Assembly: GCA_026996895.1 (NCBI GenBank) | Contig: JALWJX010000082.1 | Coordinates: forward strand, 38,031 to 102,030 | DNA from: Candidatus Kapaibacterium sp. | GTDB lineage: Bacteria > Bacteroidota > Ignavibacteria > Kapaibacteriales > WFXC01 | Reading direction: 5' to 3' | DNA: 64,000 nucleotides | Part shown: positions 1-64,000 of the stretch, in pieces | How the letters are laid out: every line of letters begins with the position of its first letter | Position numbering within the stretch: the first letter of the stretch is position 1 | Notes under the pieces: model-generated | Database searches by the model: none | Told to the model about the DNA's origin: nothing | The model's input: only the letters and a program-made list of their open reading frames with translations | Translations under genes and position numbers: made by a program

Positions 1-621
1 GCCGGGGTTTCGTGATGAATTTTTCGATGTAGACTTCCGGATTACCGAATGCTGCTTCTGCCTCATTGCGAGCAGTAATCCACGCCCGTTCCAGCTCTTC
101 CGGCGTATGCACCAGACGCATTCCCTTGCCACCGCCGCCAGCCGCTGCTTTGAGCATCACCGGATAGCCAATCGCATCGGCAATTTCCTTCGCTTCTTTG
201 AGCGAATGCACACTCCCATCACTGCCCGGCACCACAGGAACCCCTGCTTTTTTCATCGTCTCCTTTGCGGCTGATTTGTTCCCCATCAGCGCAATGGCTT
301 CAGCAGACGGTCCAATGAAAATGATGCCGGTATCCTCACAAATCTGTGCAAAGTCCGGATTCTCTGCTAAAAACCCATAGCCCGGATGAATTGCATCAGC
401 ACCGGAAATTTCCGCTGCGGCAATGATCGATGGGATGTGCAGATAACTCTGTTGACTGCTGGCTTCTCCGATGCAAATCGCCTGATCGGCTAACCGCACG
501 TGTAATGAGTCCCGATCGGCTTTGGAATAAACCGCTACTGCTTCAATTCCCAGTTCGTGACAGGCTCGAATGATCCGTACCGCAATTTCACCCCGATTTG
601 CAATGAGCACTTTCCGGATCA
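1..621 (-). CDS. accC: Acetyl-CoA carboxylase biotin carboxylase subunit, N-terminal part. The gene runs off the window edge, and GTG is the likely start at 621.
   Basis: The minus-strand translation begins [33 protein letters not shown] and continues through [25 protein letters not shown], the ATP-grasp glycine loop typical of biotin carboxylase. It lies immediately downstream of accB. Confidence 0.9.
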
Positions 622-643
622 CCGCTGGTTCCTCCCGCAATTG

Positions 644-1171
644 TTAATCTGGCTTGATGAAGAAGAGTGGCTGCCCATATTCAACTGGCTGAGCATTTTC
701 TACCAGAATTTTCACAACTGTCCCGGCAATGTCGCTTTCAATTTCGTTCATCAATTTCATCGCCTCAACGATGCAGAGCGTATCACCCGGATTGACGTGA
801 TCGCCTACTTTGACAAACGGTTCAGCATCTGGAGCCGGCGCCCGGTAGAACGTGCCGACAATGGGTGACGTAATCACGTGGAGATTTTCCTCTTCTTCCT
901 TCACTGCCGGTTCAGACACCTCCGATGGTTGCTCTGCTGGCTCTGCTGATGCCGTTGCTGGCGTCGCTGCTGGTGCCTGCGGCATCGGCGGTGTTGGGGG
1001 AACAGCAGGATAGGGAATGGCAACGGGCGCTGAAACCGTATTCCCATTGCTTCCCTCTGAAGAATGCTTGGATAGCCGCAGCTTAAACGATTCCGTTTCC
1101 AGCTCCAATTCCGCTGCGGAACTGTTGTCGAACAGTTTCAGAAGCCGTCGCAACAATTGTAAATCCATCAT
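644..1171 (-). CDS. accB: Biotin carboxyl carrier protein of acetyl-CoA carboxylase.
   Basis: It has the C-terminal biotinyl domain with the [10 protein letters not shown] motif (biotinylated lysine) and a Pro/Ala-rich linker. It forms an accB-accC operon. The likely start is the internal MMDLQLL, which is preceded by an aaagggg ribosome-binding site; the longest ORF extends to 1198. Confidence 0.9.
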
Positions 1172-1393
1172 CGCCCCTTTTCTCTGCGTAACAAACATAC
1201 AAACTTACGAAAACAGCGGTAGATAGCCGAGCGCTTGCCAATTCCTGCCATCGGTTCAACACCCTGCCCATCCCAACCAGCTCTTTTGTTCGCCAGCAGA
1301 CGACGGTGGAAAATTTTGCCTGTTAAATGACCTGTACAAAGCAGTTGGAATGTCGCAGATCATTGGATGGTTGAACAAAACACGGAAATCTGT

Positions 1394-2698
1394 ATGATGA
1401 AAGCGACTCGCCTGATCACACTGTTTCTATGTGCCAGTCTTTCGCTCTTTGCCCAGCGGTGGATCGATCAGTTCTACCCACGCCCGATTTTTCATATTAA
1501 ACTCAGCGATGAAGAGAAGCTGATGTATTTCAGCATCGAAGATCAGTTCGATACTGCTACTGTTGGATGTATGATCGGAGAGTTTCGCCTCCTGTTTGCC
1601 GATGGCACAGAACGGTTGATTCCTATCATTTATCAGCCAATCCCAGACGAAGGATTGTCAGGAGAAACAGCACCAGGGAAAGATGAATTCCTGGCTGCCT
1701 TGGCTCGAACAAAGACCTTTACCATTCCCGAAAATGCCCAATTGTTCTTCTTCCGCTCACTGCTGCGGGTGTTCAGCACTGAAAAAGAGATTATGCCGCA
1801 ATCGCAATGGGATGCGCTCGTGCGCCGCTGGGATGACCACTTCTGGATCACCCCGCCGGGATGGGTGCTGGACACGGTGATCTTTGTGACTGAACTGTGT
1901 CGCGCTTCAGATGGACAGCGTCTGGCAGTGCTGGACAGCGTTGGAATGTTGCCCAATCCCGACTCCTGGTATGTTCGCCCGTTCGGCACAGAGATTCTTC
2001 AGAATCGCCATTTCCGATCTCTCCCCGCGCAGTATGCTGGGACCGAAGCCTTTATCCGAATTGTCCCTTATCGCTATGGACCCACGCCGCTCGGTCTGAA
2101 GCTTTTCCGGGTATGGTCGTGGTGCTCACTTTCGACCCTGCGAGACTTCGACAGTGTATCGATCACGACTGGCTGGCAAAACTGGCGCATCCGCGGCGAT
2201 GATTGGGATTCTCTCTACGCAGCCTACTACGAACAGTTGCGCGCCTATCTGGACTCCGGTCTGGCTGCTTCCGGTACTCTCCCACCCCACACCGCAATCC
2301 TTTTGAGTGAAAAAATCAAAGAAGATTACTTCGCCCGGTATTCGGAAACAGAAAACGTTCTCCACAATCCAGAAAAAATGGCTGAACTATTAGCGAAAAA
2401 GCAGGTAACACCCGAATCTTCAGCAACTCCAACCAGACTCCAGCTCGAAGTACAGCAATCCGGCACCGACGCGCTCCTTGTCTCTGTTACCTCTCCTGAA
2501 CGAATATCAGACGCTGCTTTGATCCTGCTGGATGGAACGGGCAAACGCATTGCCGAGCTGTGGCGAGGCGAAATACCCTCCGGCTCCTTCCAGATCGAAG
2601 TGCCGTTACCCTCGCAATTAGCAGCAGGACATTATCTGGTGTTCCTGTCGAATCCGTGGGGACCGTCGAAAGGACGTGGTATTCGCATACAGCGGTAA
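1394..2698 (+). CDS. Hypothetical secreted protein.
   Basis: It has an N-terminal signal-peptide-like segment (MMKATRLITLFLCASLSLFAQ). No recognisable catalytic motif was seen. The longest ORF starts at 1367. Confidence 0.5.
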   Translation: MMKATRLITLFLCASLSLFAQRWIDQFYPRPIFHIKLSDEEKLMYFSIEDQFDTATVGCMIGEFRLLFADGTERLIPIIYQPIPDEGLSGETAPGKDEFLAALARTKTFTIPENAQLFFFRSLLRVFSTEKEIMPQSQWDALVRRWDDHFWITPPGWVLDTVIFVTELCRASDGQRLAVLDSVGMLPNPDSWYVRPFGTEILQNRHFRSLPAQYAGTEAFIRIVPYRYGPTPLGLKLFRVWSWCSLSTLRDFDSVSITTGWQNWRIRGDDWDSLYAAYYEQLRAYLDSGLAASGTLPPHTAILLSEKIKEDYFARYSETENVLHNPEKMAELLAKKQVTPESSATPTRLQLEVQQSGTDALLVSVTSPERISDAALILLDGTGKRIAELWRGEIPSGSFQIEVPLPSQLAAGHYLVFLSNPWGPSKGRGIRIQR

Positions 2699-2992
2699 GC
2701 ATCCAGCCGTGCCGGTTTGAAGAAAGGCTATAACGAAGATGCAAACGCAGGTTCAGGCGGTGGCTGATGATTCTGGTTGCAAGCGGGAAAGGTTATAACC
2801 GCAGGGCTCAAATTGTCACAAGCCTGCTCAGCACTGGTATCTCGATGGGGTTATGAGGCTGATCGGTGTGCTTTTGCATAATGGCGTTCCGCTGCTTTTA
2901 CTTTTGCACGTATCGGAACGCAGTCACGGGAACCCGATTTTGCCGACATTGCGTAATTTTGATTTTCCAATCGGCGTCAAAGGAGATGTGGA

Positions 2993-3700
2993 ATGGCATT
3001 AACAACCACCCAACTGGAACGGTGGCTCCACCCTCTGGTTGCCGCCGCCTTCCCGGAGCACAAAAACAGCGCCATTATGACCGCCCTGGAAACGGCTCTT
3101 GTCCGACATCAATGTTCCAACCTCGAGGATGCTTTCTTCAAAATCGACCTGCTCCTTCAATCAATCGCCACAGAGCTCAACGATACGCCGTGCTGTCAGT
3201 TAGACCTATTACAGTTTGAACTCACCGAGCGGGTTATCCGAACGACGCTCACCGCATACCTGCACCACCATTTTGCCCGATTTCCGGAAGTTGATCATCA
3301 GGATGCGGTACAGCAGGCGTTTCTCGCCCTGTATGCGGAAGCACCGGAAAACGTTCGCTCTTCGCCCCGGCGACTCTGGCGATATGCTTACACAGCCGCT
3401 CGAAACTTCCTGCTGCGCCAGGATCGGTACTATCACCGCTTTTTGCCTGAGCATCCTCACCTGCTGATATCACTCACCACGCCAGAGGATATTTGTGCAA
3501 GCCGGCTCGATTGGGAACGGATACAGGCCTTTGTCCAGCAGAGTTTTGGCACCCGGAGCTACCAACTCTTTCGCCTCTGGCTCGAAGGATGGACGTTGAA
3601 AGAGTTAGCGCAGCGCTTTCACATTGCAACGACCACACTCCACCGCCGATTGAAGGACGTCATCAATGCGGTTCGAGATCGATTTTCAAATCCGTCATAA
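2993..3700 (+). CDS. Hypothetical DNA-binding protein with a sigma-70 region-4-like C-terminal helix-turn-helix.
   Basis: The C-terminal segment WTLKELAQRFHIATTTLHRRLKDVINAVRDRF resembles the region 4.2 HTH of sigma factors. The rest of the protein is unassignable. Confidence 0.4.
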   Translation: MALTTTQLERWLHPLVAAAFPEHKNSAIMTALETALVRHQCSNLEDAFFKIDLLLQSIATELNDTPCCQLDLLQFELTERVIRTTLTAYLHHHFARFPEVDHQDAVQQAFLALYAEAPENVRSSPRRLWRYAYTAARNFLLRQDRYYHRFLPEHPHLLISLTTPEDICASRLDWERIQAFVQQSFGTRSYQLFRLWLEGWTLKELAQRFHIATTTLHRRLKDVINAVRDRFSNPS

Positions 3701-3744
3701 CGCAGAAGCAATGTGCCCTCACCCTCATCCTCTCCCGGAGGGAG

Positions 3745-3895
3745 AGGGAATGATGTTTGCCGACTAAAGTCGGCGCTCCCAGTGCCGGCGCTCCCGGTTT
3801 GCTGGAAGCGCACGCTTCAGCGTGTCTGGGAGCGCACGCTTCTGTGTGCATCGTCTTTGCCGACGAAACTCGGCGTTCCCCGGTATAGGACAGAC
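3745..3895. repeat. Cluster of REP-like hairpin repeats (unit TGCCGAC-N4-GTCGGCGCTCCC plus GGAAGCGCACGCTT modules) between convergent genes.
   Basis: The perfect short inverted repeat gccgacNNNNgtcggc followed by gctccc occurs twice here. It recurs at 20985-21300 in inverted orientation and at 58285-58445. Confidence 0.6.
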
Positions 3896-3896
3896 A

Positions 3897-5018
3897 CTAC
3901 CGCTTCAAGCGTCGATCTTTCCAGTAAACGTGGCGGGGAATGAGAAACAGCGGAAGCGAAACTTCCAGCAACTGAAAAAACAGCAGGATCGAGATCAGGC
4001 GTGGTCGCAGAATTTCCCACTGGCGCAGCGTACGCACTGCTGGCAATAGCAGCACCACATCGTAGACGCAGCGGGCTCCCAGCAGCACCATCGCCGCCAG
4101 TGGGGATCCCAGCAGCGCAGCGATCACGCCCAGCCAGTAGGCAACAGTCACCGTCATAAAGGCAACCGCTTTCCATCCCAGTGCTGTTCCCCCGTGCACC
4201 CAGCGATGGTGTTGTCGCAAGTATTCCCGGAAGGTTCGTAAAGGATACGTCAGCACGTAGGTCTGCGGTGACAGCATATATACGCACCGATATCCCTGCT
4301 GACGAACGGCTAAGAGCAGTGCTAAATCTTCGGTGAGCATTGAGTACGGGATCTGCTCCAATCCGCCAGTTTGCTGATACGCTGAATGGCGAATAGCCAG
4401 GTTGTTACCAAAGCATCCCAGCGGCACATTCCATCCCAGTCCAGCACGAGCCAGGGTGTGGTTATACAACCACTCCACCTGCTGCAACTGGTCGAACCAT
4501 CGATGGGCAACCATTGAGGAAAAGGAAGCGACACATCCCACTGCCGGTGATTGGAACGGCTGTACCATTGCTGCGATCCACGTCGCCGGGACAATACAAT
4601 CGGCATCGGTAAACAGCAAGATTTCTCCGGTAGCGTATCGAACCCCTGTTGCCAGTGCCCGCGCTTTCCCTACCAGTGGGCTATCGACAGACTGCGTACT
4701 GACCACCCGTAACCGCTGTCCGTATTGTTGCTGCAACTGGTGCAGAATCTCAGCCGTCCGATCCTCGGACTGGTCATCGACCACAATGACTTCAAAATGC
4801 GGATAATCATTCCGAAAAACTGAGTGCACACATTCCGCAATATGCTGCTCTTCGTTCCGGGCAGGAACAACGACCGACACCAGTGGCTGATACGCACCAC
4901 CGCTCTTTCTGCTAAACTGGCGCTCAAACTGCCGTGCTCTCCGATGCCCAAACCAGAAGAAACAGAACCGAATGGTCAGCAAACCAAAACCTATGAAGAA
5001 GAACCACTCCCAGCTCAT
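3897..5018 (-). CDS. Family 2 glycosyltransferase, membrane-integrated.
   Basis: It has the GT-A motifs VVVPARNEEQHIAECVHSV and TDADCIVP (DxD), with an N-terminal transmembrane helix and C-terminal transmembrane segments. Confidence 0.8.
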   Translation of the reverse strand: MSWEWFFFIGFGLLTIRFCFFWFGHRRARQFERQFSRKSGGAYQPLVSVVVPARNEEQHIAECVHSVFRNDYPHFEVIVVDDQSEDRTAEILHQLQQQYGQRLRVVSTQSVDSPLVGKARALATGVRYATGEILLFTDADCIVPATWIAAMVQPFQSPAVGCVASFSSMVAHRWFDQLQQVEWLYNHTLARAGLGWNVPLGCFGNNLAIRHSAYQQTGGLEQIPYSMLTEDLALLLAVRQQGYRCVYMLSPQTYVLTYPLRTFREYLRQHHRWVHGGTALGWKAVAFMTVTVAYWLGVIAALLGSPLAAMVLLGARCVYDVVLLLPAVRTLRQWEILRPRLISILLFFQLLEVSLPLFLIPRHVYWKDRRLKR

Positions 5019-5102
5019 AATGTTCAGTCTACCTTGCCAGCCTCACCGCCACTCCAACGTTTCAACTCCTTGCAATACGCCCCCTGCCACTTTCCTGCAA
5101 TG

Positions 5103-6782
5103 CTATGAAGAACGCATCTGCAGTGCCCGCCATCGGTTCAGCACAGCAGCAAATTCCTGCATCCGGAAAGCAGCAAAGTTATGCGGCGCCGCTGCCAATC
5201 CTTCCACTCCCCGATGCTCCAGAAAATCGTGCAGGAGATGCAAAATTTCATCAACCGTATGCCGGCCATCAATCCACTGCTTTCGCAGCGCCAGCTCTAA
5301 GGCTGCGGCTAAAGCATTGAGCTGTCCATCTTCCACTAACTGTTCAACAAACCGCAAATCGATAGCTGCTTTCCCGGCAACAATTGTTTCCATCCCTTTT
5401 GCTTTAATTGCAATTTCTCGTTTGCCACGACGCAATTGCAATCGGGAAGGATCTGGCACTCGCGGTTGAGGAAAAGGAAAGGGCGTTTCAGCCTCGACTT
5501 TTCGATGCGTCGGGTATTGCTGTGCAACTGCCTTTGCCTGCTCCGTCACATTCAAGGGTCGGTATTCAACCATCGCAATGACGGTATCAGCAACATCGAA
5601 ATAATCACCGCTCCCCCCCATCACCAGAATGGTCGACACCCCGTGCTCTTCATAGAGCTGCCGAACGCGATCGATAAAGGGGGTGATTGGTTCCCGGTCT
5701 TTCGCAATCAATGCCTGCATCCGGGCATCCCGGATCATAAAATTGGTTGCCGACGTATCTTCGTCGATCAGCAACACCTCAGCCCCTGCTTCCAGCGCCT
5801 CGATGATATTGGCTGCCTGCGAAGTGGAACCACTGGCGTTTTCGGTCGAAAAGTGAGCGGTATCGATTTTCATCGGTAAATGGGCAATAAATGGCGAGAT
5901 GTTCACATTGTGAACACACCGTCCATCTTCTGCCCGAATCTTCACCGCCGTGGGATTGGTGACCACGAACTCCCGCCCATCGCCGGGGATATGGAGATAG
6001 ACCCCCCGCTCCAGCGCTCGAAGCAGGGTAGACTTACCGTGGAATCCCCCCCCAACGATGAGGGTTACTCCCTCCGGGATTCCCATTCCCCGGATGCGAC
6101 CGTGGTGTGGCACTTCAAACTCACACTCCAGCTCCGGGGGGGACTGAAACGGCACTGCTGGGGGGGAAGGCATCGGGTCTTCAGAAATTCCGCTTTCCCG
6201 TGGCAAAATGCTCCCATTCGCAATGAATGCCACCAACCCCATTTCTGCCAGCCGGGAGCGGATCGTCTCCGCATCAATGGCAACTTCCAGATGCTTCTGC
6301 AAACGGTCCAGCGGCTGGCGATCATACGGCAACACCTCCATTACTACAGCAGGCAATTGTTCACACAGCAACGTTGCTGCCTGATACCCCCGGATGCGGC
6401 GTCCCGATGCCGGCAATTGAACGGTAAGCCGCACAACAACCTCATCACTGCTGATCAAGCACCCGGTACGGTCCAGAATCTCATTGCCCGGAGGATCGAT
6501 GGACAGTTCCGGATACGGACGGAGTGCCTGCCAGAAGCGCCGCTGGAGGAAGTCCCGTAGCGCTGTCCGCTGCACCGGCAATTCCATCAGCGCAGGAGGA
6601 TACTTTGCCACCTGTTGATCCATCCGAATCTGCACAACACTGGGCGGAGCAAATGGATCGGGTTGCACGCGAAGAAAGCGCAAATGAAATCCCGGAAAGT
6701 GAAACTCCTGATGCAAAAGTTCCTTATAGCCCCCATATCCCCGCCTATCCAGACGATGGAGCAACGACCGCAAACGATTCAT
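5103..6782 (-). CDS. Predicted ABC-class ATPase (COG3044-like ABC-ATPase domain protein).
   Basis: It has the Walker A motif GGGFHGKSTLLRAL. The N-terminus (LDRRGYGGYKELLHQEFHFPGFHLRFLRVQPDPFAPPS) matches, as I recall it, the conserved N-terminus of the predicted-ATPase-of-the-ABC-class family. Confidence 0.55.
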   Translation of the reverse strand: MNRLRSLLHRLDRRGYGGYKELLHQEFHFPGFHLRFLRVQPDPFAPPSVVQIRMDQQVAKYPPALMELPVQRTALRDFLQRRFWQALRPYPELSIDPPGNEILDRTGCLISSDEVVVRLTVQLPASGRRIRGYQAATLLCEQLPAVVMEVLPYDRQPLDRLQKHLEVAIDAETIRSRLAEMGLVAFIANGSILPRESGISEDPMPSPPAVPFQSPPELECEFEVPHHGRIRGMGIPEGVTLIVGGGFHGKSTLLRALERGVYLHIPGDGREFVVTNPTAVKIRAEDGRCVHNVNISPFIAHLPMKIDTAHFSTENASGSTSQAANIIEALEAGAEVLLIDEDTSATNFMIRDARMQALIAKDREPITPFIDRVRQLYEEHGVSTILVMGGSGDYFDVADTVIAMVEYRPLNVTEQAKAVAQQYPTHRKVEAETPFPFPQPRVPDPSRLQLRRGKREIAIKAKGMETIVAGKAAIDLRFVEQLVEDGQLNALAAALELALRKQWIDGRHTVDEILHLLHDFLEHRGVEGLAAAPHNFAAFRMQEFAAVLNRWRALQMRSS

Positions 6783-8551
6783 CGGACTACTACCCTTTTC
6801 TGGTATTTCCCCCCTTTGACCGAATCAAAGGTTATCTGTATCGGACCCGTACCCCGAACAATCCAGCTTACCCGAACAGCGCCGAAACCAGGAATACGTT
6901 CAATTTTAAGACGTTCAGGATGCGTCTGCTGCGCCTCAAAAGTTGGCGAAAACACCGTTCGATGCACTCCCCCCGCCAGTACTGGCAGTCCCTGCAGTGT
7001 AACAATGTCCGGCCGGGTAATTCTGTTTTTGACATCAACCTGCAAACGGGTGGGGAATGCCCGGTGGTTGTGAATAATCAGCGTGACGCGGTAGCGCTGT
7101 TGCCCCAAGGGAATCACCTGAACAGAGTCCAGCGTAATCAGCGGCAAATGGTAGGCGTGCCAGAGCGTAAAAATCATATTGCGATGGCATTCTTCTTCCA
7201 GCAGGAAGGAGGGGGGCATCCGCGTATACGTTTTCTTGAATCCCCCCACTTCTACCACCCCATACTGGGGGTGAGCAACAGGTTGCCAATCAACGAAGGC
7301 TTCGCCCAGCAACAGGTACCGATCAAATTTATACAGATCTTTGCCCGCCCCGAACCAGTTGTCTTTGGGATACTGCTTCCGAAACATATTGTATGGCGTC
7401 CACAGCTCATTGACAAACGGAAGAATTCCTTCCGCACCGTACATCCAGTCCGTTTCCCCCCCATAGACGGTGTACAAATCCCTGTGCGTCACCAGGTATC
7501 GGTAGCCGGGCAGAATTTGTTCACCGAACTTCCCCATCAGATCGAAAAGTTTCAAATCTTCTGATTCGATCCGATCCTCTTTCGCCCCCGGTCCCCGCAA
7601 AATCATCCCTCCGGCATTGTGATAGGATTGTCCCCCAAGGATGTTAGGATGGGATTTGATAAAATCGGAAACTGCTTTCGTTTCGGGGAGCGAAAACGGG
7701 AACCAATCGGCGCCGTACTGCACATAATGTGGGCGCCACATCCATCCCCAGTTGCGATTCGGATCGTAATACCCATCCCCATCTTCGTTGATCTGCCCAT
7801 CGCCGTCATTATCGTACCCTTCGGTCCAGAACAGATAGTACTCCCCCTCTTCGTCAGGGCGTGCTCGGACCATTCGTCGGGGATCTTCGGGATCCACCTT
7901 CCACCGCCCTCCCGGCGCTCGAACCCGCATCTGCGTAATGTACCCATCCCCGTTAAGATCATCCGGCGGATCCTCATTGATGAGACCGTCGCCATCATCA
8001 TCGCGCGGTACCTGCCCAGAGCGGGGACTATGGGGATTGTTCGCACTGTGCATAAACCGATCGCGGCTATCAGGACTCTGTCCCGGAACAATGTAGAAAG
8101 TACGGGTATCCAGCAACTCCGTGATAAATGGATTATTGCCATAGCTTTCTAAGAGAAACCACGCTGTATACAGCGCAACCTCCACTGCCTGAACCTCATT
8201 GGCGTGGATGGAAGCATCAATGTACATCGCCGGTTTGTCTTCCGGTTTCCCTTTCTGGAAATTGGTAATGGTCAAAGCCCATAGCGGGCGTCCTCCGTAG
8301 GATGTGCCAATCTGCTCCAACCGGCATAAATGGGAAAAGGTTCCAGCAAAGCGGTGGACTAATGCCGTAACCCCTGCCCAATCGTAGTACCGATTCCACG
8401 CCACCTCAATTTTCGGATTGTTCGGTGCCCCTAAGGCTTTCAGCGCCGACGGGACCATCTCAACACTTTGCGTCTGTGCCCTGCTGCCTCTGCCGGGAAA
8501 GCTGATAAGGATAACCACAACCAACCACCAGAGCTTCTGCCAGTTCATTGC
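6779..8551 (-). CDS. M14-family zinc carboxypeptidase with an Asp-rich calcium-loop insert; secreted.
   Basis: It carries the HANEVQAVE zinc-binding HxxE motif and a signal peptide (MNWQKLWWLVVVILISFPG). The inserted repeats DDDGDGLINEDPPDDLNGDGY and DNDGDGQINEDGDGYYD look like calcium-binding loops. The start is placed at the internal M preceded by a signal peptide; the longest ORF extends to 8629. Confidence 0.8.
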   Translation of the reverse strand, partial: AMNWQKLWWLVVVILISFPGRGSRAQTQSVEMVPSALKALGAPNNPKIEVAWNRYYDWAGVTALVHRFAGTFSHLCRLEQIGTSYGGRPLWALTITNFQKGKPEDKPAMYIDASIHANEVQAVEVALYTAWFLLESYGNNPFITELLDTRTFYIVPGQSPDSRDRFMHSANNPHSPRSGQVPRDDDGDGLINEDPPDDLNGDGYITQMRVRAPGGRWKVDPEDPRRMVRARPDEEGEYYLFWTEGYDNDGDGQINEDGDGYYDPNRNWGWMWRPHYVQYGADWFPFSLPETKAVSDFIKSHPNILGGQSYHNAGGMILRGPGAKEDRIESEDLKLFDLMGKFGEQILPGYRYLVTHRDLYTVYGGETDWMYGAEGILPFVNELWTPYNMFRKQYPKDNWFGAGKDLYKFDRYLLLGEAFVDWQPVAHPQYGVVEVGGFKKTYTRMPPSFLLEEECHRNMIFTLWHAYHLPLITLDSVQVIPLGQQRYRVTLIIHNHRAFPTRLQVDVKNRITRPDIVTLQGLPVLAGGVHRTVFSPTFEAQQTHPERLKIERIPGFGAVRVSWIVRGTGPIQITFDSVKGGKYQKRVVVR

Positions 8552-10170
8552 AACCTCACCGACACTGTTTGCCTGCCTGCTGACGGAGAACCAACCGTTA
8601 TCTTTGTCGTTCCGCGGCCAACGATCCACAACGACAGCCGCTGCTGCTCTCCCGGTTGTAACGGTTGCGGCAACACAAAGTGTTTCGGGCGGTTGAGCAA
8701 ATGCTGTCCATTCGCCAGATGCACCCGCACGTGCAACGGTCGGAGCGCGCGCACTGCTCTACCAACTACCGTGTGGGTTGGCAATTCACCGATGTTGCGC
8801 ACGATCAAATCCACCCGGTATACACCTGCCTGTTCCTGCTTCACCTGAGCAGAAAGGTGCAGGCGGGGTAATTGCCGGAGCAGTTCCAGCACAACCGGCA
8901 TCCATCGCTGTGGAAGCAATGGGAGAGTGTCCGGCGGCGGATTCCAGAGTGCAAAGGGAGCGAAGCCACCGACTTCCACGCGATGATCTGGAAAATCTGG
9001 ATGTGTTATTGACCGCCACGGGCGGAACAGAACGGTATCCTGCTGCTGTTGCGCCCACCGCAATGCTCGAATCTCGATCGGCTCAATTTCTCCCGGCAGC
9101 GTCATCGTGTCAACCGCTGGATACGCCCACGCCGGAGCGCAGAGGCTCAATCGCCCGGCATCATAGAACACCCACTCTCCGAAGCTCCCCGGTGGCACTG
9201 TTTCTTCGCCAACAAATGGGCAGAGAGAATCCAGCTGCTGCACCAATCGGCGATACGCAAGGGAATCTTTCCGAAATCGGTTCGGCTTCGTTGGGTTCTC
9301 TGGATACCGCAAACGCCACGGAAAGTGGATATTGTCATACGGCGTCCAGCCAAAGACAACCAGAATCTCCGGGTGCTGGAAGAGGAAAAATCCTATGGCA
9401 CGGGTTTCTGGCTCTGAAAAGGGATGGCGACCGTGGTGTGCACGATACGGTTGATAGCGATGCGTGAAGTTTCGATCTATGTTGACCCCGCCACGTGGAT
9501 CTTCGTTGATCTGTGCATCACCGTCATTATCCCGACCTTCAAGCAGGAACTGAAACGCTCCCACTTCTCCCCGAGCCCGATCGACTTTCTGCGCCAGCGC
9601 TGAGTCATCCGGATGGTAGGTCCACTCAGCCTCCGGGACGTCATAGATGCGCATCCACCGGACGACCCCATCGCCATCCAGATCTTCTCCATCATCTTCA
9701 TCAAATCGTCCATCGCGATCTTCATCCTCAGAACGCAGATTACCGGAATATGCCCGCTGTGGATGCTCAAAAAATCCCTCCAGCGGTTCCGGCGAAAGGC
9801 GGGGGATAAAATACACCGCTCGGCCCTGCAACAGTGCCTGAACCGAATCCCAGCGCGCTAAAAACTGTTGCAGTAGCCCCACGCACACTGCCGGACTGGT
9901 TACATCGGTCGGCGCGATACCACCGACAAACAGCACGGCTGGGAGCGTATCAGCAGGCATTGCCGACAATTTCACCGCAAGGATTGGAATACCTGAATGG
10001 GTCACCCCGATCGTATCGATTCGCACAATCGCAGGATACTGGGTTGCCAGTTGATGAAGTAACGCTCCTTCACTACGTGCCGGACGAAACGTTTGTGCCA
10101 GCAATGGTATCGTGTATCCCAGGAACAATATGGTAGCAGTCCACCTGTAAATCTTCCGCTTTTTCCTCAT
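8545..10170 (-). CDS. M14-family zinc carboxypeptidase paralog with an Asp-rich insert; secreted.
   Basis: It is a tandem paralog of the downstream gene and carries similar DEDRDGRFDEDDGEDLDGDG and DNDGDAQINEDPRGG loops. It has a signal peptide (MRKKRKIYRWTATILFLGYTIPLLAQ) and an aggag ribosome-binding site before the ATG at 10170. The longest ORF extends to 10200. Confidence 0.75.
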   Translation of the reverse strand: MRKKRKIYRWTATILFLGYTIPLLAQTFRPARSEGALLHQLATQYPAIVRIDTIGVTHSGIPILAVKLSAMPADTLPAVLFVGGIAPTDVTSPAVCVGLLQQFLARWDSVQALLQGRAVYFIPRLSPEPLEGFFEHPQRAYSGNLRSEDEDRDGRFDEDDGEDLDGDGVVRWMRIYDVPEAEWTYHPDDSALAQKVDRARGEVGAFQFLLEGRDNDGDAQINEDPRGGVNIDRNFTHRYQPYRAHHGRHPFSEPETRAIGFFLFQHPEILVVFGWTPYDNIHFPWRLRYPENPTKPNRFRKDSLAYRRLVQQLDSLCPFVGEETVPPGSFGEWVFYDAGRLSLCAPAWAYPAVDTMTLPGEIEPIEIRALRWAQQQQDTVLFRPWRSITHPDFPDHRVEVGGFAPFALWNPPPDTLPLLPQRWMPVVLELLRQLPRLHLSAQVKQEQAGVYRVDLIVRNIGELPTHTVVGRAVRALRPLHVRVHLANGQHLLNRPKHFVLPQPLQPGEQQRLSLWIVGRGTTKITVGSPSAGRQTVSVRLQ

Positions 10171-10380
10171 CACGCTCCTGACAACTTCCTGGAGCACCAT
10201 TTTCTACCAAAAAAGCAAGACAAACGAAAAGCGTCCCTTTTTCGTATAAAAAGAACAGCGCGCTCTGCGCAGGCAAAGGGGCACAAACGCTTAAAGGGCT
10301 CTAAAAACCCGACCCTTTCAGGGCACGAGCTGCTCTGGTACGGGGGTGTTTTACCTCCCCATCAAAAACCGCAGGAAGGA

Positions 10381-11808
10381 ATGTTGAACAAAAGAAGGAA
10401 GAAGGACAAAATGACGCAAAACGGACACCGCAGTAATGGCAGTGTATCATCTCTACCGTATCCGTACAAAGCCTACAATGTTCACACATTTCGGACTATC
10501 CCGCAGGTCCAGCAGTATCTGAGTCCGCAGCAACAATTTGAAATTACGGTTGTCGCGCAGGTCTTTCCTTTCAAGACCAATTCCTATGTGATCAACGAGC
10601 TCATCAACTGGGATGACATTCCCGACGATCCCATTTTCCGCCTGACCTTTCCTCATCGGGATATGTTACTGCCGGAAGATTTCGACCGTATTGCAGCACT
10701 GCTGGAAGCCAAGGACAGCGCTGGATTACGACAGGCGGTCTATGAAATCCGAATGAAGTTAAATCCGCATCCTGCCGGGCAGTTGGATTACAACGTTCCT
10801 GTCTGGAAAGGGGAACGCCTCAAAGGGATTCAACACAAATATCGAGAAACCGTGCTCTTCTTTCCCAGCCAGGGACAGACCTGCCACGCTTACTGCTCTT
10901 TTTGCTTCCGCTGGCCCCAATTTGTGGGGATGAATGATCTCAAATTTGCAATGCGAGAAGTAGAAAAACTCATTGGCTACCTGCAGGACCATCCCGAAGT
11001 CACGGATGTCCTGTTCACCGGCGGAGATCCGTTGATTATGAAAAGTTCGCTGCTGGCAGGCTATCTGGATGCCCTGATCGACGCTGATCTTCCGCATATT
11101 CGCACCATCCGGTTGGGAACGAAGTCACTGGCTTATTGGCCCTACAAATTCTTCGCCGAAGGGGAAGAAAGCGAGCAGTTATTAGCAGCTTTCCGCCGCG
11201 TCATCGACGCCGGTAAGCATTTAGCAGTGATGGCACACTTCAATCATTATCGGGAACTGGAAACCGAAGCGGCTGTTGCCGCAATCGAGGCTATTCGATC
11301 CACTGGAGCTGAAATCCGGACTCAATCGCCGGTGCTGCGATATATCAATGCTGACCCGAATGTGTGGGCACGAATGTGGCAGCGACAGGTCGAATTAGGC
11401 TGCATTCCATACTATATGTTCGTCGTGCGGGACACCGGTGCCCAGCACTACTTTGGCATTCCGCTGGTGGAAGCGTGGGAAATCTACCGTCAGGCGTGCA
11501 GCCGCGTCAGTGGCATTGCCCGTACCGTCCGAGGTCCCAGTATGTCCACGCATCCCGGCAAAGTGGAAATTCTGGGTCCTCAATCGATCAATGGGCAAAA
11601 GGTGCTGGTCCTGCGGATGCTCCAGGGCAGAAATCCGGAATGGACCTACCGACCATTTTTTGCACAATACGACGAAACGGCTCTCTGGCTGGATGACCTC
11701 AAACCCGCATTTGCGGAGAAATTCTTCTTTGAAGACGAGCTTCGGGCATTTGAAGCCCGGAAGAAAGCCGAGTATGCGCAGATTTCAGACATTGCGCAGG
11801 TTGTATAA
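10381..11808 (+). CDS. KamA-family radical SAM protein (lysine 2,3-aminomutase-like).
   Basis: It has the CHAYCSFCFRW CxxxCxxC cluster followed by the GGDPLIM motif characteristic of the KamA family. A GGAAGGA ribosome-binding site precedes the ATG at 10381; the longest ORF starts at 10093 but would overlap the divergent upstream gene. The protein has a C-terminal extension relative to canonical KamA. Confidence 0.75.
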   Translation: MLNKRRKKDKMTQNGHRSNGSVSSLPYPYKAYNVHTFRTIPQVQQYLSPQQQFEITVVAQVFPFKTNSYVINELINWDDIPDDPIFRLTFPHRDMLLPEDFDRIAALLEAKDSAGLRQAVYEIRMKLNPHPAGQLDYNVPVWKGERLKGIQHKYRETVLFFPSQGQTCHAYCSFCFRWPQFVGMNDLKFAMREVEKLIGYLQDHPEVTDVLFTGGDPLIMKSSLLAGYLDALIDADLPHIRTIRLGTKSLAYWPYKFFAEGEESEQLLAAFRRVIDAGKHLAVMAHFNHYRELETEAAVAAIEAIRSTGAEIRTQSPVLRYINADPNVWARMWQRQVELGCIPYYMFVVRDTGAQHYFGIPLVEAWEIYRQACSRVSGIARTVRGPSMSTHPGKVEILGPQSINGQKVLVLRMLQGRNPEWTYRPFFAQYDETALWLDDLKPAFAEKFFFEDELRAFEARKKAEYAQISDIAQVV

Positions 11809-11822
11809 ACAACCAATCCTCA

Positions 11823-11849
11823 GGGCGGCGCCTTCTGGCGCTCCGCCCT
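11823..11849. terminator. GC-rich hairpin between the convergent KamA-family and folK genes; candidate bidirectional terminator.
   Basis: gggcggcgcc-ttct-ggcgctccgccc forms an imperfect stem between two convergent stop codons. Confidence 0.35.
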
Positions 11850-11854
11850 CTGCT

Positions 11855-12370
11855 TTACGACACCAGCGTTAAAAATGCGGTAGCGCTCAGCCACCGCCTT
11901 ACCATAGCCGTATCAGGGCAGCGGCGAAGTAGATCCTGTATGGAGACCCCAAAAGAGGGATGGATCATCGCCGGCGCAACGTCGGCTGCTGGCTGGAGGA
12001 CAAAGCGACGATGGTGCATCCGGGGATGCGGCACCTGCACCTGCGCAGAAGCATACTGGTGCTCGCCATACAAAAGCAAATCTAAATCGATTTCTCGCTC
12101 CCTGCCGTGCTGATGTCGCTGCCGTTCGATCTGGCGCTCCAATCGCTGCAACTGCTGGAACAGGCTCAAGACCGAAAGGGCGGTATAACCAAAAAGCACC
12201 AGATTGAGAAACAGTGGCTGAGAGCGAAAACCCACCGGCTCGGTTTCGTACACCGCCGAGCTGCGAATGTCAAACAAGATTTTTTCCTGAACTAAAGCAG
12301 CGGTGGCCCGACGGAGAAAATAGAATCGGTTGCCAAGATTGCTGCCCACGCCTATCAAAACGGGAATCAT
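11855..12370 (-). CDS. folK: 2-amino-4-hydroxy-6-hydroxymethyldihydropteridine diphosphokinase (HPPK).
   Basis: The N-terminus is MIPVLIGVGSNLGN, and the motifs YETEPVG and REIDLDLLLYG match HPPK signatures. Confidence 0.85.
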   Translation of the reverse strand: MIPVLIGVGSNLGNRFYFLRRATAALVQEKILFDIRSSAVYETEPVGFRSQPLFLNLVLFGYTALSVLSLFQQLQRLERQIERQRHQHGREREIDLDLLLYGEHQYASAQVQVPHPRMHHRRFVLQPAADVAPAMIHPSFGVSIQDLLRRCPDTAMVRRWLSATAFLTLVS

Positions 12371-12744
12371 CGACGACGGTGAAGCTCTACTTCTATAAAA
12401 TCCACCATATGCTGGATCGGCGGACTGAGCTTCCGAACCCGGATGGTTGCCTGTTGAATCCGTGGAAATTGCTGGAGCACCTGTTCCAGCAGGTAATCTG
12501 CTACTTTTTCAATCAGGTAGAACTTGTGATGATTGAGTGACCGGGTTAGCAGTTCAACAATAGCTTCGTAATTCACTGCATCAGCCAGCGCATCGGTTTC
12601 GATTGCTCGACTGGCATCGTACCACACTTCCAGGTCAATGGCATATTTGCCACCCAGCACCCGCTCTTCTGAAATTGCCCCGTGATATGCGTGCAGTCGC
12701 AAGTTCGTAATTCGCAAGCAAAGCAAAGGGTGCTCAGTGTCCAT
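12367..12744 (-). CDS. folB: Dihydroneopterin aldolase.
   Basis: The segment LRITNLRLHAYHGAISEERVLGGKYAIDLEVWYD is typical of FolB. It lies adjacent to folK. The start is placed at the internal MDTEH to avoid overlap with hutI. Confidence 0.8.
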   Translation of the reverse strand: MDTEHPLLCLRITNLRLHAYHGAISEERVLGGKYAIDLEVWYDASRAIETDALADAVNYEAIVELLTRSLNHHKFYLIEKVADYLLEQVLQQFPRIQQATIRVRKLSPPIQHMVDFIEVELHRRR

Positions 12745-13993
12745 TGTCCACAACTTTTTGCCCTCGTACCCACACTTGCTGGACGTGATTGACACCAAAG
12801 TGATAGATCATTTCTGCTGCCTGGGACACATCCAGCACTAAGAAGTTCGCTTCTTTCCCCACTTCCAGACTGCCCATCCGGTCGGCAGCATCCACGGCCG
12901 CCGCACCATTCAGTGTCGCGGCGGTCAGTGCTTCTTCTACCGTCATTCGCATCTGCGTACACGCCATTGAGAGCATCAACTGCATATTTTCCGTGAACGA
13001 AGATCCGGGATTGCAGTCCGTTGCCAGTGCCACCGGCAATCCCGCATCGATAAGTTTCCGGGCTGGTGCATACGGCATCCGGAGGAAATAGGACGTGCCG
13101 GGCAGAACGGTTGCCACCGTTCCCGCCTGCTTTAACGCTTTGATCCCTCGATCGGAAATCTGGAGTAAATGATCGGCGGACACCGCCGAAAACCGCGCTG
13201 CCAGCTCTGCCGCTCCGGTGTTCGCAAATTCATCAGCGTGCAGCTTGATTTTCAACCCGTGCTGTTGCGCCACCTCCAGTATACGCTCTGCCTCTGCGGG
13301 GGTGTAGTAGCCTTCATCAACAAAAACGTCGCAGAACTGTGCCAGCCCTTCCTGCGCTACTTGCGGAATCATTTCTTCACAAATCAACTCGATATACCGC
13401 TGCCGATCCGAACGATATTCGGGAGGGAAATCGTGGGCGCCCAGAAAGGTCGCAAAAATCTCTACTGGCACCTGCTGCTGCAATGCCCGAATTGCTCGCA
13501 GTTGTTTCAACTCCGCTTCCACACTCAAGCCATAGCCACTTTTAATCTCCAGCGCCGTTGTGCCCCACCGGATTGCATTCCACACTCGCGGAAGCGAATG
13601 CGCTACCAATTCCTCAACCGATGCCTGCCGTACTGCCTCCATCGTCCGCAAAATGCCCCCTCCTTCAGCCGCAATTTCCAGATACGACACGCCACGGAGG
13701 CGGCGAACAAATTCATCGGTACGATTGCCAGCGAACACAATGTGGGTATGGGAATCCACAAATCCCGGAATAACGGCACGCTGCTCACAATCGACAACCT
13801 TAACGTCATCCCACAGATCCTGACGCAGCCCTTCCAGCGCTTCCTCTGTTGATCCAATCCACCGGATGTGGGTATCAAACACCATTGCACTATTGTGGAG
13901 CACACGCAATTGATTCATCGCCGCTCCCCGCTTTGCGCCGCCATCAGCTCCAGCAATGGTTACCAGTTCGCTGATATTGGTTAACAACCACAT
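12734..13993 (-). CDS. hutI: Imidazolonepropionase.
   Basis: It has the amidohydrolase metal ligands (GFVDSHTHIV, KLHADEF, ATDCNPGSS), matches HutI in length and motif order, and has an MWLLTNISELVTIAG N-terminus. Confidence 0.8.
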   Translation of the reverse strand: MWLLTNISELVTIAGADGGAKRGAAMNQLRVLHNSAMVFDTHIRWIGSTEEALEGLRQDLWDDVKVVDCEQRAVIPGFVDSHTHIVFAGNRTDEFVRRLRGVSYLEIAAEGGGILRTMEAVRQASVEELVAHSLPRVWNAIRWGTTALEIKSGYGLSVEAELKQLRAIRALQQQVPVEIFATFLGAHDFPPEYRSDRQRYIELICEEMIPQVAQEGLAQFCDVFVDEGYYTPAEAERILEVAQQHGLKIKLHADEFANTGAAELAARFSAVSADHLLQISDRGIKALKQAGTVATVLPGTSYFLRMPYAPARKLIDAGLPVALATDCNPGSSFTENMQLMLSMACTQMRMTVEEALTAATLNGAAAVDAADRMGSLEVGKEANFLVLDVSQAAEMIYHFGVNHVQQVWVRGQKVVDNGH

Positions 13994-14012
13994 CGCTGCC
14001 CTTCCCTTGATA

Positions 14013-15020
14013 CTACCGCAACGCCAGTGCAAAGTTAATGATTTCCTCTGGAATGTCAGGGTGGTTGGTCTGCGATAGATCGGCTGCTACTTCCAGCGGC
14101 AGCGGCGGTTGAATGTGTCCGGTATAAAAAGCGGTGTAGAACCCGCTGTCTGCATCACTGAGCGCATCCTTTGCCATCCGATATCCCAGCCAACTGGCAC
14201 GCAGAATATCCGTCACCGCTGCTTTCCCACCCCGCTGGAAGTAGCTCATATCCACCGTTCGCACTTCCCGCTGGATTCCACGACGCTGGAAGATCTCTTC
14301 AAAAATCGTCTGTATTTCCTCCAGCGATTTTGGATACGCCTCGCTGACGATGATGCGAGTATCGCGATCCCGCTGCGAGGCGATCGTTGCTAATTTCTCG
14401 AAGTCCACCTGCTCATTCGGGCGAATTACATATTCTGCTCCGGCAGCAATACCCGAAAACAGTGCCAGAAAAGCAGAGTCTCGTCCCATCGATCGGATCA
14501 GGTACAGTCGGCGGTGGCTACTGGCAGTATCCCGAATCCACTCCAGCATCTGGAGGCTTTTGTCAATCGCACTGTAAAAGCCAATGGAAGTGCCATAGAT
14601 GTTGCAAACATCGTTATCGATCGAACCGGGGGCAAAGAGAATGCGCGTCCGCCACTGCTCTTTCCGTAAAATCTGATTGATCACATTTGCCGCCTGCAAA
14701 CTGCCATTGCCACCACACACAAAAAGATAGTCAAAAGCTTCGTCGTGCAAGTTCCGGGCAACGGTTCGCTGGACCTCTGGATCTTCTTTCAACTCTGGAA
14801 ATCGCAAAGTCCCCAGGATCGTTCCTCCTGTCGTCAGGATGCCAGCAACGTCACGTTTACCAAGCCGACGATAGTGGTTAAACGCCAGCCCCCGCCACCC
14901 ATCAATGACGCCCCACACCGAGGTTTCCGGTCGAGTGTTCAGAAGCGTTCGCACCACTGCGCGGATAAAAGCATTCATTCCCGGCGAATCACCACCACCA
15001 GTCAGGATGGCACATTTCAT
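14013..15020 (-). CDS. pfkA: 6-phosphofructokinase (PfkA family), copy 1.
   Basis: It has MKCAILTGGGDSPGMNAFIRAVVR, the SMGRDS motif and the GSIDNDV catalytic loop. Confidence 0.85.
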   Translation of the reverse strand: MKCAILTGGGDSPGMNAFIRAVVRTLLNTRPETSVWGVIDGWRGLAFNHYRRLGKRDVAGILTTGGTILGTLRFPELKEDPEVQRTVARNLHDEAFDYLFVCGGNGSLQAANVINQILRKEQWRTRILFAPGSIDNDVCNIYGTSIGFYSAIDKSLQMLEWIRDTASSHRRLYLIRSMGRDSAFLALFSGIAAGAEYVIRPNEQVDFEKLATIASQRDRDTRIIVSEAYPKSLEEIQTIFEEIFQRRGIQREVRTVDMSYFQRGGKAAVTDILRASWLGYRMAKDALSDADSGFYTAFYTGHIQPPLPLEVAADLSQTNHPDIPEEIINFALALR

Positions 15021-15214
15021 TGCTCTCGCCCTCCATTTCTGTTCTCGTCTTACCGAAAAGCTGTTATCGACGTTTCCTCCAGATTCCCATTGGTACGCTG
15101 CGCCTCACACCTTCAGGGTTCAACCCTGACGGTCACCTGTTTGCCAGACCGGCGACCATAAAGCAGTGGAACATTCGTCGCCTTTGCCGCTTTTGGCAGG
15201 GAACCAGGAAACGG

Positions 15215-16303
15215 ATGCGCATTCTCTTTCTCAACTCTATTGGCACAAAGAAATTCGGCGGCGGCGAACGATGGATGATTACTGCCGCCAGCGGCTTAGC
15301 GCAGCGGGGACATACCATATTCGTTGGAGGGAAGAAAAATGGGCGCTTCCTGCAGCAGGCGCAACGCGCCGGGCTTACAACGGTTCCCCTGACCATTCGA
15401 TCAGACATCAGTCCGCTGGCGACGTGGAAAATTGCTCGATTTCTTCGACGCAAACGGATTGACATTCTGGTGTGCAATCTCAACAAAGATGTCCGAGTTG
15501 CCGGACTGGCTGCTCGACTGGTCAAAACGCCGGTTGTCATCGCCCGGCACGGTGTCCTGCTCTGCGGTCCCAAATGGAAACACAAAGTCACTCTGACCCG
15601 GTTAGCAGACGGCATCCTGACCAATACGGCATCTATCAAAGCGGTATACGACTCCTATGGGTGGTTCGGCCCGGACTTCGTCAAAGTCATTTACAACGGT
15701 GTTGCAGATCTCACCACCGTTGCCCCCCATGACTTCGGGCAGGAATATCCCGGCAAACAGGTTATTGTGAGCGCTGGTCGCTTATCGGAACAAAAAGGAT
15801 TTCCATTTCTCATTGAAGCGGCGGCACTGCTGCGACAACAGCGAGATGATTTTGTCGTGCTGATCGCAGGTAGCGGACGTCTCCGGACACAATTAGAGCG
15901 GCTGATTGAGCGCCACCATCTCAACAACACGGTTTTCCTTATTGGCTATCGTGATCCTGTGGCGCCCTTGCTTCGTGGCAGTGATATTGTTGCCTTAGCG
16001 TCCCTGTACGAAGGAATGCCCAACGTGATTCTGGAAGCAATGGCAGCGGCAAAACCGGTAGTGGCAACGGCGGTCAACGGAATTCCGGAACTGGTGGAAC
16101 ACGAGCGAACTGGATTACTTGTCCCCCCGAAAAATCCAGAAGCGCTGGCAACAGCGCTCCAGCAATTACTGGACAACCCCGATCTGCGATCTCGCTACGG
16201 ACAAGCGGGATATGAGCGCGTCCGCTCCCGCTTTACCATCGACCGAATGATCGATGAACTGGAAGCATACTTTGCACAAAAACTTGCCGAGCGGCAACGG
16301 TGA
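15215..16303 (+). CDS. Family 4 (GT-B) glycosyltransferase.
   Basis: The C-terminal EGMPNVILEAMAAAKPVVATAVNGIPELV matches the GT4 EX7E-type motif region. The start at MRILFLN follows an RBS-like aggaaacgg; the longest ORF begins at 15020. Confidence 0.8.
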   Translation: MRILFLNSIGTKKFGGGERWMITAASGLAQRGHTIFVGGKKNGRFLQQAQRAGLTTVPLTIRSDISPLATWKIARFLRRKRIDILVCNLNKDVRVAGLAARLVKTPVVIARHGVLLCGPKWKHKVTLTRLADGILTNTASIKAVYDSYGWFGPDFVKVIYNGVADLTTVAPHDFGQEYPGKQVIVSAGRLSEQKGFPFLIEAAALLRQQRDDFVVLIAGSGRLRTQLERLIERHHLNNTVFLIGYRDPVAPLLRGSDIVALASLYEGMPNVILEAMAAAKPVVATAVNGIPELVEHERTGLLVPPKNPEALATALQQLLDNPDLRSRYGQAGYERVRSRFTIDRMIDELEAYFAQKLAERQR

Positions 16304-17349
16304 TGAGCCTGGTGCGGGATCTCCATCGATGGATCAAAAAACGGCTGGTAGCGCGGCTGGTCTCTCCTGCTTCCCCACGTCCGATGCCATATCCGCCAGC
16401 CCGTATTGGCATACTGAGCTGGGAGCGATGGGGCGATGCTATCCTGCTGACGTCGCTGGTGCGTGGTTTACATCAAGGATTTCCTCAGGCTGAGCTGACC
16501 ATATTCACATTCTCGGATGCATCGAAACAGTTTTTCCACCAATTTTGCCAGGAATATCCGTGGCTGCAATACTGCTTTTATGAGCGACTGACGCAGTTGC
16601 GTACCTCCGAACTTCCGCCTTTTGACTGGCTGATCAGTACCAAAGATCACTTTTCTGCGACGTTTGTGCTGGCATTGGCCTCCATTCCCCATCGATACCG
16701 CATTGGCTTTGCTCACCCGGACTATGCCCGGTACCTCCATCTTCCGGTTGTAACGCCGTATGAAATGCCGATCGTCGAAAAGTACCGATCCCTTCTGCAG
16801 CGGGTTGGCGTTACGATATCCGATGAATCGCTGCGTCCCGTGATACCATTGCAATCGGTTCGATCGGCAATCTGGCAATGGATTGAGCAGCATCGCAACG
16901 ATCGCCCCATCGGGATTAACCTCAGTGCAGGACATCCCGATCGTTGCCTGACGGAAGCCCAGGTGCGGGCACTCATCGAGCACTTTGCTCCGTATCCTGT
17001 CATCCTCTTTGCCGTTGGCGCGCAGCAATCCATCGTGCCAATCTTAGCCAGGCATTACCCTTCGGTGCTGTTGCCGCCATCGCCAGCGTCTATTTTCGAA
17101 GCGGCGGCGCTGCTTCAGGCTACCGCTCTGCTGATCTCTCCGGACACCGCGCTGGTACACGCCGCTTCGGCTATGCGCACACCGGTGGTTGTTTTGTACC
17201 TAAACCAACACCGATTCGCCGAACGCTTCGCCCCATATCGCGTTCCCTACCGGCGTCTCATTACCGATGGTGCAACAATTGCGACAATCTCTACGTCCAG
17301 CCTCATTCGTGCCATCGAAGCGTTATGGGCAGCCCAGAATGAAGCATAA
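16300..17349 (+). CDS. Family 9 glycosyltransferase (heptosyltransferase-like).
   Basis: It matches a GT9 heptosyltransferase fold in length and motif order (GDAILLTSLVRGLHQGFPQAELTIFT) and is translationally coupled to the flanking GT4 genes. Confidence 0.65.
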   Translation: MMSLVRDLHRWIKKRLVARLVSPASPRPMPYPPARIGILSWERWGDAILLTSLVRGLHQGFPQAELTIFTFSDASKQFFHQFCQEYPWLQYCFYERLTQLRTSELPPFDWLISTKDHFSATFVLALASIPHRYRIGFAHPDYARYLHLPVVTPYEMPIVEKYRSLLQRVGVTISDESLRPVIPLQSVRSAIWQWIEQHRNDRPIGINLSAGHPDRCLTEAQVRALIEHFAPYPVILFAVGAQQSIVPILARHYPSVLLPPSPASIFEAAALLQATALLISPDTALVHAASAMRTPVVVLYLNQHRFAERFAPYRVPYRRLITDGATIATISTSSLIRAIEALWAAQNEA

Positions 17350-18568
17350 GCTGCTAATCCTATCCGAAGACTTCCCACCATATCCGGGTGGCATTGCCCA
17401 ATGGGCGCGGGGCATTGCGGTAGGTATTGCGAAAATGGGGGTCGAAGTTCACGTGCTTACCCGACACCGCAAAGATTTCATCCCGATTGCTCCTCATCCC
17501 AACGTGCACCTTCACTTCGTGTACGGCAAACGCTGGGCACAATTCCGCTCGCTGTACTATCGCCGCGCGGTTCGGGAACTGCTTGCTAAGGTCTTTGGCA
17601 TCGACACCATCATCGCCACAACGTGGAACGTCGCACGCGGTCTGGGTTCGATCATCGCAGCAGAACGCATCCGGTTGCTTACGGTTTTGCACGGAATGGA
17701 AATCACGCGTCGAATGCCGCGATGGAAACGGGCACTGCTATTGCACACGCTCTATAAAAGCAATCTGCTGATCGCTGTCAGCCAGTTTACGGCACAATCG
17801 GTGCTCCGCCTTGACCCCCTGCTCAAACACAAAATGTACGTTTTTCCCAATGGTGTCGATCCTGATCGCTTCCGTCCTGACATTGATCCCCAGCCGCTTC
17901 GAGAACGCTACCAGTTGACAGGCGAAGAAAAAATCCTACTGACGCTTTCCCGGATCATTGAGCGGAAAGGGCACGATCGCGTACTGGAAGCGCTTCCCTC
18001 TGTGATCCAGCACTTTCCTCACACGCGGTACTTTATCTGCGGTCCGGGCGATCCAGCATACGTTGCAAAGCTGCGAGCTATGGTAGAACAGAAAGGATTT
18101 GAGCCGTATGTCATTTTTGAGGGATATGTGCCGGAAGCAGACCTTCCTGTTTTCTACAACCTGTGCGATGTCTATATTATGCTTGCTCGAACGATTGCCG
18201 AAACCGGCGATGTTGAAGGCTTTGGCATTACCTATCTGGAAGCCAATGCGTGCGGTAAACCGGTCATTGCTGGATGCTCCGGCGGTGTAACGGATGCCGT
18301 CATCGATGGTGTCACGGGACTGTGTGTGGATCCCGACAATGTGCCAGCCATTGCCGATACTATCTGCCGACTGTTTGCCGATCCCGCACTGGCGCAGCGC
18401 CTTGGGCGCGCAGGACGGCAACGGATTGAACGGGAATTGAGCTGGGACCGAATTGCTGAAAAAATGCTGCCGCTTCTCTTTCCTCTGACGCACGTCAATC
18501 TTGCCGAACCAAATCCGTCATCGGTTTACAATGAACAAGTCGAAACAAAGCAGGGAGAAACGCAATGA
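17339..18568 (+). CDS. Family 4 glycosyltransferase.
   Basis: The N-terminus [25 protein letters not shown] and the C-terminal [29 protein letters not shown] are GT4-like. Confidence 0.8.
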
Positions 18569-19890
18569 ATTTTCAAAAGCTCACGCTAAAAGCACAGGAT
18601 GCTATGCAGAAGGCGCAGGAAATTGCGGCATCCCACAGCCATCAAGCGATCGAACCGGAGCACCTCCTTTATGCTCTGCTGCAAGATAGCTCCGGCATTG
18701 TACGCCCAATGCTGCTCAAGCTGGGAGCGAACGTTGACTACATCGAATCAGAACTGGAGCGTGAACTGGAACGATTGCCCAAAGTAAGCGGAGCGGCTCT
18801 GGGGAATCAGTATCTGTCCAAAACGCTGGTATCGGTGCTGGAAGCAGCGCTACAGGAAGCGCAGTCAATGCAGGACGAGTTTGTCAGCACTGAACACCTG
18901 CTCATTGCCCTTGCAGAATCCAAAACGGAAGCTGGACGGATTCTGACGGCGCAAGGTGCAACGAAGGAGACTATTTTACGGGTGCTCCAGGAATTCCGGG
19001 GATCGCGCCGGGTCACGGACCAGGCGGCTGAAGAGAAGTATCAGGCACTGAAGAAATACGGTAGAGTGTTGAACGACGAAGCCCGGCAGGGCAAACTGGA
19101 TCCGGTCATCGGACGGGAAGAGGAAATCCGACGTGTTTTGCAGGTACTTTCACGGCGAACCAAAAACAATCCCGTGTTGGTTGGCGATCCCGGCGTCGGG
19201 AAAACAGCGATTGTCGAAGGGATCGCCCAGCGAATCGTTAACGGAGATGTACCGGAGAACCTGAAGACCAAAACCATTGTGCAACTGGACTTAGCCGCCT
19301 TAGTCGCTGGTACTTCCTTCCGGGGACAGTTTGAAGAGCGGCTCAAAGCGGTGATCGAAGAAGTGGTCGAATCCAACGGGGAAATTATTTTGTTCATCGA
19401 CGAAATCCACACGCTGGTTGGAGCGGGCAGTGCGCAGGGCAGTATGGACGCTGCCAACATTCTGAAACCGCCATTAGCCCGCGGGGAGCTCCGATGCATT
19501 GGCGCTACTACGCTGGACGAGTACCGCAAGTACATTGAAAAAGACCCGGCGCTGGAGCGGCGATTCCAGAAAATTCTGGTTGAAGAGCCGTCGGTTGAGG
19601 AGACCATTTCTATTCTGCGGGGACTGAAAGAGCGGTACGAAGTTCATCACGGCGTCCGCATTACAGATGCTGCGCTGGTTGCTGCTGCGGAGCTATCCGA
19701 CCGTTACATCAACGACCGCTACCTGCCCGACAAAGCGATTGATCTGATCGACGAAGCTGCCAGCAAGCTCCGCATTGAAATCGACTCTATGCCCGAAGAG
19801 CTGGACGCACTGGAGCGGCGCATCCGACAACTGGAAATCGAGCGAGCGGCGCTGTTACGGGAACTGGAAGCAGCCCCAGCGTCGGCATAA
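18565..19890 (+). pseudogene. clpB: clpB-like chaperone gene truncated after 441 codons. It retains the Clp N domain, nucleotide-binding domain 1 and the start of the coiled-coil M domain; nucleotide-binding domain 2 is absent.
   Basis: It has Clp N-terminal repeats, the Walker A motif [20 protein letters not shown], and an NBD1 that ends in the M-domain helix ([23 protein letters not shown]) followed by TAA. No downstream ORF encodes the second AAA module. Confidence 0.6.
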
Positions 19891-20037
19891 CAGCGATAAC
19901 GCAGAGGACAGCGTCCCGGCACTCTCTGCCGACTTTCTTCCGTCGCTCCAGAGAGCAGCAGATAGCGGAGTGCCGGGTACCTTAGCGCAAAAGCGTAAAT
20001 TTGCAATTCCCTAAGCATCGCAACAACTGTCTCAGTA

Positions 20038-20259
20038 ATGGATATGGACGCTCGCAACAAATTCCAGCACCTGCTCCGGGAATTGTTCCAGTTCGACACT
20101 GCCGATCTGGACTTCGGCATCTACCGTATTATGAACCGCAAGCGGGAGGTCAACGCTGTTTCAAAAGAAAAGATATCTTTGCCAATCGACGGGCTCTGTT
20201 TTGCGCCCCTCTTTTGCTGTACACGCAACCGATGGAATGTTCACCGTGCAGGTGGTTGA
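20038..20259 (+). pseudogene. 73-codon gene remnant, apparently the N-terminal fragment of a larger protein.
   Basis: The segment FQHLLRELFQFDTADLDFGIYRIMNRKRE reads like a conserved N-terminal motif but stops abruptly. It is wedged between truncated clpB and the toxin-antitoxin pair, and its identity is uncertain. Confidence 0.3.
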
Positions 20260-20277
20260 AAATCTGGAGGAGAGAAA

Positions 20278-20592
20278 ATGCCATTGAAAATCCAGTATTC
20301 CCGCAGCGCTCTTGAAAAGTTCTGCAAGCGATGGCACATTCAGGAACTTGCTCTTTTCGGCTCTTCACTGCGGGAGGACTTCCGACCTGACAGTGATGTG
20401 GATGTTCTGGTCACCTTTCAACCTGGGATCTTCTGGTCCTTTCGGGACTGGCTCCAGATGGTGCGTGAACTGGAAGCTATTTTTGGACGAACGGTAGACC
20501 TGGTGGAACGCCGGATGGTAGAGCAAAGCAAAAACTATATCCGCCGCAATCATATTCTCACTCACCTGGAGCAGGTCTATGTGGCGCGATGA
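20278..20592 (+). CDS. mntA: Nucleotidyltransferase antitoxin (MntA-like) of a HepT/MntA type VII toxin-antitoxin pair.
   Basis: It has the minimal nucleotidyltransferase motif [18 protein letters not shown] (GS-x9-DxD). Confidence 0.8.
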
Positions 20593-20920
20593 GGCATACC
20601 TTCTCGATATGCTGATTGCTGCCCGCGAAGCCAGAGATTTCAGTGAGGGACTCACCTGGAAGACATTTCAACAGAGCTCTCTCCACCAGCATGCTATTGC
20701 TAAGGCATTGGAGAATATCGGCGAGGCAGCACGAAAAGTGTCGAACGAAATGAAAGCTGCTCATCCCGAAATTCCGTGGAGAGAGATTGTCGCATTGCGC
20801 CACCGTATTGCCCACGATTATTTCCACCTCGACTTAGTGCGGATATGGCAAATTGTGCAGGAAGACGTACCCACCCTCATTCGGCTCCTTGAACCGCTAA
20901 TACCTCCAGAGGAGCATTAA
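20579..20920 (+). CDS. hepT: HEPN-domain (DUF86) toxin HepT.
   Basis: The Rx4HxY HEPN motif is present in LRHRIAHDY. The gene overlaps mntA by 14 nt, as is typical for this pair. Confidence 0.8.
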
Positions 20921-20984
20921 CGACCGTTGGGGGAATTGTTTCAACCGCAATGCACTTTGAAGCGTGCATCCAGTAGCATCCTAC

Positions 20985-21300
20985 CGGGGGCGCCGGATTC
21001 AGCCGGCATGTTTCTGCACACTAAAGTATGCGCTCCAACCGGGAGCGCCGACTTCCGTCGGCAAAAAATAGAAGGATACACTAACGTAAATGTGTAGTAG
21101 GGGCGACCGGCCGGTCGCCCCTACGGGTGTGGATGATGTGACCAGCGGGGTTGCGCCGACTGGGAGCGCCGGCTTTAGCCGGCAAAGAATGCACCCGGAA
21201 GTGTGCGCTCCCAGTAAACCGGGAACGCCGACTTTCGCTGGCATATCTGGAACACCGACTTCCCGAAAGATAACTACAGATGTAGGCACTGCCGATTTGC
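20985..21300. repeat. REP-like hairpin repeat cluster (inverted orientation relative to 3745-3895) between convergent genes.
   Basis: It contains gggagcgccgac-ttcc-gtcggc, gggagcgccggc-ttta-gccggc, the ggggcgaccggccggtcgcccc palindrome, and gcgctccc modules. Confidence 0.6.
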
Positions 21301-21325
21301 CCCGGCAAAACAGCGAATTGACACT

Positions 21326-22387
21326 TTAATAATCCGACGAAAGGCGGAAGCGGAGGATACGGTCGTTGCCCGTATCGGCAATGTAGAGGATGCCGTTGTA
21401 GAATGCTACCCCCCTGGGCTGGCGAAACTGCCGCAGTCCATCGCCACTGCCACCAAAGGAGTAGGAAAACTCCTGACCGAAAAAGTTGAACTTGTACAGC
21501 GAGTCCTTGCCCGCATCGATGACGTAAAGATTGCCGTACCGATCATACGTCACATCTTCGGGCTGCGAAAAGCGGTTGACACGCAACAGATCGGTGTTGT
21601 CCGCAGGCATAAACTTCGGACGCCAGTCTGCAATTTCACCGCCCATATACCGGAGCCACTGAACCTTGAACTGCATATCCGGTCCAATCTGGGTAAAGGC
21701 AAAGTCGTACGTATTCCGCCCGGTCACCGATATACCGCTGGGTTGCTGCAGCGAGTTAAGCGCGGTTCCGACAGGGCGAAGAACAGGGACGGGAGAAATC
21801 AGTTGATCATCCGCTCCGATCTGAATCACGGCATCATCGGGATCGACCGGCGACACGTTCGATGGTCCAGTGCGGGTCACCAGATACGAGTTATCCGGTA
21901 GCACCGTAATCCCCGTAAAACGGCGAGCCGGTTTCTGCAACTCTGTGTAAACGACCCGAACTGGTGCTTTTGCAATCTGATGTGCTACTGCACGCAACTC
22001 AATGCGGTAGATCGCCCCAACGGTTACAGGCTTTCCATTCAGCACTGTATCCAGCTCTCCGCACACCAGCAAATCGAATCGCCCATCCTGCGCCAGCGCG
22101 ACTGGCCGTTTAATTCCCGTGGCTGTGCCCAACCATCGACCGGCTAAATCCAGCATCACCACGCGATCGTTATCCGTATCCGCCACGTAGATAAAAGGTT
22201 CACGTCCAACCAGCACATCCGATGGACGGCGAAAACCGGTCCACGGTGGACGCACCGGCGTATACACCGTATCATTGACGGTTTGCGTTGTGTCGATCGG
22301 CGCTGTCGGTGGCACCGGCTTTTCATGGCAGTGCGTCAACAGCAGGATCGTAACGCCAAGCAGTCCCCAGAAGCGGAGCATCTTCAC
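21326..22387 (-). CDS. NHL-repeat lipoprotein.
   Basis: It has a lipoprotein signal (MKMLRFWGLLGVTILLLTHC). NHL-like beta-propeller blades end in YVADTDNDRVVMLD, LYVIDAGKDSLYKF and ILYIADTGNDRILRF. Confidence 0.65.
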   Translation of the reverse strand: MKMLRFWGLLGVTILLLTHCHEKPVPPTAPIDTTQTVNDTVYTPVRPPWTGFRRPSDVLVGREPFIYVADTDNDRVVMLDLAGRWLGTATGIKRPVALAQDGRFDLLVCGELDTVLNGKPVTVGAIYRIELRAVAHQIAKAPVRVVYTELQKPARRFTGITVLPDNSYLVTRTGPSNVSPVDPDDAVIQIGADDQLISPVPVLRPVGTALNSLQQPSGISVTGRNTYDFAFTQIGPDMQFKVQWLRYMGGEIADWRPKFMPADNTDLLRVNRFSQPEDVTYDRYGNLYVIDAGKDSLYKFNFFGQEFSYSFGGSGDGLRQFRQPRGVAFYNGILYIADTGNDRILRFRLSSDY

Positions 22388-23391
22388 TCCTCCGGTGATT
22401 GTTGCAGCACCAAACTCAGTCGATGGAGCATCCCAAAGTAGCGTGTTGGTAACAGGCTGTAGTCAATCCGGATACGCCATCCAGTGAAGAGTGGAATCTG
22501 GAGCCCCACGCCCGCTGTCCACGGCGTTAGTGGAGCATTGATGCGATACGCCGCCCGCACCTGAATCTGAAAGGGCATTGCAACCGACAGTTGCCGGGCA
22601 TACTCTCCACCGATCACATACTGTTCCGCCTGATCCGCCGGATGATCAAATTGCACCGTGGCAGTCAACCGTTGCAGTGAATCCTGAAGCACCTCGGTCG
22701 CAACCCCAAAGCGGAAATTTGTCGGAGGAGCAAAGCTTCGCAGCGTCGAACTGGAGTCGTGCGGGTACAGCGGCACCGTTCCCCGTGGTTTTAACGGCGT
22801 ACCGAAATTGGAAATTGCCAGCGCAATGCGGGTGCGCGCCAGCCCTGTGTAATACAACGTCCCCAGATCAAACAACACGCCCTGGAGTGTTGCTTTGCCC
22901 AACCGCTCGGATACGCCCACAACCGTTATCCCTGCCGAAAACTGATCGGTAAAGCGATGCGCATAGGACAATCCAGCGTGAATATGTTCAACGATGAACC
23001 ACTCACCCGTTCCGTATGGCTGCACCTCTGTGGTCACCCGAAGAGGATCGATGCCCAGCCGCGCTACATTGACCGCCACCGCATCATCAGATCCCACGTG
23101 ATAGAGTGCCGAAGCAGCAATCAAGCGGGAACCTGCCAGCCACTGCGCAGCGGAGAATGACGCCTCGAATGATCGAGTCTGGAACAACCCTGCAGGATTG
23201 GCAACCACCACCGATGCGTCATTGGCTAACGCGACAACGCCATCATTCAAACCAGCAGCCCGTGCGGAAAGCGGAATTTTCAACGCCGCACCGATCGTTG
23301 TCCCCACCCGTTCTTCACCAAACGAAGGGATCAACTGCGCTTTGACCGGTAGCAGCAGCATTCCCAACAACACACCCAGAACGAACCGCAT
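22384..23391 (-). CDS. PorV/PorQ-family outer-membrane beta-barrel protein (T9SS-associated).
   Basis: It has a signal peptide. The N-terminal segment GAALKIPLSARAAGLNDGVVALANDASVVVANPAGL resembles, as I recall it, the conserved PorV/PorQ N-terminus. The rest alternates beta-strand patterns. Confidence 0.5.
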   Translation of the reverse strand: MRFVLGVLLGMLLLPVKAQLIPSFGEERVGTTIGAALKIPLSARAAGLNDGVVALANDASVVVANPAGLFQTRSFEASFSAAQWLAGSRLIAASALYHVGSDDAVAVNVARLGIDPLRVTTEVQPYGTGEWFIVEHIHAGLSYAHRFTDQFSAGITVVGVSERLGKATLQGVLFDLGTLYYTGLARTRIALAISNFGTPLKPRGTVPLYPHDSSSTLRSFAPPTNFRFGVATEVLQDSLQRLTATVQFDHPADQAEQYVIGGEYARQLSVAMPFQIQVRAAYRINAPLTPWTAGVGLQIPLFTGWRIRIDYSLLPTRYFGMLHRLSLVLQQSPEE

Positions 23392-26237
23392 CAGAACTCC
23401 ACCATCATTTCCAACCGAAGCATTCGGCGCGAGGCATACCGCGCCGGGTTAAAAGGATACGGATCCAGCGGGGGCTGCAACTGTGGATACAGCGGATCAT
23501 TCCACGACACCGGTGTTGGATCGCCGTATTCGTATGCACGTCCGGTAACGGGATTGAGAATCTGGGAATTTTTTCGATCGAACACGTTCAACACTTCCAA
23601 TCGGAACTGCACTTTTGTGTGTCCGACCGCAACGGCTTTACTGATCGTCACATCCAGCCACCACCACGGATCACCCAGGGCTTCCAGATACCGATTCTCG
23701 TCCCGCTGATACACCGGCTTTCCATTTGGTAGCCGCACCTGCTCGCCCGTTGCAGGATCTATGACCGGCACATACGGCGTGTACCGCAGACCGGATCGAT
23801 AGGTAAATCGGGTATACACCGAAACATCCGCAAGCCAGGGAAGATCGAACCACGGCTGCTCCGCTGAGCTGGTTAGTATCGCTATCGCATTGACATTGAT
23901 CGGCCGATCCCACGACAAAAACACTTCGCCCAACCGCTCATCGGTGATACCTCGAACAATCAAAATGCCTTCATCCGCCGAATTGCTTTTCCCCGTCACC
24001 ACGGAATACGACGCGGAGATTTGTCCCGTAAACCAATCGCCAATCCGTTTTTTGAACTCCACCTCAATGCCCCTGGATCGGGCGTAATCGGCATTGACGT
24101 ACGTTAAGAAACTCCCTCCGGCGAAACGTGGGTTATCAGTCCGCACCCGCCGCGTCTGAACGTAGTCAAAAATGTCTTTGTAGTAGGCGGTCACGGTCAG
24201 TACATCATTGGAGGTAATTTGTGTCCGAATGCCAATTTCATACGCAATGCTGGTTTCTGGATCCAGATCCGGGTTGCCAAATCGCTGATACGTGGAATAC
24301 GCCTGCTGTGGCATCAGCTTCGCATAGACATACTGAGGACGTGGCAATTTGCTGAAATGCCCGAAGCTAAAAAAGAGCGTCTGGTTATTCGTAATCGGAT
24401 GGGAAATACCCAGCCGGGGATTGAGCCGGATTTTCCACCGTCGACCAAACAGGGCAATGGTCTTGCGGAGATAATTCTGACGCTGCTGCTGCGAAATAGT
24501 GGTGCGTCCGGGATCTGCTATCGCTGCGTCGACTTCCGATCCGGGCGCCCAGAAATCAAGTCGAACGCCATAGTTCAGGATCAATCCCCGAAACGTGATG
24601 TTGTGCTGGATATACCAATCGCCAAGGATCGGATGAACGTGAAACACATCATTGTTGAGCCCCAGCGGCTCATACCACGGCGCATAGATATTGGCTTGCT
24701 GTAGCTCCTGAAATCGAAGTTCAAGCCCCGTTTTGATGCGATTTTTCTCTGCAAAAAAGTATGTCACATCCCCCCGGATGGTCCATTCATCGACGAAGTG
24801 GTCGTTCCAGATGTAACCATTGCCCACATCATAGAAGCCATCACCGGGGATAATGCCCAGATGCAGGGAGTCGCCAGTGTCATAGTAGTGCGCCGGAATG
24901 GAGGGGATGTCTGCTGGTGGTTCGTAAGCATCATAATCCCGGCCATTTGCATCCACCTTCAGGCGAGAGTAGAAATTGCTAATCCGCAGCTCATACAGCA
25001 ATTGCTTCGACACCGTATGCATCCAGCTTATTTTCTGGAATTGAGCAATGTTGCCATAGGTAAGAGCTCCGTCGAAATGCCCCTGAAACCGATATTGATA
25101 CCCCGGATCAGGGCGGACATACTCCAGATTCGTCTGAAGCGAACGGGTATTCTGATTGAGCCGCCAGCTCTGGTAGAGGGAATAACTCAACCGCTGCATC
25201 GGCGTCGGCATCCACTCCAGCTTCACATACGCATTCGCCATATTCTCCTGCCGCAAAGAAAGCCAGCGGGGAAGGATCGAGGAACGAACGGTCGTGCGGG
25301 CAAATGCAGGAACAATGTAGTCGGAAGCATTCAGGTATAACGAAGCAAAGAACGTAGCGCTACCTGGCAAACGAACACCCAGCGCTGGCAACACGTACGT
25401 TGTCAACGGTTCCGGACCACCAATGGAGAACTCGAAGATGTCAGTAATAAACGGCGAATTGGTGTCCCGATCGTATGGGTTGCGGCGATGGATCAAATAT
25501 CCCCGGCGAAGTCCTACGTTGCCCCGATACGTTTTGCTTCCTGACCGGGTCTTGATATTGATCACCCCCGCCGTTGTTTGCCCAAATTCTGGATTGATCC
25601 CCCCGGTAATGATCTCCATTGTCTCCACAGCACTGGCGCTTAAGTGTAATCCGAAACCGGTACCCGCCAGTGGATCCTGCACCGATACGCCATCCAGCAA
25701 ATAAGCTGTTTCATACCCCCGGCTCCCCCGAATATGGATCTCCTGATTCTGCTCAATAATTCCCGGCTGCAAGGTCAAGACTTCAGCTATCTGTTCCACC
25801 GGCATTTGCCGAATGGTCTCCCGCTCGATTAACTGGATGCTTTGCGTCTCTTCAACATCGATCAACGGCTTTTTGCCAATCACGACGACTTCCTTCCCCA
25901 GAGAAATAGTCGCTTCTTCCATCGCTATATCGACTGTCACCGTATCTCCCCCCCGTATCCGGATGCCGGTCTTCTTCACCGTTTTATACCCCACATAGCT
26001 CACTTCCAGCGTATACTCTCCAGGTTCAACGTTGCGGATCAGGAAACGCCCACGGGGATCGGAAAACGCTCCGTAGTACGTCCCCGGGATCCGGACCGTC
26101 GCAGACACTAAGGGCTTGCCGCTACGCTTGTCTCGCACCGTACCACGGATCACTCCAGACTGCTGGGCAGCAGCAACGCTGCACCATCCTATGATGCTGA
26201 GAACAAAGATCCACCATATCAACCGACCTCGCATCAT
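23391..26237 (-). CDS. TonB-dependent receptor with an N-terminal carboxypeptidase-regulatory-like domain (SusC-like architecture).
   Basis: It has a signal peptide and a CarbopepD_reg-like beta-sandwich (GVIRGTVRDKRSGKPLVSATVRIP...GEYTLEVSYVGYKTVKK). The plug motif region DGVSVQDP is present, the barrel is long, and the protein ends in a C-terminal F. Confidence 0.8.
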   Translation of the reverse strand: MMRGRLIWWIFVLSIIGWCSVAAAQQSGVIRGTVRDKRSGKPLVSATVRIPGTYYGAFSDPRGRFLIRNVEPGEYTLEVSYVGYKTVKKTGIRIRGGDTVTVDIAMEEATISLGKEVVVIGKKPLIDVEETQSIQLIERETIRQMPVEQIAEVLTLQPGIIEQNQEIHIRGSRGYETAYLLDGVSVQDPLAGTGFGLHLSASAVETMEIITGGINPEFGQTTAGVINIKTRSGSKTYRGNVGLRRGYLIHRRNPYDRDTNSPFITDIFEFSIGGPEPLTTYVLPALGVRLPGSATFFASLYLNASDYIVPAFARTTVRSSILPRWLSLRQENMANAYVKLEWMPTPMQRLSYSLYQSWRLNQNTRSLQTNLEYVRPDPGYQYRFQGHFDGALTYGNIAQFQKISWMHTVSKQLLYELRISNFYSRLKVDANGRDYDAYEPPADIPSIPAHYYDTGDSLHLGIIPGDGFYDVGNGYIWNDHFVDEWTIRGDVTYFFAEKNRIKTGLELRFQELQQANIYAPWYEPLGLNNDVFHVHPILGDWYIQHNITFRGLILNYGVRLDFWAPGSEVDAAIADPGRTTISQQQRQNYLRKTIALFGRRWKIRLNPRLGISHPITNNQTLFFSFGHFSKLPRPQYVYAKLMPQQAYSTYQRFGNPDLDPETSIAYEIGIRTQITSNDVLTVTAYYKDIFDYVQTRRVRTDNPRFAGGSFLTYVNADYARSRGIEVEFKKRIGDWFTGQISASYSVVTGKSNSADEGILIVRGITDERLGEVFLSWDRPINVNAIAILTSSAEQPWFDLPWLADVSVYTRFTYRSGLRYTPYVPVIDPATGEQVRLPNGKPVYQRDENRYLEALGDPWWWLDVTISKAVAVGHTKVQFRLEVLNVFDRKNSQILNPVTGRAYEYGDPTPVSWNDPLYPQLQPPLDPYPFNPARYASRRMLRLEMMVEF

Positions 26238-27868
26238 CAGGGCACCTGAAACTCCTCTACCAGAATATGCTCCAGCAACCGGGCAGCCCCCCCGTTGCGC
26301 TGAAATGCGGACAGCGGCAGATTCAGAAAAAATTGCTGATCAACGGTACTCTGGATAATAACCGGGGGAGTACCGTCATAATCCGATTTTGGCGGCAACA
26401 GATACAGCGATCGAGCCGCAGCGGTGGGGAATAATCGATGAATACCAACGACATTCCCGCTCCCCTTGACCAATCGGGGATACCGCTGCAGCGCCTGCTC
26501 CGTCCGCATCAACGTATCGCCGGGGCGAAAAACGGTCGGAGAGGAAAAGAGCTCCTGCGCAGAGAGACTATCCAGCGGTGCAAAGTCCAGAATTTTCTGC
26601 CGTTCCTGCAGCGTTGGCAAATTCGGCAGTGGGGCACTAAAGATCAGCTTCCCACCGGCGGCAAGATAGCCTGGCAACACCGTTTGCGGAATATCCAGAG
26701 ATAATCCAATGTCGCCGTACCAGAGCACAACATCGAAAAGTTTTAAGGTTTCAACAAACATCGGGGTCAGCAGCCGCGGCAGGTTGCGATACCAGCCGTC
26801 GCTGCCACGCTCCCGAATGTTCAAAAACTCGTATCGTCCCGCATACCGCCCCCCGCCAATGGTATCCAGTGCCGTCTGATAGAACTGGTGGGAACGTTTG
26901 TCAAAAGAATCCTCGACAACCAAAATCGGACCCGCAGGCTGCTTCACATACCACACTCCATCCGGAGGAGGATACTGCAATACAGCACTCCGCAGTCCCC
27001 CCCGGTCCACTGCGCGGATATACAGGACATTAGGAGCATTCAGGCGGAGTCCATCTGCCGCCCGCAGCGTCAGCATCGTTTGCGTCGGTGGGATCCGGTG
27101 CCATTCTGCAGTCTCACTGCTATCATTGAGTGACCATTCGATTGCAGCCAGTGTTTCGTTTCCATCGAAATCGTAAGCGGCAAACACGAAGGTTGCCACC
27201 GGGAATGTCGTATCAGGCAAACGCATCAGGGCTGCTGCGGCAGGGGTGGAATCTGGTCCCCAGAAAATCTGCGGCGGCGTGTTCACGACCCGGTATTCCA
27301 CCACTGCGGGTGACAGATCGACCGCTCCTTCCAATCCCCGGAATTCCTCTTCCGGTGGATCCCATCGACCATTACCATCGCGATCGTCAAAAGGAATCGG
27401 CATACTGGTGTCTGCCGGCGGCTCCCATACCACCGAATTGTCCACAGCAGCAACGGCGAAACGGAAGGTAGAGTCGGGACGGCGTAAGCGCAACTGGAAC
27501 AATGAATCATTCCGCCGGGTAAAGTACCAGCGGCGAAAATCCCAGGAAAACAGAAAGCCGATCACCAGACCATCGGGATCATCACCGTACCAGTAGACGT
27601 GGACCTGGCTGGACTGCTCGGTTCGCACTGAGTCAACCGCCAGAAACGTTTCTGGCCGCCGATTTCCCCGCTCTTCTGGCGCTGGCGGTTCTGTACATCG
27701 ATGAAAACTCAGCAAAAGTACAACCCCCAGGCTCCAGACGCTCAAAATGCTCCAACAGGATTTCACTATTTCACGCCACCACTGTGTGCCTACCTGATCT
27801 GCGAAAGTGCAAAAATACAAAATGCTGGTGGGATGTGCACGTGCTGTGTACTCAACCCGAATCGACAT
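26237..27868 (-). CDS. Hypothetical lipoprotein; first gene of an operon with the TonB-dependent receptor.
   Basis: It has a lipoprotein-like signal (LSVWSLGVVLLLSFHRC) and no identifiable domain. Its stop overlaps the receptor start by 1 nt. The true start is uncertain. Confidence 0.45.
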   Translation of the reverse strand: MSIRVEYTARAHPTSILYFCTFADQVGTQWWREIVKSCWSILSVWSLGVVLLLSFHRCTEPPAPEERGNRRPETFLAVDSVRTEQSSQVHVYWYGDDPDGLVIGFLFSWDFRRWYFTRRNDSLFQLRLRRPDSTFRFAVAAVDNSVVWEPPADTSMPIPFDDRDGNGRWDPPEEEFRGLEGAVDLSPAVVEYRVVNTPPQIFWGPDSTPAAAALMRLPDTTFPVATFVFAAYDFDGNETLAAIEWSLNDSSETAEWHRIPPTQTMLTLRAADGLRLNAPNVLYIRAVDRGGLRSAVLQYPPPDGVWYVKQPAGPILVVEDSFDKRSHQFYQTALDTIGGGRYAGRYEFLNIRERGSDGWYRNLPRLLTPMFVETLKLFDVVLWYGDIGLSLDIPQTVLPGYLAAGGKLIFSAPLPNLPTLQERQKILDFAPLDSLSAQELFSSPTVFRPGDTLMRTEQALQRYPRLVKGSGNVVGIHRLFPTAAARSLYLLPPKSDYDGTPPVIIQSTVDQQFFLNLPLSAFQRNGGAARLLEHILVEEFQVP

Positions 27869-28015
27869 CGGGAATTTCTATCCATTTGCCGGTCCGGGAT
27901 GCCATCTTCCCATCCACTCGCATTGGAGTTCGGAGCAACGCAGAGATCACTCCTCTACCTCGTTAAATCCGGTCCTCTGCGCAGGAGCATTCCACCCCTT
28001 CAAAACACCCGGCGA

Positions 28016-28038
28016 AAATTACGTAATTTTACGTATTG
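28016..28038 (+). promoter_or_regulatory. 23-nt conserved motif aaattacgtaattttacgtattg with an ACGTAA-TT-TTACGT palindrome. It lies 68 nt upstream of the 28106 operon and is identical at 52058-52080.
   Basis: It is an exact 23/23 match at two loci, both at the same distance upstream of paralogous giant-protein operons. A second palindrome, CTACATTTGTAG, lies at 28058-28069. Confidence 0.55.
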
Positions 28039-28105
28039 CAAGGGTTGCGGCTATTTGCTACATTTGTAGAGATTTTGGAACAGTAGCTCCAGACATAAAC
28101 AAAGA

Positions 28106-31100
28106 ATGCGAAGAGCGTGGATCAGTGCTATAGGAATTTTCATCAGCGTTTCGGTTATCTGGGGACAAACGCCTTCCAACGGCGCATTGCTGCTGACCAA
28201 CAATGCTGCTTTTGTTGTCCTCCCTGGCAGCGACATTACCATTGCAACCAGTGCGGGGATCAAACAGGAAAATGCCAGTGCAATCGTGCTGTACGGCGAC
28301 CTGGAAAATCACGGTAAGATCGTCCCCGGCGATGGATACCTGTTGTGTACGGGTCCTTCGACGCAGGTCCTCCGGGGTACTCGGGAAATTACTCTTAACC
28401 ACTGGTGGTTCCGGAAATCTGCTCCTTCCGACGTTGTCAAAATCGACAACGATGTGCGGGTCTATCAGCCGCTCACTGTGAATACGGTCACCTTAGAAAT
28501 CATCCACAGCAGCTCACACACGGTCACCCTGGACAGCGATCTTAAAATCAATGCTGATGGCAAGTGGATCGTTGCTTCAACGGGGACGACGGGACGCGAC
28601 CATCAAATTGTGCTCCGTGGCAATGCCCAAATCGATGGACAATGGATTCTCCGACCCATTCTGAACAACGACAACTATCGTGCCCGCCTGCGATTTCAAA
28701 CGACCGCAACGCAAACACTCACTGGCAGCGGGACGGTGCAATTCTACCAGGTCATTCTCGACAAAGGAAGCAAGGCAAACCGGGTTGAAAGCCGGATGAA
28801 CGTCGGGCTGAGCGCTCTGGGCTCAGGCTCTGCGATGGATTTCATCGCCGGTACGTGGCAGCAAACGACGGGAACGTTGACATTCGACAATGGCGTGAGC
28901 GTTTCTTACAACGAAACTATTGCCGCTAACGGATCACTCCAGATCCTGGGCGATGCTTCGATGATCATCGGGCAAAATGGCGTTGGAAGCTCTTTGATCC
29001 TCGACGGAGGCGAATTCATCGTAAACACGACTGGATTTGCCAATATCGGCAGCCAGAACGATAATTCCCTGCAATACACGGATGCTGGCGGCAGTCGATT
29101 CGAGCTCCATCAGGGAACAGTGACTGTTGCTGGACGCTTTTCACGCCAAACGGCAACGGGAACCAACACAATAGACTATCTCCAGACGGGGGGCACGCTG
29201 ATCGTCGGTGCCGTTGGTCACTCGAACGGCTCCCTCGGAACCTTTGATATCGGTGCCAGCGGCTCTTCCTTCACAATGGGCGGCGGGACTATCATTTTGC
29301 GCAATGCAAACAGCTCCGGAAGCAGCAGCCGTCCGGCAGATTTCAATGTTCAGGCAGCAACCGTTGCAGTCTCCGGCGGCACGGTTCAATTTGGCGATGC
29401 AGGGACGACAACACTGCAGCGATTCGATTATGATGTCCCCAACGGCGCATTGTGGCACGTATCGGTCAGTTCTGCGAACGCCACGGTTTACCCTTTTTCC
29501 CCAACTTCCGATCTCCGCATTCAGGGGAACTTCTACAATGCAGGCAGATGGGATGGGACACAAACGCGATCGGGCACTGCTGTCTCAACGGCTGGGATTG
29601 TCTTTGAAGGTAGTGGTGCCACGTCGCAAACGGTGCGAAGTCTGGGAACAACGACCTTTGCAACGTTGCGGATGAACCGCGGTGCCGGCAGCGGCATTGT
29701 GCAACTGCTCGATGACATTTCTGTCTCCCACCAGGTTGATCTGCGCGAAGGCAGCAATAGCCAGCCACAGATTCTGGCGCTGGGCAGTGGAGCCAATCTC
29801 TATGTGCTGAGCACCAGCACCACGGCAATTATCGACTACGCCAGTGCGCCAATCCGATACATTCGCACCAGTACCACCAGCGGCCGTGTCGTATGGAACG
29901 TTACGGCGGGAAAGACCTACTTCTTCCCCATAGGATCAGCCGAAAGTGGTGATACGTACACTCCCGCTGAAGTTGCTATCGGCAGTGGCGGCAGCGATGG
30001 CAGGATCGGCATCCGGGTCTCCCGTGGGCAACGTGCCGATGGAGCGCATCTCCAACTCCCGTCGAGTGCAACAGACTTTCTGCGACGATACTGGTCGATT
30101 TCCAACGTCACAATGACCCATCCTGCACAATGGACGTTCTACTATCAGGATGGCGCTGCATACCTTGCAGGCAGTGAAGCGAATCTGGCGCAAGCAGGGC
30201 GATGGCGACCAATCAACGAGGCGCCCGGTGGCAACTGGGTCGGCTACGCTGCAACCGTTAACCCATCACAGAATTTCTTCCAGTTGCCCACCCTTGACGC
30301 TTCACTGCTGGAAGGAGATTGGACCTTAGCCAATGAAATTTTCCGACAAATTTTCTACAGCCGCCAGAGCGGACCGTGGAGTCAGCACACTTCGTGGACA
30401 TATAGTCCTACCCACGTCGGACCCAGTGTGGCAACTGGCGTTTATCCCGCCGCCGCCACGGATTCTGCTGTTATAGGCGGCGGCAGTTATGGTGTCGGCA
30501 ACCACCATATCCAGTTGGATCTTTCCGTCACGATCGGTGGCGTTACTGTCGGCACCTCAGCTACCAACACCGGCACCTTAGAACTCCGGGATAACATCAT
30601 CAGCGGTGATTGGTTTGTCCTCCAAGATCAATCCACCCTGATGATTGGCTCGACCAGTGGCATTATGGCAGCCCCAGCGGCAGCAGGGAATGTGCAGACG
30701 ACCTATCGAGTTTTCGCCACAACCGCAACATACGTCTACAATGGCACAACGAACCAGACGATCGGTACTGCTCTTCCTTCGACCGTCGCAACATTTCGGG
30801 TCGACAACACAGGACCTGCCGGCAACAATCGCGTAACGGTAGACCGAACCATCCAGGTCACCCGGGACTTAGAAATCCTCCAGGGCGAATTAGACGTCAC
30901 AACGGTCACAATGCCCAATGTTAGCGCCAGCGGAAATTTTGTTCTGGCTACCGACGCATCTGTCCGCATAGGGGGGAGCAACAACTTCGGTGCAGCCTTC
31001 GCCGGTTACACCACTTACACCTTAGCCACCAGCAGTACGGTGGAATTCTACGGCAACAGCAAAACGGTCGATATGCCTCCAAACGGCGGACTCGGCTATG

Positions 31101-31291
31101 GCTATCTGGTCATCTCTGATGCACCAACGAAGTACATCAATGCACCGTTGCGGGTCCGTCGGGACGTGACGATCAATCCCGGTGCTTTCCTCTGGAACAA
31201 CGTCAGCGGTAATCAATTCCAGGTACTCGGCAATATTGTCAATCACGGGCAGCTATGCAACGACGGTATTATCGAAATTGGAATACCATAG
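28106..31291 (+). CDS. Large secreted Ser/Thr/Gly-rich protein of unknown function (1061 aa), encoded upstream of giant fiber-like protein 1.
   Basis: It has a signal peptide (MRRAWISAIGIFISVSVIWGQ) and low-complexity beta-rich composition. It appears co-operonic with 31416-39587, with a 124-nt gap and no intervening motif. Confidence 0.6.
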   Translation: MRRAWISAIGIFISVSVIWGQTPSNGALLLTNNAAFVVLPGSDITIATSAGIKQENASAIVLYGDLENHGKIVPGDGYLLCTGPSTQVLRGTREITLNHWWFRKSAPSDVVKIDNDVRVYQPLTVNTVTLEIIHSSSHTVTLDSDLKINADGKWIVASTGTTGRDHQIVLRGNAQIDGQWILRPILNNDNYRARLRFQTTATQTLTGSGTVQFYQVILDKGSKANRVESRMNVGLSALGSGSAMDFIAGTWQQTTGTLTFDNGVSVSYNETIAANGSLQILGDASMIIGQNGVGSSLILDGGEFIVNTTGFANIGSQNDNSLQYTDAGGSRFELHQGTVTVAGRFSRQTATGTNTIDYLQTGGTLIVGAVGHSNGSLGTFDIGASGSSFTMGGGTIILRNANSSGSSSRPADFNVQAATVAVSGGTVQFGDAGTTTLQRFDYDVPNGALWHVSVSSANATVYPFSPTSDLRIQGNFYNAGRWDGTQTRSGTAVSTAGIVFEGSGATSQTVRSLGTTTFATLRMNRGAGSGIVQLLDDISVSHQVDLREGSNSQPQILALGSGANLYVLSTSTTAIIDYASAPIRYIRTSTTSGRVVWNVTAGKTYFFPIGSAESGDTYTPAEVAIGSGGSDGRIGIRVSRGQRADGAHLQLPSSATDFLRRYWSISNVTMTHPAQWTFYYQDGAAYLAGSEANLAQAGRWRPINEAPGGNWVGYAATVNPSQNFFQLPTLDASLLEGDWTLANEIFRQIFYSRQSGPWSQHTSWTYSPTHVGPSVATGVYPAAATDSAVIGGGSYGVGNHHIQLDLSVTIGGVTVGTSATNTGTLELRDNIISGDWFVLQDQSTLMIGSTSGIMAAPAAAGNVQTTYRVFATTATYVYNGTTNQTIGTALPSTVATFRVDNTGPAGNNRVTVDRTIQVTRDLEILQGELDVTTVTMPNVSASGNFVLATDASVRIGGSNNFGAAFAGYTTYTLATSSTVEFYGNSKTVDMPPNGGLGYGYLVISDAPTKYINAPLRVRRDVTINPGAFLWNNVSGNQFQVLGNIVNHGQLCNDGIIEIGIP

Positions 31292-31415
31292 CTCCGGTGT
31301 ATCATAGCGGTGTTACGGGGGCTGTCAAACGCTATCTGGCACTTTGTGCGCAACCTACGCACACTGCACTGAAAATGGCAAAATATTTTGGGTAATAAAT
31401 CAAGGAAGTCTGGTG

Positions 31416-34400
31416 ATGAAACACAGAGTCCAATTGATACTTCTGATCTGGTTGATTTTTTCACCCTTACTCTGGTCTCAGGGCAATCCCAGCGTTGGAA
31501 TCGGCACTTTTACCCCTGATCCTTCTGCAATCTTAGAGCTTCGCTCCACATCGAAGGGGTTCTTGGTGCCACGAATGACAACGGCACAACGGAATGCGAT
31601 CAGCTCTCCTGCTCTCTGGCTGCTGATCTTCAACACTGATACCCAGCAGTTTGAATACTGGAACGGCACGGTATGGATCCCGCTGATTTCTATACAAAAC
31701 GTCAGCAACAGTGCCTGGTCTCTCAGTGGCAACACGCTCACCGGGAGCGAGTTTCTTGGATCTGTGAATCTCCAGCCGGTAGTGTTCAAGACCAATGGTG
31801 CGGAGCGAATGCGGATTTCCACGACCGGCAATGTTGGTATCGGCATCATTACGCCGACCAATACCCTGCACGTTAAAGCAACCAGCAATCCCCTGCGACT
31901 GGAAGGCTTGCAGTCTCTGAGCAACGCTTCTACAATCTTAGCGGTCGATGCCAACGGCGTTGTCTACACCACCAGTGCCAGTTCCTTTACGGCATCGAAC
32001 GCCTGGTCGCTGACAGGAAATGCCGGCACTGATCCAAACACCGACTTTCTGGGTACGACGGACAATCAACCGCTGGTGATTCGGACGAACAACACCGAGC
32101 GGATGCGGATTCTGGCATCCGGTTTGGTCGGGATCGGAACCAATACCCCAACGAACACGTTGCACGTCAAAGCAACGAGCAACCCACTGCGGTTGGAAGG
32201 CGTGCAAACTACTGCCAGCGCTTCGACCCTGTTAGCCATCGACGCCAATGGGGTCGTGGTCTCGACCAGTGCCTCGACTTTTGTTGCCAACAACGCTTGG
32301 GCACTCAGCGGCAACACGCTCACTGGCAGTGAGTTCCTCGGATCAGTCAATGCCCAGCCGGTAGTGATCCGAACGAACAACACCGAGGCGATGCGGATCG
32401 ATGCCAATCAACGGGTGGGAATTGGAACGAACGCACCGAGCCACACCCTGCACGTTGCTGCGCCCAGCAATCCGTTGCGACTGGAAGGGTTGCAGTCATT
32501 GAGCAATGCGGGAACGATCTTAGCCGTGGATGCCAACGGTGTTGTCTACACCACCAGTGCCAGTGCCTTTGCTGCTGCTAACGCCTGGTCGCTGACAGGA
32601 AATGCCGGCACTGATCCGACAACGAATTTCCTGGGCACTACTGACAATCAACCGTTGGTGATCAGAGTCAATAATCTGCAAGCTGTGCGAATTGAACCAA
32701 CGAACCAAACGATCAATATCATCGTGGGAACTTCCAACATCGTCACTGCGGGCGTCTATGGAGCTGTTATTAGCGGTGGTGGATATGGAAACAATGAAAA
32801 TAAAGTCACAGACAACTTCAGTACAGTAAGCGGAGGAGTTTCAAATCAAGCTGGGAACAATAACGCTGATGTAACCGATGCACAGTACGCCACGGTCGGA
32901 GGAGGCTACGGAAATACTGCCAGCGGTTTAGGCAGCACTATTAGCGGTGGATGGAACAACACTGCCAGTGCTGCCCGGAGTACGATTGGTGGAGGATATA
33001 ACAACAATGCCATCGGATGGGGAACCACTATTGGGGGAGGTGCTGATAATATTGCCAGCAGCGAGTATAGCACAGTCAGTGGTGGGAAAAACAACAATGC
33101 CAACGTTGCTTATAGTACCATTGGAGGAGGTCTGCAAAATACTGCCAGTGGTCAATATAGTACCATTGGAGGAGGTCTGCAAAATACTGCCAGTGGTCAA
33201 TATAGTACCATTGGAGGAGGTCTGCAAAATACTGCCAGTGGTCAATATAGTACCATTGGAGGAGGCAGTGCTAATATAACAGGTGGCGATTGGAGCACTG
33301 TGAGCGGAGGATGGACAAACATTGCCAGCGGAGGTGGCAGCGTTGTTGGTGGTGGACGGGGCAATACAGCAGGTGGAGCCTATAGTACCATACCTGGAGG
33401 TCTCAACAACTCTGCCCTGGGTGATTATACCTATGCAGGAGGAAGAGCGATGTATTTGAGTACCTCGGCCAACCATACCTTTGTCTGGGGCTATGCAACG
33501 GCAACTTCTGCTATCACCGCCTCCGACGCCTTCCTCATCGGTCCCTACGGGAACAACTACCGCGTTGGGATCAATGTCGTTAATCCTACTGCTGCTCTGC
33601 ATGTCACCGCTGGAACGTGGACGTATCCATTGCGACTGGAAGGATTGCAGCCACTGAGCAACGCCGGAACGATCTTAGCGGTCGATGCCAACGGCGTTGT
33701 CTACACCACCAGTGCCAGTGCTTTTGCTGCTGCCAATGCCTGGACGCTGACAGGGAATGCCGGGACTGATCCAGCAATTAACTTCTTGGGTACAACGGAC
33801 AATCAACCACTGGTGATTCGCACCAACAACCTTGAACGGATGCGGATCTCCACGACCGGCAATGTCGGCATTGGCATCAGCACGCCGACCAACACGTTGC
33901 ACGTCAAAGCAACGAGCAACCCACTGCGGTTGGAAGGCGTGCAAACTACTGCCAGTGCTTCGACCCTGTTAGCCATCGACGCCAATGGGGTCGTGGTCTC
34001 GACCAGTGCCTCGACTTTTGTTGCCAACAACGCCTGGGCACTCAGCGGCAACACGCTCACTGGCAGTGAGTTCCTCGGATCAGTCAATGCCCAGCCGGTG
34101 GTGTTCAAGACCAGTGGAATTGAAGCGATGCGGATCGACGTTGATCAGCAGGTTGGGATCGGCACCAGCACACCAACGAACACCTTGCACGTTAAAGCGA
34201 CCATCGATCCGTTACGACTGGAAGGGTTGCAAACCACCAGTGCTACTGCGACGGTCCTGGTTTCGGACGCTGCGGGGATCGTGTACACCACCAGCGCTAG
34301 CGCTCTTGCTGCTGCCAATGCCTGGTCGCTCACTGGCAACGCTGGAACCAACCCAGCGAGCAACTTCTTAGGCACCACGGACAATCAGCCACTGATTATC

Positions 34401-37400
34401 AAAGTTAATAACGCACAGGCATTGCGCATAGAGCCAACTGTCGGATCCCCAAATATTCTGGGCGGCTACGGATTGAACAGTATCTCCAGTGGCGTAGTTG
34501 GAGCTGTTATCAGCGGTGGGGGTAGCACTGGATTATCGAACAAAGTCACCGACAATTATGGTGTTATCGGAGGCGGCGTGGGAAATCAAGTGGGAAACAA
34601 TAGCGGAGGAGCTATCGATGCTCAGTATGCAACCGTAGGTGGCGGCTATGGAAACACTGCCAGCAGTACCTCGAGCACCGTGGGTGGCGGTGAACTTAAC
34701 ATTGCCAGTGGACTCCGGAGCACTGTTGGCGGCGGTTATAGCAACACTGCCAGTGGCGATAGGGGTACTGTGGGAGGAGGTTACGGGAATACCGCCAGCG
34801 GCCCGGGCAGCACCGTTGCTGGTGGCGAGAATAATACTGCCAGTGGTGGCGTGAGTGCTGTGGGTGGCGGTGACAACAATATTGCCAGTGGTGATGTGAG
34901 CACTGTGGGTGGCGGTTATAGCAACATTGCCAGCGGTGCAGGAAGTACTGTGGGCGGCGGTACAAACAACACTGCTAGTGGCAATACCAGTACCGTATCA
35001 GGTGGAGCTTTCAATACTGCAGCAGGTGACGTTTCCTGGGCTGGAGGAGCATACATGTATCTGTCGCCCACCGCCGATCACACCTTTGTCTGGGGCTATG
35101 CAACGGCAACTTCTGCTATCACCGCCTCCGACGCCTTCCTCATCGGTCCCTACGGGAACAACTACCGCGTTGGGATCAATGTCGTTAATCCTACTGCTGC
35201 TCTGCATGTCACCGCTGGAACGTGGACATATCCATTGCGATTAGAAGGCTTGCAACCACTGAGCAATGCGGGGACAATCTTAGCGGTTGATGCCAACGGT
35301 GTTGTGTACACCACCAGTGCCAGTGCGTTTGCTGCTGCTAACGCCTGGGCACTGACAGGGAATGCCGGAACCGATCCAGCAATCAACTTCTTGGGTACTA
35401 CGGATAATCAACCGTTGGTGATTCGCATTAACAACCTTGAGCGGATGCGGATTTCCACCATCGGCAACGTCGGCATTGGCATCAGCACGCCGACCAACAC
35501 CTTGCACGTCAAAGCGACCAGTGATCCGTTGCGGTTAGAGGGCGTGCAGAGCAGTGCTAATGCGACGACCCTGTTAGCCATCGACGCCAGTGGAGTGGTA
35601 GTATCGACCAGCGCCTCGACCTTTGTTGCCAACAACGCTTGGGCACTCAGCGGCAACACCCTCACTGGCAGTGAGTTCCTCGGATCGGTCAATGCGCAGC
35701 CGGTGGTGATCCGGACCAACAACACCGAGGCGATGCGGATCGATGCCAACCAACGGGTGGGGATTGGAACCAATGCACCGAGCCACACCTTACACGTTGC
35801 TGCGCCCAGCAACCCGCTGCGGTTGGAAGGCTTGCAACCTCTGAGCAATGCGGGGACAATCTTAGCCATTGATGCCAATGGCGTGGTGTACACGACCAGT
35901 GCAACATCCTTCACCGCTGCCAATGCCTGGTCGCTCACAGGAAACGCCGGGACTGATCCAAACACCGACTTTCTGGGCACGACGGACAACCAACCGCTGG
36001 TGATTCGGACGAACAACACCGAACGGATGCGGATTCTGGCATCCGGACTGGTCGGCATCGGAACCAGCACACCGAGTCATACGTTGCACGTCAAAGCAAC
36101 GAGTGACCCGTTGCGGTTAGAGGGCGTGCAGAGCAGTGCTAATGCGACGACGCTGTTAGCCATCGATGTCAATGGGGTCGTGGTCTCGACCAGTGCCTCG
36201 ACTTTTGTTGCCAACAACGCTTGGGCACTCAGCGGCAACACGCTCACTGGCAGTGAGTTCCTCGGATCAGTCAATGCCCAGCCGGTAGTGATCCGGACGA
36301 ACAACACTGAGGCGATGCGGATCGATGCCAGTCAACGGGTGGGGATTGGAACGAACGCACCGAGCCACACCCTGCACGTTGCTGCGCCCAGCAATCCATT
36401 GCGTCTGGAAGGCTTGCAGTCATTGAGCAATGCCGGAACCATCTTAGCGGTCGATGCCAACGGCGTTGTCTACACCACCAGTGCAACATCCTTCACCGCT
36501 GCGAATGCCTGGGCACTCAGCGGCAACACCCTTACTGGCAGTGAGTTCCTCGGATCGCTCAATGCCCAGCCCGTGGTGTTCAAGACTAATGGCGTAGAAC
36601 GAATGCGAATTACTGCTGCTGGTGACATTGGCATTGGAACCACAACTCCAGGTGCCAAAGTTGACATCCGGGCGAATAGTGCCAGCGATCTGCTGGTTCG
36701 CATCTGGAACGCTGGTGGCAATGCAAAATTCCGCATCGTTGGTCAGGGTGGCAGTGCACAACCACGGTTTCAGTATACGGTCAACGCTGAATGGCTCTCC
36801 GAGATTGCCGGCAACACCAGTACAGGTTTGGAATTCCGAGTTCGTGCTCCGTCGGATCCAAATGACGAAGCAACTCTGGCAACCCGAACCCGGATGGTGG
36901 TTGGGAGGACGGGCAATGTCGGCATTGGAACGCTATCGCCAACGAATCGACTCCACGTCGTTGCTCCCAGCAACCCACTGCGACTGGAAGGGTTGCAGTC
37001 ATTGAGCAATGCGGGAACGATCTTAGCGGTCGATGCCAACGGCGTTGTCTACACCACCAGTGCAACATCCTTCACCGCTGCGAATGCCTGGGCACTGAGT
37101 GGGAATGCGGGAACCGATCCAAACACCGACTTTCTGGGTACGACGGATAATCAACCGCTGGTGATTCGGACGAACAACACCGAACGGATGCGGATTCTGG
37201 CATCCGGACTGGTCGGGATTGGAACCAATACCCCAACGAACACGTTGCACGTCAAAGCAACGAGCAACCCACTGCGGTTGGAAGGCGTGCAGACTACTGC
37301 CAGCGCTTCGACCCTGTTAGCCATCGATGTCAATGGGGTCGTGGTCTCGACCAGTGCCTCGACTTTTGTTGCCAACAACGCTTGGGCACTCAGCGGCAAC

Positions 37401-39587
37401 ACGCTCACTGGCAGTGAGTTCCTCGGATCAGTCAATGCCCAGCCGGTAGTGATCCGGACGAACAACACTGAGGCGATGCGGATCGATGCCAATCAACGGG
37501 TGGGGATTGGAACGAACGCACCGAGCCACACCCTGCACGTTGCTGCGCCCAGCAATCCGTTGCGTCTGGAAGGGTTGCAGTCATTGAGCAATGCCGGAAC
37601 GATCTTGGCGGTTGATGCTAACGGTGTGGTCTACACCACCAGCGCCAGTTCCTTTACAGCATCGAACGCCTGGTCGCTGACAGGAAACGCCGGGACTGAT
37701 CCGACAACGAATTTCCTGGGAACTACCGACAATCAACCACTGGTGATTCGCACCAACAACCTTGAACGGATGCGGATCTCCACGACCGGCAATGTCGGCA
37801 TTGGCATCAGCACGCCGACCAACACGTTGCACGTCAAAGCAACGAGCAACCCACTGCGGTTGGAAGGCGTGCAAACTACTGCCAGTGCTTCGACCCTGTT
37901 AGCCATCGACGCCAATGGGGTCGTGGTCTCGACCAGTGCCTCGACTTTTGTTGCCAACAACGCTTGGGCACTCAGCGGCAACACGCTCACTGGAAGTGAA
38001 TTTCTCGGATCGGTCAATGCGCAGCCGGTAGTGATCCGAACGAACAACACTGAGGCGATGCGGATCGATGCCAACCAACGGGTGGGGATTGGAACCAATG
38101 CACCGAGCCACACCTTACACGTTGCTGCGCCCAGCAACCCGCTGCGGTTGGAAGGTTTACAACCACTGAGCAACGCCGGAACGATCTTGGCGGTTGATGC
38201 TAACGGTGTGGTCTACACCACCAGCGCCAGTTCCTTTACAGCATCGAACGCCTGGTCGCTGACAGGAAACGCCGGGACTGATCCGACAACGAATTTCCTG
38301 GGAACTACTGACAATCAACCGCTGGTGATTCGGACCAACAATGCGGAACGGATGCGAGTGTTAGCCTCTGGCTACGTTGGTGTTGGGACGACCTCTCCAA
38401 CTGCCCGGTTAATGGCAGTCGAAGATGCACCCGGACAGGCAGTGATGCGAATCCAGAATCTGGATGCCGCTGGTCTTTCCGGTATTGAATTTCTGACCCA
38501 CACCTCTGCTGTAATGGGGTACGTTGGGCTGGAACCTGGCGGCGGTGCTCTGCGCATCTGGAGTCAGTCAAATATGATCCGGTTCTATACCAACGGCGTA
38601 GAACGGGTGCGAATCACGACCACCGGAAACGTTGGAATCGGATCCTTAGATCCGCAATATCGGCTGCACATTGAAGGCGATGGAATGATGTACGCCTCTG
38701 GAGAATTCGGCAAGGGCGCAACGATGCCAGAAGGAGCAAAGACGGCGTTCATCTGGAATCCGCGCAAAGCGGCATTGCGAGCAGGATCGGTGACAGCAGA
38801 TCAGTGGAACGATGCTCAGGTCGGCGCTTACACCGTCGCTTTTGGTAAAAACACGATTGCCAGTGGCGCATTTTCCGTTGCGGTTGGAGAAAACACGGTT
38901 GCTGAAGGAGCGGCTGCGTGGGTCGGCGGTCGGAATTTGCATCTGCTCCCGGATGCAACGGGTACGTTTGCCTGGGGCAATACCGAACACTCCACATCGA
39001 TCGAAACCAGTTATGCGTTCCTGATTGGTCCTGGAGATACGCCCTACCGTGTCGGGATCAACACGGCAACACCGACGTACGCACTGGAGTTGCCCAATGA
39101 CTCGCGAGCGAACGTGGGACAGGCACGAGCAAACGCGTGGCTGACATACGCAGATCCACGGATGTGGAGTGCAACTGAACCCATTGGCGCAACCAGTGAG
39201 CTGTTGTCACAACTCCAACCGCTTCGATACCGCGATGTTGCAGGCAAGAGCGGCTTCAGCTTTGATCCCCAGCAACTGGCAGCGGTTCTCCCGGAAGCGG
39301 TGGGGGTTCCAGCAGACAGCTCGCAGCAGTGGAGTATTAACTATGCAGCGCTCATTCCTGTGCTGGTCGCAATGCTCCAGGAACAGCAGCAGCAAATCCA
39401 GCAATTGCGGCAACAGAATCTGGCATTGCAACAGCAAGTTGCCGAAACACAGCAACTCCGGAAGCGACTGGCAAAAATGGAGCAGCAACTGTCAACGCTG
39501 GAACAGTTACAGCAGCAGGTTCGGTACCTGATCCAGCTCCAGCGTGAAGCACGCCCCGTTCCAACAGCAAGCAACGGCGGAAAATAA
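31416..39587 (+). CDS. Giant secreted repeat protein (about 2,720 aa). It has a signal peptide, about twenty ~95-aa modules, two YadA-head-like Gly-rich 14-mer blocks, a C-terminal tail-fiber intramolecular-chaperone (peptidase S74)-like domain and a Gln-rich coiled coil.
   Basis: It has a signal peptide (MKHRVQLILLIWLIFSPLLWSQ) after an aggaag ribosome-binding site. The module consensus is NAWSLTGNAGTDP..FLGTTDNQPLVIRTNN.ERMRI...VGIGT.TPT.TLHVKATSNPLRLEGLQ....LAVDANGVVYTTSAS. The STIGGGLQNTASGQYSTIGGG repeats resemble the YadA head. The C-terminus (LQPLRYRDVAGKSGFSFDPQQLAAVLPEAVGV....QWSINYAALIPVLVAMLQEQQQQIQQL) resembles the S74 chaperone domain. Confidence 0.8.
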   Translation: MKHRVQLILLIWLIFSPLLWSQGNPSVGIGTFTPDPSAILELRSTSKGFLVPRMTTAQRNAISSPALWLLIFNTDTQQFEYWNGTVWIPLISIQNVSNSAWSLSGNTLTGSEFLGSVNLQPVVFKTNGAERMRISTTGNVGIGIITPTNTLHVKATSNPLRLEGLQSLSNASTILAVDANGVVYTTSASSFTASNAWSLTGNAGTDPNTDFLGTTDNQPLVIRTNNTERMRILASGLVGIGTNTPTNTLHVKATSNPLRLEGVQTTASASTLLAIDANGVVVSTSASTFVANNAWALSGNTLTGSEFLGSVNAQPVVIRTNNTEAMRIDANQRVGIGTNAPSHTLHVAAPSNPLRLEGLQSLSNAGTILAVDANGVVYTTSASAFAAANAWSLTGNAGTDPTTNFLGTTDNQPLVIRVNNLQAVRIEPTNQTINIIVGTSNIVTAGVYGAVISGGGYGNNENKVTDNFSTVSGGVSNQAGNNNADVTDAQYATVGGGYGNTASGLGSTISGGWNNTASAARSTIGGGYNNNAIGWGTTIGGGADNIASSEYSTVSGGKNNNANVAYSTIGGGLQNTASGQYSTIGGGLQNTASGQYSTIGGGLQNTASGQYSTIGGGSANITGGDWSTVSGGWTNIASGGGSVVGGGRGNTAGGAYSTIPGGLNNSALGDYTYAGGRAMYLSTSANHTFVWGYATATSAITASDAFLIGPYGNNYRVGINVVNPTAALHVTAGTWTYPLRLEGLQPLSNAGTILAVDANGVVYTTSASAFAAANAWTLTGNAGTDPAINFLGTTDNQPLVIRTNNLERMRISTTGNVGIGISTPTNTLHVKATSNPLRLEGVQTTASASTLLAIDANGVVVSTSASTFVANNAWALSGNTLTGSEFLGSVNAQPVVFKTSGIEAMRIDVDQQVGIGTSTPTNTLHVKATIDPLRLEGLQTTSATATVLVSDAAGIVYTTSASALAAANAWSLTGNAGTNPASNFLGTTDNQPLIIKVNNAQALRIEPTVGSPNILGGYGLNSISSGVVGAVISGGGSTGLSNKVTDNYGVIGGGVGNQVGNNSGGAIDAQYATVGGGYGNTASSTSSTVGGGELNIASGLRSTVGGGYSNTASGDRGTVGGGYGNTASGPGSTVAGGENNTASGGVSAVGGGDNNIASGDVSTVGGGYSNIASGAGSTVGGGTNNTASGNTSTVSGGAFNTAAGDVSWAGGAYMYLSPTADHTFVWGYATATSAITASDAFLIGPYGNNYRVGINVVNPTAALHVTAGTWTYPLRLEGLQPLSNAGTILAVDANGVVYTTSASAFAAANAWALTGNAGTDPAINFLGTTDNQPLVIRINNLERMRISTIGNVGIGISTPTNTLHVKATSDPLRLEGVQSSANATTLLAIDASGVVVSTSASTFVANNAWALSGNTLTGSEFLGSVNAQPVVIRTNNTEAMRIDANQRVGIGTNAPSHTLHVAAPSNPLRLEGLQPLSNAGTILAIDANGVVYTTSATSFTAANAWSLTGNAGTDPNTDFLGTTDNQPLVIRTNNTERMRILASGLVGIGTSTPSHTLHVKATSDPLRLEGVQSSANATTLLAIDVNGVVVSTSASTFVANNAWALSGNTLTGSEFLGSVNAQPVVIRTNNTEAMRIDASQRVGIGTNAPSHTLHVAAPSNPLRLEGLQSLSNAGTILAVDANGVVYTTSATSFTAANAWALSGNTLTGSEFLGSLNAQPVVFKTNGVERMRITAAGDIGIGTTTPGAKVDIRANSASDLLVRIWNAGGNAKFRIVGQGGSAQPRFQYTVNAEWLSEIAGNTSTGLEFRVRAPSDPNDEATLATRTRMVVGRTGNVGIGTLSPTNRLHVVAPSNPLRLEGLQSLSNAGTILAVDANGVVYTTSATSFTAANAWALSGNAGTDPNTDFLGTTDNQPLVIRTNNTERMRILASGLVGIGTNTPTNTLHVKATSNPLRLEGVQTTASASTLLAIDVNGVVVSTSASTFVANNAWALSGNTLTGSEFLGSVNAQPVVIRTNNTEAMRIDANQRVGIGTNAPSHTLHVAAPSNPLRLEGLQSLSNAGTILAVDANGVVYTTSASSFTASNAWSLTGNAGTDPTTNFLGTTDNQPLVIRTNNLERMRISTTGNVGIGISTPTNTLHVKATSNPLRLEGVQTTASASTLLAIDANGVVVSTSASTFVANNAWALSGNTLTGSEFLGSVNAQPVVIRTNNTEAMRIDANQRVGIGTNAPSHTLHVAAPSNPLRLEGLQPLSNAGTILAVDANGVVYTTSASSFTASNAWSLTGNAGTDPTTNFLGTTDNQPLVIRTNNAERMRVLASGYVGVGTTSPTARLMAVEDAPGQAVMRIQNLDAAGLSGIEFLTHTSAVMGYVGLEPGGGALRIWSQSNMIRFYTNGVERVRITTTGNVGIGSLDPQYRLHIEGDGMMYASGEFGKGATMPEGAKTAFIWNPRKAALRAGSVTADQWNDAQVGAYTVAFGKNTIASGAFSVAVGENTVAEGAAAWVGGRNLHLLPDATGTFAWGNTEHSTSIETSYAFLIGPGDTPYRVGINTATPTYALELPNDSRANVGQARANAWLTYADPRMWSATEPIGATSELLSQLQPLRYRDVAGKSGFSFDPQQLAAVLPEAVGVPADSSQQWSINYAALIPVLVAMLQEQQQQIQQLRQQNLALQQQVAETQQLRKRLAKMEQQLSTLEQLQQQVRYLIQLQREARPVPTASNGGK
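31700..38350 (+). repeat. Intragenic tandem and interspersed DNA repeats (285-bp modules, many more than 90% identical over more than 300 bp) inside the giant gene.
   Basis: Near-identical stretches occur at about 32170-32480, 37260-37570 and 37850-38150, and at about 31830-32000, 33820-33990 and 37780-37950. The same spurious antisense ORFs (MHAFQPQWVARCFDVQRV...) appear three times. Confidence 0.8.
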
Positions 39588-40012
39588 ATAAAAGGAAATA
39601 GACATTACCAGCGCTGCGCCTCCCTGGTTCAAAAGCTCTACTCTGCGCAGCAGTGCGTATGCCAGTAAATATTCGTCTGGCGGTTCCAGCAGGGATGCTC
39701 TGAGCTAACATTACCGATACAAACTAAGCAAAGAAGCCGCTTTTATACATCTGCTATTCGCACCGAACGCTCATTACACTCGACAAGAACAAAAGCGGCT
39801 TCTCTACGCACCGCATTAACACAGCGAATTAAATTAGACATAGAGAGGCACAACCCATAGGTTATCCCCGTGCATTCCGCTGCCAGCAGCGACACAGCAT
39901 ATTGCCATTGCGTACTTCATTCTCACAAACAGCGTGTCTTGTAGAAATAGGTCTTTACCCGGGCAAAAATACAGGGGGTCAGGGATTGTCATCCTCCTTT
40001 GGGCAGAGGAAA

Positions 40013-40043
40013 GCAGGATGCTCTGCTGAGCAAAGCATCCTGC
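40013..40043. terminator. Perfect 10-bp stem-loop (gcaggatgct-N11-agcatcctgc) just downstream of the minus-strand outer-membrane-protein gene.
   Basis: The stem is a perfect inverted repeat. A weak T-tract (TTTCC) follows on the minus strand. Confidence 0.3.
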
Positions 40044-40056
40044 AAAGTGGCTATTC

Positions 40057-41196
40057 TCAGTTCAGATTGTATAGCAGGTTGATGTTAAAAGTGTATCGGT
40101 TTGGCTGATCTGTTGTGAGCTTCGTTGACGCACCGATACCGATACTAACGTTACTCTCAACATAATACAGGAAGGAAGCATCGATAAAGTGCGTTACAAC
40201 GGAGGTAGCGGCTGCATCAGCATTAAGGGTATACCCCAGAATGAAATTAATTCGGTTGCTCAGCTCATAAATGTAATCCAGGGTCAGCCGCGCAGCAAAA
40301 TGTTTGAAGAAGGTGGAATCCATCGGAGTATACAACTCGCCCAGCGTATTGACCTGCATCCGCCAGCCAATTGGATAAGAAAACCGTCCTGACAGAGCAA
40401 ATCGGGGTGCTCCGGCAGCTGTGGTATCCGGCGTGGTTATGACCATATTTACACCCAAGGATAAGTCCCAACCGAAATATCGGGGATTAACAATTTGATT
40501 TAATCCGAACAATACCTGCCGGACGCGAAAAACCCCAATAGCACTGAGCTTCTGTCCTTTAAGCTTACCAGACTTTTCCAGTTCCTGCTCAATGTCTTTC
40601 AACCAGTATACTTCATAGACTTCTTTATACTTATCCCGGTACTCTGCCTCCCGCTCGATGATATTTGCAATGCGAATCATCGTTTCCTTAGGTAAAGGAT
40701 CGGTCAGCAACTCTTCTTTCAGCAACTGCTCTTCGATCCGTACTGCCTTCGCAAGAGCGGTGGCATCAATGAAGCGTCCATATCCCGTACCTGCTGTTAC
40801 ATCCGATGCAATTCTTTCATAGCCTTTTTGATGATGGAGATTTAACTGTCCATATCCAAACCAGTCGTAGTCAGCCAAAATATACTTTCGAATACTGGCT
40901 CGCAGAAAAGCGCCGTGTGTCCACTCGCCAAATTCCTTCCCTCCTGATCCATCAAAATCAATAAACCAGGCGAAAGGCAGAGAAGAATAAAACCACCGGA
41001 GTTTCGCAGCGACCGCAGCACGATTGCTCGTGACCGAATCTCCCGTCTGTGCCCAGTTCCAAAAACCGGTTACCCACAGCGCCCGGGCAGAACTAATGGG
41101 AACCTGATAATCTGTCACTGAAACATTCTGTGCTCTACCTGTCAAGGACAGGCTGATAAAGCAGACTAAAGCAAGCAACACCCCAGAGCGTTTCAT
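40057..41196 (-). CDS. Hypothetical outer-membrane protein (signal peptide, beta-rich).
   Basis: It has a signal peptide (MKRSGVLLALVCFISLSLTGRAQ) and alternating aromatic and hydrophobic beta-strand patterns. The family is unknown. Confidence 0.5.
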   Translation of the reverse strand: MKRSGVLLALVCFISLSLTGRAQNVSVTDYQVPISSARALWVTGFWNWAQTGDSVTSNRAAVAAKLRWFYSSLPFAWFIDFDGSGGKEFGEWTHGAFLRASIRKYILADYDWFGYGQLNLHHQKGYERIASDVTAGTGYGRFIDATALAKAVRIEEQLLKEELLTDPLPKETMIRIANIIEREAEYRDKYKEVYEVYWLKDIEQELEKSGKLKGQKLSAIGVFRVRQVLFGLNQIVNPRYFGWDLSLGVNMVITTPDTTAAGAPRFALSGRFSYPIGWRMQVNTLGELYTPMDSTFFKHFAARLTLDYIYELSNRINFILGYTLNADAAATSVVTHFIDASFLYYVESNVSIGIGASTKLTTDQPNRYTFNINLLYNLN

Positions 41197-42017
41197 TGTA
41201 CTGATCCCTTCATTTGTTGAACAAATTGTGCATTAGGCAAAACAATGTTTTTTCCTTCTTCCTCAGATTGTACCATAGAGACTAAGGTGCCAATTGCTAC
41301 CAGTGTCCCGCGGATGTTCCCTACCTGAATAGATGTTCCAGGTTTCAACTGCCTTTGCAAGTAGTAGCCAGCTAACAGGTTCTTCACAATCTCAACGCTG
41401 CCCAATCCCATACTCAAAGCAAAAGCAATACCCAGACTTGCCAGTAATGTAACAACCACAAGAACCAGAATATCAGCGGCAATATTGAGCTGGGAAAGTG
41501 TAATAATGAGAGTCACAAGGATGATCAATCCCCGAACAATCGCACCGACGGCTCTGGAATACTCAGCTCCAATTCGAACGGCTGCTCCTTCAGCCAATCC
41601 ACCTAACACGCGGGCCGCCCAAAAGCCAATCACCAGAATTATCAGGGCAACTAAAAGATTTGGAAGGTAATAAACAATTCGTCCCACTACATCGGCAAAA
41701 AATCCCAAATTCAGAATATCAGAAATCGGTAGCAAAAACAACAGCAGAATAATCCAGAACAAAAGGCGCCCAACATACCAGCTTAAAGCTCGCCGAAACC
41801 CTGCTGTTCGAAGAAAGCTTTCGATCCCCGCTTTCTCCGCTACTCGATCTGCTCCAACTGCCTGAGCAATCCGAGTTGCGATCTTCTGCGCAATTTTAGC
41901 GATAACATAGGCAATCAACAGTAGCAGCAATGCAGCCGCTATCTTCGGAACGTAAATCAGCAACTGTGCCAAAGCAGCCTGTGTTGACCGAACAATCACA
42001 TCAAACCATTTTTCCAT
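41193..42017 (-). CDS. Small-conductance mechanosensitive channel (MscS family).
   Basis: It has N-terminal transmembrane helices and a C-terminal MscS beta domain (VQVGNIRGTLVAIGTLVSMVQSEEEGKNIVLPNAQF). The start is placed at MEKWF; the longest ORF extends to 42077. Confidence 0.65.
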   Translation of the reverse strand: MEKWFDVIVRSTQAALAQLLIYVPKIAAALLLLLIAYVIAKIAQKIATRIAQAVGADRVAEKAGIESFLRTAGFRRALSWYVGRLLFWIILLLFLLPISDILNLGFFADVVGRIVYYLPNLLVALIILVIGFWAARVLGGLAEGAAVRIGAEYSRAVGAIVRGLIILVTLIITLSQLNIAADILVLVVVTLLASLGIAFALSMGLGSVEIVKNLLAGYYLQRQLKPGTSIQVGNIRGTLVAIGTLVSMVQSEEEGKNIVLPNAQFVQQMKGSVQ

Positions 42018-42247
42018 TTTTTCCGATCTCCCATTTATAAAACTGACTCTGCTGCGTAGTCCTGGTAAAAACGGCAAAACAATTGCCGATGAAGATTTTG
42101 CAACTCTGAATAATCCAATCGCTAAAAAGCCGCGCTATTTCCGCGTGTTGAATTTTTTCGAGTAAAATTTCCAGCTCTACAGGCTCGCTGTTCTTTGTTA
42201 CTTCATTATGATGTTGCTGCAATTGCATTTTCTTCGTTAGGTTGTTG

Positions 42248-42835
42248 TTACTCAAACAAACGCTGGAAAATTCTGAGAAACTGAGCCTTTGCACGCGAAA
42301 TTTTCATTTTTGCCCCATTTAAAGTTGTTCGGAGCTTTTGAGCGATATAAGTGAGCGGGCGGTTTTTAAAATATCGCAGAATAAACGCTTTCCGATATTC
42401 CTGTCGCATTCGGCGGAGAATTTCCCCCAGAATTCTCCAGAATTGCTGTTCCTGAAGTGGCGACATCAGAGATTGCTCTATCAACTGAAAATTCGGCTCG
42501 TGCTCGGTGTTGAGTAAAAAACGTGCCCTTCGATTCTGTGCCAAACGGTAAGTAAGACTGAGATTGATCACAATCCGCGTTAGCCAGGTTTTAAAGCTAC
42601 TCTCGCCCCGAAACCCGGATATATGGAAATACACCCGGATGAAGGCTTCCTGCACAATATCCTGAGCATCTTCTCGATTCTTTACGTACCGCAGGGCAAT
42701 CTGATAGGCGTATCGTTGATATCGTTTTACCAGTTCGGTAAAAGCTCTCTGCTGCAGCGGAAGTTCTTCCTGACACCGCTTTACCAATTCTTCATCCGAC
42801 AACTTCTGTATTTCCTCCACCTGCATAGAAACCAT
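42248..42835 (-). CDS. ECF-type RNA polymerase sigma-70 factor.
   Basis: Region 2 (YQIALRYVKNREDAQDIVQEAFIRVY) and region 4 are recognisable, and the protein has ECF length (195 aa). Confidence 0.8.
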   Translation of the reverse strand: MVSMQVEEIQKLSDEELVKRCQEELPLQQRAFTELVKRYQRYAYQIALRYVKNREDAQDIVQEAFIRVYFHISGFRGESSFKTWLTRIVINLSLTYRLAQNRRARFLLNTEHEPNFQLIEQSLMSPLQEQQFWRILGEILRRMRQEYRKAFILRYFKNRPLTYIAQKLRTTLNGAKMKISRAKAQFLRIFQRLFE

Positions 42836-43303
42836 TACATTGTCTCAACCTTTCTGCTTTCAAAGCCAGCGCATTTGCTGCACTGTTCTTTCTTAGACTG
42901 CTGGCGAGGAAGGAAAGTAACAGTTAATCTGCAGAGAGAGCCAGATTCTTTCTTCACGCCGCCATACCCGAACCTCTTCTGAGTAACAGAAGGGAAGGTA
43001 TTACCACGTTTAAGCCAAAAACGAGGGGATAGAGAAGATACGCCTTTTCTCCCTCGAGCCCGAACCACATTAAAACAGAGGAATCAATGGAACAATGGGA
43101 TATCTCAGAAACAGATGGTACATCATTGCACTTCTGAGCACACCGAAAACGCTATCCCGATCCAACCGAACTTTGCTGTTCCTTCGCACGAGGCGAACTC
43201 CGAATAGCAAAGCAATACTACAACACGTTTGTAATCACCATTTCCTCCTTTGCACCCTTGTTAAAACTTCACCTCCCTCAGCCACCTTTCTGGGCTTTCT
43301 ATA

Positions 43304-45577
43304 TTAAGTTTCTGCATTAAACTGTTTCGGATGCGCTGAGTCCGGAAGAGCAGCCAGCACCGGGGAACGATGTTCCAGTTGAAATCGATGCAATAGTTGC
43401 TGCAAATCAGCCGCAAGTTGCGACAGATGTTTTGCTGTTTTTGCCAGCTCGGTGATGCCGTCAGCGCTCTGAGAAACAGCGTCAACCATCGCCGAAACAT
43501 TCTCTGCCATCCGCTGACTGGTCACGGCTTCCTGCTCCATAGCGGCAACAATTTGCAATAGCATCTGCTCAACGGTTTCCGAAGATTGGACAATTTCCTC
43601 CAGCGCCTGCTGTGCCCGACTGGTGTGGCTCATTCCTTCATCAACCGTTTTGCTCACCTCCTGCATAGCGTCAACGGTATCCATTGTTGATTGGTGCAAT
43701 CGCTGAATAATCTCTGCGATCTCTTGTGCCGACGTACCGGTACGCTCTGCCAATTTACGTACTTCATCAGCAACAACGGCAAAGCCACGACCGGCATCGC
43801 CAGCACGCGCTGCTTCGATGGCTGCATTGAGTGCCAGCAGATTCGTCTGGTCTGCAATTTCCGTAATAACGGCCGTAATAACCTGGATTTGCTCTGCTGC
43901 CTGCTGCAATGCGCTTAGCTGATCGGTTGCAGTCTCAACCCGCTGGGCAATTTGTTGCATTTGCTGCAGCACCTGTTGAAGTACTGTTCTGCCGTTCTCT
44001 GCAACATTGGCTGCCTGGCGAGAAGCATCTCCAACATGGTGGACATTACGCGAAGTCTCTGCAATCGACCGACTCATTTGCTCCACTGCCGCGGCAATCT
44101 CCGTACTCTGAGATGACTGCTCCTGTGCCGTTGCTGCCAGTTGTTTCGTAGTCGAGTCCATTTGCTTTGCCGCCGATGCTACATTTTCCGCCGTTGCCCG
44201 CAGCTTCCCTATAAGCTCATTCCACGCCCCTAACAATTTTTGAACCTCTTCCTGTATTTGCTGAATGACCGGTGGCGCATCCGTCGCCGTACGTAAATGA
44301 ACGCTCAGATTGCCCTGTGCCATTTGCCGCAACACTTCGCCAACCACCTGGGCATACTCCAGCAACTTCTGGTTCACCTGGCGCAACTCCTGTTGCATAC
44401 CGATCAATCGTTCTCCTACTTCCAGCAATACGTGCGCTAACTCTCCAATCTCGTTCTTCATTGTGGCAATGGCCTGAAGCTTCCGTCGCTGAAGTTCCCC
44501 CTGTTGCAGCGATCGCACTGACTGGACAATTCCCGTCACACCTTCCACAACAACAGAGCTTCCAGCCAGACTGATGATAATGAGTGCGATAACCAATAAT
44601 CCAGCCAGTCCAACAGTTGCATAAACAAACTGCTGTTCAGAATGATACTGTTGCTCTATCTTCTCGACAGCAAACTGCGTAACCTGCGCATTCCACTGAT
44701 AGAACTGATCAATTACCTTCGTAGCTCGCTGGAAAAATTGCTGAGGATCCCCCTGTAGCAAAGCGCTCTCAAGGAAGATATTTTCTACCTCTGACAAAAA
44801 CTCCATAGCCTGTGGCAACAACATCCGGAGTTGTGCAGTAAAGCGCTGTATGGACCCCTCCGAGGGTTTATACCGTTGCAGCAGTTGATCAATATGGTCT
44901 CTGTACTGGAGCGCCTGATGAAGTAATTGGCGCATCTGAACCCGTTCTATCTCAGCTAACTGCTTTTGAGCCCGTGCAAGAAGCCCGCTGCCCAATCCAC
45001 GTAATTGTCCCAATGCCTCTGTTAAGACTGGCACATGCTGGTACTGCAACACCATCAACGTCATCCATTCATCGGAAAATTTACTTTTCCGCAGCAAACT
45101 GTTTTCCAGCTCCAGTGTCGTTGCAACCAACCTCGAATGATACTGAAAATCCTCTGCCGCTGTATGCTGTCGCCATTCCCCCTTCAACTGCTGCCACCGC
45201 TGCTCGATGGATCGTAGCAGACTCTGCGCCTCTACTGCTTGCTGAAACATCGCATCTACCATAATCACCCGGTGCACTGACTGGATTAACGAATCTGTTT
45301 GCTGCTCGACAGAACGGAGCTGAGCAATCACCGTTTGATTGCCGTTCAAATACTGGCTTGCTAATCCCCGATGGAGCTGGAAGGAACGCTGAAGCTCTGC
45401 CAGTGGCACTAAAGCTCGAATAACCGCCAGATTTTCTCGTGGCACCTGTAATGCTTTTGAATTACTTCTCACGGCGACTATGAGGAGCAGGGCAGCAACG
45501 GTCAGAACACCAGGAATAAAGATCCAACGAAAAATCTTCCGGATGCTCAGCCAGGCAATGATACGCGACCATCCCAT
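43304..45577 (-). CDS. Methyl-accepting chemotaxis protein.
   Basis: It has an N-terminal transmembrane helix, a periplasmic sensor region, a second transmembrane helix, HAMP, and the conserved MCP signalling hairpin [33 protein letters not shown]. Confidence 0.85.
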
Positions 45578-45789
45578 TGAACTCTCCTCATCAGTTGCTC
45601 AACATTGACCATTGAATTGCTCTCTCGCTCCACCAGGAGCAATTTCCCAGGACCACAGGAGACGCGACACCATTTACTTTCCTCCCACCTCAACGTTGCA
45701 TCCTTTCTTAACCTTGCGCCTACCATTTAAAAAAGAAAACATACGTCCATCTTCAGGGATTATTGCAAATAAGACAATAATATCTGTTT

Positions 45790-48700
45790 TTACTTCACCC
45801 CGATCAGCCGGGTTACTGTCCACACACCGTCGGAGCAGCGGAGGAAAAAGGTGCCGCTATGCCCAAGCTGAGCACGGTGGAGAACCAATGTACTGTGCCA
45901 GCTTCCGGTGGTGGGATCATACTCAAATGCAGACAACGGCGGAACAAGGGTAAGGATCAACTGTCCAAGAGCAGAGTAAATTTGAATCCGAAAGTTCGAA
46001 GGTGACCGAACTCCCGCTAACTGAATCATTGCTTGATCTGTCAGTGGATTAGGCGCAATCGTAACGCTTAAACTCCCGGTAGTAGGGTTGAGCAGTTGCG
46101 GCGCCCCTTCTTTGTAGATACGAAGATGAAACGTCCCCGGTTGATAGTGCTGCGGCAAAACATAGCTGAAACCATCCGGAAAGAGCCAGCGCACGCTGTC
46201 GATCCAGACGGGCGAATACTCCATATCACCCAATCCCACTAGCAAGGGAAGCGATACAAGGACATCAGCAGACTGGTCACTATAAGACTGCGGAATAGCA
46301 ACCGTATGCCAGCCCGTCTGCGGCAAAGTGCGCAACGCAGGATCTAAAGGGGTAAGAACCGTAGCATTCCATCGGGCAAAAATGACATATTGCTGCGGCT
46401 GCAATTGTTGCAGTATCGGCTCCAAAACCCCTCGAATCTCCAACCATACTGTATCGCCCGGTGCTCCTTCGAACGGCACAATACTCCAGCGGGCAACGGC
46501 TGTTCGCTGCGCCTGTCCAATCACGGGAAATGTGACTATGAAAGGACATAGTCCCAACAAACGCACCTGCAGGGTATCGGTATGGAGTGTATCCAGAGCA
46601 AAAAATTCAACTGCCAGTTCCAGCGCCTCACCCGGTCTCAGTGTATCAGGCAATAACGGCTTCATCCACACAATTCGGAACAGGGTAGCAGCCTGAAAAT
46701 GTGCCTGTTGCACCCACAGCGGCGTTGTCCCGCGATTCACAATGCGAATGGTATCGATGCGGCGAGTTGCGACTGGAACAGCAGGCAATGACACCGCTGT
46801 CGGCGCTGCAACTGAATCAAAGTGGCGGAAACCGGTTACGGCAACACCCGTGCGCTCTCCGCAGGGCAAGGACGTCAGCCATAGCGTATCGCTCCACTCA
46901 CCCTTCGGCGGTATACCCCGGATGTGGAATGCTACGGAATCAAAGGGCAAGAGCGTCGAAGCAGCTAAATCACCGTCCATCCACGCAGGAAGTTGACCCA
47001 CCGTAAGGAACAACGTATCCGCTGTACGGTTGCTTATCCACAATGTGGTATCAAGCTGGGGACGGCACACGCGAAGAGAATCCAGTTGGAGTTCGGGAAC
47101 ACCAAGGGACGGGACACGCGCGGCTGCCAGGAGCGGAATTTTCATCGTATCAACGCAGCCTCGAACGGAATATGCCACCGACAGAGCAGCCCGAAACTCC
47201 CCATCCAAAGCAGGCTGGCAAACGATGCGGGCAATAAACGTTTCCTGAGGCGCTAAAAATGGAGGCAGAGAAGTTGATAGCACAAACGGCGCTGGTACCG
47301 TCCATTGATGAATCCACAACGTATCGGTCGGCGACCGATTCTGTAACTGTACAGCCGTATCAAGCGGAAATCGGCAGAGAGTGTGGACACCGTAATCCAC
47401 CACTGCGAGATCCGTTGTAAAAGGCTGTAATTTGTTTCCGCTCACTGCGATCGGAATGGCATATTGACACGGCGTATACCGCAATTTGAGGGTATCGGCA
47501 AAAACGCCCTGTTGGTAGGGAGCAAATCGAATCGTTACGGTTGTCGCTGCACCGGGTGGTAGCAGGATCGGCAAAGGGGTCTGAATGGCAAAAGCATCGG
47601 AAGCATCGGCGGCAACAATGGTATGGGCAACCGTGTCAGGATTGACAATCTGGATGCTCTGGGTCGTCTGTGGAGCACACTCACTTAGCGTGCCAAACTC
47701 TATCACTGAAGGGAACGTTTGCAAAGGAACTTCGGGCAAAAGAAACACAGGGATCGCTGGAGTCACGATGGTATCGCATTCTCCGATTAGCAAAGCACGA
47801 TACCACAGGGTATCCCCCGGATCGCCGCTTGTGGTTGTCCGAAGTGTTGGTGAGGCTTGATAGTACACCGGTTGCCACGGCCGATCCTGACGATCCCGCC
47901 ATTGCCACCGATATGCTAAGGCATCTTCCGCCCGGACAAACAGGGTTATTTCTTCTCCAGGACAGACCGTGGGAGAAGTCGACAGTGTAATCACTTTCGG
48001 CGACGCCGCCTTCCGCACGGAAGCGCCGCGAGTTGCTGTCGAACACTCCTGATAGAAAAATATCGCTCGAAACAGCGCCGATGGTGACACCGTATCTGCC
48101 CGGCGAATCACCAGAAATTCTTCTGTTGTCCCCGGCAACAATTGCCACGTATACCCTCCATCATCACTCCGCTGCCACCGAACAGAGTCGTAAGGATAGG
48201 CAGAAGCATAGAAAACCGCAGAGTCATTGGGACATACGCTCTGGGTCACAGGATGCACCGCAATTTGTGGCGCTGGTCGCAACCGAAGCCGCGCTGGCTC
48301 ACTTACCGCGACGCCACAAACATTACTCAAGCGCAACCGAAACAGGGCATTCTGCTGTGATTGTCCAACGGTTGGCAAAAATAACTGGTATCGGCGCTCG
48401 TACGGCAGCGGCGTCCAGGACTTCCCTCCGTCCGTACTCCGCTCCCACACTCGCTCCGGCAGCGGATAGCCTCCGCCTTCTGCTTCAAACAGTACATCGC
48501 TGCCCGGACAGACCGTCACATCCTCTGGATGCCGGCTAATCTGCGGTGGCTGATACCACACGATCGCTCCTTCCGAACGGTCATAGAGGACAGATCCATC
48601 CGTAGAGGTGGCAACAACAGCAAACAGCGTGTCTTCTGTTGACCGCTCTGGCAATATCCACTGAAAAGTGGTATCACGTGCCGCCACCACACCTATCGGA

Positions 48701-50799
48701 AACTGATGCTGCGGTGAAGCAAGCCAGAGAGCAAAAGAATCCAGATGGGCAGTAGCACGCCATTGAAATCGAATCGAATCGCCGGGACATCGAGCAACAA
48801 GCGTATCAGGCGCCAGCAGGCGAAGTGGATACTGGAGTACCGTCACAAAGGCATCCGGTACCACCTGTGCCTGCGGATATGCTCCCCGGGCACTTTCAGG
48901 AAGTACTGGAGAGGTCGTTGTCCCTGCCAGTACAAATCGCATTGCTGCTGACGGCAACTGACGCAGCACCGTCGGCTCGTCCCGACCAATTCCGCCGAAA
49001 TACGAAGCATAGAGCAGTCGGGACAATGAAAAATCCAACTGCAACACGATGGCATCCAGATCCCCCCCGGATTCCGGCTGATCCGCATCCGGGGTCGTGG
49101 GGAATTGTGCAGAGCTGGTCCAGCCAGCCAGAAAGAACGTGGAATCCTCAAGTGCCAGCAGTGCCACTGGCTGTTCCCATCCCTGGGTTCCAACGTAGGT
49201 TGCTGCCTGAAGCTCCAGCGAGTCACGGAAATTGAGTACTGCTATCCAGATATCATCTCCTCCCTGGTAGTTTGAGTCTACGGCGCCGACGGTGACAGGA
49301 AAATCATCGGAATTGGTCACTCCGCAGAGGGCGATACCAGCAGCAGCCGGAGCGAGCGCTATGGCGTAATCTGTCAGGCGACCGCCCAGGAAACTGGAAA
49401 AGCGAAGCGTAAAATCCGGCAATGTGATTGCCGACACAAAGGCATCGAATGGACCGTGCAACGATGGTTGCAAAGCATTCACCACAGGAAAATCTGCCGA
49501 AGACGTCTTGCCAGCAACCCAGAGCATTCCATCCAGAACCATCGCTGCGATCGCAACGTCGGAACCGCTTCCACCGAAGTAGCTTTGCCACAGCGGATGG
49601 TACAGGGTATCCAGCGCAATACAATAAAAATCCGTCGCTCCCTGCAAGTGATCGAACACTGCCGTGGAGCTTACGGGAAGATCATCGGAAAGGGTTTCCA
49701 GCACTACAATTTCCATCCCGTCACCGCTGGCAATTGCCTTGCCAACATCCGTTCCTGCACCACCGATGTAAGAAGCATAATGCAGGGTCGTCAGGACGGT
49801 GTCGAATACCGCTACAAACGCATCGGTCTGCCCACCACCATAATCGGGTTGAAATGCAGACACTGTTGGAAAATCCTGTGAGCTGGTTTTTCCCGTAATC
49901 CAGACCTTCCCATTCCGCACTGCTACAGCAGTTGCTGCTTCATCGCCACTGCCACCAATCAAAGTGAAAGCGACTAATCGCAACGTTGGCGACAACACCG
50001 CAAGGAAGGCATCCGTTGGCGGTGCAAAAGTGGTATCATACCCCCCCCGGTGTGAAGGCAAGTCTGGCGAAGCAGTGCTGCCAACAACTATGATATTCCC
50101 GTTGGGCAACACAGCTCCATCGGTAATGACGTCATCACCGCTACCACCAAAGAAGGTACTCCGCACCACCGGATCCACCCACGACGGGACTGGCAGCTCA
50201 GGCGAGATCGTCACAATCGAATCCTGCACCGTTGCAAACTCTGCCGGAACCGATCGAGTCAGTACCGGTAAAACAACCTGGAGACGCTCGTGATAAACAA
50301 CGCCGGTCTTTGTTTGAATTTCCAGCGATGTTTTCCGTGCCCTCAGCGTATCCGCCCCATCCACAATCCACAATACGGATGGCACTGTCCCCAGCCATTC
50401 ATAATGGAGGCGACCCCGGTCAATCCAAAGGTGCAACTGTGTTGCTCCCGTCTCGCTGCGCAACCACAACTCCGAGTACGGCTGGCAATAAAACGGCTTT
50501 GCATTTCGCACAACGGTCCACCGTACCGGTAACGGCGATTGCGGCGTGACGACAGGCAACGGAAGGGAATACTGGAGAAAAACAACTGCTCCGGTCGTTC
50601 CTGTTGAATCCACGGAGTAATAATCAAACAGCAAGCCCCGGGTTGTCACCCAGAGCCACGCATCGGGCAAGCGACTCCAGAACAGCACGGTGTCAGGATA
50701 CCGTCCATCGTTGGGAATAAATCCTGCAATCGGCAAACGCGCATACACAGGGATCAATCCCACCAGAATGAGCCAGACAATAACTCGACGCACTCTCAT
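45790..50799 (-). CDS. Giant (1669 aa) secreted protein with SBBP beta-propeller repeats, Ig-like regions and a T9SS-type C-terminal sorting domain.
   Basis: It has a signal peptide and repeated FGGSGDD...GKTSSQDFP and GGSGDEAAT...TSSADFP blocks of the Bacteroidetes-type SBBP propeller repeat. The C-terminal ~80 aa ending in FFLRCSDGVWTVTRLIGVK resemble a T9SS sorting domain. Confidence 0.7.
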   Translation of the reverse strand: MRVRRVIVWLILVGLIPVYARLPIAGFIPNDGRYPDTVLFWSRLPDAWLWVTTRGLLFDYYSVDSTGTTGAVVFLQYSLPLPVVTPQSPLPVRWTVVRNAKPFYCQPYSELWLRSETGATQLHLWIDRGRLHYEWLGTVPSVLWIVDGADTLRARKTSLEIQTKTGVVYHERLQVVLPVLTRSVPAEFATVQDSIVTISPELPVPSWVDPVVRSTFFGGSGDDVITDGAVLPNGNIIVVGSTASPDLPSHRGGYDTTFAPPTDAFLAVLSPTLRLVAFTLIGGSGDEAATAVAVRNGKVWITGKTSSQDFPTVSAFQPDYGGGQTDAFVAVFDTVLTTLHYASYIGGAGTDVGKAIASGDGMEIVVLETLSDDLPVSSTAVFDHLQGATDFYCIALDTLYHPLWQSYFGGSGSDVAIAAMVLDGMLWVAGKTSSADFPVVNALQPSLHGPFDAFVSAITLPDFTLRFSSFLGGRLTDYAIALAPAAAGIALCGVTNSDDFPVTVGAVDSNYQGGDDIWIAVLNFRDSLELQAATYVGTQGWEQPVALLALEDSTFFLAGWTSSAQFPTTPDADQPESGGDLDAIVLQLDFSLSRLLYASYFGGIGRDEPTVLRQLPSAAMRFVLAGTTTSPVLPESARGAYPQAQVVPDAFVTVLQYPLRLLAPDTLVARCPGDSIRFQWRATAHLDSFALWLASPQHQFPIGVVAARDTTFQWILPERSTEDTLFAVVATSTDGSVLYDRSEGAIVWYQPPQISRHPEDVTVCPGSDVLFEAEGGGYPLPERVWERSTDGGKSWTPLPYERRYQLFLPTVGQSQQNALFRLRLSNVCGVAVSEPARLRLRPAPQIAVHPVTQSVCPNDSAVFYASAYPYDSVRWQRSDDGGYTWQLLPGTTEEFLVIRRADTVSPSALFRAIFFYQECSTATRGASVRKAASPKVITLSTSPTVCPGEEITLFVRAEDALAYRWQWRDRQDRPWQPVYYQASPTLRTTTSGDPGDTLWYRALLIGECDTIVTPAIPVFLLPEVPLQTFPSVIEFGTLSECAPQTTQSIQIVNPDTVAHTIVAADASDAFAIQTPLPILLPPGAATTVTIRFAPYQQGVFADTLKLRYTPCQYAIPIAVSGNKLQPFTTDLAVVDYGVHTLCRFPLDTAVQLQNRSPTDTLWIHQWTVPAPFVLSTSLPPFLAPQETFIARIVCQPALDGEFRAALSVAYSVRGCVDTMKIPLLAAARVPSLGVPELQLDSLRVCRPQLDTTLWISNRTADTLFLTVGQLPAWMDGDLAASTLLPFDSVAFHIRGIPPKGEWSDTLWLTSLPCGERTGVAVTGFRHFDSVAAPTAVSLPAVPVATRRIDTIRIVNRGTTPLWVQQAHFQAATLFRIVWMKPLLPDTLRPGEALELAVEFFALDTLHTDTLQVRLLGLCPFIVTFPVIGQAQRTAVARWSIVPFEGAPGDTVWLEIRGVLEPILQQLQPQQYVIFARWNATVLTPLDPALRTLPQTGWHTVAIPQSYSDQSADVLVSLPLLVGLGDMEYSPVWIDSVRWLFPDGFSYVLPQHYQPGTFHLRIYKEGAPQLLNPTTGSLSVTIAPNPLTDQAMIQLAGVRSPSNFRIQIYSALGQLILTLVPPLSAFEYDPTTGSWHSTLVLHRAQLGHSGTFFLRCSDGVWTVTRLIGVK

Positions 50800-51019
50800 T
50801 CACGTTTCCACTCCGCGCTCCGATCCTATAATACGGTTGACGAACATCTCCAGACAACCGATAGAAAAGCAAAGGTATCTTAATTACATCAGCAAGCTGG
50901 CATATACCTGACCATCTTTGGTGACGATGGACGGTTCAGGTTGGTGATCACAACAGGTCCATCTGTGAGAAAGCAGGAAGTTATCCGTCTTGCAGGCTTT
51001 GCAAAAACCGAAGAAACCG

Positions 51020-51922
51020 ATGAAACGACTCTCTGCAGCAACTATCGCAGATGCCTGGCTGCTTTTCATTACCATTATCTGGAGCGGTACGTTCGCTTTG
51101 ATTAAGCTGGCACTGCAGGAAATCCCGCCGTTGACCTTTACCGCTGTCCGTTTTACCCTCGCTTTCCTTGCCAGTACTTTCGTGTGGCGCTCTTCTCTGT
51201 CCTCATTGTCCCGGAATCGATTTCGGCAGGGCGTAGTGTTGGGCATCCTGTTTGGCTTCGGCTTCTATCTCCAGACACTGGGGTTGCTCTTCACCAGCGT
51301 TGGGAATTCCGCCTTTATCACCGGTGCTCTGGTTGTCTTTACTCCCTTCGCCTACTGGCTGATCGAACGAAAACGCCTGTCCATCCATCACATCATCAGC
51401 GTTGCCATTGTCTTCGCAGGGCTTCTCATCTTTGTACGTCCGGCCGCAGCCTTTAATATCGGAGACGGTCTGACCCTGCTGAGCGCAGCAGGATGGGCAT
51501 TGTACATTGTCTATGTAGACGTGTTCACCCGGTCTGTCGCAGCGCATCATATCTGGTCAGTCACCGGGCAACTGGTCATTGTACAGTTTGGCGTCACAGC
51601 TGTGCTGGGAATAGCTCTTGCTTTCTTCCTTGAATCCCTCCCTTCTCTTCATTCCATCTCGTGGCAAGCAATTGGTGCACTACTGTATACTGCCCTGCTG
51701 GCATCAGTTGTTGCAACAGGCATTCAAACCTACTATCAACGTCGGACCACTCCCGTACGTGCCGCGCTGATCTTTGCCTTGGAACCCGTGCTGGCGGCAC
51801 TGCTTGGCGTCTGGATATTAGATGAATCCTTCGATCTCTGGCACTGGATCGGCGGAACGCTGGTGATCAGCGGCGTTCTCTGGACCGAACTCCGTTCCGC
51901 TGCTGAAAACTCCTCTGGATAA
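51020..51922 (+). CDS. EamA-family (DMT superfamily) transporter.
   Basis: It has ten predicted transmembrane helices and a tandem EamA-like duplication. The longest ORF starts at 50990. Confidence 0.7.
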   Translation: MKRLSAATIADAWLLFITIIWSGTFALIKLALQEIPPLTFTAVRFTLAFLASTFVWRSSLSSLSRNRFRQGVVLGILFGFGFYLQTLGLLFTSVGNSAFITGALVVFTPFAYWLIERKRLSIHHIISVAIVFAGLLIFVRPAAAFNIGDGLTLLSAAGWALYIVYVDVFTRSVAAHHIWSVTGQLVIVQFGVTAVLGIALAFFLESLPSLHSISWQAIGALLYTALLASVVATGIQTYYQRRTTPVRAALIFALEPVLAALLGVWILDESFDLWHWIGGTLVISGVLWTELRSAAENSSG

Positions 51923-52057
51923 AATGGTATAGCCCCGATACCGGCATAGCCCAGCGAACTCTGAATCTTTACTGAAGAACGGTCCTCCAGGGTAAGTTGG
52001 CGGCCTATTCTCGGCTATTTTGCTCTTTCTTGCCGATCGACTCAGCGCTTCCGGTTC

Positions 52058-52080
52058 AAATTACGTAATTTTACGTATTG
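52058..52080 (+). promoter_or_regulatory. Second copy of the 23-nt palindromic motif aaattacgtaattttacgtattg, 62 nt upstream of giant fiber-like gene 2.
   Basis: It is identical to 28016-28038. Confidence 0.55.
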
Positions 52081-52141
52081 ATTTTTCAGCTGCCAACGTG
52101 TATTTTTGCCGTGATATACGCAAAATACAGGAGAAAACACG

Positions 52142-55100
52142 ATGATGGCACAATTGTGGAAACCGCGCCTAAATACAGTATTATTGACGATCGCTCTCTG
52201 GACTGTCTGTATCATTGCTGGCTGGTCTCAGACAGTTTTCCGCGAAGGAGGCATCCCCCGGATGGTCATTGCAACTACCGGCAATGTAGGGATTGGTACA
52301 ACCACTCCTTCTATCACTGCATTGCTGGAACTCAGCTCAACCTCCGCGGGGATCCTCATTCCCCGACTCACTCAGGCAGAGCGAGATGCAATCAACTCCC
52401 CTGCGTTGTGGTTATTGATCTTCAACACCACCGCCCAGCAGTTTGAATACTGGAACGGTTCGCAGTGGATTCCTTTAATTTCTGCTACTTCTCTCACTTC
52501 CAGCAGTTGGTCACTGACGGGGAACGCTGGAACCGACCCAGCGACCAATTTTCTGGGTACCACGGATAACCAGCCGTTGGTGATTCGGACGAACAACACC
52601 GAAGTAATGCGGGTTACCACTACTGGCAACGTTGGGATTGGCACCAGTGCTCCCGGCTATCGCCTTCACCTTGCTGCTGATGGGATGATCTATGCGGAAG
52701 GAACTTTTGGTGCGGGAGCAACCGTTCCGCCGGGAGCGAAGACAGCGTTTATCTGGAACCCGCGCAAAGCGGCGATTCGAGCTGGACAGGTAACGGGCAA
52801 TCAGTGGGATGATGCGAATGTTGGCAACTACTCGGTTGCTTTTGGGTACGCTAACACTGCCAGTGGTGCTGGGAGCACCGTTGGTGGTGGGCAGGGCAAC
52901 GTTGCCAGCGGTCAGAATAGCACCCTCGGTGGTGGCTACCTGAACACCGCCAGCGGCAACTGGAGCACTGTCGGCGGCGGCTATCAGAACACCGCCAGTG
53001 GCGTTACCAGTACCATCGGTGGTGGTCTTTCCAACACTGCCAGCGATTATTATAGCACCGTCGGCGGCGGTCAACAAAACATCGCCAGCGGCACTGGCAG
53101 CACCGTCAGCGGCGGCGTCCAGAACACTGCCAGCGGGCACTATAGCACTGTTAGCGGTGGCTTTTACAACACCGCCAGCGGTTACTCCAGTATTGTCAGC
53201 GGGGGTCGGAACAATACTGCTGGCGGTGATTACTCCTGGGCAGGTGGCGGCTATATGTACCTCAGCGCTGCTGCCGATCGCACCTTCGTCTGGGGGTATG
53301 CCACGGTGACAACGGCGATTACTGCTTCGGATGCCTTTCTGATTGGTCCGTATGGCAACAGTTACCGTGTTGGGATCAACGTATTGAACCCTGCCGCGGC
53401 ACTGCATGTCAACGTTGGAAGCTGGTCGTACCCGCTACGGGTGGAAGGATTACCGACAACGAGCGCCAGCAGTACGGTGCTGGTCTCAGATGCCGCAGGG
53501 ATCGTGTACACCACCAGTGCCAGTGCACTGGCGGCATCCAATGCCTGGTCGCTGACAGGAAATGCCGGGACCGATCCAACAACGAATTTCCTGGGAACCA
53601 TTGACAACCGACCCCTGGTGATTCGCACGAACAACACCGAAGTAATGCGGGTTACCACTACTGGCAACGTTGGCGTTGGGACAGTGACACCAACAGTGAA
53701 GTTACACGTCAAGGCTGTCAGCAATCCGCTACGGCTGGAAGGGTTGCAGCCTTTGAGCAACGCCAGCACGATTTTAGCCGTCGATGGTAGCGGCGTGGTC
53801 TACACCACCAGTGCCAGTAGCCTGGCATCTGCCAGCGCGTGGAACATTACGGGGAACAGTGGTACAGATCCAGCAACGAACTTCTTAGGAACGACCGATA
53901 ATCAGCCGCTGGTGATTCGGACCAACAATGTAGAGCGGATGCGGATCACTGTTAACGGCTATGTTGGCATTGGAACAGATACTCCTGGGGAAATGCTGGA
54001 TATTGTCGGCAACTCCGATGCTGATCTGAATCTCACTTCCTTTGGTTCTTCCATTAGCACTATTCATATGCGTCGAGCCTTAGGAAGCAAATCTTCTCCA
54101 GCACCGGTAACCAACAATAACAACTTAGGTGGTGTCGAAGGCTTAGGGTACGACGGAACACAATACGTCCGGGCTGCGGGTATTGATTTTCAGGTTGATG
54201 GACCGGTCACCGCCAATGTAGTACCAGGACGGATTGTATTTCGAGTCCGACGACAAGGAAGTACCAGCTGGGGCGGAGAGGAGCAGGTGTTTATCAAAAA
54301 TGATGGAAAGGTAGGAATTCGGGTTGCCCATCCAACACATCGGCTGCACGTTGTAGCAGAAACTGGGGAAGATCCGCTCCGCCTGGAGGGTCTGCGAACG
54401 ACAACAGCGACGGTGGATTTGCTGGTTGCCACAGCCAGCGGCAGTGTGCATACCAGCAACGTACAGAGTTTAGTGGGCACTGTCGCCTGGTTGCTCACTG
54501 GAAATGCGGGGACAGATCCGGCGACGAATTTCTTAGGAACGACCGATAATCAGCCGTTGATCATCAAAGTAAACAACACGCAGGCATTGCGCATTGATCC
54601 CAACAGTGTATCGCCCAACATTATAGGCGGGTACAGCGGCAATAGCATTGCCAGCAGCGTTGTTGGGGCAATCATTAGCGGTGGTGGGAAGACAGCGGGA
54701 ACCAATCAGGTCACTGATAATTATGGCGTAGTCGGCGGCGGCGCTGGCAATCGAGCTGGCAATAATAGCGGGACAACCACTGATGCAGCGTATGCAACTG
54801 TGGGGGGAGGCTACGTTAATATAGCCAGTGGACAATACAGTATGGTTGGAGGGGGACAGAGCAACGTTGCCAGCGGGAACCATACTGTAGTTGCAGGGGG
54901 ATATAACAATCATGCCATTGGCAGTTACACTGCCGTTGGAGGGGGCATTAATAACAGTGCAAATGGCAATTATGGAATTGTCAGTGGAGGGGAACTCAAC
55001 AATGCCAGTGGTAGTTATAGCACCATTAGTGGGGGAAAGAGCAACATCGCCAGTGGTCAATACAGTGTTATAGGAGGCGGAATAAATAATGTTGCCAGCA

Positions 55101-58100
55101 ATACTTACAGTACCGTAGGAGGTGGATCTGGAAATCAAGCCAGCAGTTGGGCCAGCACAGTGGGAGGAGGACAGGGAAACACGGCAGGAGGAAATGGTGG
55201 AACGATCAGCGGCGGAGAAAACAACACTATCAATGCAGTTCTGGGTACAATCGGAGGAGGACAGGGAAACACGGTCAGTGGAGATAGAGGGACAATTGCA
55301 GGGGGACAGAATAACGCTGTTAATGGTATTGCAGGCACAATCGGAGGAGGACAGGGAAACACGGCAGGAGGAAATGGAAGTACAATCGCTGGAGGACAAA
55401 GTAATACTGCCAGCAGTAGTTATAGCAGCATTGGTGGAGGTATAAACAACAGTGCCAATGGCAACAATAGCACCGTTGGCGGTGGGGAACTCAACAGTGC
55501 CAGCGGCAGTCATAGTACTGTTGGAGGTGGCAAGAGCAACGCTGCTGGAGGTAGTTATAGCACAATCGGGGGAGGCATTAATAACGCTGCTGAAAACAAC
55601 TATAGTGCAGTCGTTGGCGGTCAAAATAACAAAGCCAGAGGATGGTACAGCACGATTGGAGGTGGAGGTGATAATAGCGTGAGCGGGAGATATAGTACGA
55701 TCAGCGGAGGAAGGGGCAATACCGTAGCAGGCGATTATGGATGGGCTGGGGGACGGGGAATGTACGCCGTGAGTTCTGCTGATCGGACCTTTGTCTGGGG
55801 CTATGCAACAGCGACGACGGCAATTACGGTATCAGATGCGTTTTTGATCGGTCCGTACGGGAACAGCTATCGAGTCGGGATCAACATACTGAATCCAACC
55901 GCGGCATTGCACGTCAATGCTGGGACGTGGAGCTACCCATTGCGGGTAGAGGGATTACCCTCAACCAGTGCCAGTAGCACAGTGCTGGTATCGGATGCCA
56001 GTGGGATTATTTACACCACCAGCGCCAGCAGTCTGGTCGGAAGTAATGTATGGTTGTTAACCGGCAATGCGGGCACGAATCCGGCAAGCAATTTCCTGGG
56101 TACCACCGATAATCAACCACTATCGATCCGCAGCAACAATCAGGAGGTTGTGCGAATTTCAACCTCGGGTGTGCAAATGCTACATCATAATACCACCTCT
56201 GTCCTCAGCATAGGTCCCAATCAACGAGTGAAAATTCAGGAATACCAACCGCACAGTGGAACTGATATTGGTGCCCCGGTGTGGGGGCGAGGCAGGATCA
56301 GTGTTGGAGGGACTGTCATCACAGGCTTTTGGCCCGCCGTGAAGTTTAACACGTACTGGAATCCTGCCGTAAGTCAGAACGTCCACATCACAACAGGGTC
56401 AGCATTCGTGATCAACCACGAACAGGACCCCGCTGCAAACAATCTGGTCATTTACTACTCCCCGTACCGATCAGCAGGTCAACAGTTTCAATACAATATA
56501 GGGCTTGCACTGACAACTTCCGGCAATGTTGGCGTTGGAACTGATACCCCAACAGCGAAGCTCCATATCAGCGCAACCAGTGCACCTTTGCGGCTGGAAG
56601 GATTGCAGGCAACCAGTGCAACGACAACCTTGTTGGCAGCAGATGGGCAGGGGGTGGTATATGCAACCAATGCCAGCAGTTTGATCAACAATCAGGCGTG
56701 GTCATTATTTGGCAACAGCGGGACGGACCCAGCAGTGAACTTCGTAGGAACTATCGACGCCCAACCGCTGGTGTTCCGGACGGGCAACGTTGAACGGGCG
56801 CGGATTACAACAGCAGGGCATCTGGGGATTGGAACCTCAAATCCCGGGTGGCTTCTGGATGTTGCTGGAACTGTCCACTTCGGAACCAGCGGAAACTTTG
56901 GAACCATCATTGCTGATATGCAGGCAGCCAACTTGTATGCTGGGGGATTGCAGGTGCGTAAGCGTGGAGCCACTGGAGATGCAAATGCGGCCGTCGTGGA
57001 TGGTTCAGAAATTGGTTATCACGATTTCTGGGGCTGGGATGGGAACAATTACAAGCGGTTAGCATACGTATTGGTAACCGCTCACGGAAATATTACCCCA
57101 GGCAGCGGTGGGGGCGATTATGCGATCGTAACTCGGGATCCAACGACCAATACTGAAGAGACTCGACTTTTCATCGATGCTCGAGGATATGTTGGGATCG
57201 GAACGACAACGCCGCTGCGACGCCTGGTGGTTGGCAATGACGATATTAACGGCATCAGTCTGGAAGAAGGCACCAGTCCGAATGCGGGATATTTGCGTTT
57301 TGGCGATAATACGGGATGGAAGTTTCACATTGGTCGCTCTCGGGAAAGCACATCAGGACCGTTGAATATAAGCACAACCGGGGTATTGGTAACAATTCAG
57401 GATGACGGCAACGTAGGAATTGGCAACACAGCACCACCAGCAACGTTGACAATCACAAATGCTATAGAGCTGCGCGGCAGTGGGAATGTATCATCGGTAG
57501 AAAGTGATATTCTCTTCACCTACAGCGGCGGTATTGCGGCGCAGAATAGTTTATACTTCTTCATTGATGCTGACAACAATGATGATGATACTCGAGCTTT
57601 CCGATTTCGCCGCAATGGGGAGACCATTAGTTCAACCAACACTGAAGATTTAATGGTCATTCGGGAAAGTGGAAAGGTTGGCATTGGGGTCGGTAATCCG
57701 AGCAATATTCTCACCATCGTACAAAACTCTTCCACAGATCCTATTGCCGATGCGTGGACAACGTATTCCACGCCGGAGACGAAAATCGTGTTAGGAACAC
57801 TGGATGCTGAAGCGCTGGAAGAATACCTCCGCCAGTTCAAGCAGTTGCCCATATATAAATGGCAGCGGACGGAAAGCGAACCGATCCGGGTCAGTGCAAT
57901 GGCAGAACCGGGCACACCGTCAGAAATTATGGCGTACGATGAAAAAGGAGAAATCCAGGGAATCGACCTGCAGGGATACATCGGGTTCTTACACACAGTG
58001 GTCAAAGCCCAACAGCAAATCTTAGAGCAGCAGCAGGCAGCGATCCAGCAACTCCAGACATCGACGCAACGCCAGCAGACAGAGATCCAGCAGCTTCGGC

Positions 58101-58246
58101 AACAACTGGCAACTCTGCAGCAGGTGCTGGAGCAGGACAGGAAACGCCAGGCGGAAGTAACAGCGCTGCGGCAGGTAGTGCTCCAGCTGCAGCAGCAAAT
58201 CGAACAGCTCCAGCAGCAACTCAAAGTGACACAGAGCCAGCAGTAG
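52142..58246 (+). CDS. Giant secreted repeat protein 2 (2034 aa), a paralog of 31416-39587 with the same module types, Gly-rich 14-mer blocks and a C-terminal S74-like chaperone domain plus Gln-rich coiled coil.
   Basis: It has a signal peptide (MMAQLWKPRLNTVLLTIALWTVCIIAGWSQ). Modules read NAWSLTGNAGTDPATNFLGTTDNQPLVIRTNNTEVMRV. Gly-rich repeats read STVGGGQGNVASGQNSTLGGG. The C-terminus reads STPETKIVLGTLDAEALEEYLRQFKQLPIYKWQR...IQGIDLQGYIGFLHTVVKAQQQILEQQQAAIQQL. Confidence 0.8.
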   Translation: MMAQLWKPRLNTVLLTIALWTVCIIAGWSQTVFREGGIPRMVIATTGNVGIGTTTPSITALLELSSTSAGILIPRLTQAERDAINSPALWLLIFNTTAQQFEYWNGSQWIPLISATSLTSSSWSLTGNAGTDPATNFLGTTDNQPLVIRTNNTEVMRVTTTGNVGIGTSAPGYRLHLAADGMIYAEGTFGAGATVPPGAKTAFIWNPRKAAIRAGQVTGNQWDDANVGNYSVAFGYANTASGAGSTVGGGQGNVASGQNSTLGGGYLNTASGNWSTVGGGYQNTASGVTSTIGGGLSNTASDYYSTVGGGQQNIASGTGSTVSGGVQNTASGHYSTVSGGFYNTASGYSSIVSGGRNNTAGGDYSWAGGGYMYLSAAADRTFVWGYATVTTAITASDAFLIGPYGNSYRVGINVLNPAAALHVNVGSWSYPLRVEGLPTTSASSTVLVSDAAGIVYTTSASALAASNAWSLTGNAGTDPTTNFLGTIDNRPLVIRTNNTEVMRVTTTGNVGVGTVTPTVKLHVKAVSNPLRLEGLQPLSNASTILAVDGSGVVYTTSASSLASASAWNITGNSGTDPATNFLGTTDNQPLVIRTNNVERMRITVNGYVGIGTDTPGEMLDIVGNSDADLNLTSFGSSISTIHMRRALGSKSSPAPVTNNNNLGGVEGLGYDGTQYVRAAGIDFQVDGPVTANVVPGRIVFRVRRQGSTSWGGEEQVFIKNDGKVGIRVAHPTHRLHVVAETGEDPLRLEGLRTTTATVDLLVATASGSVHTSNVQSLVGTVAWLLTGNAGTDPATNFLGTTDNQPLIIKVNNTQALRIDPNSVSPNIIGGYSGNSIASSVVGAIISGGGKTAGTNQVTDNYGVVGGGAGNRAGNNSGTTTDAAYATVGGGYVNIASGQYSMVGGGQSNVASGNHTVVAGGYNNHAIGSYTAVGGGINNSANGNYGIVSGGELNNASGSYSTISGGKSNIASGQYSVIGGGINNVASNTYSTVGGGSGNQASSWASTVGGGQGNTAGGNGGTISGGENNTINAVLGTIGGGQGNTVSGDRGTIAGGQNNAVNGIAGTIGGGQGNTAGGNGSTIAGGQSNTASSSYSSIGGGINNSANGNNSTVGGGELNSASGSHSTVGGGKSNAAGGSYSTIGGGINNAAENNYSAVVGGQNNKARGWYSTIGGGGDNSVSGRYSTISGGRGNTVAGDYGWAGGRGMYAVSSADRTFVWGYATATTAITVSDAFLIGPYGNSYRVGINILNPTAALHVNAGTWSYPLRVEGLPSTSASSTVLVSDASGIIYTTSASSLVGSNVWLLTGNAGTNPASNFLGTTDNQPLSIRSNNQEVVRISTSGVQMLHHNTTSVLSIGPNQRVKIQEYQPHSGTDIGAPVWGRGRISVGGTVITGFWPAVKFNTYWNPAVSQNVHITTGSAFVINHEQDPAANNLVIYYSPYRSAGQQFQYNIGLALTTSGNVGVGTDTPTAKLHISATSAPLRLEGLQATSATTTLLAADGQGVVYATNASSLINNQAWSLFGNSGTDPAVNFVGTIDAQPLVFRTGNVERARITTAGHLGIGTSNPGWLLDVAGTVHFGTSGNFGTIIADMQAANLYAGGLQVRKRGATGDANAAVVDGSEIGYHDFWGWDGNNYKRLAYVLVTAHGNITPGSGGGDYAIVTRDPTTNTEETRLFIDARGYVGIGTTTPLRRLVVGNDDINGISLEEGTSPNAGYLRFGDNTGWKFHIGRSRESTSGPLNISTTGVLVTIQDDGNVGIGNTAPPATLTITNAIELRGSGNVSSVESDILFTYSGGIAAQNSLYFFIDADNNDDDTRAFRFRRNGETISSTNTEDLMVIRESGKVGIGVGNPSNILTIVQNSSTDPIADAWTTYSTPETKIVLGTLDAEALEEYLRQFKQLPIYKWQRTESEPIRVSAMAEPGTPSEIMAYDEKGEIQGIDLQGYIGFLHTVVKAQQQILEQQQAAIQQLQTSTQRQQTEIQQLRQQLATLQQVLEQDRKRQAEVTALRQVVLQLQQQIEQLQQQLKVTQSQQ

Positions 58247-58284
58247 AGGAGAAACCCGCGCCTGCAAGCACACGTGTACCCAGC

Positions 58285-58445
58285 AGGAAAGCGCTTCTTA
58301 GGATGCATTCTCTGCCGACGAAAGTCGGCGCTCCCGGTGGGGTTCACTGGAAACGCACGCTTTAGTGGGCGTTCACTGGGAACGCACCCTTGAGGGTGCA
58401 CTCTCTTTGCCGGCTAAAGTCGGCGCTCCCGGTAGAGTGCTTGTT
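58285..58445. repeat. REP-like hairpin repeat cluster between the convergent fiber-2 and TauE genes.
   Basis: tgccgacgaaagtcggcgctcccgg and tgccggctaaagtcggcgctcccgg flank ggaaacgcacgcttt and gggaacgcaccctt modules. Confidence 0.6.
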
Positions 58446-58446
58446 G

Positions 58447-59202
58447 CTACCACTGGGTATACAAAAAGTAGAGGGCAAAGAGCAGGATCGTGGTACCGTA
58501 GATGCGTTCCAGCACCTGATTCCGCAACCGAATGGCGATCCGTGCTCCCCAGTAGCCAAAGGGGATCACAATCGCGGCAAGCAGTCCGGCAACGACAGGA
58601 TCGATATGCTGCAACAGGAAATGCGTAACCGTAGATGGAATGGCAAAGCCGGCAACACAGAGCAGCGATGTTGCTAATGCCTGCTTCAACGGCAATCGCA
58701 GCAATCGGACAAAGGCAGGCACCATCACAATGCCCCCCCCAATCGCTAAAAACCCGGAGAGGAAACCCGCCACCATCCCGGTCACCAGGACGTTCAAGGT
58801 CGTCACGTTTGGTTCCTGTTCCACTCTCCCCTGCAAAATCCAGCCGCGGATAAAGAACATCGCGCCCGTTCCAAACAAAAACACTGCGGTGAGAATCATC
58901 AACAACTTCCCGCTCACCCATTCCGTAGCGTATGCGCCAAACACGTTGGCAGGAATTCCTACCAGCAACGTCATTCGAGCAACGCGCCAGTGAACCAGTT
59001 TCCTCCGGGAATACGCCACAGCACCAGCGACGGCTGACGGAATGGCAACTGGGATGGGGGTTCCCAGCGCCAGCAACGGCGGTAATGCCAGAAAAATTCG
59101 GAGCAAAGGGGTGGATAAAAGCGCGCCACCGATGCCAAATAATCCAGAGCTCAATCCCACAACAGCACCGATCCATAGAATGTGGTACCACTGTGGCGGC
59201 AT
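58447..59202 (-). CDS. TauE/SafE-family anion exporter (sulfite-exporter-like membrane protein).
   Basis: The two internal repeats have glycine-rich motifs (GLFGIGGALLSTPLL and LAIGGGIVMVPAFV) typical of TauE/SafE. Confidence 0.7.
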   Translation of the reverse strand: MPPQWYHILWIGAVVGLSSGLFGIGGALLSTPLLRIFLALPPLLALGTPIPVAIPSAVAGAVAYSRRKLVHWRVARMTLLVGIPANVFGAYATEWVSGKLLMILTAVFLFGTGAMFFIRGWILQGRVEQEPNVTTLNVLVTGMVAGFLSGFLAIGGGIVMVPAFVRLLRLPLKQALATSLLCVAGFAIPSTVTHFLLQHIDPVVAGLLAAIVIPFGYWGARIAIRLRNQVLERIYGTTILLFALYFLYTQW

Positions 59203-60656
59203 CAGAGTTGCTCAATAGCAATCATATTCGTGCGCACCTTTTGTTGCAGCGGTCGACCCAGCGTAATCACTACTCTTGACCCTTTCGGAAAGAACTCTGC
59301 TGCCAATCGTTGTTTGATCTGCTCAATAGCTTCATCGGTATTGGTAAACTTCGGAAAGAGCAATGGAACGACCCCCCATAGTAATTTGACCCGCCGGGCA
59401 ATGGTCTGATCATAGGTCACCGCAAACAGGGATGGCTGAGGACGTTGTGCCGCCACCTGACGCAGTGTCTCCCCGCTATAGGTCAAAATTGCCAGTGCCG
59501 CAACGGGCAAATTCCGGGCGATTTCCACCGCTGCTCTGGCAATGGCAATGGGCCGTTGATCTCTGGTTGACCATCCTTTGGGCTCGCTGCGCGGATGCCA
59601 CTGTGGCAATTCCCGTTCAGCGGCAGAACAAATCATCCGCATATATGCCACTGCTTCCACGGGATATGCCCCAACGGAAGTTTCTGCGCTGAGCATTACC
59701 ACATCCGTTCCGTCCAGCACAGCATTGGCAACATCGCTGGCTTCTGCCCGTGTTGGACGCGGATTGTGCACCATCGATTCCAGCATCTGTGTTGCGGTAA
59801 TGACCAGCTTTGCCCGCTCATTGCACATCCGAATAATGCGCTTCTGCACGATCGGCACTTCCGCCGCCGGAATTTCCACGCCCAGATCGCCACGGGCGAT
59901 CATAATACCGTCAGACACGTGGAGGATTGCCTCAATGTTATTGACCGCTTCCGGCTTTTCAATTTTTGCAATCAACCACGGCTCAACCGCTGGCTGCTGG
60001 CGGTGAATGAACCGGCGAACCGCCTGCACATCTTTCTCACTGCGAACAAAGGAAATCGCAATGTAATCACACTGATGTTCCAGCGCAAAGCGAACATCCC
60101 GGCGATCCTTGGGAGTAAAAGCAGGCAGTGTCAACGCTACTCCCGGCACATTGATCCCTTTGCGGGACTTCAGGATACCACCGTCTATTACCACCGCCTT
60201 CACAATGCCATTGCGCACCTGCTCAACCCGTACCTGAAGCAAACCGTCATCAAACAGCAGGACATTGCCTGGCTTAACATCCTGGGCTAAGGTTGGAAAC
60301 TGCAACGGGATAACATCCAAAGGTTTGCCCAGCTCCTGCCACTTTCGCACACTGGCAAAGTACACCGGCTTTCCGGGGCGCAGCATCACTTCCCCATTGG
60401 GCAAATCTCCAACCCGCAGTTTTGGACCCTGAATATCCGCAACGATGGGAATTACAATGTTGAGCTCTTTCTCCAGCGACCGGATCAGCTCGATTATGCG
60501 GGCGTGCATCTCGTGATTGCCGTGGGACATATTGAGGCGGAATGCAGAAGCACCTGCTTCCAGCACCGCTCGCAACTTTTCCTTCGACGCAATCGCAGGA
60601 CCCACAGTACATAGAATCTTCGTGCGGTACGTAACCGCCGGTGCTTTTCGCATCAT
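59202..60656 (-). CDS. pyk: Pyruvate kinase.
   Basis: It has the N-terminal TKILCTVGPA, the MSHGNHEMH region, the K+/Mg site MIARGDLGVEIP and a C-terminal allosteric domain. Confidence 0.9.
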   Translation of the reverse strand: MMRKAPAVTYRTKILCTVGPAIASKEKLRAVLEAGASAFRLNMSHGNHEMHARIIELIRSLEKELNIVIPIVADIQGPKLRVGDLPNGEVMLRPGKPVYFASVRKWQELGKPLDVIPLQFPTLAQDVKPGNVLLFDDGLLQVRVEQVRNGIVKAVVIDGGILKSRKGINVPGVALTLPAFTPKDRRDVRFALEHQCDYIAISFVRSEKDVQAVRRFIHRQQPAVEPWLIAKIEKPEAVNNIEAILHVSDGIMIARGDLGVEIPAAEVPIVQKRIIRMCNERAKLVITATQMLESMVHNPRPTRAEASDVANAVLDGTDVVMLSAETSVGAYPVEAVAYMRMICSAAERELPQWHPRSEPKGWSTRDQRPIAIARAAVEIARNLPVAALAILTYSGETLRQVAAQRPQPSLFAVTYDQTIARRVKLLWGVVPLLFPKFTNTDEAIEQIKQRLAAEFFPKGSRVVITLGRPLQQKVRTNMIAIEQL

Positions 60657-60659
60657 TTA

Positions 60660-61559
60660 CTATGAACGTTCTTTCGCTGTGATACCAGAATGGGGTGATT
60701 GTACGGCATCCGTTGCCCATAGCAGCTTTTCTTTCAGCAAATCGTAATACGTTCGAGTTTTCTGCCGCAGCAATTTGAACGCATACCGGGATTTATACAG
60801 CGGGACTCGCTGATTATTGCCCAGGGGCTGGACGACCATCCCATCTGCCAGCAATTGTACGTGTCCCGATTCCGAAAACGGCTCCACCGCGATCTCGACG
60901 CTATCAGGAACGACTAATGGGCGAACCGTCAGCGAATGTGGTGCCACAGGAGTGATGCAAAAGACATCGCACGACGGGGCAATAATCGGTCCTCCGCTGG
61001 CAAGAGAATACGCCGTTGATCCTGTTGGGGTAGAGACAATCAGCGCATCGGCGCGATAGCTGGAAATCAACTTGCCGTCGATGTATGCTTTGACCGTAAT
61101 CATCCGGGAAAAATCCTGCTTGTGCACGACAAAGTCGTTCAACGCATACGCCACCTGATCGTTAATTCGGCATTCCAGCACTGACCGATGCTCAATGATG
61201 TAGTCACCTGTCAACACTGCTGAAATAGCGGCATCCAGTTGTTCAACGGAAAACTCTGCCAGAAATCCCAGTTTGCCAATGTTGATTCCCATCACAGGCA
61301 AAGCGCTTTTGAGAAAAATATGGCACGCTTTCAGCATTGTACCATCACCACCAAAGGACATCACGACGTCGGCAAAGCGCTCAAACTCCTCAAACGGCAG
61401 CACTTTCACATATTCTCGAACGGTGCTGCTCAACCGGCGCGCTGCTTCAGGATCGATGCAGCACGGTACATCCAGCGATTGGAGCATTTGAATAGCCTGT
61501 TCAACCGCTTCCAGCGCCTGCGGTTTGCCAAGGTGGACGAATAATCCGATACGTCTCAT
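60660..61559 (-). CDS. nadK: NAD(+) kinase.
   Basis: It has the GGDGTMLKA motif, the NDFVV segment and the GSTAYSLASGGPI motif. Confidence 0.85.
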   Translation of the reverse strand: MRRIGLFVHLGKPQALEAVEQAIQMLQSLDVPCCIDPEAARRLSSTVREYVKVLPFEEFERFADVVMSFGGDGTMLKACHIFLKSALPVMGINIGKLGFLAEFSVEQLDAAISAVLTGDYIIEHRSVLECRINDQVAYALNDFVVHKQDFSRMITVKAYIDGKLISSYRADALIVSTPTGSTAYSLASGGPIIAPSCDVFCITPVAPHSLTVRPLVVPDSVEIAVEPFSESGHVQLLADGMVVQPLGNNQRVPLYKSRYAFKLLRQKTRTYYDLLKEKLLWATDAVQSPHSGITAKERS

Positions 61560-61918
61560 TGTTCCGCCGATGACTCTGACGATGAAGACGCTTCTGGCGT
61601 CGCTGATGGAGGAGAAGATGGGGTATCCGATCCAGACTCAGCCGATGTTTGCGCAGCCTGCTGCGCCTGCCGTTCTTTTTCCAGCGCATAGTTAACGCGC
61701 AACACGTGCAGCGCATCCTGAAGAATGCGCTTTTCGGTCTCAGAAAGATTCCCCTGTGTCTTTTCCTCCAGCAACGCCAGCACTTCAATCGAAATTTTCG
61801 CCAGGCGCAAATCCACCTGGGTTTGCCCCGTCAGTGGATTCTGCAATTTTCCCAGGCCGATCATTCCCTGCGTGTAAAATTGCTGAACCAATTCTTCCCA
61901 CCGCATCATACCAACCAT
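61556..61918 (-). CDS. Small conserved hypothetical protein (possibly DUF1844-like) with an acidic Ser-rich tail.
   Basis: The pattern LGKLQNPLTGQTQVDLRLAKISIEVLALLEEKTQGNLSETEKRILQDALHVLRVNY resembles, as I recall it, the DUF1844 family. It is translationally coupled to nadK. Confidence 0.4.
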   Translation of the reverse strand: MVGMMRWEELVQQFYTQGMIGLGKLQNPLTGQTQVDLRLAKISIEVLALLEEKTQGNLSETEKRILQDALHVLRVNYALEKERQAQQAAQTSAESGSDTPSSPPSATPEASSSSESSAEQ

Positions 61919-62865
61919 TTTGCTAATTCCACATACACCGATGGAACGATGCGACGATAGCGCTCCAGCGTTTCAAAGGGAACGAATGTCAACTGTCCCT
62001 GGTGCTGTCCTACATATCCATCGGTTTTCCCTTCCAGAAGGGCATCAACTGCTACCTTGCCCAGAAAACTGCCCAGAAGCCGATCCCGCACCGTCGGCGA
62101 TCCTCCCCGCTGAATATGTCCCAACAACGTTACTCGCGACTCAATGCCATACTGCTCTCGAAAATACTCCGCAAATGCCAGCGCGCCCCCTTTCTCGTCC
62201 CCTTCAGCAACGACAACAATCACTCGCCGATCCGGTCCAATGCGCTGAATTTCTTCGTATAGACTCTGAAAATCTGTTCGTTCCTCCGGTAGAGCAATAT
62301 ATTCTGCTCCTCCTGCAATGCCAGCATACAGGGCAATATAGCCCGACCACCGTCCCATTACCTCGACAAAAAAGATTCTGCCGTGCGACTCTGCTGTATC
62401 GCGAATTTTGTCAATCGCTTCCATTGCCGTATTGACTGCCGTATCAAACCCCAGCGATTCATCAATTCCCGGAATATCGTTATCGATAGTCGCAGGAACG
62501 CCAACAATGGGAATCTGATGTTCCTGCCACAACGTATGAGCTGCCTTGAACGAACCTTCTCCTCCGCAGATAATCACTCCCTCGATCCCCGCACGATGGA
62601 GCTGCTCTGCACACCGGGCGCGAACCGATGGGTGCAGAAAATCCGGGAATCGGGATGTTCCCAGAATCGTCCCACCACGTCCAATGATGTCAACCGTATC
62701 CAGCCGACCAAGTGGGATAAAATCGCCTGCCGCCAATCCCCGCAATCCGGAGCGGATGCCCTGCACCTCAATCCCCCTGCGCTCTGCGTAGCGTACCACC
62801 GCCCGAATACAGGCGTTCATCCCCGGCGCATCTCCTCCGCTGGTCAGCAAACCAATCCGCTGCAT
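61906..62865 (-). CDS. pfkA: 6-phosphofructokinase (PfkA family), copy 2.
   Basis: It has MQRIGLLTSGGDAPGMNACIRAVVR, VMGRWSG and ATIDNDI. The start is placed at MQRIGLL; the longest ORF extends to 62943. Confidence 0.85.
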   Translation of the reverse strand: MQRIGLLTSGGDAPGMNACIRAVVRYAERRGIEVQGIRSGLRGLAAGDFIPLGRLDTVDIIGRGGTILGTSRFPDFLHPSVRARCAEQLHRAGIEGVIICGGEGSFKAAHTLWQEHQIPIVGVPATIDNDIPGIDESLGFDTAVNTAMEAIDKIRDTAESHGRIFFVEVMGRWSGYIALYAGIAGGAEYIALPEERTDFQSLYEEIQRIGPDRRVIVVVAEGDEKGGALAFAEYFREQYGIESRVTLLGHIQRGGSPTVRDRLLGSFLGKVAVDALLEGKTDGYVGQHQGQLTFVPFETLERYRRIVPSVYVELAKWLV

Positions 62866-63262
62866 CCCCTTTCCGAACTCTAACCGCAAAAAGACAAATA
62901 TACAGAAAACCGTTTGGAGAGAGGATCGACTTTCAGCCAACATCTTTTCGTCTTAACATTTTTCTCTTGAGTCCCACCATTCCGCTCAATCGGTCGACAC
63001 AACAGACAGCGCTGTAAAAAAGCATCGAACGGCGCAACGCGCTACCTCCGTCAGGCGACTTTACATCGCTATCCTCTGTGCCTTTCTACTCCCAGCGTGT
63101 TGGTTGAGCACCTTCTTAATCTCCCTCGATTCTACGACTTCCACCACTGTTCTTCACAAAATAAACCCTCGCTCAGAACTTTAGGCTGAAATTCCAACAG
63201 CGACAAACTACAAGACTTCACAGCACGTTTGCATCATACCGAACAATACAAAGCGTACAAAG

Positions 63263-64000
63263 ATGTTGCAACGCATTGTACTTGGCGGATACAAATCAAT
63301 CCGAAACGTAGACCTGGAACTTCGCCCCATCAATATTCTCATTGGAGCCAACGGCTCAGGAAAATCCAATTTCATCAGCATTTTCCAGTTTATGAACCGC
63401 CTCGTCAACCAGGGAATGCAACGATACGTCGCTCAGGCAGGCGGCGCAAACCAACTGCTTCACTATGGACGCAAAGGAAGTGACCGCCTCTTCGTAGAAC
63501 TCTGGTTCCGCACGGACGAATCGCTTCTCAACGGCTATCGCTGCTCCCTGATCCCGACCGATGAAGACCTGCTCGTCTTCGAAGAAGAGTCTGCTGCTTT
63601 CCATAATCTCTCCGAGTACCCCGATCCCTATTGGTCAAAAGAGTCTCATACCGTGCACAGCGAAACGCTGTTACCTCAGTGGGTGGAGGAAGAAGACACC
63701 GTCTCGCGTTACGTGTTGCAAGCTCTGAAGTCCTGGCAAGTGTACCACTTCCACGATACAAGCCCATCAGCGCGAGTCAAACAAACCGGTGACATTTATG
63801 ACAACCTTTTCCTCCGCCCTGATGCCTCCAATCTGGCAGCGTATCTGTATCTACTCCAGGAACAATTCCCAAAACACTACCGGAACATTGTCGACACCAT
63901 TCGCCGGGTCGCCCCATTCTTCGGCAATTTCGTGCTCCGTCCATCTCCTTTGAATCCGGACACCATCCGGCTGGAGTGGCAGGAACGCGGTTCCGATATG
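63263..64000 (+). CDS. P-loop ATPase of the SMC/ABC-like AAA_15/AAA_21 type (partial; 3' end beyond the window). This ATPase type frequently occurs in defence systems.
   Basis: The ATG-initiated frame runs open to the window edge (MLQRIVLGGYKSIRNVDLELRPINILIGANGSGKSNFISIFQFMNRLV...). The Walker A motif GANGSGKS is embedded in the N-terminal pattern typical of these ATPases. Confidence 0.6.
   Translation, partial: MLQRIVLGGYKSIRNVDLELRPINILIGANGSGKSNFISIFQFMNRLVNQGMQRYVAQAGGANQLLHYGRKGSDRLFVELWFRTDESLLNGYRCSLIPTDEDLLVFEEESAAFHNLSEYPDPYWSKESHTVHSETLLPQWVEEEDTVSRYVLQALKSWQVYHFHDTSPSARVKQTGDIYDNLFLRPDASNLAAYLYLLQEQFPKHYRNIVDTIRRVAPFFGNFVLRPSPLNPDTIRLEWQERGSDM

Follow-up and report, generated by a model that had tools for sequence, protein, structure and literature searches.

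The gene at positions 31416 to 39587 of the 64-kb window (the whole stretch of 64,000 nucleotides analysed here) probably encodes a Sec-exported, homotrimeric and very long surface fibre of Kapaibacterium, built like the mosaic adhesive trimer (MAT) fibres of Bdellovibrio and capped by an S74-derived domain that would stay uncleaved. It lies on the + strand and runs from ATG to stop over 2,723 aa, with the start codon backed by the full-length homolog P0251, which begins MKHTFQL. A preliminary description had proposed a giant secreted protein resembling a tail fibre and encoded on the chromosome outside any phage locus, and the reading frame, the signal-peptide features and the gene content all agree with that proposal. 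The parts of the gene and two related neighbours are the following:

31416..39587, +, whole gene, probable MAT-like fibre protein of 2,723 aa (ORF; P0251 of 3,108 aa with matching termini)
31416..31478, +, predicted Sec signal peptide, aa 1-21, predicted cleavage before Gln22 (sequence features, family comparison)
31479..31709, +, N-terminal domain, aa 22-98, assigned to PF26696 'PTL_trimer' (flags on homologs; AF2)
31710..32579, +, shaft modules B1-A1-B2, aa 99-388 (PHROG tail fibre families; PDB Bd3182 and Bd2133 fibres)
32580..33734, +, head unit 1, aa 389-773: half-module, UspA1-type beta-roll head of 13 units, neck, half-module (3PR7; PF18792 UspA1_rep; TRF)
33735..34316, +, shaft modules A2-B3, aa 774-967 (repeat analysis)
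34317..35339, +, head unit 2, aa 968-1308: another head of the UspA1 type, with 11 15-residue units (repeat analysis)
35340..36503, +, shaft modules A3-B4-A4-B5, aa 1309-1696 (repeat analysis)
36504..37082, +, variant module, aa 1697-1889, with a ~95-aa extra unit between two capping-loop motifs (repeat/motif analysis)
37083..38246, +, shaft modules A5-B6-A6-B7, aa 1890-2277 (repeat analysis)
38247..39044, +, terminal shaft, aa 2278-2543: half-module, two variant units, small YadA-like head (YadA_head match in P0001)
39045..39365, +, S74-like intramolecular chaperone domain without catalytic residues, aa 2544-2650 (HMM, BLASTP, AF2/Foldseek)
39342..39551, +, Q-rich helix of ~70 residues, aa 2643-2712, predicted trimeric coiled coil extending the C-terminal helix of the chaperone (AF2)
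28106..31291, +, upstream co-oriented secreted protein, 1,061 aa (neighbour; same place in the homologous locus L061)
52142..58246, +, paralog, 2,034 aa (same N-domain, modules and heads; diverged S74-like C-terminus)

Export, N-terminal domain and chromosomal setting

The signal peptide (MKHRVQLILLIWLIFSPLLWS, followed by Gln) is predicted from a charged n-region, an h-region with a mean Kyte-Doolittle value of 2.98 over 10 aa and an [A/S/G]-Q pair adjoining the first domain. An h-region occurs in 41 of the 43 family members that start with Met, and an [A/S/G]-Q pair ahead of the N-domain likewise in 41, so the signal peptide named in the preliminary description is also predicted family-wide. 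The following 77-aa domain is beta-rich (AF2 pLDDT 87-97) and can be assigned to PF26696 (PTL_trimer) through the flags carried by the ortholog P0251 and by 41 homologs, as a focal-type N-domain was present in 41/42 flagged and 0/78 unflagged homologs. It directly follows the signal peptide in 8 further S74-terminated ORFs and is presumed to be a cell-proximal trimerisation or docking domain. A phmmer search did not find it in Micavibrio or Pseudobdellovibrionaceae loci, and nothing was found in the literature on PF26696 or PTL_trimer. The overall plan of signal peptide, PTL_trimer N-domain, half-module, variable shaft and tip is shared with PTL_trimer proteins bearing C1q, collagen or S74 tips, and likewise with ‘tail fiber domain-containing proteins’ of Bacteroidota, Chlorobiota, Ignavibacteriota and CPR bacteria, most of which have only 200-1,800 aa. 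Pfam and NCBIfam scans gave no match to a T9SS C-terminal sorting domain (Por_Secre_tail / TIGR04183), and a reading as T9SS cargo was dropped for lack of this domain. A YadA anchor and a lipobox were absent as well, i.e. no outer-membrane anchor or secretion signal of these kinds was recognised.

The window is ordinary chromosome, with two PFK genes and genes for pyruvate kinase, NAD kinase, a ClpB-like protein, HPPK, glycosyltransferases, a TonB-dependent receptor, an MCP and an ECF sigma factor. None of the neighbours within the 64 kb matched a PHROG family, which together with this gene content confirms the earlier statement of a chromosomal locus without phage genes. Phage, baseplate, sheath, tube or eCIS genes were found neither in the window nor in the 29-kb homologous locus L061, where the chromosomal synteny is conserved. 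The co-oriented upstream protein had no Pfam or PHROG match; it occupies the same position in L061 with 97% identity and was absent beside relatives in other phyla. As a conserved neighbour, it is possibly a partner of the fibre. Across 58 related loci there were no conserved neighbours beyond the focal lineage.

That the protein is instead an orphan tail fibre, put together in the cytoplasm on the baseplate of a phage, prophage or eCIS encoded elsewhere in the genome, would fit the match of the shaft modules to PHROG tail-fibre families, and Bacteroidota eCIS fibres of the eBAP2 group also carry S74 or C1q tips (PMC12923769), as do PTL_trimer proteins. We nevertheless regard this origin as highly improbable. 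Phage S74 fibres are assembled in the cytoplasm, whereas the focal protein and 41/43 family members have a predicted Sec signal peptide, and although about 90% of eCIS fibres are encoded downstream of baseplate genes (PMC12923769), such genes are missing from both loci. Moreover, the focal N-domain is beta-rich, unlike the ~50-aa alpha-helical bundles of eBAP1/2 (PMC12923769), a comparison confined to these two groups. In view of gene content and signal peptide we rejected a prophage or eCIS origin, and an annotation as ‘tail fiber protein’ should not count as prophage evidence.

Shaft modules and Gly-rich heads

The shaft consists of 13 complete modules of two alternating types (A of 98 aa, B of 96 aa; identical at 61/98 positions between types), with 69-99% amino acid and 67-96% nucleotide identity among modules of one type and half-units bordering the heads and inserts. 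Counted by the motif ‘VGIGTxxPxxxL’ there are 20 units in total, so that the ‘about twenty’ modules of the preliminary description were a fair estimate. With the spacing of the capping-loop motif set from aligned crystal sequences, the shaft is composed of predicted beta-helical units with capping loops, homologous to those of solved MAT fibres. A focal module pair matched the PDB entries 8OJN (E 6e-7) and 8OND (E 4e-5), a module profile matched 8OND at E 1.6e-24, and PHROG tail fibre families were matched at E 4e-102 and 8e-64. These similarities identify the repeated ~95-aa module, which had been left unassigned, as the MAT / phage tail-fibre shaft unit. Modelled as a monomer, the shaft modules gave a poor AF2 prediction (pLDDT about 50-60).

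Repeats might have been collapsed or expanded during assembly of such a repetitive gene, making its architecture in part an artefact and the exact length and order of its modules unreal. Exact repeats of up to 236 nt occur within the gene, short-read contigs break inside it, and the homolog P0251 has 19 modules versus 13. The contig collection had no record of the exact focal protein. However, the frame is open over 8.2 kb, the modules differ at 4-33% of their nucleotides, mostly synonymously, and P0251 is intact on an independent 190-kb scaffold with the same termini and upstream synteny. An artefact is thus unlikely, and its effect would be limited to copy number, leaving the identity of each part untouched.

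The two Gly-rich blocks form uninterrupted runs at aa 492-656 (13 units) and aa 1072-1206 (11 units). Their number had been reported correctly, but the period is 15 residues instead of 14, in line with the 3.4 copies of a 45-bp unit, 100% identical, that TRF places at 33111-33265. They match the UspA1 head 3PR7 (E 1.1e-31) and, in a Pfam scan of the whole protein, PF18792 UspA1_rep (E 3e-8); the suggested resemblance to the YadA-type beta-roll was therefore apt, since these are heads of the trimeric-autotransporter type. A third, small YadA-like head precedes the C-terminal domain, and the 93%-identical homolog P0001 matches YadA_head there (E 2.9e-4). Among trimeric autotransporter adhesins (Moraxella UspA1, Yersinia YadA), it is the UspA1 head that the 15-residue Gly-rich beta-roll repeats match. 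Unlike these adhesins, the focal protein has neither a C-terminal beta-barrel anchor nor a coiled-coil stalk, and its heads are inserted between MAT-type shaft modules.

These UspA1/YadA-type head repeats in a very large, repetitive secreted protein could also suggest a trimeric autotransporter adhesin (type Vc) or an S-layer-type protein, which is the least credible of the explanations considered. The whole-protein Pfam scan found no YadA-anchor beta-barrel, the C-terminus consists of the S74-like domain, the coiled coil and a short polar tail, and the shaft is of the MAT / tail-fibre type and not a coiled-coil stalk. The autotransporter reading was rejected for the missing anchor. Likewise, the ‘S-layer-like’ character proposed earlier found no support, as SLH or other S-layer anchoring domains were absent from the Pfam scan.

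The S74-like domain and its lost active site

In sequence as well as in fold, the final ~180 aa show homology to the S74 intramolecular chaperone. An HMM built from canonical S74 domains only matched the focal domain with 82 bits (E 2e-21), BLASTP against the PF13884-positive P0002 gave E 1e-29 with 43% identity across the whole domain, and the family profile matched 6F45, 7DC3, 8JOV and 3GUD. The AF2 model of the C-terminal domain (pLDDT 87.6) shows the beta-hairpin ‘donut’ fold with a long C-terminal helix (model residues 100-169, pLDDT 93-98), and its top 11 PDB matches in Foldseek were all S74 chaperones (7DC3 with prob 1.00, 3GW6, 3GUD). The kinship to an S74 chaperone claimed for the final ~170 aa is thus well founded, and the poly-Gln coiled coil said to follow it corresponds to the Q-rich helix of ~70 residues, for which a coiled coil is predicted. 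A PF13884 search, suggested as a check in the preliminary description, gave no match to the focal protein at E<=1 and would, by the criterion stated there, wrongly refute the homology; PF13884 misses pseudo-protease versions of S74. Nor did S74 turn up when the full-length protein and its last 228 aa were scanned against Pfam and NCBIfam, which returned only coiled-coil noise and spurious repeat-driven matches (TORC_C and rhamnosidase_N among them), and phmmer of the C-terminus against PDB sequences gave coiled-coil noise only. Relatives of the domain comprise 3,086 cluster representatives at E<=1e-3.

Canonical S74 chaperones release themselves from the fibre by cleavage at the Ser of the SDxxxK motif. 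The focal domain, which scores below the Pfam model, reads ADPRMW at this position, and every alignment places Ala2579 (39150-39152) on the catalytic Ser and Trp2584 (39165-39167) on the catalytic Lys. The invariant Gly and Ala of GFIAQE are gone too, replaced by Ser2615 and Pro2618. In relatives, these four columns are conserved at 120/121 (S), 121/121 (K), 122/122 (G) and 122/122 (A). Our survey of the active site covered about 330 relatives (61 genomic ORFs, 121 database relatives and 145 cluster representatives), among which the Ser/Lys replacement was restricted to the focal lineage (L003, P0001, P0251), with identical replaced codons in three assemblies. The S74-bearing ‘tail fiber domain-containing proteins’ surveyed outside this lineage all keep the catalytic Ser and two of them lack Lys, whereas the focal protein has lost both. 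At the same time, the domain has a dN/dS of 0.07 at a dS of 0.33 (codon alignment), which points to purifying selection and hence to a maintained function. This strong conservation despite the loss of four active-site-associated residues constitutes a natural experiment on S74 and argues that a folding or trimerising role can persist without cleavage.

Single substitutions are sufficient to inactivate related proteins: S587A or K592A alone abolishes cleavage of MyRF (PMC8326128) and S782A blocks processing of Bd3182 (PMC10769870). With both dyad residues replaced, no self-cleavage is expected here, and the ‘auto-cleaving’ or ‘self-processing’ C-terminus of the preliminary description is not supported; lacking the dyad, the focal protein was not filed as a peptidase. 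An active peptidase that frees itself after folding and exposes a binding tip would need an alternative nucleophile, or cleavage in trans within trimers mixed with the paralog. In its favour, the domain preserves its fold and most structural residues, the motif is flanked by Thr2577 and Ser2585, and the paralog retains Ser and Lys at the aligned positions (STPETK). Still, such activity is distinctly unlikely given the substitutions and mutant data above, and hetero-trimers are improbable because the domain of the paralog shares only about 21% identity and no longer has D, R and GFIAQ itself.

A bolder proposal, which we put forward tentatively and with less than even confidence, is that the S74 domain is a natural pseudo-protease, in which a transient self-removing cap has turned into a permanent distal module (trimerisation clamp plus 70-residue Q-rich coiled coil), possibly with a function of its own such as docking the upstream 1,061-aa protein or masking the tip, while adhesion has moved from the tip to the lateral UspA1-type heads. 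If so, chaperoning and proteolysis would be separable in nature within the S74 family, and the very long MAT-like fibres of Kapaibacteria might serve cell-cell attachment in mats or attachment to other bacteria, as in those predatory and epibiotic lineages that have many relatives. A limited literature search found no description of dyad-less S74 domains.

Likeness to Bdellovibrio MAT fibres and proposed assembly

To our knowledge, MAT-type fibres were previously characterised only in Bdellovibrio, for prey recognition. Those of Bdellovibrio bacteriovorus were described by Caulton et al. 2024 (PMC10769870; PDB 8OJN, 8ONB, 8ONC, 8OND, 8OML, 8OL4, 8ON4), with an S74 C-terminus in 13/21 family members, e.g. 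Bd3182. They are the best structural matches for the focal module. Both Bd3182 and the focal protein are chromosomal and host-encoded, start with a signal peptide and a conserved N-terminal domain, continue into long shafts of beta-helical units bounded by VG(I)G/N-x-x-x-P-x-x-x-L capping loops, and end in an S74-type domain, with a mosaic make-up of swapped-in adhesive folds. By analogy, the focal protein may be regarded as a MAT-like fibre with a pseudo-protease S74 cap, and its homology suggests homotrimeric surface display and a role in adhesion. Signal-peptide-bearing host fibres ending in S74 are an established class (13/21 MAT family members; thousands of relatives of the domain) and less ‘unusual’ than first thought.

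There are also clear differences. The focal protein has ADPRMW in place of SDxxxK, is about 2.7 times longer than Bd3182 and contains internal UspA1-type heads; its N-domain is a 77-aa PTL_trimer, against one of ~130 aa, beta-rich, in MAT fibres. In contrast to Bdellovibrio, the host, a Kapaibacterium of the FCB group, has no known predatory lifestyle. The MAT construction kit of phage-type shaft units, adhesin heads and S74 cap thus seems to extend to an uncultured FCB-group bacterium, at about three times the size.

Compared with S74 and MyRF ICA domains (PF13884; 3GW6, 3GUD, 6F45, 7DC3), the focal domain is alike in sequence, fold and place after a trimeric beta-helical stalk, and its C-terminal helix is likewise predicted to form a trimerising coiled coil, but one extended to ~70 residues. 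In the MyRF ICA, the coiled coil is the main driver of trimerisation (PMC8326128). We propose that, after export, the S74-derived domain and the long coiled coil align three chains in register, probably helped by the N-terminal PTL_trimer domain, and that this registration would template the folding of the intertwined shaft with its about 20 capping-loop units. With Ala and Trp in place of Ser and Lys, the chaperone would not be released but stay as a permanent distal cap with a coiled-coil extension, the N-terminus being cell-proximal. Binding would then most likely occur via the two large UspA1-type heads and the small terminal head along the shaft, and not via a cleft at the tip that cleavage would lay bare. 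Assuming a rise per residue similar to that of Bd3182, the fibre could reach a length on the order of 150-200 nm.

Catalytic positions of the C-terminal S74-like domain

The C-terminus of the large fibre protein proved to be S74-like, as the preliminary description had suggested, although the PF13884 HMM search proposed there returned no match at E≤1 with either the whole protein or its last 228 aa.

31416-39587, + strand: fibre ORF from ATG to stop, 2,723 aa

A direct sequence search against the PDB with the C-terminus likewise gave only coiled-coil noise. Homology to the S74 intramolecular chaperone domain is nevertheless secure, because PF13884 is carried by nearly all database relatives of the region (e.g. 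P0002; BLASTP E 1e-29, 43% identity over the whole domain), and an HMM of canonical sequences, to which neither the focal protein nor its ortholog contributed, gives an end-to-end match to aa 2545-2679 (82 bits; E 2e-21, nominal database size 10^6; 0 of 200 shuffles reported). Moreover, the family profile recovers solved S74 chaperones (S16 phage fibre 6F45, E 1.6e-12; MyRF ICA 7DC3, E 1.9e-7; also 8JOV and phi29 gp12 3GUD), and when the last 180 aa are modelled with AlphaFold2 (pLDDT 87.6), the 11 best PDB matches are to 7DC3, 3GW6 and 3GUD.

Every PF13884-positive relative has the Ser of SDxRxK at Pfam position 1. The focal protein reads ADPRMW here, with Ala2579 replacing Ser and Trp2584 replacing Lys, and two more invariant residues are changed in the GFIAQE motif (Gly to Ser2615, Ala to Pro2618), while structural-looking residues (D, R, F, Q, P, V, Y, L, E, Q, I) are retained. 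This dyad-less state is rare. Among 62 ORFs from 58 reference-genome loci, searched with a pattern allowing Ser or Ala, it is shared by the Kapaibacterium homolog only; among 121 informative database relatives, all have the Lys and one lacks the Ser. An exhaustive search at E≤1e-3 found 3,086 relatives. Of 145 representatives, 142 retain all four residues (S, K, G, A), two have lost only Lys, and a single one, the full-length homolog P0251 from the same lineage as the focal protein, has A/W/S/P. Rare relatives have a single change at a catalytic position: P0118 has Tyr for Ser, and P0276 and P0317 have Asn or Val for Lys (with an uncertain alignment for P0317). Partial dyad loss may occur elsewhere.

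The codons of the replaced positions are identical across three independent assemblies, and the domain is not decaying (dN/dS 0.07 at dS 0.33) in comparison with the closest genome, a Candidatus Kapaibacterium MAG (L003) with 96% identity over the C-terminus. In MyRF, S587A or K592A singly abolishes cleavage, and trimerisation is mainly driven by a C-terminal triple coiled coil (PMC8326128); in the Bdellovibrio fibre Bd3182, S782A leaves a single unprocessed species (PMC10769870). Given the replaced dyad, the conserved domain and these uncleaved mutants, we infer that the focal domain still trimerises and chaperones without cutting itself off. The auto-cleavage proposed in the preliminary description is thus not supported, and an active, self-cleaving S74 domain is quite unlikely, as the replaced residues at both the dyad and GFIAQE speak against it.

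Architecture of the fibre

ATG 31416 is the likely start, since P0251 opens with the same MKH... sequence. The N-terminus (MKHRVQLILLIWLIFSPLLWS, then QGNPS) shows the n-, h- and c-regions expected of a Sec signal peptide, in agreement with the earlier claim, and a hydrophobic h-region is found in 41 of 43 related Met-start proteins, with [A/S/G]-Q immediately before the first domain also in 41 of 43. Gln at +1 is typical for signal-peptidase-I substrates in Bacteroidetes. The following domain (aa 22-98, confidently modelled at pLDDT 87-97) coincides exactly with the precomputed Pfam flag PF26696 'PTL_trimer', being present in 41 of 42 flagged and 0 of 78 unflagged proteins; the ortholog is likewise flagged. 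A PDB fold search with this domain gave no convincing match and only weak similarity to collagen XV/XVIII trimerisation domains. It starts at least eight other S74-terminated proteins (Chlorobiota, Saprospiraceae, Chitinophagales, Bacteroidales, Cyclobacteriaceae) and many ~300-aa proteins that end in C1q or collagen tips.

In the fibre body, A modules (98 aa) alternate with B modules (96 aa), 13 complete ones in all, with half-modules at the entry and exit of both large Gly-rich blocks and flanking several variant inserts; the 20 'VGIGTxxPxxxL' units in total bear out the earlier count of about twenty. Within one module type, amino acid identity (69-99%) exceeds nucleotide identity (67-96%), and the copies are therefore kept by selection rather than being merely recent duplicates. 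Among phage tail-fibre PHROGs the module has matches at E 4e-102 and 8e-64, and it resembles in sequence the mosaic adhesive trimer (MAT) fibres of Bdellovibrio, whose crystal structures are hit by the focal module alone (8OJN/Bd3182, E 6e-7; 8OND/Bd2133, E 4e-5), the Bd2133 match rising to E 1.6e-24 with the family profile.

Two Gly-rich blocks were correctly recognised before, but their period is 15 residues instead of 14, with 13 units in block 1 and 11 in block 2. Block 1 matches the Moraxella UspA1 head 3PR7 (E 1.1e-31) and contains a candidate site for slipped-strand length variation:

33111-33265: 45-bp exact tandem repeat in head 1, 3.4 copies, 100% identity, encoding STIGGGLQNTASGQY units

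A TAA or S-layer protein is extremely unlikely, as the focal protein has no recognisable anchor. We regard it as probable that the protein is a Sec-exported, trimeric, MAT-like surface fibre, in which a non-cleaving S74-derived cap with a long coiled coil would nucleate folding and lateral UspA1-type heads would probably be adhesive. Extrapolated from Bd3182, modelled at ~550 Å (PMC10769870), its length might be roughly 150-200 nm. Host-encoded, signal-peptide-bearing, S74-terminated fibres are already known, the MAT family among them, and Bacteroidota are rich in 'tail fiber domain-containing proteins', so the unusual appendage that was the central surprise of the preliminary description is not new. 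What is new is a conserved yet, judging from its residues, catalytically dead S74 domain, the very large size with a module number that varies, UspA1-type heads set into a MAT-type shaft, and such a fibre in Kapaibacteria.

Relatives and copy number

P0251 (3,108 aa, locus L061, on a 190-kb metagenomic scaffold) has the same termini as the focal protein and two heads, with 19 modules versus 13; shaft length therefore differs between lineages. Partial mis-assembly of the repeats is unlikely and would affect copy number alone. The window holds a paralog:

52142-58246, + strand: fibre gene, 2,034 aa, with PTL_trimer N-domain, MAT-type modules and two UspA1-like heads

Its S74-like end is far more diverged (hhalign probability 96.4%, E 1e-9), keeping Ser and Lys (STPETK) and having lost Asp, Arg and GFIAQ. 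In reference genomes (L004-L060), S74-tip relatives are strikingly common in lineages of predators or epibionts (Aureispira, Saprospiraceae, Micavibrio, Pseudobdellovibrionaceae) and in several CPR phyla (Saccharibacteria, Moraniibacteria, Dojkabacteria, Pacebacteria, Roizmanbacteria), with two tandem copies at some loci (L010, L028, L044).

Chromosomal neighbourhood

The 64-kb window is ordinary chromosome, encoding two phosphofructokinases, pyruvate kinase, NAD kinase, a ClpB-like gene, HPPK, glycosyltransferases, a TonB-dependent receptor, an MCP and an ECF sigma factor, and, as previously stated, none of the fibre gene's neighbours within it matches a phage family. This context, the signal peptide and a beta-rich N-domain, as opposed to the alpha-helical eBAP1/2, make an orphan phage or eCIS fibre very unlikely; eCIS fibres adjoin baseplate genes (PMC12923769).

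Neighbouring features
28106-31291, + strand: secreted protein, 1,061 aa, co-oriented with the fibre gene and 125 nt upstream of it
11855-19890 (L061 20497-28532; L003 2656-10691): HPPK, amidohydrolase, PFK, three glycosyltransferases, ClpB-like
18565-19890, + strand: ClpB-like ORF, 441 aa, with Clp_N, one AAA domain and lid only
20278-20920, + strand: small MNT-like nucleotidyltransferase gene and overlapping gene with Rx4H HEPN-like motif, after the ClpB-like ORF
45790-50799, - strand: secreted protein, 1,669 aa, with Ig-like, ASH and BNR domains
40013-40043: perfect 14-bp GC-rich hairpin, then a minus-strand T-tract, between the convergent fibre and 379-aa genes

The 1,061-aa protein, without match in Pfam, NCBIfam or PHROG, may be a functional partner of the fibre. 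Its L061 counterpart (1,034 aa, secreted, 97% identical) holds the same position in a conserved upstream order of NHL protein, 335-aa protein, TonB-dependent receptor, 533-aa protein, 1,034-aa protein and fibre. In the window the HPPK-to-ClpB-like block precedes the fibre gene, and in L061 and L003 it is directly downstream and inverted, an inversion with one breakpoint beside the 3' end of the fibre gene. The ClpB-like ORF stops after 441 aa at all three loci, and the MNT-like/HEPN-like genes look, from their motifs, like a toxin-antitoxin pair. The 1,669-aa protein, with a weak match to a T9SS C-terminal sorting domain (E 0.044), is a further large surface protein between both fibre genes, and the hairpin may be a bidirectional terminator.

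Follow-up and report, generated by a model that had tools for sequence, protein, structure and literature searches.

A long modular surface-fibre gene of a Kapaibacterium-like bacterium, probably remodelled by gene conversion and unequal crossing-over among its repeats

We analysed a 64-kb stretch of DNA (64,000 nucleotides, the window) from an uncultured, Kapaibacterium-like bacterium that is not a known predator. Every repeat at issue lies in one gene on the forward strand, which is the sole long ORF through the region, and whose product, counted from the ATG at 31416, is identical to the database protein P0001. The shaft of this product is made of two alternating module types, A (98 aa) and B (96 aa), one A-B unit measuring 582 nt. 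The array has about 17 repeated modules of ~290 bases (17 module starts) in the order B A B [A+head] A B [A+head] A B A B [B+insert] A B A B [A+C-terminus]. All the complete modules are exactly 96 or 98 aa long, and the ORF is unbroken across 2723 codons. The parts are given below; the ortholog is that of a related genome, described later.

31416-39587, forward strand: fibre gene, 8.2 kb, 2723 aa plus stop
31416-31709, forward strand: signal-peptide-like N-terminus (MKHRVQLILLIWLIFSPLLWSQ), then a unique N-terminal domain (from the translation)
31710-32579, forward strand: modules B1 (31710-31997), A2 (31998-32291) and B3 (32292-32579), from module parsing; they include the first of the three segments compared below
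32580-33734, forward strand: start of an A module (A4) joined to head block 1 (385 aa, GGxxNxASGxxSTxGGG repeats, UspA1 head match)
33111-33265, forward strand: perfect 45-nt tandem repeat of 3.4 copies (YSTIGGGLQNTASGQ three times) within head block 1
33735-34316, forward strand: modules A5 and B6, bearing the 236-nt exact repeat 33798-34033 = 37728-37963
34317-35339, forward strand: start of an A module (A7) joined to head block 2 (341 aa); this part is orthologous to the ortholog's first head, at a nucleotide identity of 91.2%
35340-36503, forward strand: modules A8, B9, A10 and B11, with the 178-nt exact repeat 36153-36330 = 37314-37491
36504-37082, forward strand: start of a B module (B12) joined to a 96-aa non-repeat insert missing from the ortholog
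37083-38246, forward strand: modules A13, B14, A15 and B16, including the second and third segments compared below
38247-39584, forward strand: start of an A module (A17) joined to the unique C-terminal region (91.7% nucleotide identity to the ortholog)
39150-39167, forward strand: ADPRMW at the SDxxxK position of an S74-like block, from alignment with S74-bearing homologues

In phmmer searches of the PDB, the A/B modules matched fibre proteins of the MAT superfamily (8ond_A, which is Bd2133, E 6e-7; 8ojn_C, E 1.4e-6), and the blocks GNVGIGISTPTNTLHV and GNLGLGTAAPTSALHV were aligned to Bd2133/8ojn. The shaft has the repeated beta-helix segments with the capping-loop motif of this superfamily, given as V-G-G/N-pi-x-x-P-x-x-x-L in the available text of PMC10769870. 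The same text describes MAT fibres as intertwined trimers, and the present fibre would likewise be expected to be trimeric. The heads match the UspA1 head (PDB 3pr7, E 2.2e-25 over aa 520-617 and 1069-1201) as well as Pfam UspA1_rep (E 8e-12, seven stretches), and are of the YadA/UspA1-type beta-roll kind found in trimeric autotransporter adhesins. MAT fibres have a signal peptide and then a conserved, beta-rich N-terminal domain of about 130 aa; here a signal-peptide-like start is visible, and the N-terminal 118 aa gave no Pfam match at E<=1. Pfam/NCBIfam matches to the whole protein (TORC_C, Bac_rhamnosid-like_N, NOL11_N, rSAM_Cxxx_rpt and others) were rejected as low-complexity artefacts, being sums in which no single stretch was significant. 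The precomputed family PF26696 ('PTL_trimer') had no match in local Pfam scans, and a literature search on PF26696 came back empty.

Within the C-terminal region, a short stretch resembles a YadA head, and an S74-like chaperone block and a Gln-rich coiled coil (about 39363-39560) are also present. The S74-like block aligns with S74-bearing homologues through an L..L.P..Y / G.IAQE..V.PE.V / Y..L helix pattern, which is followed by the coiled coil. At E<=1, the Pfam matches of the last 267 aa included neither PF13884 (Peptidase S74) nor any family of translocator or anchor beta-barrels; PF13884, though found in many homologues, is likewise missing among the domains precomputed for P0001 and its ortholog P0002. 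At the position of the catalytic SDxxxK, the fibre gene has ADPRMW and a paralog inside the window has STPETK. ADPRMW is kept in three assemblies of relatives (L001, L002 and L006), and the search pattern TYADPRMW also retrieved a fourth, L003. As Ser and Lys of SDxxxK are replaced by Ala and Trp, self-cleavage would not be expected, judging from the S782A result in the available text of PMC10769870. The C-terminus is predicted to form a long helix or coiled coil; an AlphaFold monomer model of the last 281 aa was poor (pLDDT 62.7), the terminal helix alone being confident.

A preliminary description of this locus had reported repeat copies of more than 300 bp that are almost identical and differ only at third codon positions. 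Between 32170-32480 and 37255-37565 we found 7 differences in 311 nt (97.7% identity; 98.0% over 305 nt by local alignment), six of them at third positions, with one amino-acid change. The first of these segments differs from 37837-38147 at 16 of 311 nt (94.9%; 14 third-position, no amino-acid change), and the second differs from it at 18 (94.2%; 15 third-position, one amino-acid change). The near-identity of these copies was therefore borne out, while the differences are mostly, but not only, at third positions. Identity of at least 95% over at least 300 nt recurs at six in-register offsets (5085, 3930, 1161, 3924, 5667 and 582 nt). Such identity is not general across the repeats, since whole-module nucleotide identity spans 67-96% and most module pairs reach only 67-90%; 'almost identical' fits a minority of tracts only.

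The longest exact repeats measure 236 nt (33798/37728), 178 nt (36153/37314) and 146 nt (33477/35082), followed by 134 nt (37593/38175) and 126 nt (32246/36170/37331), and every exact-repeat offset is divisible by 3. Maximal exact repeats of at least 25 nt number 71 in the gene; the remainder of the window has only two of at least 30 nt. Homologous recombination needs an exact match of ~25-30 nt, as known from studies of E. coli RecA, and in-frame matches above this threshold (25-236 nt) are abundant in the gene. Modules of the same type have a median dS of 0.6-0.8 and a dN/dS of 0.05-0.13, indicative of purifying selection, and B modules are 95-99% identical at the protein level. Antigenic variation, which had been suggested as an outcome of the repeats, is poorly supported by these values, because modules converted in this way encode nearly one protein (zero or one amino-acid change in the tracts compared).

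Identity along the repeats is patchy. Differences per 30 nt run, for example, 9 6 5 0 0 0 0 0 0 0 1 3 7 9 11, and identical cores of 126-236 bases are bounded by 20-40% divergence within collinear matches. In a Sawyer-type runs test, one pair of units, with differences at 101 of the 191 polymorphic sites, shared 64 consecutive ones (236 nt; global p<0.0005); three further pairs of the window had p ~0.015-0.025, and five pairs of the ortholog had global p <=0.001, reaching p<0.0005 there too. When the modules of the window and the ortholog were taken together, 28 of 32 had their nearest relative in their own genome. The nearest neighbour also shifts along a single unit: W15-16 is closest to W5-6 at 64-299, to W8-9 at 388-491 and to W13-14 at 511-582. 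Patchy identity and within-genome clustering both point to gene conversion, in agreement with the earlier proposal of recent conversion or unequal crossing-over.

Alternatively, the youngest multi-module duplicates could have been held alike by purifying selection, with no ongoing exchange. Long collinear matches of the kind that recent segmental duplication leaves are present (31823-32662 with 36908-37747, 90.5% over 840 nt; 35793-36530 with 36954-37691, 88.6%), the tract-level dS of 0.19-0.25 is near the between-genome value of 0.18, and the array may have expanded independently in two genomes. However, these collinear matches diverge very unevenly along their length, the differences are not randomly spread by the runs test, and the shifting neighbours of W15-16 do not follow from duplication. 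Moreover, as other copies of the same type stand at dS 0.6-0.8, codon constraint cannot account for the identical tracts; selection on the protein does not freeze synonymous sites. We therefore regard duplication without conversion as very improbable, although independent duplication after the split of the two alleles, rather than conversion, could explain part of the within-genome clustering.

The 64-kb window has no silent donor cassettes or pseudogene copies, and no exact repeat of at least 30 nt ties the gene to other sequence; the in-window paralog at 52142-58246 matches it at only about 74-75%. No recombinase, transposase or phage genes were found among the 20 neighbouring ORFs scanned.

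All the sequences compared are metagenome assemblies. Searched with the C-terminus, genome and metagenome collections yielded only one locus each, and a second protein search gave one fragment, so the comparative sample is small. The syntenic ortholog (protein P0002, assembly L001) is 3108 aa long and has the same upstream genes, with flanks 92-95% identical to those of the window. Its architecture is B A B [A+head] ABABAB [A+head] ABABABABAB [A+C-terminus], i.e. 22 module starts between the conserved anchors compared to 17 in the window, and the inserted blocks differ too. Head block 1 of the window has no ortholog counterpart (the best match among ortholog blocks is 67-69%), and the B12 insert block has no match of at least 200 nt to any of them. 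The shared anchors, i.e. the 341-aa head and the C-terminus, are 91-92% identical. Module number, which had been predicted to vary between cells or strains, differs between these related lineages. At the junctions of an inversion relative to L001, the inverted repeats are just chance matches of 9-13 nt.

The modules themselves are far more diverged between the two genomes than their surroundings. No between-genome module pair exceeds 88.4% identity, and the dS of such pairs is never below 0.53, compared with 0.18 for the flanking genes; the unique N-terminal part is only 79% identical at the nucleotide level, with a dS of 1.05. These values indicate that the two arrays are old, divergent alleles.

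The risk of mis-assembly raised in the preliminary description was seen directly in relatives, where repeats demonstrably break short-read assemblies: the array ends three of the six assemblies examined of the gene's 3' end. One of them, L002 (contig name k151_...), starts inside a 203-nt exact repeat, of which exactly 150 nt (k-1) remain; L003 and L006 likewise start within the array, where the L006 sequence has a duplicated peptide and breaks of frame. L001 goes back to ERZ23495399 / SAMN12239309, and L004 to GCA_027046495.1. Across 29,327 nt, the two differ at only 30 sites, all of them in three repeat tracts at 12415-12529, 13478-13564 and 17461-17494 of L001, and 20 kb of flanks show no difference. 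Each of the three L001 tracts is an exact copy of another module, while each L004 tract is unique. This difference can be read as a mistaken repeat path, or as consensus polishing with mis-mapped reads, either of which could make identical tracts or remove them. A second assembly of the window's population, L005, is in more pieces and did not yield the focal gene.

These failures raise the question whether the assembler or the polishing step has made the near-identical tracts of the window, wholly or partly, and possibly the module order or number too, by taking one of several valid paths through the repeat graph or by overwriting paralog variants with reads of another copy. The 236-, 178- and 146-nt exact repeats are longer than the usual k-mer sizes, and since two repeat pairs interleave (33477, 33798, 35082, 37728), a different path with an identical set of k-mers should exist. 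On the other hand, k-mers common to the copies must be in the reads whatever path was taken, the 2723-codon ORF and the uniform module lengths are intact, and the separately assembled ortholog bears the same mosaic signature. The L004 tract variants occur in no other copy, so mixing of paralogs cannot yield them, and both assemblies that traverse the ortholog array, L001 and L004, agree on 3108 aa, though they may derive from the same reads. An artefact of assembly is therefore an unlikely source of the tracts.

We consider it probable that the repeats encode a modular, presumably trimeric surface fibre and that its gene is remodelled by conversion and unequal crossing-over. As the modules must retain nearly the same protein, their DNA would stay alike enough for homologous recombination, possibly of a RecA type. 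Non-reciprocal gene conversion would then paste tracts of ~100-400 nt from module to module, leaving islands of identity amid synonymous divergence of older date. Where modules pair out of register, unequal crossing-over would add or remove whole modules or multi-module blocks with the frame intact, and for this reason the fibres of related lineages would come to differ in module number.

Repeat-driven remodelling is a familiar behaviour of adhesin genes, and we do not propose a new kind of mechanism. In BadA of Bartonella, the domain arrays of strains differ, which is attributed to recombination within repeats, and long reads were needed to resolve the gene (available text of Thibau et al. 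2022, PMC8859334). The fibre gene resembles badA as a very long gene for a fibrous surface adhesin built of repeated modules, and long in-frame exact repeats, conversion-like tracts and array differences between close genomes, as in BadA-type variation, are all found here; its heads are homologous to the UspA1 head, as in trimeric autotransporter adhesins. Unlike BadA as described there, it has no C-terminal membrane anchor domain, its shaft consists of MAT-type modules instead of neck/stalk repeats, and the 64-kb window has no pseudogene or silent copies comparable to the badA pseudogenes in the flanks of that gene.

With the MAT fibres of Bdellovibrio bacteriovorus (Caulton et al. 2024, PMC10769870, available text; PDB 8ond, 8ojn, 8oml) the fibre shares secretion, a repeated beta-helix with the ERMRI...GNVGIGTxxPTxxLHV block and an S74-type chaperone C-terminal region, in a superfamily where domains are exchanged in mosaic fashion between members. 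It differs from the MAT proteins described there (about 920-1150 aa) in being about three times longer, in its 17 near-identical module starts broken by UspA1-type head blocks, in the ADPRMW at the SDxxxK position and in its Kapaibacterium-like host; the available text makes no mention of repeat dynamics at the DNA level. The C-terminal block and coiled coil also recall phage tail spikes and fibres with an S74 chaperone (K1F endosialidase and the T5 L-shaped tail fibre in the same source), but here PF13884 has no match at E<=1, Ser and Lys are replaced, and the chromosomal neighbourhood is ordinary.

The locus thus unites a MAT-type shaft, heads of the trimeric-autotransporter type and a chaperone-like end without catalytic residues, and repeat-driven remodelling known in pathogen adhesins such as BadA appears to be at work in environmental Kapaibacterium-like bacteria too. 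In a metagenome-assembled genome without long reads, the internal order of such a gene, and perhaps its module count, is untrustworthy. The locus is a candidate marker of strain-level diversity, and a candidate for studies of surface-fibre function in Kapaibacterium-like bacteria.

A stronger reading, which is conceivable but rather doubtful, is that the fibre gene is a true contingency locus. Conversion and crossing-over would then far outpace point mutation, arrays would differ even among near-clonal populations, and selection on fibre length or head placement might maintain the old divergent alleles. If true, this would place a contingency locus with MAT-type fibres and a non-cleaving chaperone domain in an uncultured, non-pathogenic lineage. 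A hint in this direction comes from L001 and L004, where the 30 differences in three tracts of the gene stand against none in the 20 kb of flanks.

The interval 31700–38350 lies entirely within one long ORF, a giant surface-fibre gene, whose product of 2723 aa (start codon ATG at 31416, stop at 39587) is the same as the database protein P0001. The gene sits in an ordinary bacterial chromosome (GC ∼54%), among genes for a TonB-dependent receptor, an ECF sigma factor, a chemoreceptor, glycosyltransferases and a Clp-type ATPase. The same C-terminus is encoded in only one species-level genome of the collection, a MAG named Candidatus Kapaibacterium sp. The features concerned are the following.

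21000–21330: rearrangement junction
28106–31291, plus strand: secreted protein of 1061 aa, directly upstream of the fibre gene
31416–39587, plus strand: fibre gene
32170–32480, 37255–37565 and 37837–38147: near-identical segments of the fibre gene
32928–33602, minus strand: ORF antisense to the repeat array (224 aa)
33111–33265: perfect 45-nt tandem repeat (3.4 copies, 100% matches)
35408–36070, minus strand: ORF antisense to the repeat array (220 aa)
39150–39167: ADPRMW motif of the fibre (aa 2579–2584)
45790–50799, minus strand: giant secreted protein of 1669 aa
52142–58246: giant secreted paralogous fibre P0003 (2034 aa)

At the N-terminus of the fibre, a signal-peptide-like sequence precedes a unique ∼75-aa domain. 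There follow 17 module starts that alternate between two types, A (98 aa; NAWSLTGNAGTDP..FLGTTDNQPLVIRTNN..) and B (96 aa; NAWALSGNTLTGSEFLGSVNAQPVV..), with ∼61% nucleotide identity between the types, in the order B A B [A+head, 385 aa] A B [A+head, 341 aa] A B A B [B+insert] A B A B [A+C-terminus]. The modules match crystal structures of Bdellovibrio mosaic adhesive trimer (MAT) fibres (8ond, E 6e-7; 8ojn, E 1.4e-6), with the block ERMRI..GNVGIGT..P...LHV, described by Caulton et al. (PMC10769870) as the capping loop of intertwined trimeric β-helices. The heads are homologous to the UspA1 head (3pr7, E 2.2e-25) and also match Pfam UspA1_rep. The protein works like a MAT fibre, but with heads of the trimeric-autotransporter type; the C-terminal anchor that defines autotransporter adhesins was not found in it. 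Its C-terminus gave no Pfam S74 match and aligns with homologues bearing the S74 chaperone-protease domain. At their SDxxxK catalytic position it has ADPRMW (Ser to Ala, Lys to Trp), and so lacks the residues that define active S74 proteins. This motif is kept in the orthologs of loci L001, L002 and L006, and the paralog P0003 retains both Ser and Lys (STPETK). The C-terminal end is confidently predicted to be a long helix, and the fibre probably keeps the chaperone and coiled-coil end uncleaved.

The near-identity noticed in the preliminary description, with differences mostly at third codon positions, was confirmed. Over 311 nt, the three pairs of segments were 97.7, 94.9 and 94.2% identical, with 7, 16 and 18 differences, of which 6, 14 and 15, respectively, fell at third positions; these changed one, no and one amino acid. 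Identity of ≥95% across ≥300 nt recurred at six different in-register offsets in the fibre gene, and exact repeats reached 236, 178, 146, 134 and 126 nt, their offsets all multiples of three. With 71 maximal exact repeats of ≥25 nt, compared to two of ≥30 nt in the rest of the 64-kb window, the gene is far above background in repeat content. The near-identical tracts are a minority, whole-module nucleotide identity being 67–96%, and Tandem Repeats Finder scored the 288-nt array at only 58% matches. The 45-nt tandem repeat, which encodes YSTIGGGLQNTASGQ three times within head block 1, arose separately by very recent expansion; the ortholog lacks this block.

Strong constraint on the protein is evident from the dN/dS of same-type modules (0.05–0.13). 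At synonymous sites these modules are old (median dS 0.6–0.8), and codon preference therefore cannot explain the identical stretches. Collinear copies diverge patchily, with identical cores of 126–236 nt between flanks that differ by 20–40%, and the nearest relative changes along the length of one unit. A runs test, in which polymorphic sites were shuffled along the six A-B units of the window, singled out units 5–6 and 15–16. Of the 191 polymorphic sites, 101 distinguish these two units, but a run of 64 is shared between them without interruption (global p<0.0005); three further unit pairs gave global p ∼0.015–0.025. This pattern is the signature of gene conversion, not of simple duplication. 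Consistently, 28 of the 32 complete modules of the window and L001 are closest to a module of their own genome, and the suggestion of gene conversion is thus supported.

A change of copy number between lineages was also borne out by comparison with the syntenic ortholog P0002 (3108 aa; locus L001), which has the same five genes upstream. Flank identity is 95.2% over 6.2 kb and 91.7% over the upstream gene (flank dS 0.18). P0002 has 22 module starts against 17, arranged B A B [A+head, 341] ABABAB [A+head, 381] ABABABABAB [A+C-terminus]. Two anchors are orthologous, the 341-aa head (91.2%) and the C-terminus (91.7%); between them lie 9 module starts in the window and 17 in L001. The window's head 1 and insert have no counterpart in L001, nor has L001's second head in the window. 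Therefore, both module number and cassette content differ between these close relatives.

No cross-genome module pair exceeded 88.4% identity, and the minimum cross-genome dS was 0.53. The non-repeated 5′ end (31416–31709 versus L001 10001–10294) had a dS of 1.05 at 79% nucleotide identity, compared to 0.18 for the neighbouring genes; by eye, the encoded N-terminus is ∼88% identical. With such module and N-terminal dS, the 5′ seven kilobases represent an old divergent allele and not a descendant of the copy present at the genome split. This suggests a surface locus exchanged by allelic replacement or long maintained as divergent alleles, in which case part of the within-genome clustering of modules may stem from independent expansion.

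The warning of assembly risk also proved justified. L001 (an ENA assembly) and L004 (GCA_027046495.1) are identical over 29,327 nt but for 30 sites, which are confined to three tracts within the repeat array. The L001 version of each tract duplicates another module exactly; the L004 version is unique. Either three conversions occurred between near-clonal populations, or paralog-specific variants were collapsed in L001 during assembly or polishing. L002, a third assembly of this lineage (contig k151_...), begins inside a 203-nt exact repeat, exactly 150 nt from its end, where a de Bruijn graph contig would be expected to break at k=151. L003 and L006, contigs from other lineages, likewise begin inside the last modules. 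Of the six assemblies examined at the 3′ end of the gene, three break off at the array. L006 (JGI 3300003178, FcsdDRAFT_1006094) carries a more distant allele (79% nucleotide identity); its frame breaks and duplicated SNAGTILAVDASGVVYT peptide in the array (L006 1–500) look like mis-assembly or read errors. In the window, the copies of the 236-nt and 146-nt exact repeats alternate along the gene (33477, 33798, 35082, 37728), and we reason that a k-mer graph with k≤141 would permit an alternative internal order of equal k-mer content. The intact frame and the length of every complete module (exactly 96 or 98 aa) favour the window's assembly, although in-register errors would escape this check.

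Homologous recombination within the modular fibre gene is the best-supported account. Conversion would homogenise patches of modules, and unequal crossing-over would alter module number with the frame kept. In phenotype, the likely effect is on the length of the fibre and on how many heads it carries or how they are spaced. Antigenic variation, also proposed earlier, is doubtful: the modules that are exchanged differ very little in encoded protein, and conversion is therefore unlikely to alter the antigen much. Among described genes, the closest in behaviour is that of Bartonella adhesin A (BadA) of B. henselae, in which long-read sequencing uncovered domain arrays that differ between strains, ascribed to recombination (PMC8859334). 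The phenomenon is well known, and the repeats add a new case of it from a lineage that has received little study.

The surroundings of the gene are also rearranged. Its downstream sequence in L001 and L002 is the reverse complement of window 11063–21036, and the fibre-gene segment (∼21036–39587) is therefore inverted between lineages; the window's downstream junction is also found in L003. No inverted repeats were found at the inversion junctions. A GC-rich palindromic intergenic element (GGGAGCGCCGACTT..GCCGGCAAA-like) occurs several times at the junction (21000–21330), and a related element follows the fibre gene in L001 (19340–19440); these may be REP-like.

The upstream 1061-aa protein has no match in Pfam or NCBIfam. 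In L001 and L004 it occupies the same place, with a length of 1034 aa, and it may function together with the fibre. The 1669-aa protein has a sole, borderline Pfam match, Ig_3, without a significant single stretch. L005, an alternative assembly of the window's population, stops inside its gene at 47148, where no repeat explaining the break was obvious in the window. The paralog P0003 (44% identity across one third of the query) has a precomputed PTL_trimer match and only four exact repeats of ≥25 nt.

Follow-up and report, generated by a model that had tools for sequence, protein, structure and literature searches.

A giant fiber-type gene on a Kapaibacterium chromosome, probably encoding a three-stranded relative of MAT and phage tail fibers

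The closest described systems to the locus analyzed here include the mosaic adhesive trimer (MAT) fibers of Bdellovibrio bacteriovorus, in particular their S74 subgroup, to which Bd3182 belongs (Caulton et al. 2024, PMC10769870). Cleavage of Bd3182 requires the serine of its SDxxxK motif, and the MAT fibers provide the capping-loop motif with which we compared that of the present protein (both PMC10769870). Also close are the intramolecular chaperone domains at the C-termini of phage tail fibers and tailspikes (Peptidase_S74, PF13884), as in K1F endosialidase (3GW6), the T5 L-shaped tail fiber (4UW8), and phi29 gp12 (3GUD), together with the ICA domain of MyRF from eukaryotes (7DC3).

The window is a stretch of 64,000 nucleotides from Candidatus Kapaibacterium sp., a member of the Bacteroidota, and the gene of interest (hereafter gene 2) occupies positions 52142–58246 on the plus strand as a single open reading frame of 2034 aa with an ATG start. 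We regard it as a real gene, and an independent ENA metagenome contig is 100% identical over 10.1 kb that include it. Judging from sequence, gene 2 is a giant surface-fiber gene, the product of which is probably three-stranded. With a probability that we put at roughly 70%, it encodes a chromosomal, Sec-exported, very long homotrimeric surface fiber that is kin to Bdellovibrio MAT and phage tail fibers. A scan for sigma-70 promoters and terminators was uninformative; by eye, TAtTTTTG, some 35 nt ahead of the start codon, is a candidate that we take to resemble the Bacteroidota -7 element.

Paralogous fiber-type proteins with a probable mosaic stalk

An earlier note on this DNA had described gene 2 as the second of two giant fiber-like paralogs, and the alignments bear this out, with homology that goes beyond composition. 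Gene 1 (31413–39587, 2724 aa) lies on the same strand 12.5 kb away, and the window holds no other paralog. The two proteins align by blastp at E=0 with 28–51% identity; one HSP pairs residues 32–1864 of gene 2 with 318–2048 of gene 1 at 36% identity (E=0), another joins the N-termini at 51%, and the PF26696-type N-termini are 57% identical. Both have the same type of signal peptide and of N-terminus, and both contain 96-aa modules, a pair of Gly-rich heads, beta-helix units, an S74-like C-terminal domain, and a helix rich in Gln. The same architecture, as had been claimed, is thus found in the building blocks and their order but not in their numbers: gene 1 has 13 complete modules and gene 2 has one, and the repeats of the two heads number 13 and 10 in gene 1 compared with 8 and 22 in gene 2. 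The features of gene 2 are listed in Table 1.

Table 1 Features of gene 2, with positions counted from the first letter of the window
Feature	Nucleotides	Strand	Residues (aa)	Details
Predicted Sec-type signal peptide	52142..52231	+	1-30	MMAQLWKPRLNTVLLTIALWTVCIIAGWSQ; sequence features, homolog alignment, AF2 helix
N-terminal domain, putative proximal trimerization/anchor	52232..52495	+	31-118	precomputed label PF26696 "PTL_trimer"
Stalk module N-half	52505..52681	+	122-180	HMM positions 2-58, iE 3e-25
Head 1: base, Gly-rich beta-roll repeats, neck	52682..53362	+	181-407	
Stalk module C-half	53363..53539	+	408-466	HMM positions 40-96, iE 8.5e-18
Sole complete 96-aa stalk module	53540..53830	+	467-563	HMM positions 1-95, iE 3.4e-46
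Split module with inserted MAT-like beta-helix unit	53834..54475	+	565-778	HMM N-half 565-627, C-half 713-778
Split module with Head 2	54485..56041	+	782-1300	~22 x 15-aa Gly-rich repeats, nt 54734-55750
Split module with unique 111-aa insert	56045..56689	+	1302-1516	insert 1346-1456; module HMM halves
Distal region: module N-half, then three beta-helix units	56696..57706	+	1519-1855	VGIGxxxPxxxL capping-loop motifs
Conserved pre-cleavage linker	57704..57766	+	1855-1875	NILTIVQNSSTDPIADAWTTY; TDPIADAWTTY
Divergent S74-type intramolecular chaperone domain	57767..57991	+	1876-1950	Ser1876/Lys1881
C-terminal helix rich in Gln, probably a trimeric coiled coil	57968..58243	+	1943-2034	85-aa helix

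The predicted signal peptide has a positively charged n-region, a hydrophobic core of 18 residues, and the end WSQ, which also occurs in gene 1 and upholds the suggestion of a common signal-peptide type. Homologs end in AQ or SQ directly before their first domain, AF2 places a helix at aa 7–28, and gene 2 has no recognizable lipobox. Directly after the signal peptide comes a conserved domain whose identity as PF26696 "PTL_trimer" is that of a precomputed label; we found no literature on either name. The unit is widespread in Bacteroidota, and none of the 120 matches listed for it bears the name Bdellovibrio. This domain may keep the proximal end of the trimer close to the cell.

A module HMM, built from the 13 copies of the NAWSLTGNAGTDP...RTNN module in gene 1, recognizes one complete module in gene 2 along with five N-halves and five C-halves, the halves flanking inserted domains. 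A family of 95-aa modules shared by the two proteins had been claimed, and the family, whose unit we count as 96 aa, is indeed the same (E down to 3e-46), with the correction that gene 2 has a single complete copy. The stalk would be a mosaic of split modules with inserts, among them two blocks of 15-residue beta-roll repeats resembling the heads of UspA1 and YadA. These blocks had been seen as Gly-rich 14-mers at about 54600–55770; the block itself is real (nt 54734–55750) and has a shorter counterpart of ~8 x 15 aa in Head 1 (nt 52883–53245), but the period found by TRF is 45 nt, or 15 aa. As an isolated segment, Head 1 scores 53 bits with UspA1_rep PF18792, whose cut-off is 27 (E=1.8e-14), and aa 1077–1190 of Head 2 match the UspA1 head structure 3pr7 at E=1.8e-20, with 3ntn also matched. 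Since the GGGxxNxAxGxxSTV repeats match the UspA1 head, a trimeric left-handed beta-roll is implied.

Other stalk segments resemble solved MAT fibers. Residues 596–737 match PDB 8oml (the Bdellovibrio Bd1334 fiber) at E=7.8e-7 and residues 1669–1804 match 8ond (Bd2133) at E=9.4e-7, the structures matching these two segments being 8oml, 8ond, 8ol4, and 8ojn. Eleven copies of the VGIGxxxPxxxL-type capping-loop motif occur in the protein, compared with 0.02 in shuffles, and the distal region matches the PHROG families phrog_18345 (tail fiber, E=9.5e-34) and phrog_9942 (E=8.1e-22). Together with the UspA1 head, these matches to MAT structures and PHROG tail-fiber families support the fiber-like character claimed before. 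The 111-aa insert has no family match and is 96–100% conserved in an ortholog.

The C-terminal chaperone domain and its putative cleavage site

The earlier note had called the C-terminus S74-like and named S74-type models as the check on this. Pfam PF13884 finds nothing in the full gene 2 protein at E<=0.1 and, even at E<=10, nothing in the isolated C-terminus of either paralog, and Pfam/NCBIfam scans of the whole protein and seven sub-segments returned no S74, T9SS, or autotransporter-anchor match. Profile-profile and fold comparisons nevertheless uphold the claim. An hhalign comparison of the gene 2 subfamily with PF13884-positive proteins, restricted to the post-cleavage domain, gave a probability of 96.8% (E 2.7e-10, 73 columns); 13 PF13884-labeled proteins are 34–42% identical across the whole 135-aa C-terminal query, and 8 of the 15 aligned members match PF13884, the best at E 1.3e-16. 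In the motif S1876-T-P-E-T-K1881, Ser (i) and Lys (i+5) are invariant in all nine subfamily sequences, which are only 47–68% identical to the gene 2 domain; their spacing is that of the S74 SDxxxK motif, with Thr instead of Asp at the second position. Because of the hhalign result and this invariant pair at SDxxxK spacing, we conclude that the S74 relationship suggested by sequence is real but remote.

A fold test assigned aa 1876–1950 to the S74/ICA fold, the structure models being monomers of an expected intertwined trimer. Foldseek searches of the PDB with the C-terminal model ranked the right families first, none at E<=1e-3. Neither phmmer with both C-termini against PDB sequences, which gave noise only, nor the subfamily-only profile against the PDB produced a match. 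The C-terminal peptides that had been quoted are present in gene 2, and the Gln-rich tail also described is there: Gln makes up 34% of the last 100 aa, the best heptad register has hydrophobic residues at 58% of its a/d sites, and AF2 models one long helix (model residues 148–204, pLDDT 94–98). That the C-terminal module is common to both paralogs did not hold, however. Gene 2 carries a rare "STPETK" subtype with Ser and Lys, whereas gene 1 is near the canonical subtype and has lost both residues; its domain aligns to canonical S74 (hhalign probability 96.2%), but Ala/Asp and either Trp or a gap stand where the pair would be.

The linker before Ser1876 is near-invariant in 23 homologs that span both subtypes and, used as a search pattern, located 71 genomic and 5 viral loci. 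Of 1.84 billion cluster representatives, 13 match the STPETK subtype itself at E<=1e-30. This subtype also occurs on a protein within a phage tail-fiber gene cluster, and viral relatives keep the Lys and replace Ser by Cys, another nucleophile.

We propose that the Gln-rich coiled coil and the chaperone domain would align three chains in register and set off folding of the stalk, with its intertwined beta-helix and beta-roll parts, toward the N-terminus. Ser1876, helped by Lys1881, may then cleave the chain just before itself, which would free a 159-aa fragment of chaperone plus coiled coil and expose the distal beta-helix tip (aa ~1579–1875) as a binding end with a presumably adhesive role. 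Display at the surface would also require passage across the outer membrane, for which Pfam/NCBIfam scans recognized no translocation or anchoring device of the kinds sought (T9SS C-terminal domain, autotransporter barrel, lipobox).

The domain could instead serve folding and trimerization only and stay uncleaved, leaving chaperone and coiled coil as the distal end of the mature fiber. Gene 1, which must keep both, makes this conceivable: because its domain aligns to S74 without the Ser/Lys pair, non-cleaving versions exist in the same genome. The gene 2 type is too divergent for Pfam, and an 85-aa coiled coil is unusually long for a part to be discarded. However, the subfamily has kept Ser and Lys at catalytic spacing throughout its divergence, its viral relatives have exchanged one nucleophile for another while holding on to the Lys, and the linker is conserved as in canonical cleaving proteins. 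We judge an uncleaved gene 2 fiber unlikely.

A wider conjecture, which we hold to be rather doubtful, is that STPETK marks a separate, rare S74-type lineage shared by phage tail fibers, Kapaibacteria/Chlorobiota-like Bacteroidota, and episymbiotic CPR bacteria (Saccharibacteria, Gribaldobacteria), and that Kapaibacterium would use cleaving (gene 2) and naturally non-cleaving (gene 1) fibers for cell contact, as Bdellovibrio uses MAT on prey. If true, it would point to an unrecognized cell-cell attachment lifestyle.

Variation among orthologs and remaining alternatives

A related Kapaibacterium genome, ~90% identical at the DNA level, holds a syntenic ortholog of 2004 aa between EamA and TauE/pyruvate kinase. 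We conclude that gene 2 is under purifying selection because the non-repeat parts of this protein are 92–100% identical and the neighboring genes 94–98%. Between orthologs, gain, loss, and reshuffling of modules inside the gene are evident. The complete 96-aa module is missing from the corresponding position of the L003 ortholog, and Head 2 is the most variable part, with 22 repeats in gene 2 against ~9. Stalk length thus shifts through module gain and loss among close relatives, and tip and base stay fixed; recombination between intragenic repeats may be what changes stalk length and composition so quickly.

Such changes could also arise if genes 1 and 2 served as cassettes for antigenic or phase variation and swapped segments by way of their shared DNA, and recombination between the loci had been suggested before. 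Two repeat-rich homologs, close together in the same orientation, and whole-module indels between orthologs would suit this reading, but the DNA of the two genes is only 65–84% identical, their longest exact shared stretch measures 26 nt, and conversion tracts of raised identity are absent. Exact repeats within the genes are far longer (up to 236 nt in gene 1 and 47 nt in gene 2), and no invertase, recombinase, or DGR element adjoins either gene. In E. coli, RecA-dependent exchange becomes efficient only from about 26 nt upward. The 29-mer offered earlier as shared DNA is exact in gene 1, in two copies, but its gene 2 copy at 53540 has one mismatch. Exchange between the loci is unsupported, and we reject the cassette reading as quite improbable.

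Matches to PHROG tail-fiber families, an S74-type chaperone typical of phage fibers, and relatives on IMG/VR contigs could suggest that gene 2 is a prophage or tailocin tail-fiber gene rather than one for a cellular surface protein. We reject this as very improbable: the protein has a Sec signal peptide, the neighbors are housekeeping and transport genes (EamA, TauE, pyruvate kinase, NAD kinase, MCP, sigma factor) with no phage gene among them, synteny is kept in two other Kapaibacterium genomes, and tblastn of the C-terminus found nothing in 50,697 phage genomes. Equally implausible, and likewise rejected, is a type Vc trimeric autotransporter or T9SS-exported gliding/adhesion protein, which the UspA1/YadA-like repeats and the Bacteroidota host might recall but which is contradicted by the lack of a YadA_anchor beta-barrel and a T9SS C-terminal sorting domain (Pfam/NCBIfam, E<=0.1) and by a C-terminus made of an S74-like domain and a coiled coil.

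Comparison with known fiber systems

Preferring the self-chaperoned, cleaving fiber, we find that the gene 2 product is an unusual relative or variant of MAT-like or tail-fiber-like trimeric fibers and not a new kind of system. Compared with phage S74 domains, that of gene 2 has STPETK instead of SDxxxK, escapes the Pfam model, and is followed by a much longer, Gln-rich helix; the protein, moreover, is a cellular one with a signal peptide. Since the standard S74 model misses the whole subtype, such fibers are under-annotated. With UspA1 heads (Moraxella 3PR7/3NTN; YadA-like) it shares the 15-residue repeat, but unlike trimeric autotransporter adhesins it has no membrane anchor, and its repeats sit inside stalk modules and not in an N-terminal head. 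Genes 1 and 2, with the catalytic pair lost in one and kept in the other, offer a natural pair for the role of autocleavage in fiber maturation.

The likeness to MAT extends to a signal peptide followed by a conserved, possibly comparable N-terminal domain, beta-helix units in a long stalk that VG(I)G/NxxxPxxxL capping loops delimit, an S74-type chaperone/protease end, chromosomal multi-copy families, and sequence matches to solved MAT structures. Gene 2 differs in being twice as large (2034 aa vs ~1000 aa), in a stalk that holds UspA1-like 15-mer beta-roll heads and the 96-aa module family, in its divergent, Pfam-missed STPETK chaperone followed by the 85-aa Gln-rich coiled coil, in an N-terminal PF26696 unit of ~70–90 aa, perhaps distinct from the beta-rich domain of ~130 aa in MAT (PMC10769870), and in its host, Kapaibacterium, which is not a known predator. 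The locus extends self-chaperoned trimeric fibers of the MAT/tail-fiber-like class to a little-studied lineage of Bacteroidota.

Gene 2 and its neighbourhood

Gene 2 (52142..58246, +) is a single ORF in the ORF listing, with an ATG start and a length of 2034 aa. It is not peculiar to this assembly, because an ENA metagenome contig (JOHN19-1_SAMN10217876 scaffold_2715) carries gene 2 and its flanks at 100% identity over 10,105 nt. Two Candidatus Kapaibacterium MAGs also match the flanks, JALWUI010000166 at 96.6% identity and WFXC01000016 at 90.6%; both preserve the synteny, and annotation of the neighbourhood found no phage genes near gene 2. Gene 2 is a chromosomal, cellular gene. The earlier note had called it a second giant fibre paralog, and pairwise blastp bears this out, among others by an alignment of residues 32-1864 with residues 318-2048 of the gene 1 protein (E=0, 902 bits, 36% identity) and by 51% identity between the N-termini. 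The homology of the two proteins goes well past a shared composition. The gene 1 ORF spans 31344..39587 (+) and likely starts at 31413, giving 2724 aa; tblastn of gene 2 across the window found no other paralog.

A 1061-aa ORF (28106-31291, +) lies upstream of gene 1 and stops 52 nt before the long gene 1 ORF. Its N-terminus resembles a signal peptide, Pfam gave no match, and it may encode a partner or a co-transcribed surface protein. A 1669-aa ORF (45790-50799, -), another large putative surface protein, lies between the two fibre genes; its Ig_3, BNR, TMEM131-like and ASH matches are all sub-threshold. A short palindromic element (GGGAGCGCCGACTTTCGTCGGC-like, hairpin GCCGAC-GAAA-GTCGGC) has copies in a number of intergenic spacers, one of them directly downstream of gene 2, and looks like a REP/MITE-like repeat family; the corresponding spacer in the database locus L002 matches window 21030-21218 at 86%.

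Features of gene 2, its neighbours and associated elements
Feature	Protein position (aa)	Window position	Remark
Signal peptide	gene 2, 1-30		WSQ end, likewise in gene 1
Gly-rich head 1 (inserted)	gene 2, 248-368		~8 copies
Complete stalk module	gene 2, 467-563		iE 3e-46
Beta-helix unit (inserted), one	gene 2, 628-712
Gly-rich head 2 (inserted)	gene 2, 865-1203		~22 copies
Unique 111-aa domain	gene 2, 1346-1456	56177-56509
Three consecutive beta-helix units	gene 2, 1579-1855		distal
Gene 1 junction	gene 1, 2580-2585	39150-39167	Ser and Lys both absent
EamA transporter			upstream neighbour of gene 2
TauE, pyruvate kinase, NAD kinase			downstream neighbours of gene 2
MCP, ECF-type sigma factor, MscS channel, 1669-aa Ig/BNR-like protein			between gene 1 and gene 2
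Palindromic element copies		58316-58338, 58410-58433, 21038-21063, 21162-21193, 21218-21237, 3756-3780, 3858-3880

Stalk, heads and beta-helices

The note's "same architecture" holds for the signal-peptide type and for the building blocks and their order; the details differ. An HMM built from the 13 complete stalk modules of gene 1 (96/98 aa each) recovered a single complete module in gene 2, together with five N-halves and five C-halves that flank inserted domains. Head repeats number 13 and 10 in gene 1 and 8 and 22 in gene 2. The gene 2 repeats are Gly-rich, as had been described, but their period is 15 residues (45 nt by TRF) rather than 14. They match the head of Moraxella UspA1 (3pr7, E=1.8e-20), and the isolated segment scores above threshold for Pfam UspA1_rep. 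The beta-helix units match solved mosaic adhesive trimer (MAT) fibres of Bdellovibrio (8oml, E 7.8e-7; 8ond, E 9.4e-7; also 8ol4 and 8ojn) and PHROG tail-fibre families (E 9.5e-34 and 8.1e-22). Gene 2 contains 11 copies of VGIGxxxPxxxL, the motif of the capping loop in MAT and S74 beta-helices (PMC10769870), vs 0.02 in shuffles. The 111-aa insert has no detectable family, is foreign to the module set of gene 1 and is 96-100% conserved in the gene 2 ortholog; it may give the stalk an additional binding knob.

That ortholog, syntenic in WFXC01000016 (L003 2445-8582), encodes 2004 aa and is 92-100% identical to gene 2 outside the repeats, comparable to the neighbouring genes (94-98%). The module at aa 430-528 is missing there, and a complete module sits at another place. 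Head 1 has 10 repeats (8 in gene 2), head 2 has ~9 (22 in gene 2), and one additional 104-aa beta-helix unit lies close to the tip. Since the differences lie in modules and repeats while base, tip and chaperone are kept at 92-100% identity, the stalk evolves by intragenic module gain and loss. The longest exact repeats are 236 nt within gene 1 and 47 nt within gene 2. Recombination between the two loci through shared DNA, as the note had proposed, finds no backing: the genes are 65-84% identical as DNA with a longest exact match of 26 nt, the 29-mer put forward is exact within gene 1 only, its gene 2 copy differing at one position, and the DNA comparison gave no sign of recent exchange.

The C-terminal domain and its relatives

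The Peptidase_S74 model (PF13884) matched neither gene 2 nor gene 1, even with isolated ends at E<=10, and phmmer of the C-termini against PDB sequences returned nothing meaningful. Because of the missing Pfam match, the claim of an S74-like C-terminus would fail the earlier note's own test, a match to S74-type models. Deeper tests nonetheless support the relationship. A database search with aa 1566-1975 retrieved 283 proteins, many labelled PF13884, and 13 so labelled are 34-42% identical across the entire 135-aa C-terminal query. All aligned members share the linker NILTVVQNSxTDPIADAWTTY, followed by either a canonical SSRRWK... domain or the STPETK... domain of gene 2; 8 of the 15 match PF13884 (best E 1.3e-16). 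With the post-junction domain only, hhalign related the gene 2 subfamily to the canonical group at 96.8% probability (E 2.7e-10). AF2 modelled aa 1796-2000 with pLDDT >90 from the junction onward; Foldseek of the C-terminal model placed S74-type families on top, yet without significant E-values. The proposed Gln-rich coiled coil is probable: an 85-aa helix with a heptad-compatible pattern is predicted after the chaperone domain (AF2 pLDDT 94-98), and the last 100 aa are 34% Gln.

Within the gene 2 subfamily Ser1876 and Lys1881 are invariant. Their i/i+5 spacing is that of SDxxxK, a motif in which the Ser is required for cleavage in Bd3182 (PMC10769870). The gene 1 domain aligns with the canonical S74 group (hhalign 96.2%, against 8% to the gene 2 subtype), but where cleaving relatives read YS-S/D-x-x-x-K its junction reads YADPRMW. 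With Ser and Lys both missing, gene 1 is predicted to be non-cleaving and gene 2 cleaving; the gene 1 domain looks like a natural non-cleaving version.

Of 1.84 billion cluster representatives, 90 matched a profile of the gene 2-type domain at E<=1e-3, a number that falls to 13 at E<=1e-30. Genomic relatives fall in Kapaibacterium, in other Bacteroidota/Chlorobiota MAGs and in several CPR MAGs (Saccharibacteria, Gribaldobacteria, Patescibacteria). Many phyla carry the canonical subtype with the same linker. Relatives at 55-62% identity in four CPR/Patescibacteria loci (L005, L006, L008 and L010; Saccharibacteria, Gribaldobacteria and other Patescibacteria) carry the rare STPE(T/S)K subtype, with another 100-240 aa after the chaperone and no Gln-rich coiled coil there. 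Five IMG/VR contigs also hold relatives of the gene 2 type, one (L074) in a tail-fibre gene cluster; tblastn of the C-terminus matched no deposited phage genome. In three of the five (L073, L075, L076), Ser is replaced by Cys. Near locus position 6000 their junction reads Y-T/P-C-D/N-R-x-x-K, with Lys retained, and the chaperone domain contains 40-80-aa insertions.

A probable surface fibre of a known kind

Readings of gene 2 as prophage, autotransporter, T9SS or inter-locus cassette either lack support or fail on a defining feature that was tested. The best-supported reading is that gene 2 encodes a homotrimeric surface fibre, exported by Sec and of the same kind as MAT and tail fibres, for which we infer trimerisation, cleavage, surface display and adhesion. 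Folding would be nucleated at the C-terminus by the coiled coil and the S74-type chaperone, which probably removes itself at Ser1876 and would thereby expose the beta-helical tip; a non-cleaving role for the chaperone domain is a live minority possibility. The observation in the earlier note was real and mostly well described, and the gene 2 protein belongs to a known kind, of which it is a divergent variant.

What the first reader, a model, noticed from the sequence alone, without database searches (positions are those of the whole stretch)
63263..64000. P-loop ATPase of the defence-associated AAA_15/AAA_21 type cut off at the window edge
An unlisted open frame, MLQRIVLGGYKSIRNVDLELRPINILIGANGSGKSNFISIFQFMNRLV, starts right after the pfk copy and carries the N-terminal signature shared by OLD-family, Gabija GajA, Septu PtuA and RloA/AbiL-type ATPases. 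If a nuclease or partner gene follows beyond the window, this is the 5' edge of an anti-phage system. That fits the degraded defence-like remnants seen elsewhere in the window.
Basis: partly seen in the sequence, partly recalled or inferred. Interest (0 to 1): 0.55.

Follow-up and report, generated by a model that had tools for sequence, protein, structure and literature searches.

The report
HEC-01 ATPase–Toprim defence gene pair

The parts
63263..64000 (+). 5' two-thirds (codons 1-246 of 369) of the HEC-01A ABC ATPase gene. In extended coordinates the gene continues to about 64372.
   Evidence: Open frame. PADLOC HEC-01A E 1e-80 for the fragment and 6.9e-148 for the full-length 99%-identical protein. 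Contig L082, reverse-complemented, is 5200/5200 identical to window 58801-64000 and gives the remaining 123 codons. The AF2 model (pLDDT 89.2) matches SMC and Rad50 heads, PtuA and OLD. Off the window, the DUF4276/HEC-01B gene occupies extended coordinates 64369-65046 (+), with a 4-bp ATGA overlap.
63344..63367 (+). Walker A / P-loop, G28-A-N-G-S-G-K-S35
   Evidence: Read directly from the sequence. G28, A29, N30, G31, G33 and K34 are invariant in a 27-sequence alignment.
63926..63928 (+). Codon 222 (AAT, Asn). This strain-private D222N substitution falls at a position that is Asp in every other family member examined.
   Evidence: Asp in 119 of 119 homologues and in all 6 alleles from sister strains; Asn only in the window strain. 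The codon was read. Its functional effect is unknown.
62866..63262 (.). Divergent intergenic spacer between pfk (-) and the ATPase (+). It is the presumed promoter region of the two-gene operon.
   Evidence: Gene positions. GC is 0.46 against 0.53 for the window. No sigma-70-type consensus was found, so the promoter is inferred, not shown.

Best explanation
The frame is the A gene of a two-gene HEC-01 cassette: a compact ABC (SMC-head-like, AAA_21-type) ATPase, translationally coupled to a standalone DUF4276 Toprim-like protein encoded just beyond the window. What is shown: the family identity of both genes, their 4-bp overlap, conservation of the pair across phyla, an ABC-head fold for A, and an OLD-Toprim-like fold for B. 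What is inferred, by analogy with PARIS (AriA/AriB), OLD and Gabija, and with the Mad3/Mad4 pair of MADS: the ATPase oligomer senses a phage cue or nucleotide state and either holds the metal-dependent nuclease in check or activates it. The nuclease would then cut nucleic acid (DNA or tRNA; the substrate is unknown), stopping phage replication, possibly at the cost of the cell. In this genome the cassette stands alone, has long been resident at a housekeeping locus, and has been kept by purifying selection.
Confidence: 0.72

Rival explanations
1. A housekeeping SMC/RecF/RecN-type ABC ATPase involved in DNA repair or chromosome maintenance. The gene sits 2 kb from scpA, scpB and ruvB.
For: The N terminus hits Pfam SMC_N (30.8 bits for the fragment, 49 bits full length). 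The best Foldseek hit is an SMC head. scpA, scpB and ruvB lie just downstream. Purifying selection is as strong as on housekeeping genes, and inheritance is vertical.
Against: RecF equivalog 23.6 bits against cut-off 172; SMC and Rad50 models about 10 bits against 700-1100. The protein has no coiled-coil insertion and is only 369 aa. It is obligately paired with a Toprim-like gene across phyla whatever the neighbours. The SMC-head resemblance is shared by all defence ABC ATPases. None of 80 distant pfk loci carries the pair.
Confidence: 0.03
2. A sub-module of a larger methylation-based system: the Mad3/Mad4 pair of MADS/Hma, or an RM-embedded effector. On this reading the pair works only together with a methyltransferase and other partners.
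For: HEC-01 was discovered embedded in Hma systems. The best NCBIfam hit is MAD3 (105.6 bits) and PADLOC mad3 scores 93 bits. Some loci have ResIII, SNF2, N6_Mtase, Methylase_S, Eco57I or MmeI genes immediately upstream.
Against: MAD3 scores 105.6 bits against an equivalog cut-off of 420. There is no methyltransferase, helicase or other mad gene within 6 kb on either side at this locus or in four sister strains. Only about a fifth or fewer of 58 upstream neighbours are RM-like. PADLOC treats HEC-01 as a self-contained two-gene system.
Confidence: 0.06
3. A member of one of the well-characterised ABC-ATPase defence families named by the first reader: OLD, Gabija, PARIS, Septu or AbiL/Rlo.
For: There are weak hits to all of them through the shared ABC core: PADLOC AriA 91 bits, AbiLi 79, Old 50 and GajA 42; PDB OLD 6p74 E 2e-10.
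Against: HEC-01A scores 490 bits, five times the next non-HEC family. The partner matches only HEC-01B and DUF4276, not DUF4435 (AriB), HNH (PtuB), RloB or AbiLii. The Toprim-like domain is not fused to the ATPase, as it is in OLD and GajA. No UvrD-type GajB gene is adjacent. NCBIfam PtuA scores 12.5 bits against 500.
Confidence: 0.04
4. A decaying or already inactive copy in this species, or an ATPase that has a role independent of the nuclease. The cassette would be a relic here, not a working defence.
For: D222N and P368L are private to the window strain and fall at positions conserved in 119/119 and 118/119 relatives. An 11-bp tandem duplication frameshifts DUF4276 in at least three sister assemblies while the ATPase stays intact. 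The partner is reduced to internally deleted remnants in L005, L008 and L030 and is absent in L056 and L077, each beside an apparently full-length ATPase match (tblastn, residues 2-368). Partner pN/pS is 0.14-0.22, higher than the ATPase.
Against: In the window strain both reading frames are intact. ATPase pN/pS is 0.06-0.09 and partner pN/pS is well below 1, so the long-term record is of selection for function. The effect of D222N is unknown.
Confidence: 0.15

Closest known systems
PADLOC candidate system HEC-01 (HEC-01A ABC ATPase + HEC-01B TOPRIM/DUF4276); Payne et al., bioRxiv 10.1101/2024.01.29.577857
   Same: Both proteins match the family HMMs end to end (490 and 239 bits). The gene order A then B, the strand and the tight coupling are the same. 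So are the ABC fold of A and the Toprim-like fold of B.
   Different: This copy is not embedded in an Hma/MADS or RM locus but stands alone between housekeeping genes. The host is an uncultured bacterium. The window allele carries D222N and P368L at invariant positions.
Mad3/Mad4 of the methylation-associated defence system MADS (Maestri et al.; 10.1101/2023.03.30.534895)
   Same: An ABC ATPase plus DUF4276 pair. MAD3 is the best NCBIfam hit, and Mad4 is cited as a DUF4276 homologue.
   Different: It scores only 105.6 bits against the 420-bit MAD3 cut-off. No mad1, mad2 or mad5-8 genes are nearby.
PARIS (AriA ABC ATPase + AriB DUF4435 Toprim nuclease; PMC11464382)
   Different: The partner family is DUF4276, not DUF4435, and is 225 aa rather than about 300. 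The ATPase is 369 aa against about 460, and the AriA model scores 91 bits against 490 for HEC-01A. Trigger and substrate are unknown here.
OLD-family nucleases and Gabija GajA
   Different: In OLD and GajA the two domains are fused in one polypeptide of about 520-600 aa, and Gabija adds the GajB helicase. Here they are two genes with no helicase.

Membership tests
PADLOC HEC-01 | Protein A matches a HEC-01A profile | tested here: met
   PDLC04175: E 1e-80 for the window fragment (profile 6-241 of 363) and E 6.9e-148, 490 bits, profile 6-362 for the full-length 99%-identical protein.
PADLOC HEC-01 | The adjacent gene matches a HEC-01B profile (DUF4276 / Toprim-like) | tested here: met
   PDLC04188 E 1.7e-71 and Pfam DUF4276 165 bits against cut-off 30.2. 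The gene is off the window but sits on a contig 100% identical over the 5,200-base overlap.
PADLOC HEC-01 | The two genes are adjacent and co-oriented | tested here: met
   4-bp ATGA overlap on the same strand. The same arrangement is found in 76 of 80 genome loci.
PADLOC HEC-01 | Confers anti-phage protection | not testable with these tools
   The literature is mixed: no protection in E. coli MG1655 against BASEL and classic phages, but protection against at least one of T4, T5 and T7 for a cold-seep representative.
ABC ATPase superfamily (SMC/Rad50-head type) | Walker A, ABC signature and Walker B motifs, and an ABC head fold | tested here: met
   GANGSGKS (28-35), LSDGT (253-257) and ILDEPE (278-283) are conserved. 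Foldseek matches the SMC head 4i99 at E 1.7e-14 and Rad50 at 9e-14. Only Walker A lies inside the window.
Toprim superfamily (partner protein) | Toprim fold with a conserved Glu after beta-1 and an acidic DxD after beta-3 | tested here: inconclusive
OLD family / Gabija GajA | ATPase and Toprim fused in one polypeptide (Gabija also needs a GajB UvrD-like helicase) | tested here: not met
   The ATPase ends at residue 369 with no Toprim domain. The Toprim-like protein is a separate gene and there is no helicase in the flanks. PADLOC Old scores 50 bits and GajA 42 bits.
PARIS | AriA paired with a DUF4435 (AriB) effector | tested here: not met
   The partner hits only DUF4276 in Pfam and only HEC-01B in PADLOC. 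AriA scores 91 bits against 490 for HEC-01A.
Septu | PtuA paired with the PtuB HNH nuclease | tested here: not met
   NCBIfam PtuA 12.5 bits against cut-off 500. The partner is not an HNH protein.
MADS (Mad3) | Reaches the MAD3 equivalog score and lies in an operon with the methyltransferase and other mad genes | tested here: not met
   105.6 bits against cut-off 420. The flanking genes are pfk, NAD kinase, pyruvate kinase, a SpoU methylase (rRNA/tRNA type), scpA, scpB and ruvB.
RecF / RecN / SMC (housekeeping) | Reaches the curated equivalog score | tested here: not met
   RecF 23.6 bits against 172; SMC 10 bits against 729; Rad50 about 9 bits against 700-1087.

The most novel reading that the evidence does not exclude
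In this lineage the HEC-01 ATPase has been vertically inherited at a housekeeping locus next to scpAB and ruvB, under selection as strong as on core genes, while its nuclease partner is repeatedly knocked out: by a frameshift in sister strains and by internal deletions in three other phyla. This could mean the ATPase has a function of its own, independent of the Toprim effector. Examples would be a sensor that serves other effectors, or a role in DNA maintenance. Or it could mean the nuclease is a toxic effector whose loss is recurrently selected, leaving an orphan sensor.
Probability: 0.12. Interest if true: 0.5.

Novelty: new member of a known kind. Interest (0 to 1): 0.25.

Why it matters
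It matters mainly for annotation. An open frame that looks like an SMC, RecF or generic "AAA family ATPase" gene can now be labelled as the A subunit of a HEC-01 ATPase/Toprim cassette, and the gene beyond the window edge is predicted with confidence. Yet it is barely characterised, with contradictory plaque assays and no biochemistry. This species offers natural alleles that could be used to dissect the system: an intact pair, a D222N/P368L ATPase variant and frameshifted-nuclease variants. None of this is surprising to a specialist in phage defence.

Tried and rejected
(1) Empty-site test. I scanned the metagenome collection with the pfk protein to find a relative with pfk next to rlmB/scpAB but without the cassette. 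The best pfk relatives were only 55% identical or less, and synteny was lost. Only L090 keeps scpAB near pfk, with unrelated genes between them. The test is uninformative about insertion.

(2) Defence-island context. Pfam scans of 58 immediate upstream neighbours gave a heterogeneous list with only a few RM or helicase genes. This neither supports nor excludes island association, and downstream neighbours were not scanned.

(3) Sequence search of the partner against the PDB found nothing even at E 10. Only fold comparison linked it to Toprim.

(4) A sigma-70 promoter scan of the pfk/ATPase spacer found nothing. The host's phylum is undetermined; its proteins look like those of the Bacteroidota/Chlorobiota/Calditrichota group, which may use other promoter types.

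(5) GC content does not mark the cassette as foreign: 0.52 and 0.50 against 0.53.

(6) Organism identity was not resolved. The sources give no names for the exact proteins, and sister assemblies are known only by accession (GCA_015490805.1, GCA_027046495.1, GCA_015491775.1).

No remnants were seen, but the window was not exhaustively scanned with PADLOC.

(8) Viral contigs hold only 5 true relatives among 2.9 million contigs, so a phage or satellite origin like that of PARIS is not supported.

Full report
OBSERVATION. The ATG is at 63263, and 246 sense codons run to the last base of the window without a stop. An in-frame stop lies 27 codons upstream, so 63263 is the first ATG after it. The ORF lister leaves the frame out only because it runs off the window end. 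The Walker A motif GANGSGKS occupies codons 28-35 (63344-63367). The pfk gene (61906-62865) lies on the opposite strand, so the two genes diverge across a 397-nt spacer of lower GC (0.46).

WHAT THE FRAGMENT IS. Pfam sees only the N-terminal P-loop region of the fragment: SMC_N, AAA_15 and AAA_21 at about 30 bits each. NCBIfam places nothing above a curated cut-off; RecF scores 24 bits against 172 and MAD3 50 bits against 420. PADLOC is decisive. Model HEC-01A (PDLC04175) matches residues 2-245 against profile positions 6-241 of 363 with E 1e-80, and the next non-HEC family is far weaker. The protein database holds more than 7,000 relatives. Nearly all are about 370 aa, and they include a 99%-identical 369-aa protein, P0001.

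EXTENDING THE WINDOW. The contig encoding P0001 (L001) is 98.4% identical to window 61978-64000. It shows the ATPase followed, with a 4-bp overlap, by a 226-aa DUF4276 gene, and then by a SpoU-type methylase on the other strand. Exact-sequence look-up of window proteins showed that pfk, NAD kinase and pyruvate kinase of the window share a 110-kb contig with a 369-aa ATPase (P0153) and a 225-aa DUF4276 protein (P0159). Contig L082, reverse-complemented, matches window 58801-64000 at 5200/5200 bases and continues for a further 6.2 kb. Extended window coordinates (L082rc + 58800) give:
- the ATPase at 63263-64372;
- the DUF4276 gene at 64369-65046 (ATGA overlap);
- then an rlmB-like SpoU methylase (opposite strand), scpA, scpB, ruvB and gcvP.

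The first 246 residues of the L082 ATPase are identical to the window translation.

FAMILY ASSIGNMENT OF BOTH GENES. The full-length ATPase scores HEC-01A E 6.9e-148 (490 bits, end to end), Pfam AAA_21 94.6 bits and AAA_15 44 bits. The partner scores HEC-01B E 1.7e-71 and Pfam DUF4276 165 bits, and it matches no other PADLOC family. With NCBIfam, the full-length ATPase still fails MAD3 (105.6 against 420) and RecF (23.6 against 172), and the partner matches nothing.

CONSERVATION OF THE PAIR. The 80 best come from Calditrichia, Chloroflexota, Cyanobacteria, Proteobacteria, Planctomycetota, Verrucomicrobiota, Acidobacteriota, Firmicutes, Bacteroidota, Spirochaetes, Chlamydiae and others. tblastn with the partner finds a homologue starting within a few bases of the ATPase stop in 76 of the 80.

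The four tblastn misses were L005, L056, L059 and L077, and an HMM search refined the picture. L059 has no sequence beyond the ATPase. L005 holds an internally deleted remnant. L056 and L077 hold nothing recognisable. Two of the 76 tblastn-positive loci, L008 and L030, also turn out to be internally deleted remnants.

Immediate upstream neighbours are heterogeneous. A few are RM or helicase genes (ResIII 4, SNF2 3, and 2 each of Eco57I, Methylase_S, N6_Mtase and MmeI, out of 58), and most are unrelated. Only 5 true relatives occur in 2.9 million viral contigs.

STRUCTURE. An AF2 model of the ATPase (pLDDT 89.2) is a compact ABC head without a coiled coil. Foldseek matches the SMC head 4i99 (E 1.7e-14), Rad50, PtuA, the retron-associated ATPases and Thermus OLD. 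The closest solved sequence relative is OLD 6p74 (E 2e-10). The alignment shows invariant Walker A residues, the LSDGT signature and the DEPE Walker B; the last two lie beyond the window.

The conserved residues of the partner fit a Toprim-type metal site. E10 (nearly invariant, at least 90%) follows beta-1. Invariant D80 ends beta-3 in the motif TTM-I-D-[FY]-Y-G-L-P. H129, E130 and E132 (LHEFE) are also invariant. The canonical DxD is not evident, however.

WHAT IS KNOWN. HEC-01 was defined as an ABC ATPase plus TOPRIM pair found embedded in Hma systems. The authors report structural similarity of HEC-01B to TOPRIM proteins and a conserved OLD-like metal-binding site, but no protection against any phage tested in E. 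coli (10.1101/2024.01.29.577857). A later study reports that a randomly chosen cold-seep HEC-01 protected E. coli B against at least one of T4, T5 and T7 (10.1101/2024.09.26.614923). DUF4276 has been assigned to the Toprim superfamily and linked to Mad4 of MADS (PMC12065111). In MADS, deleting mad3 or mad4 reduces protection, and mad5 could be deleted only together with mad2 or mad3 (10.1101/2023.03.30.534895). The PARIS study places DUF4276-associated ATPases in its tree of AAA_15/21 defence ATPases (PMC11464382).

MECHANISM. Four things are shown here: the identity of the two families, their translational coupling, conservation of the pair, and the ABC-head and OLD-Toprim-like folds. The mechanism is inferred from PARIS, OLD, Gabija and MADS. 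The ATPase oligomer would act as sensor or regulator, and the DUF4276 protein as a metal-dependent nuclease effector whose activity is gated by the ATPase. The outcome would be cleavage of phage or host nucleic acid and an arrested infection. Trigger, substrate and stoichiometry are unknown. I put about 0.9 on the family assignment and about 0.55-0.6 on the defence-nuclease mechanism.

POPULATION DETAILS AT THIS LOCUS. Four contigs from sister strains (GCA_015490805.1, GCA_027046495.1, GCA_015491775.1 and a Logan assembly) share the same synteny. Between the window strain and L083, synonymous divergence of the ATPase (pS 0.185) equals that of its neighbours (0.18-0.28). Its pN/pS of 0.06 lies within the housekeeping range of 0.02-0.07. 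The cassette therefore predates the strain split and the ATPase is under purifying selection. Partner pN/pS is 0.14-0.22.

Two anomalies stand out:
- In the sister strains an 11-bp tandem duplication (GGACTACCCAA), immediately after the conserved IDFYGLP motif, frameshifts DUF4276 to a 94-aa stub.
- The window strain, whose partner is intact, carries two private ATPase substitutions at positions conserved in 119/119 (D222N, codon 63926-63928) and 118/119 (P368L, off the window) relatives.

Together with the partner remnants in other phyla, this suggests recurrent inactivation of the presumed toxic effector. The functional state of the window allele is uncertain.

COMPARISON AND VERDICT. The locus meets every testable criterion for PADLOC HEC-01. 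It fails defining features of the other families considered:
- OLD and Gabija: the domains are not fused and there is no helicase.
- PARIS: the partner is not DUF4435.
- Septu: there is no HNH partner.
- MADS: the ATPase is below the cut-off and there are no mad neighbours.
- RecF and SMC: the scores are far below the cut-offs.

A partial, Pfam-only survey of about two-thirds of the window found housekeeping genes, giant repeat-rich surface proteins and one intact MNT/HepT pair. This is a new member of a known but poorly characterised candidate family, and its interest is low to moderate.

Noticed in passing
window 63926-63928 (codon 222), and off-window codon 368 (L082rc 5564-5566): The window strain's ATPase has Asn where 119 of 119 family members and all 6 sister alleles have Asp (APFFG-D-FVLRP). 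It has Leu where 118 of 119 have Pro (GGR-P). Both changes are private to this strain.
   Followed up: partly
L083 11107-11800, L084, L085, L086 (sister strains; equivalent to about 64615 in extended window coordinates): An 11-bp tandem duplication, GGACTACCCAA, right after the conserved IDFYGLP motif frameshifts the DUF4276 gene into a 94-aa stub plus a 133-aa second ORF. The ATPase stays intact.
   Followed up: yes
L005 10660-11286, L008 10981-11382, L030 11029-11580; L056, L077: In three unrelated genomes the DUF4276 partner is an internally deleted remnant beside an ATPase match that spans residues 2-368 of the query (tblastn). In two more it is absent. Loss of the effector seems to recur.
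   Followed up: partly
window 20278-20592 and 20579-20920 (+): An intact MNT (nucleotidyltransferase, 104 aa) and HepT-like (113 aa) toxin-antitoxin pair with overlapping genes.
   Followed up: partly
window 3754-3888, 21011-21188, 58307-58438: A REP-like palindromic element of about 30 nt (TTTGCCGAC..A.GTCGGCGCTCCCGGT) occurs in pairs about 100 nt apart in three intergenic regions, in both orientations.
   Followed up: no
window 31344-39587 (+) and 52142-58246 (+): Two giant ORFs (2,747 and 2,034 aa) share 582- and 294-nt repeat units and long runs of a 45-nt period encoding GGxxNxAS-type repeats. The homologue in a sister strain hits PTL_trimer and, faintly, an ice-binding-like family. They are probably surface or adhesin-like fibre proteins.
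   Followed up: no
   Followed up: no
window 5103-6782 (-): A 559-aa protein with ABC_N, ABC_ATPase (PF09818) and MRB1590_C domains lies next to two M14 peptidase genes. It is a different, non-defence-type predicted ATPase.
   Followed up: no
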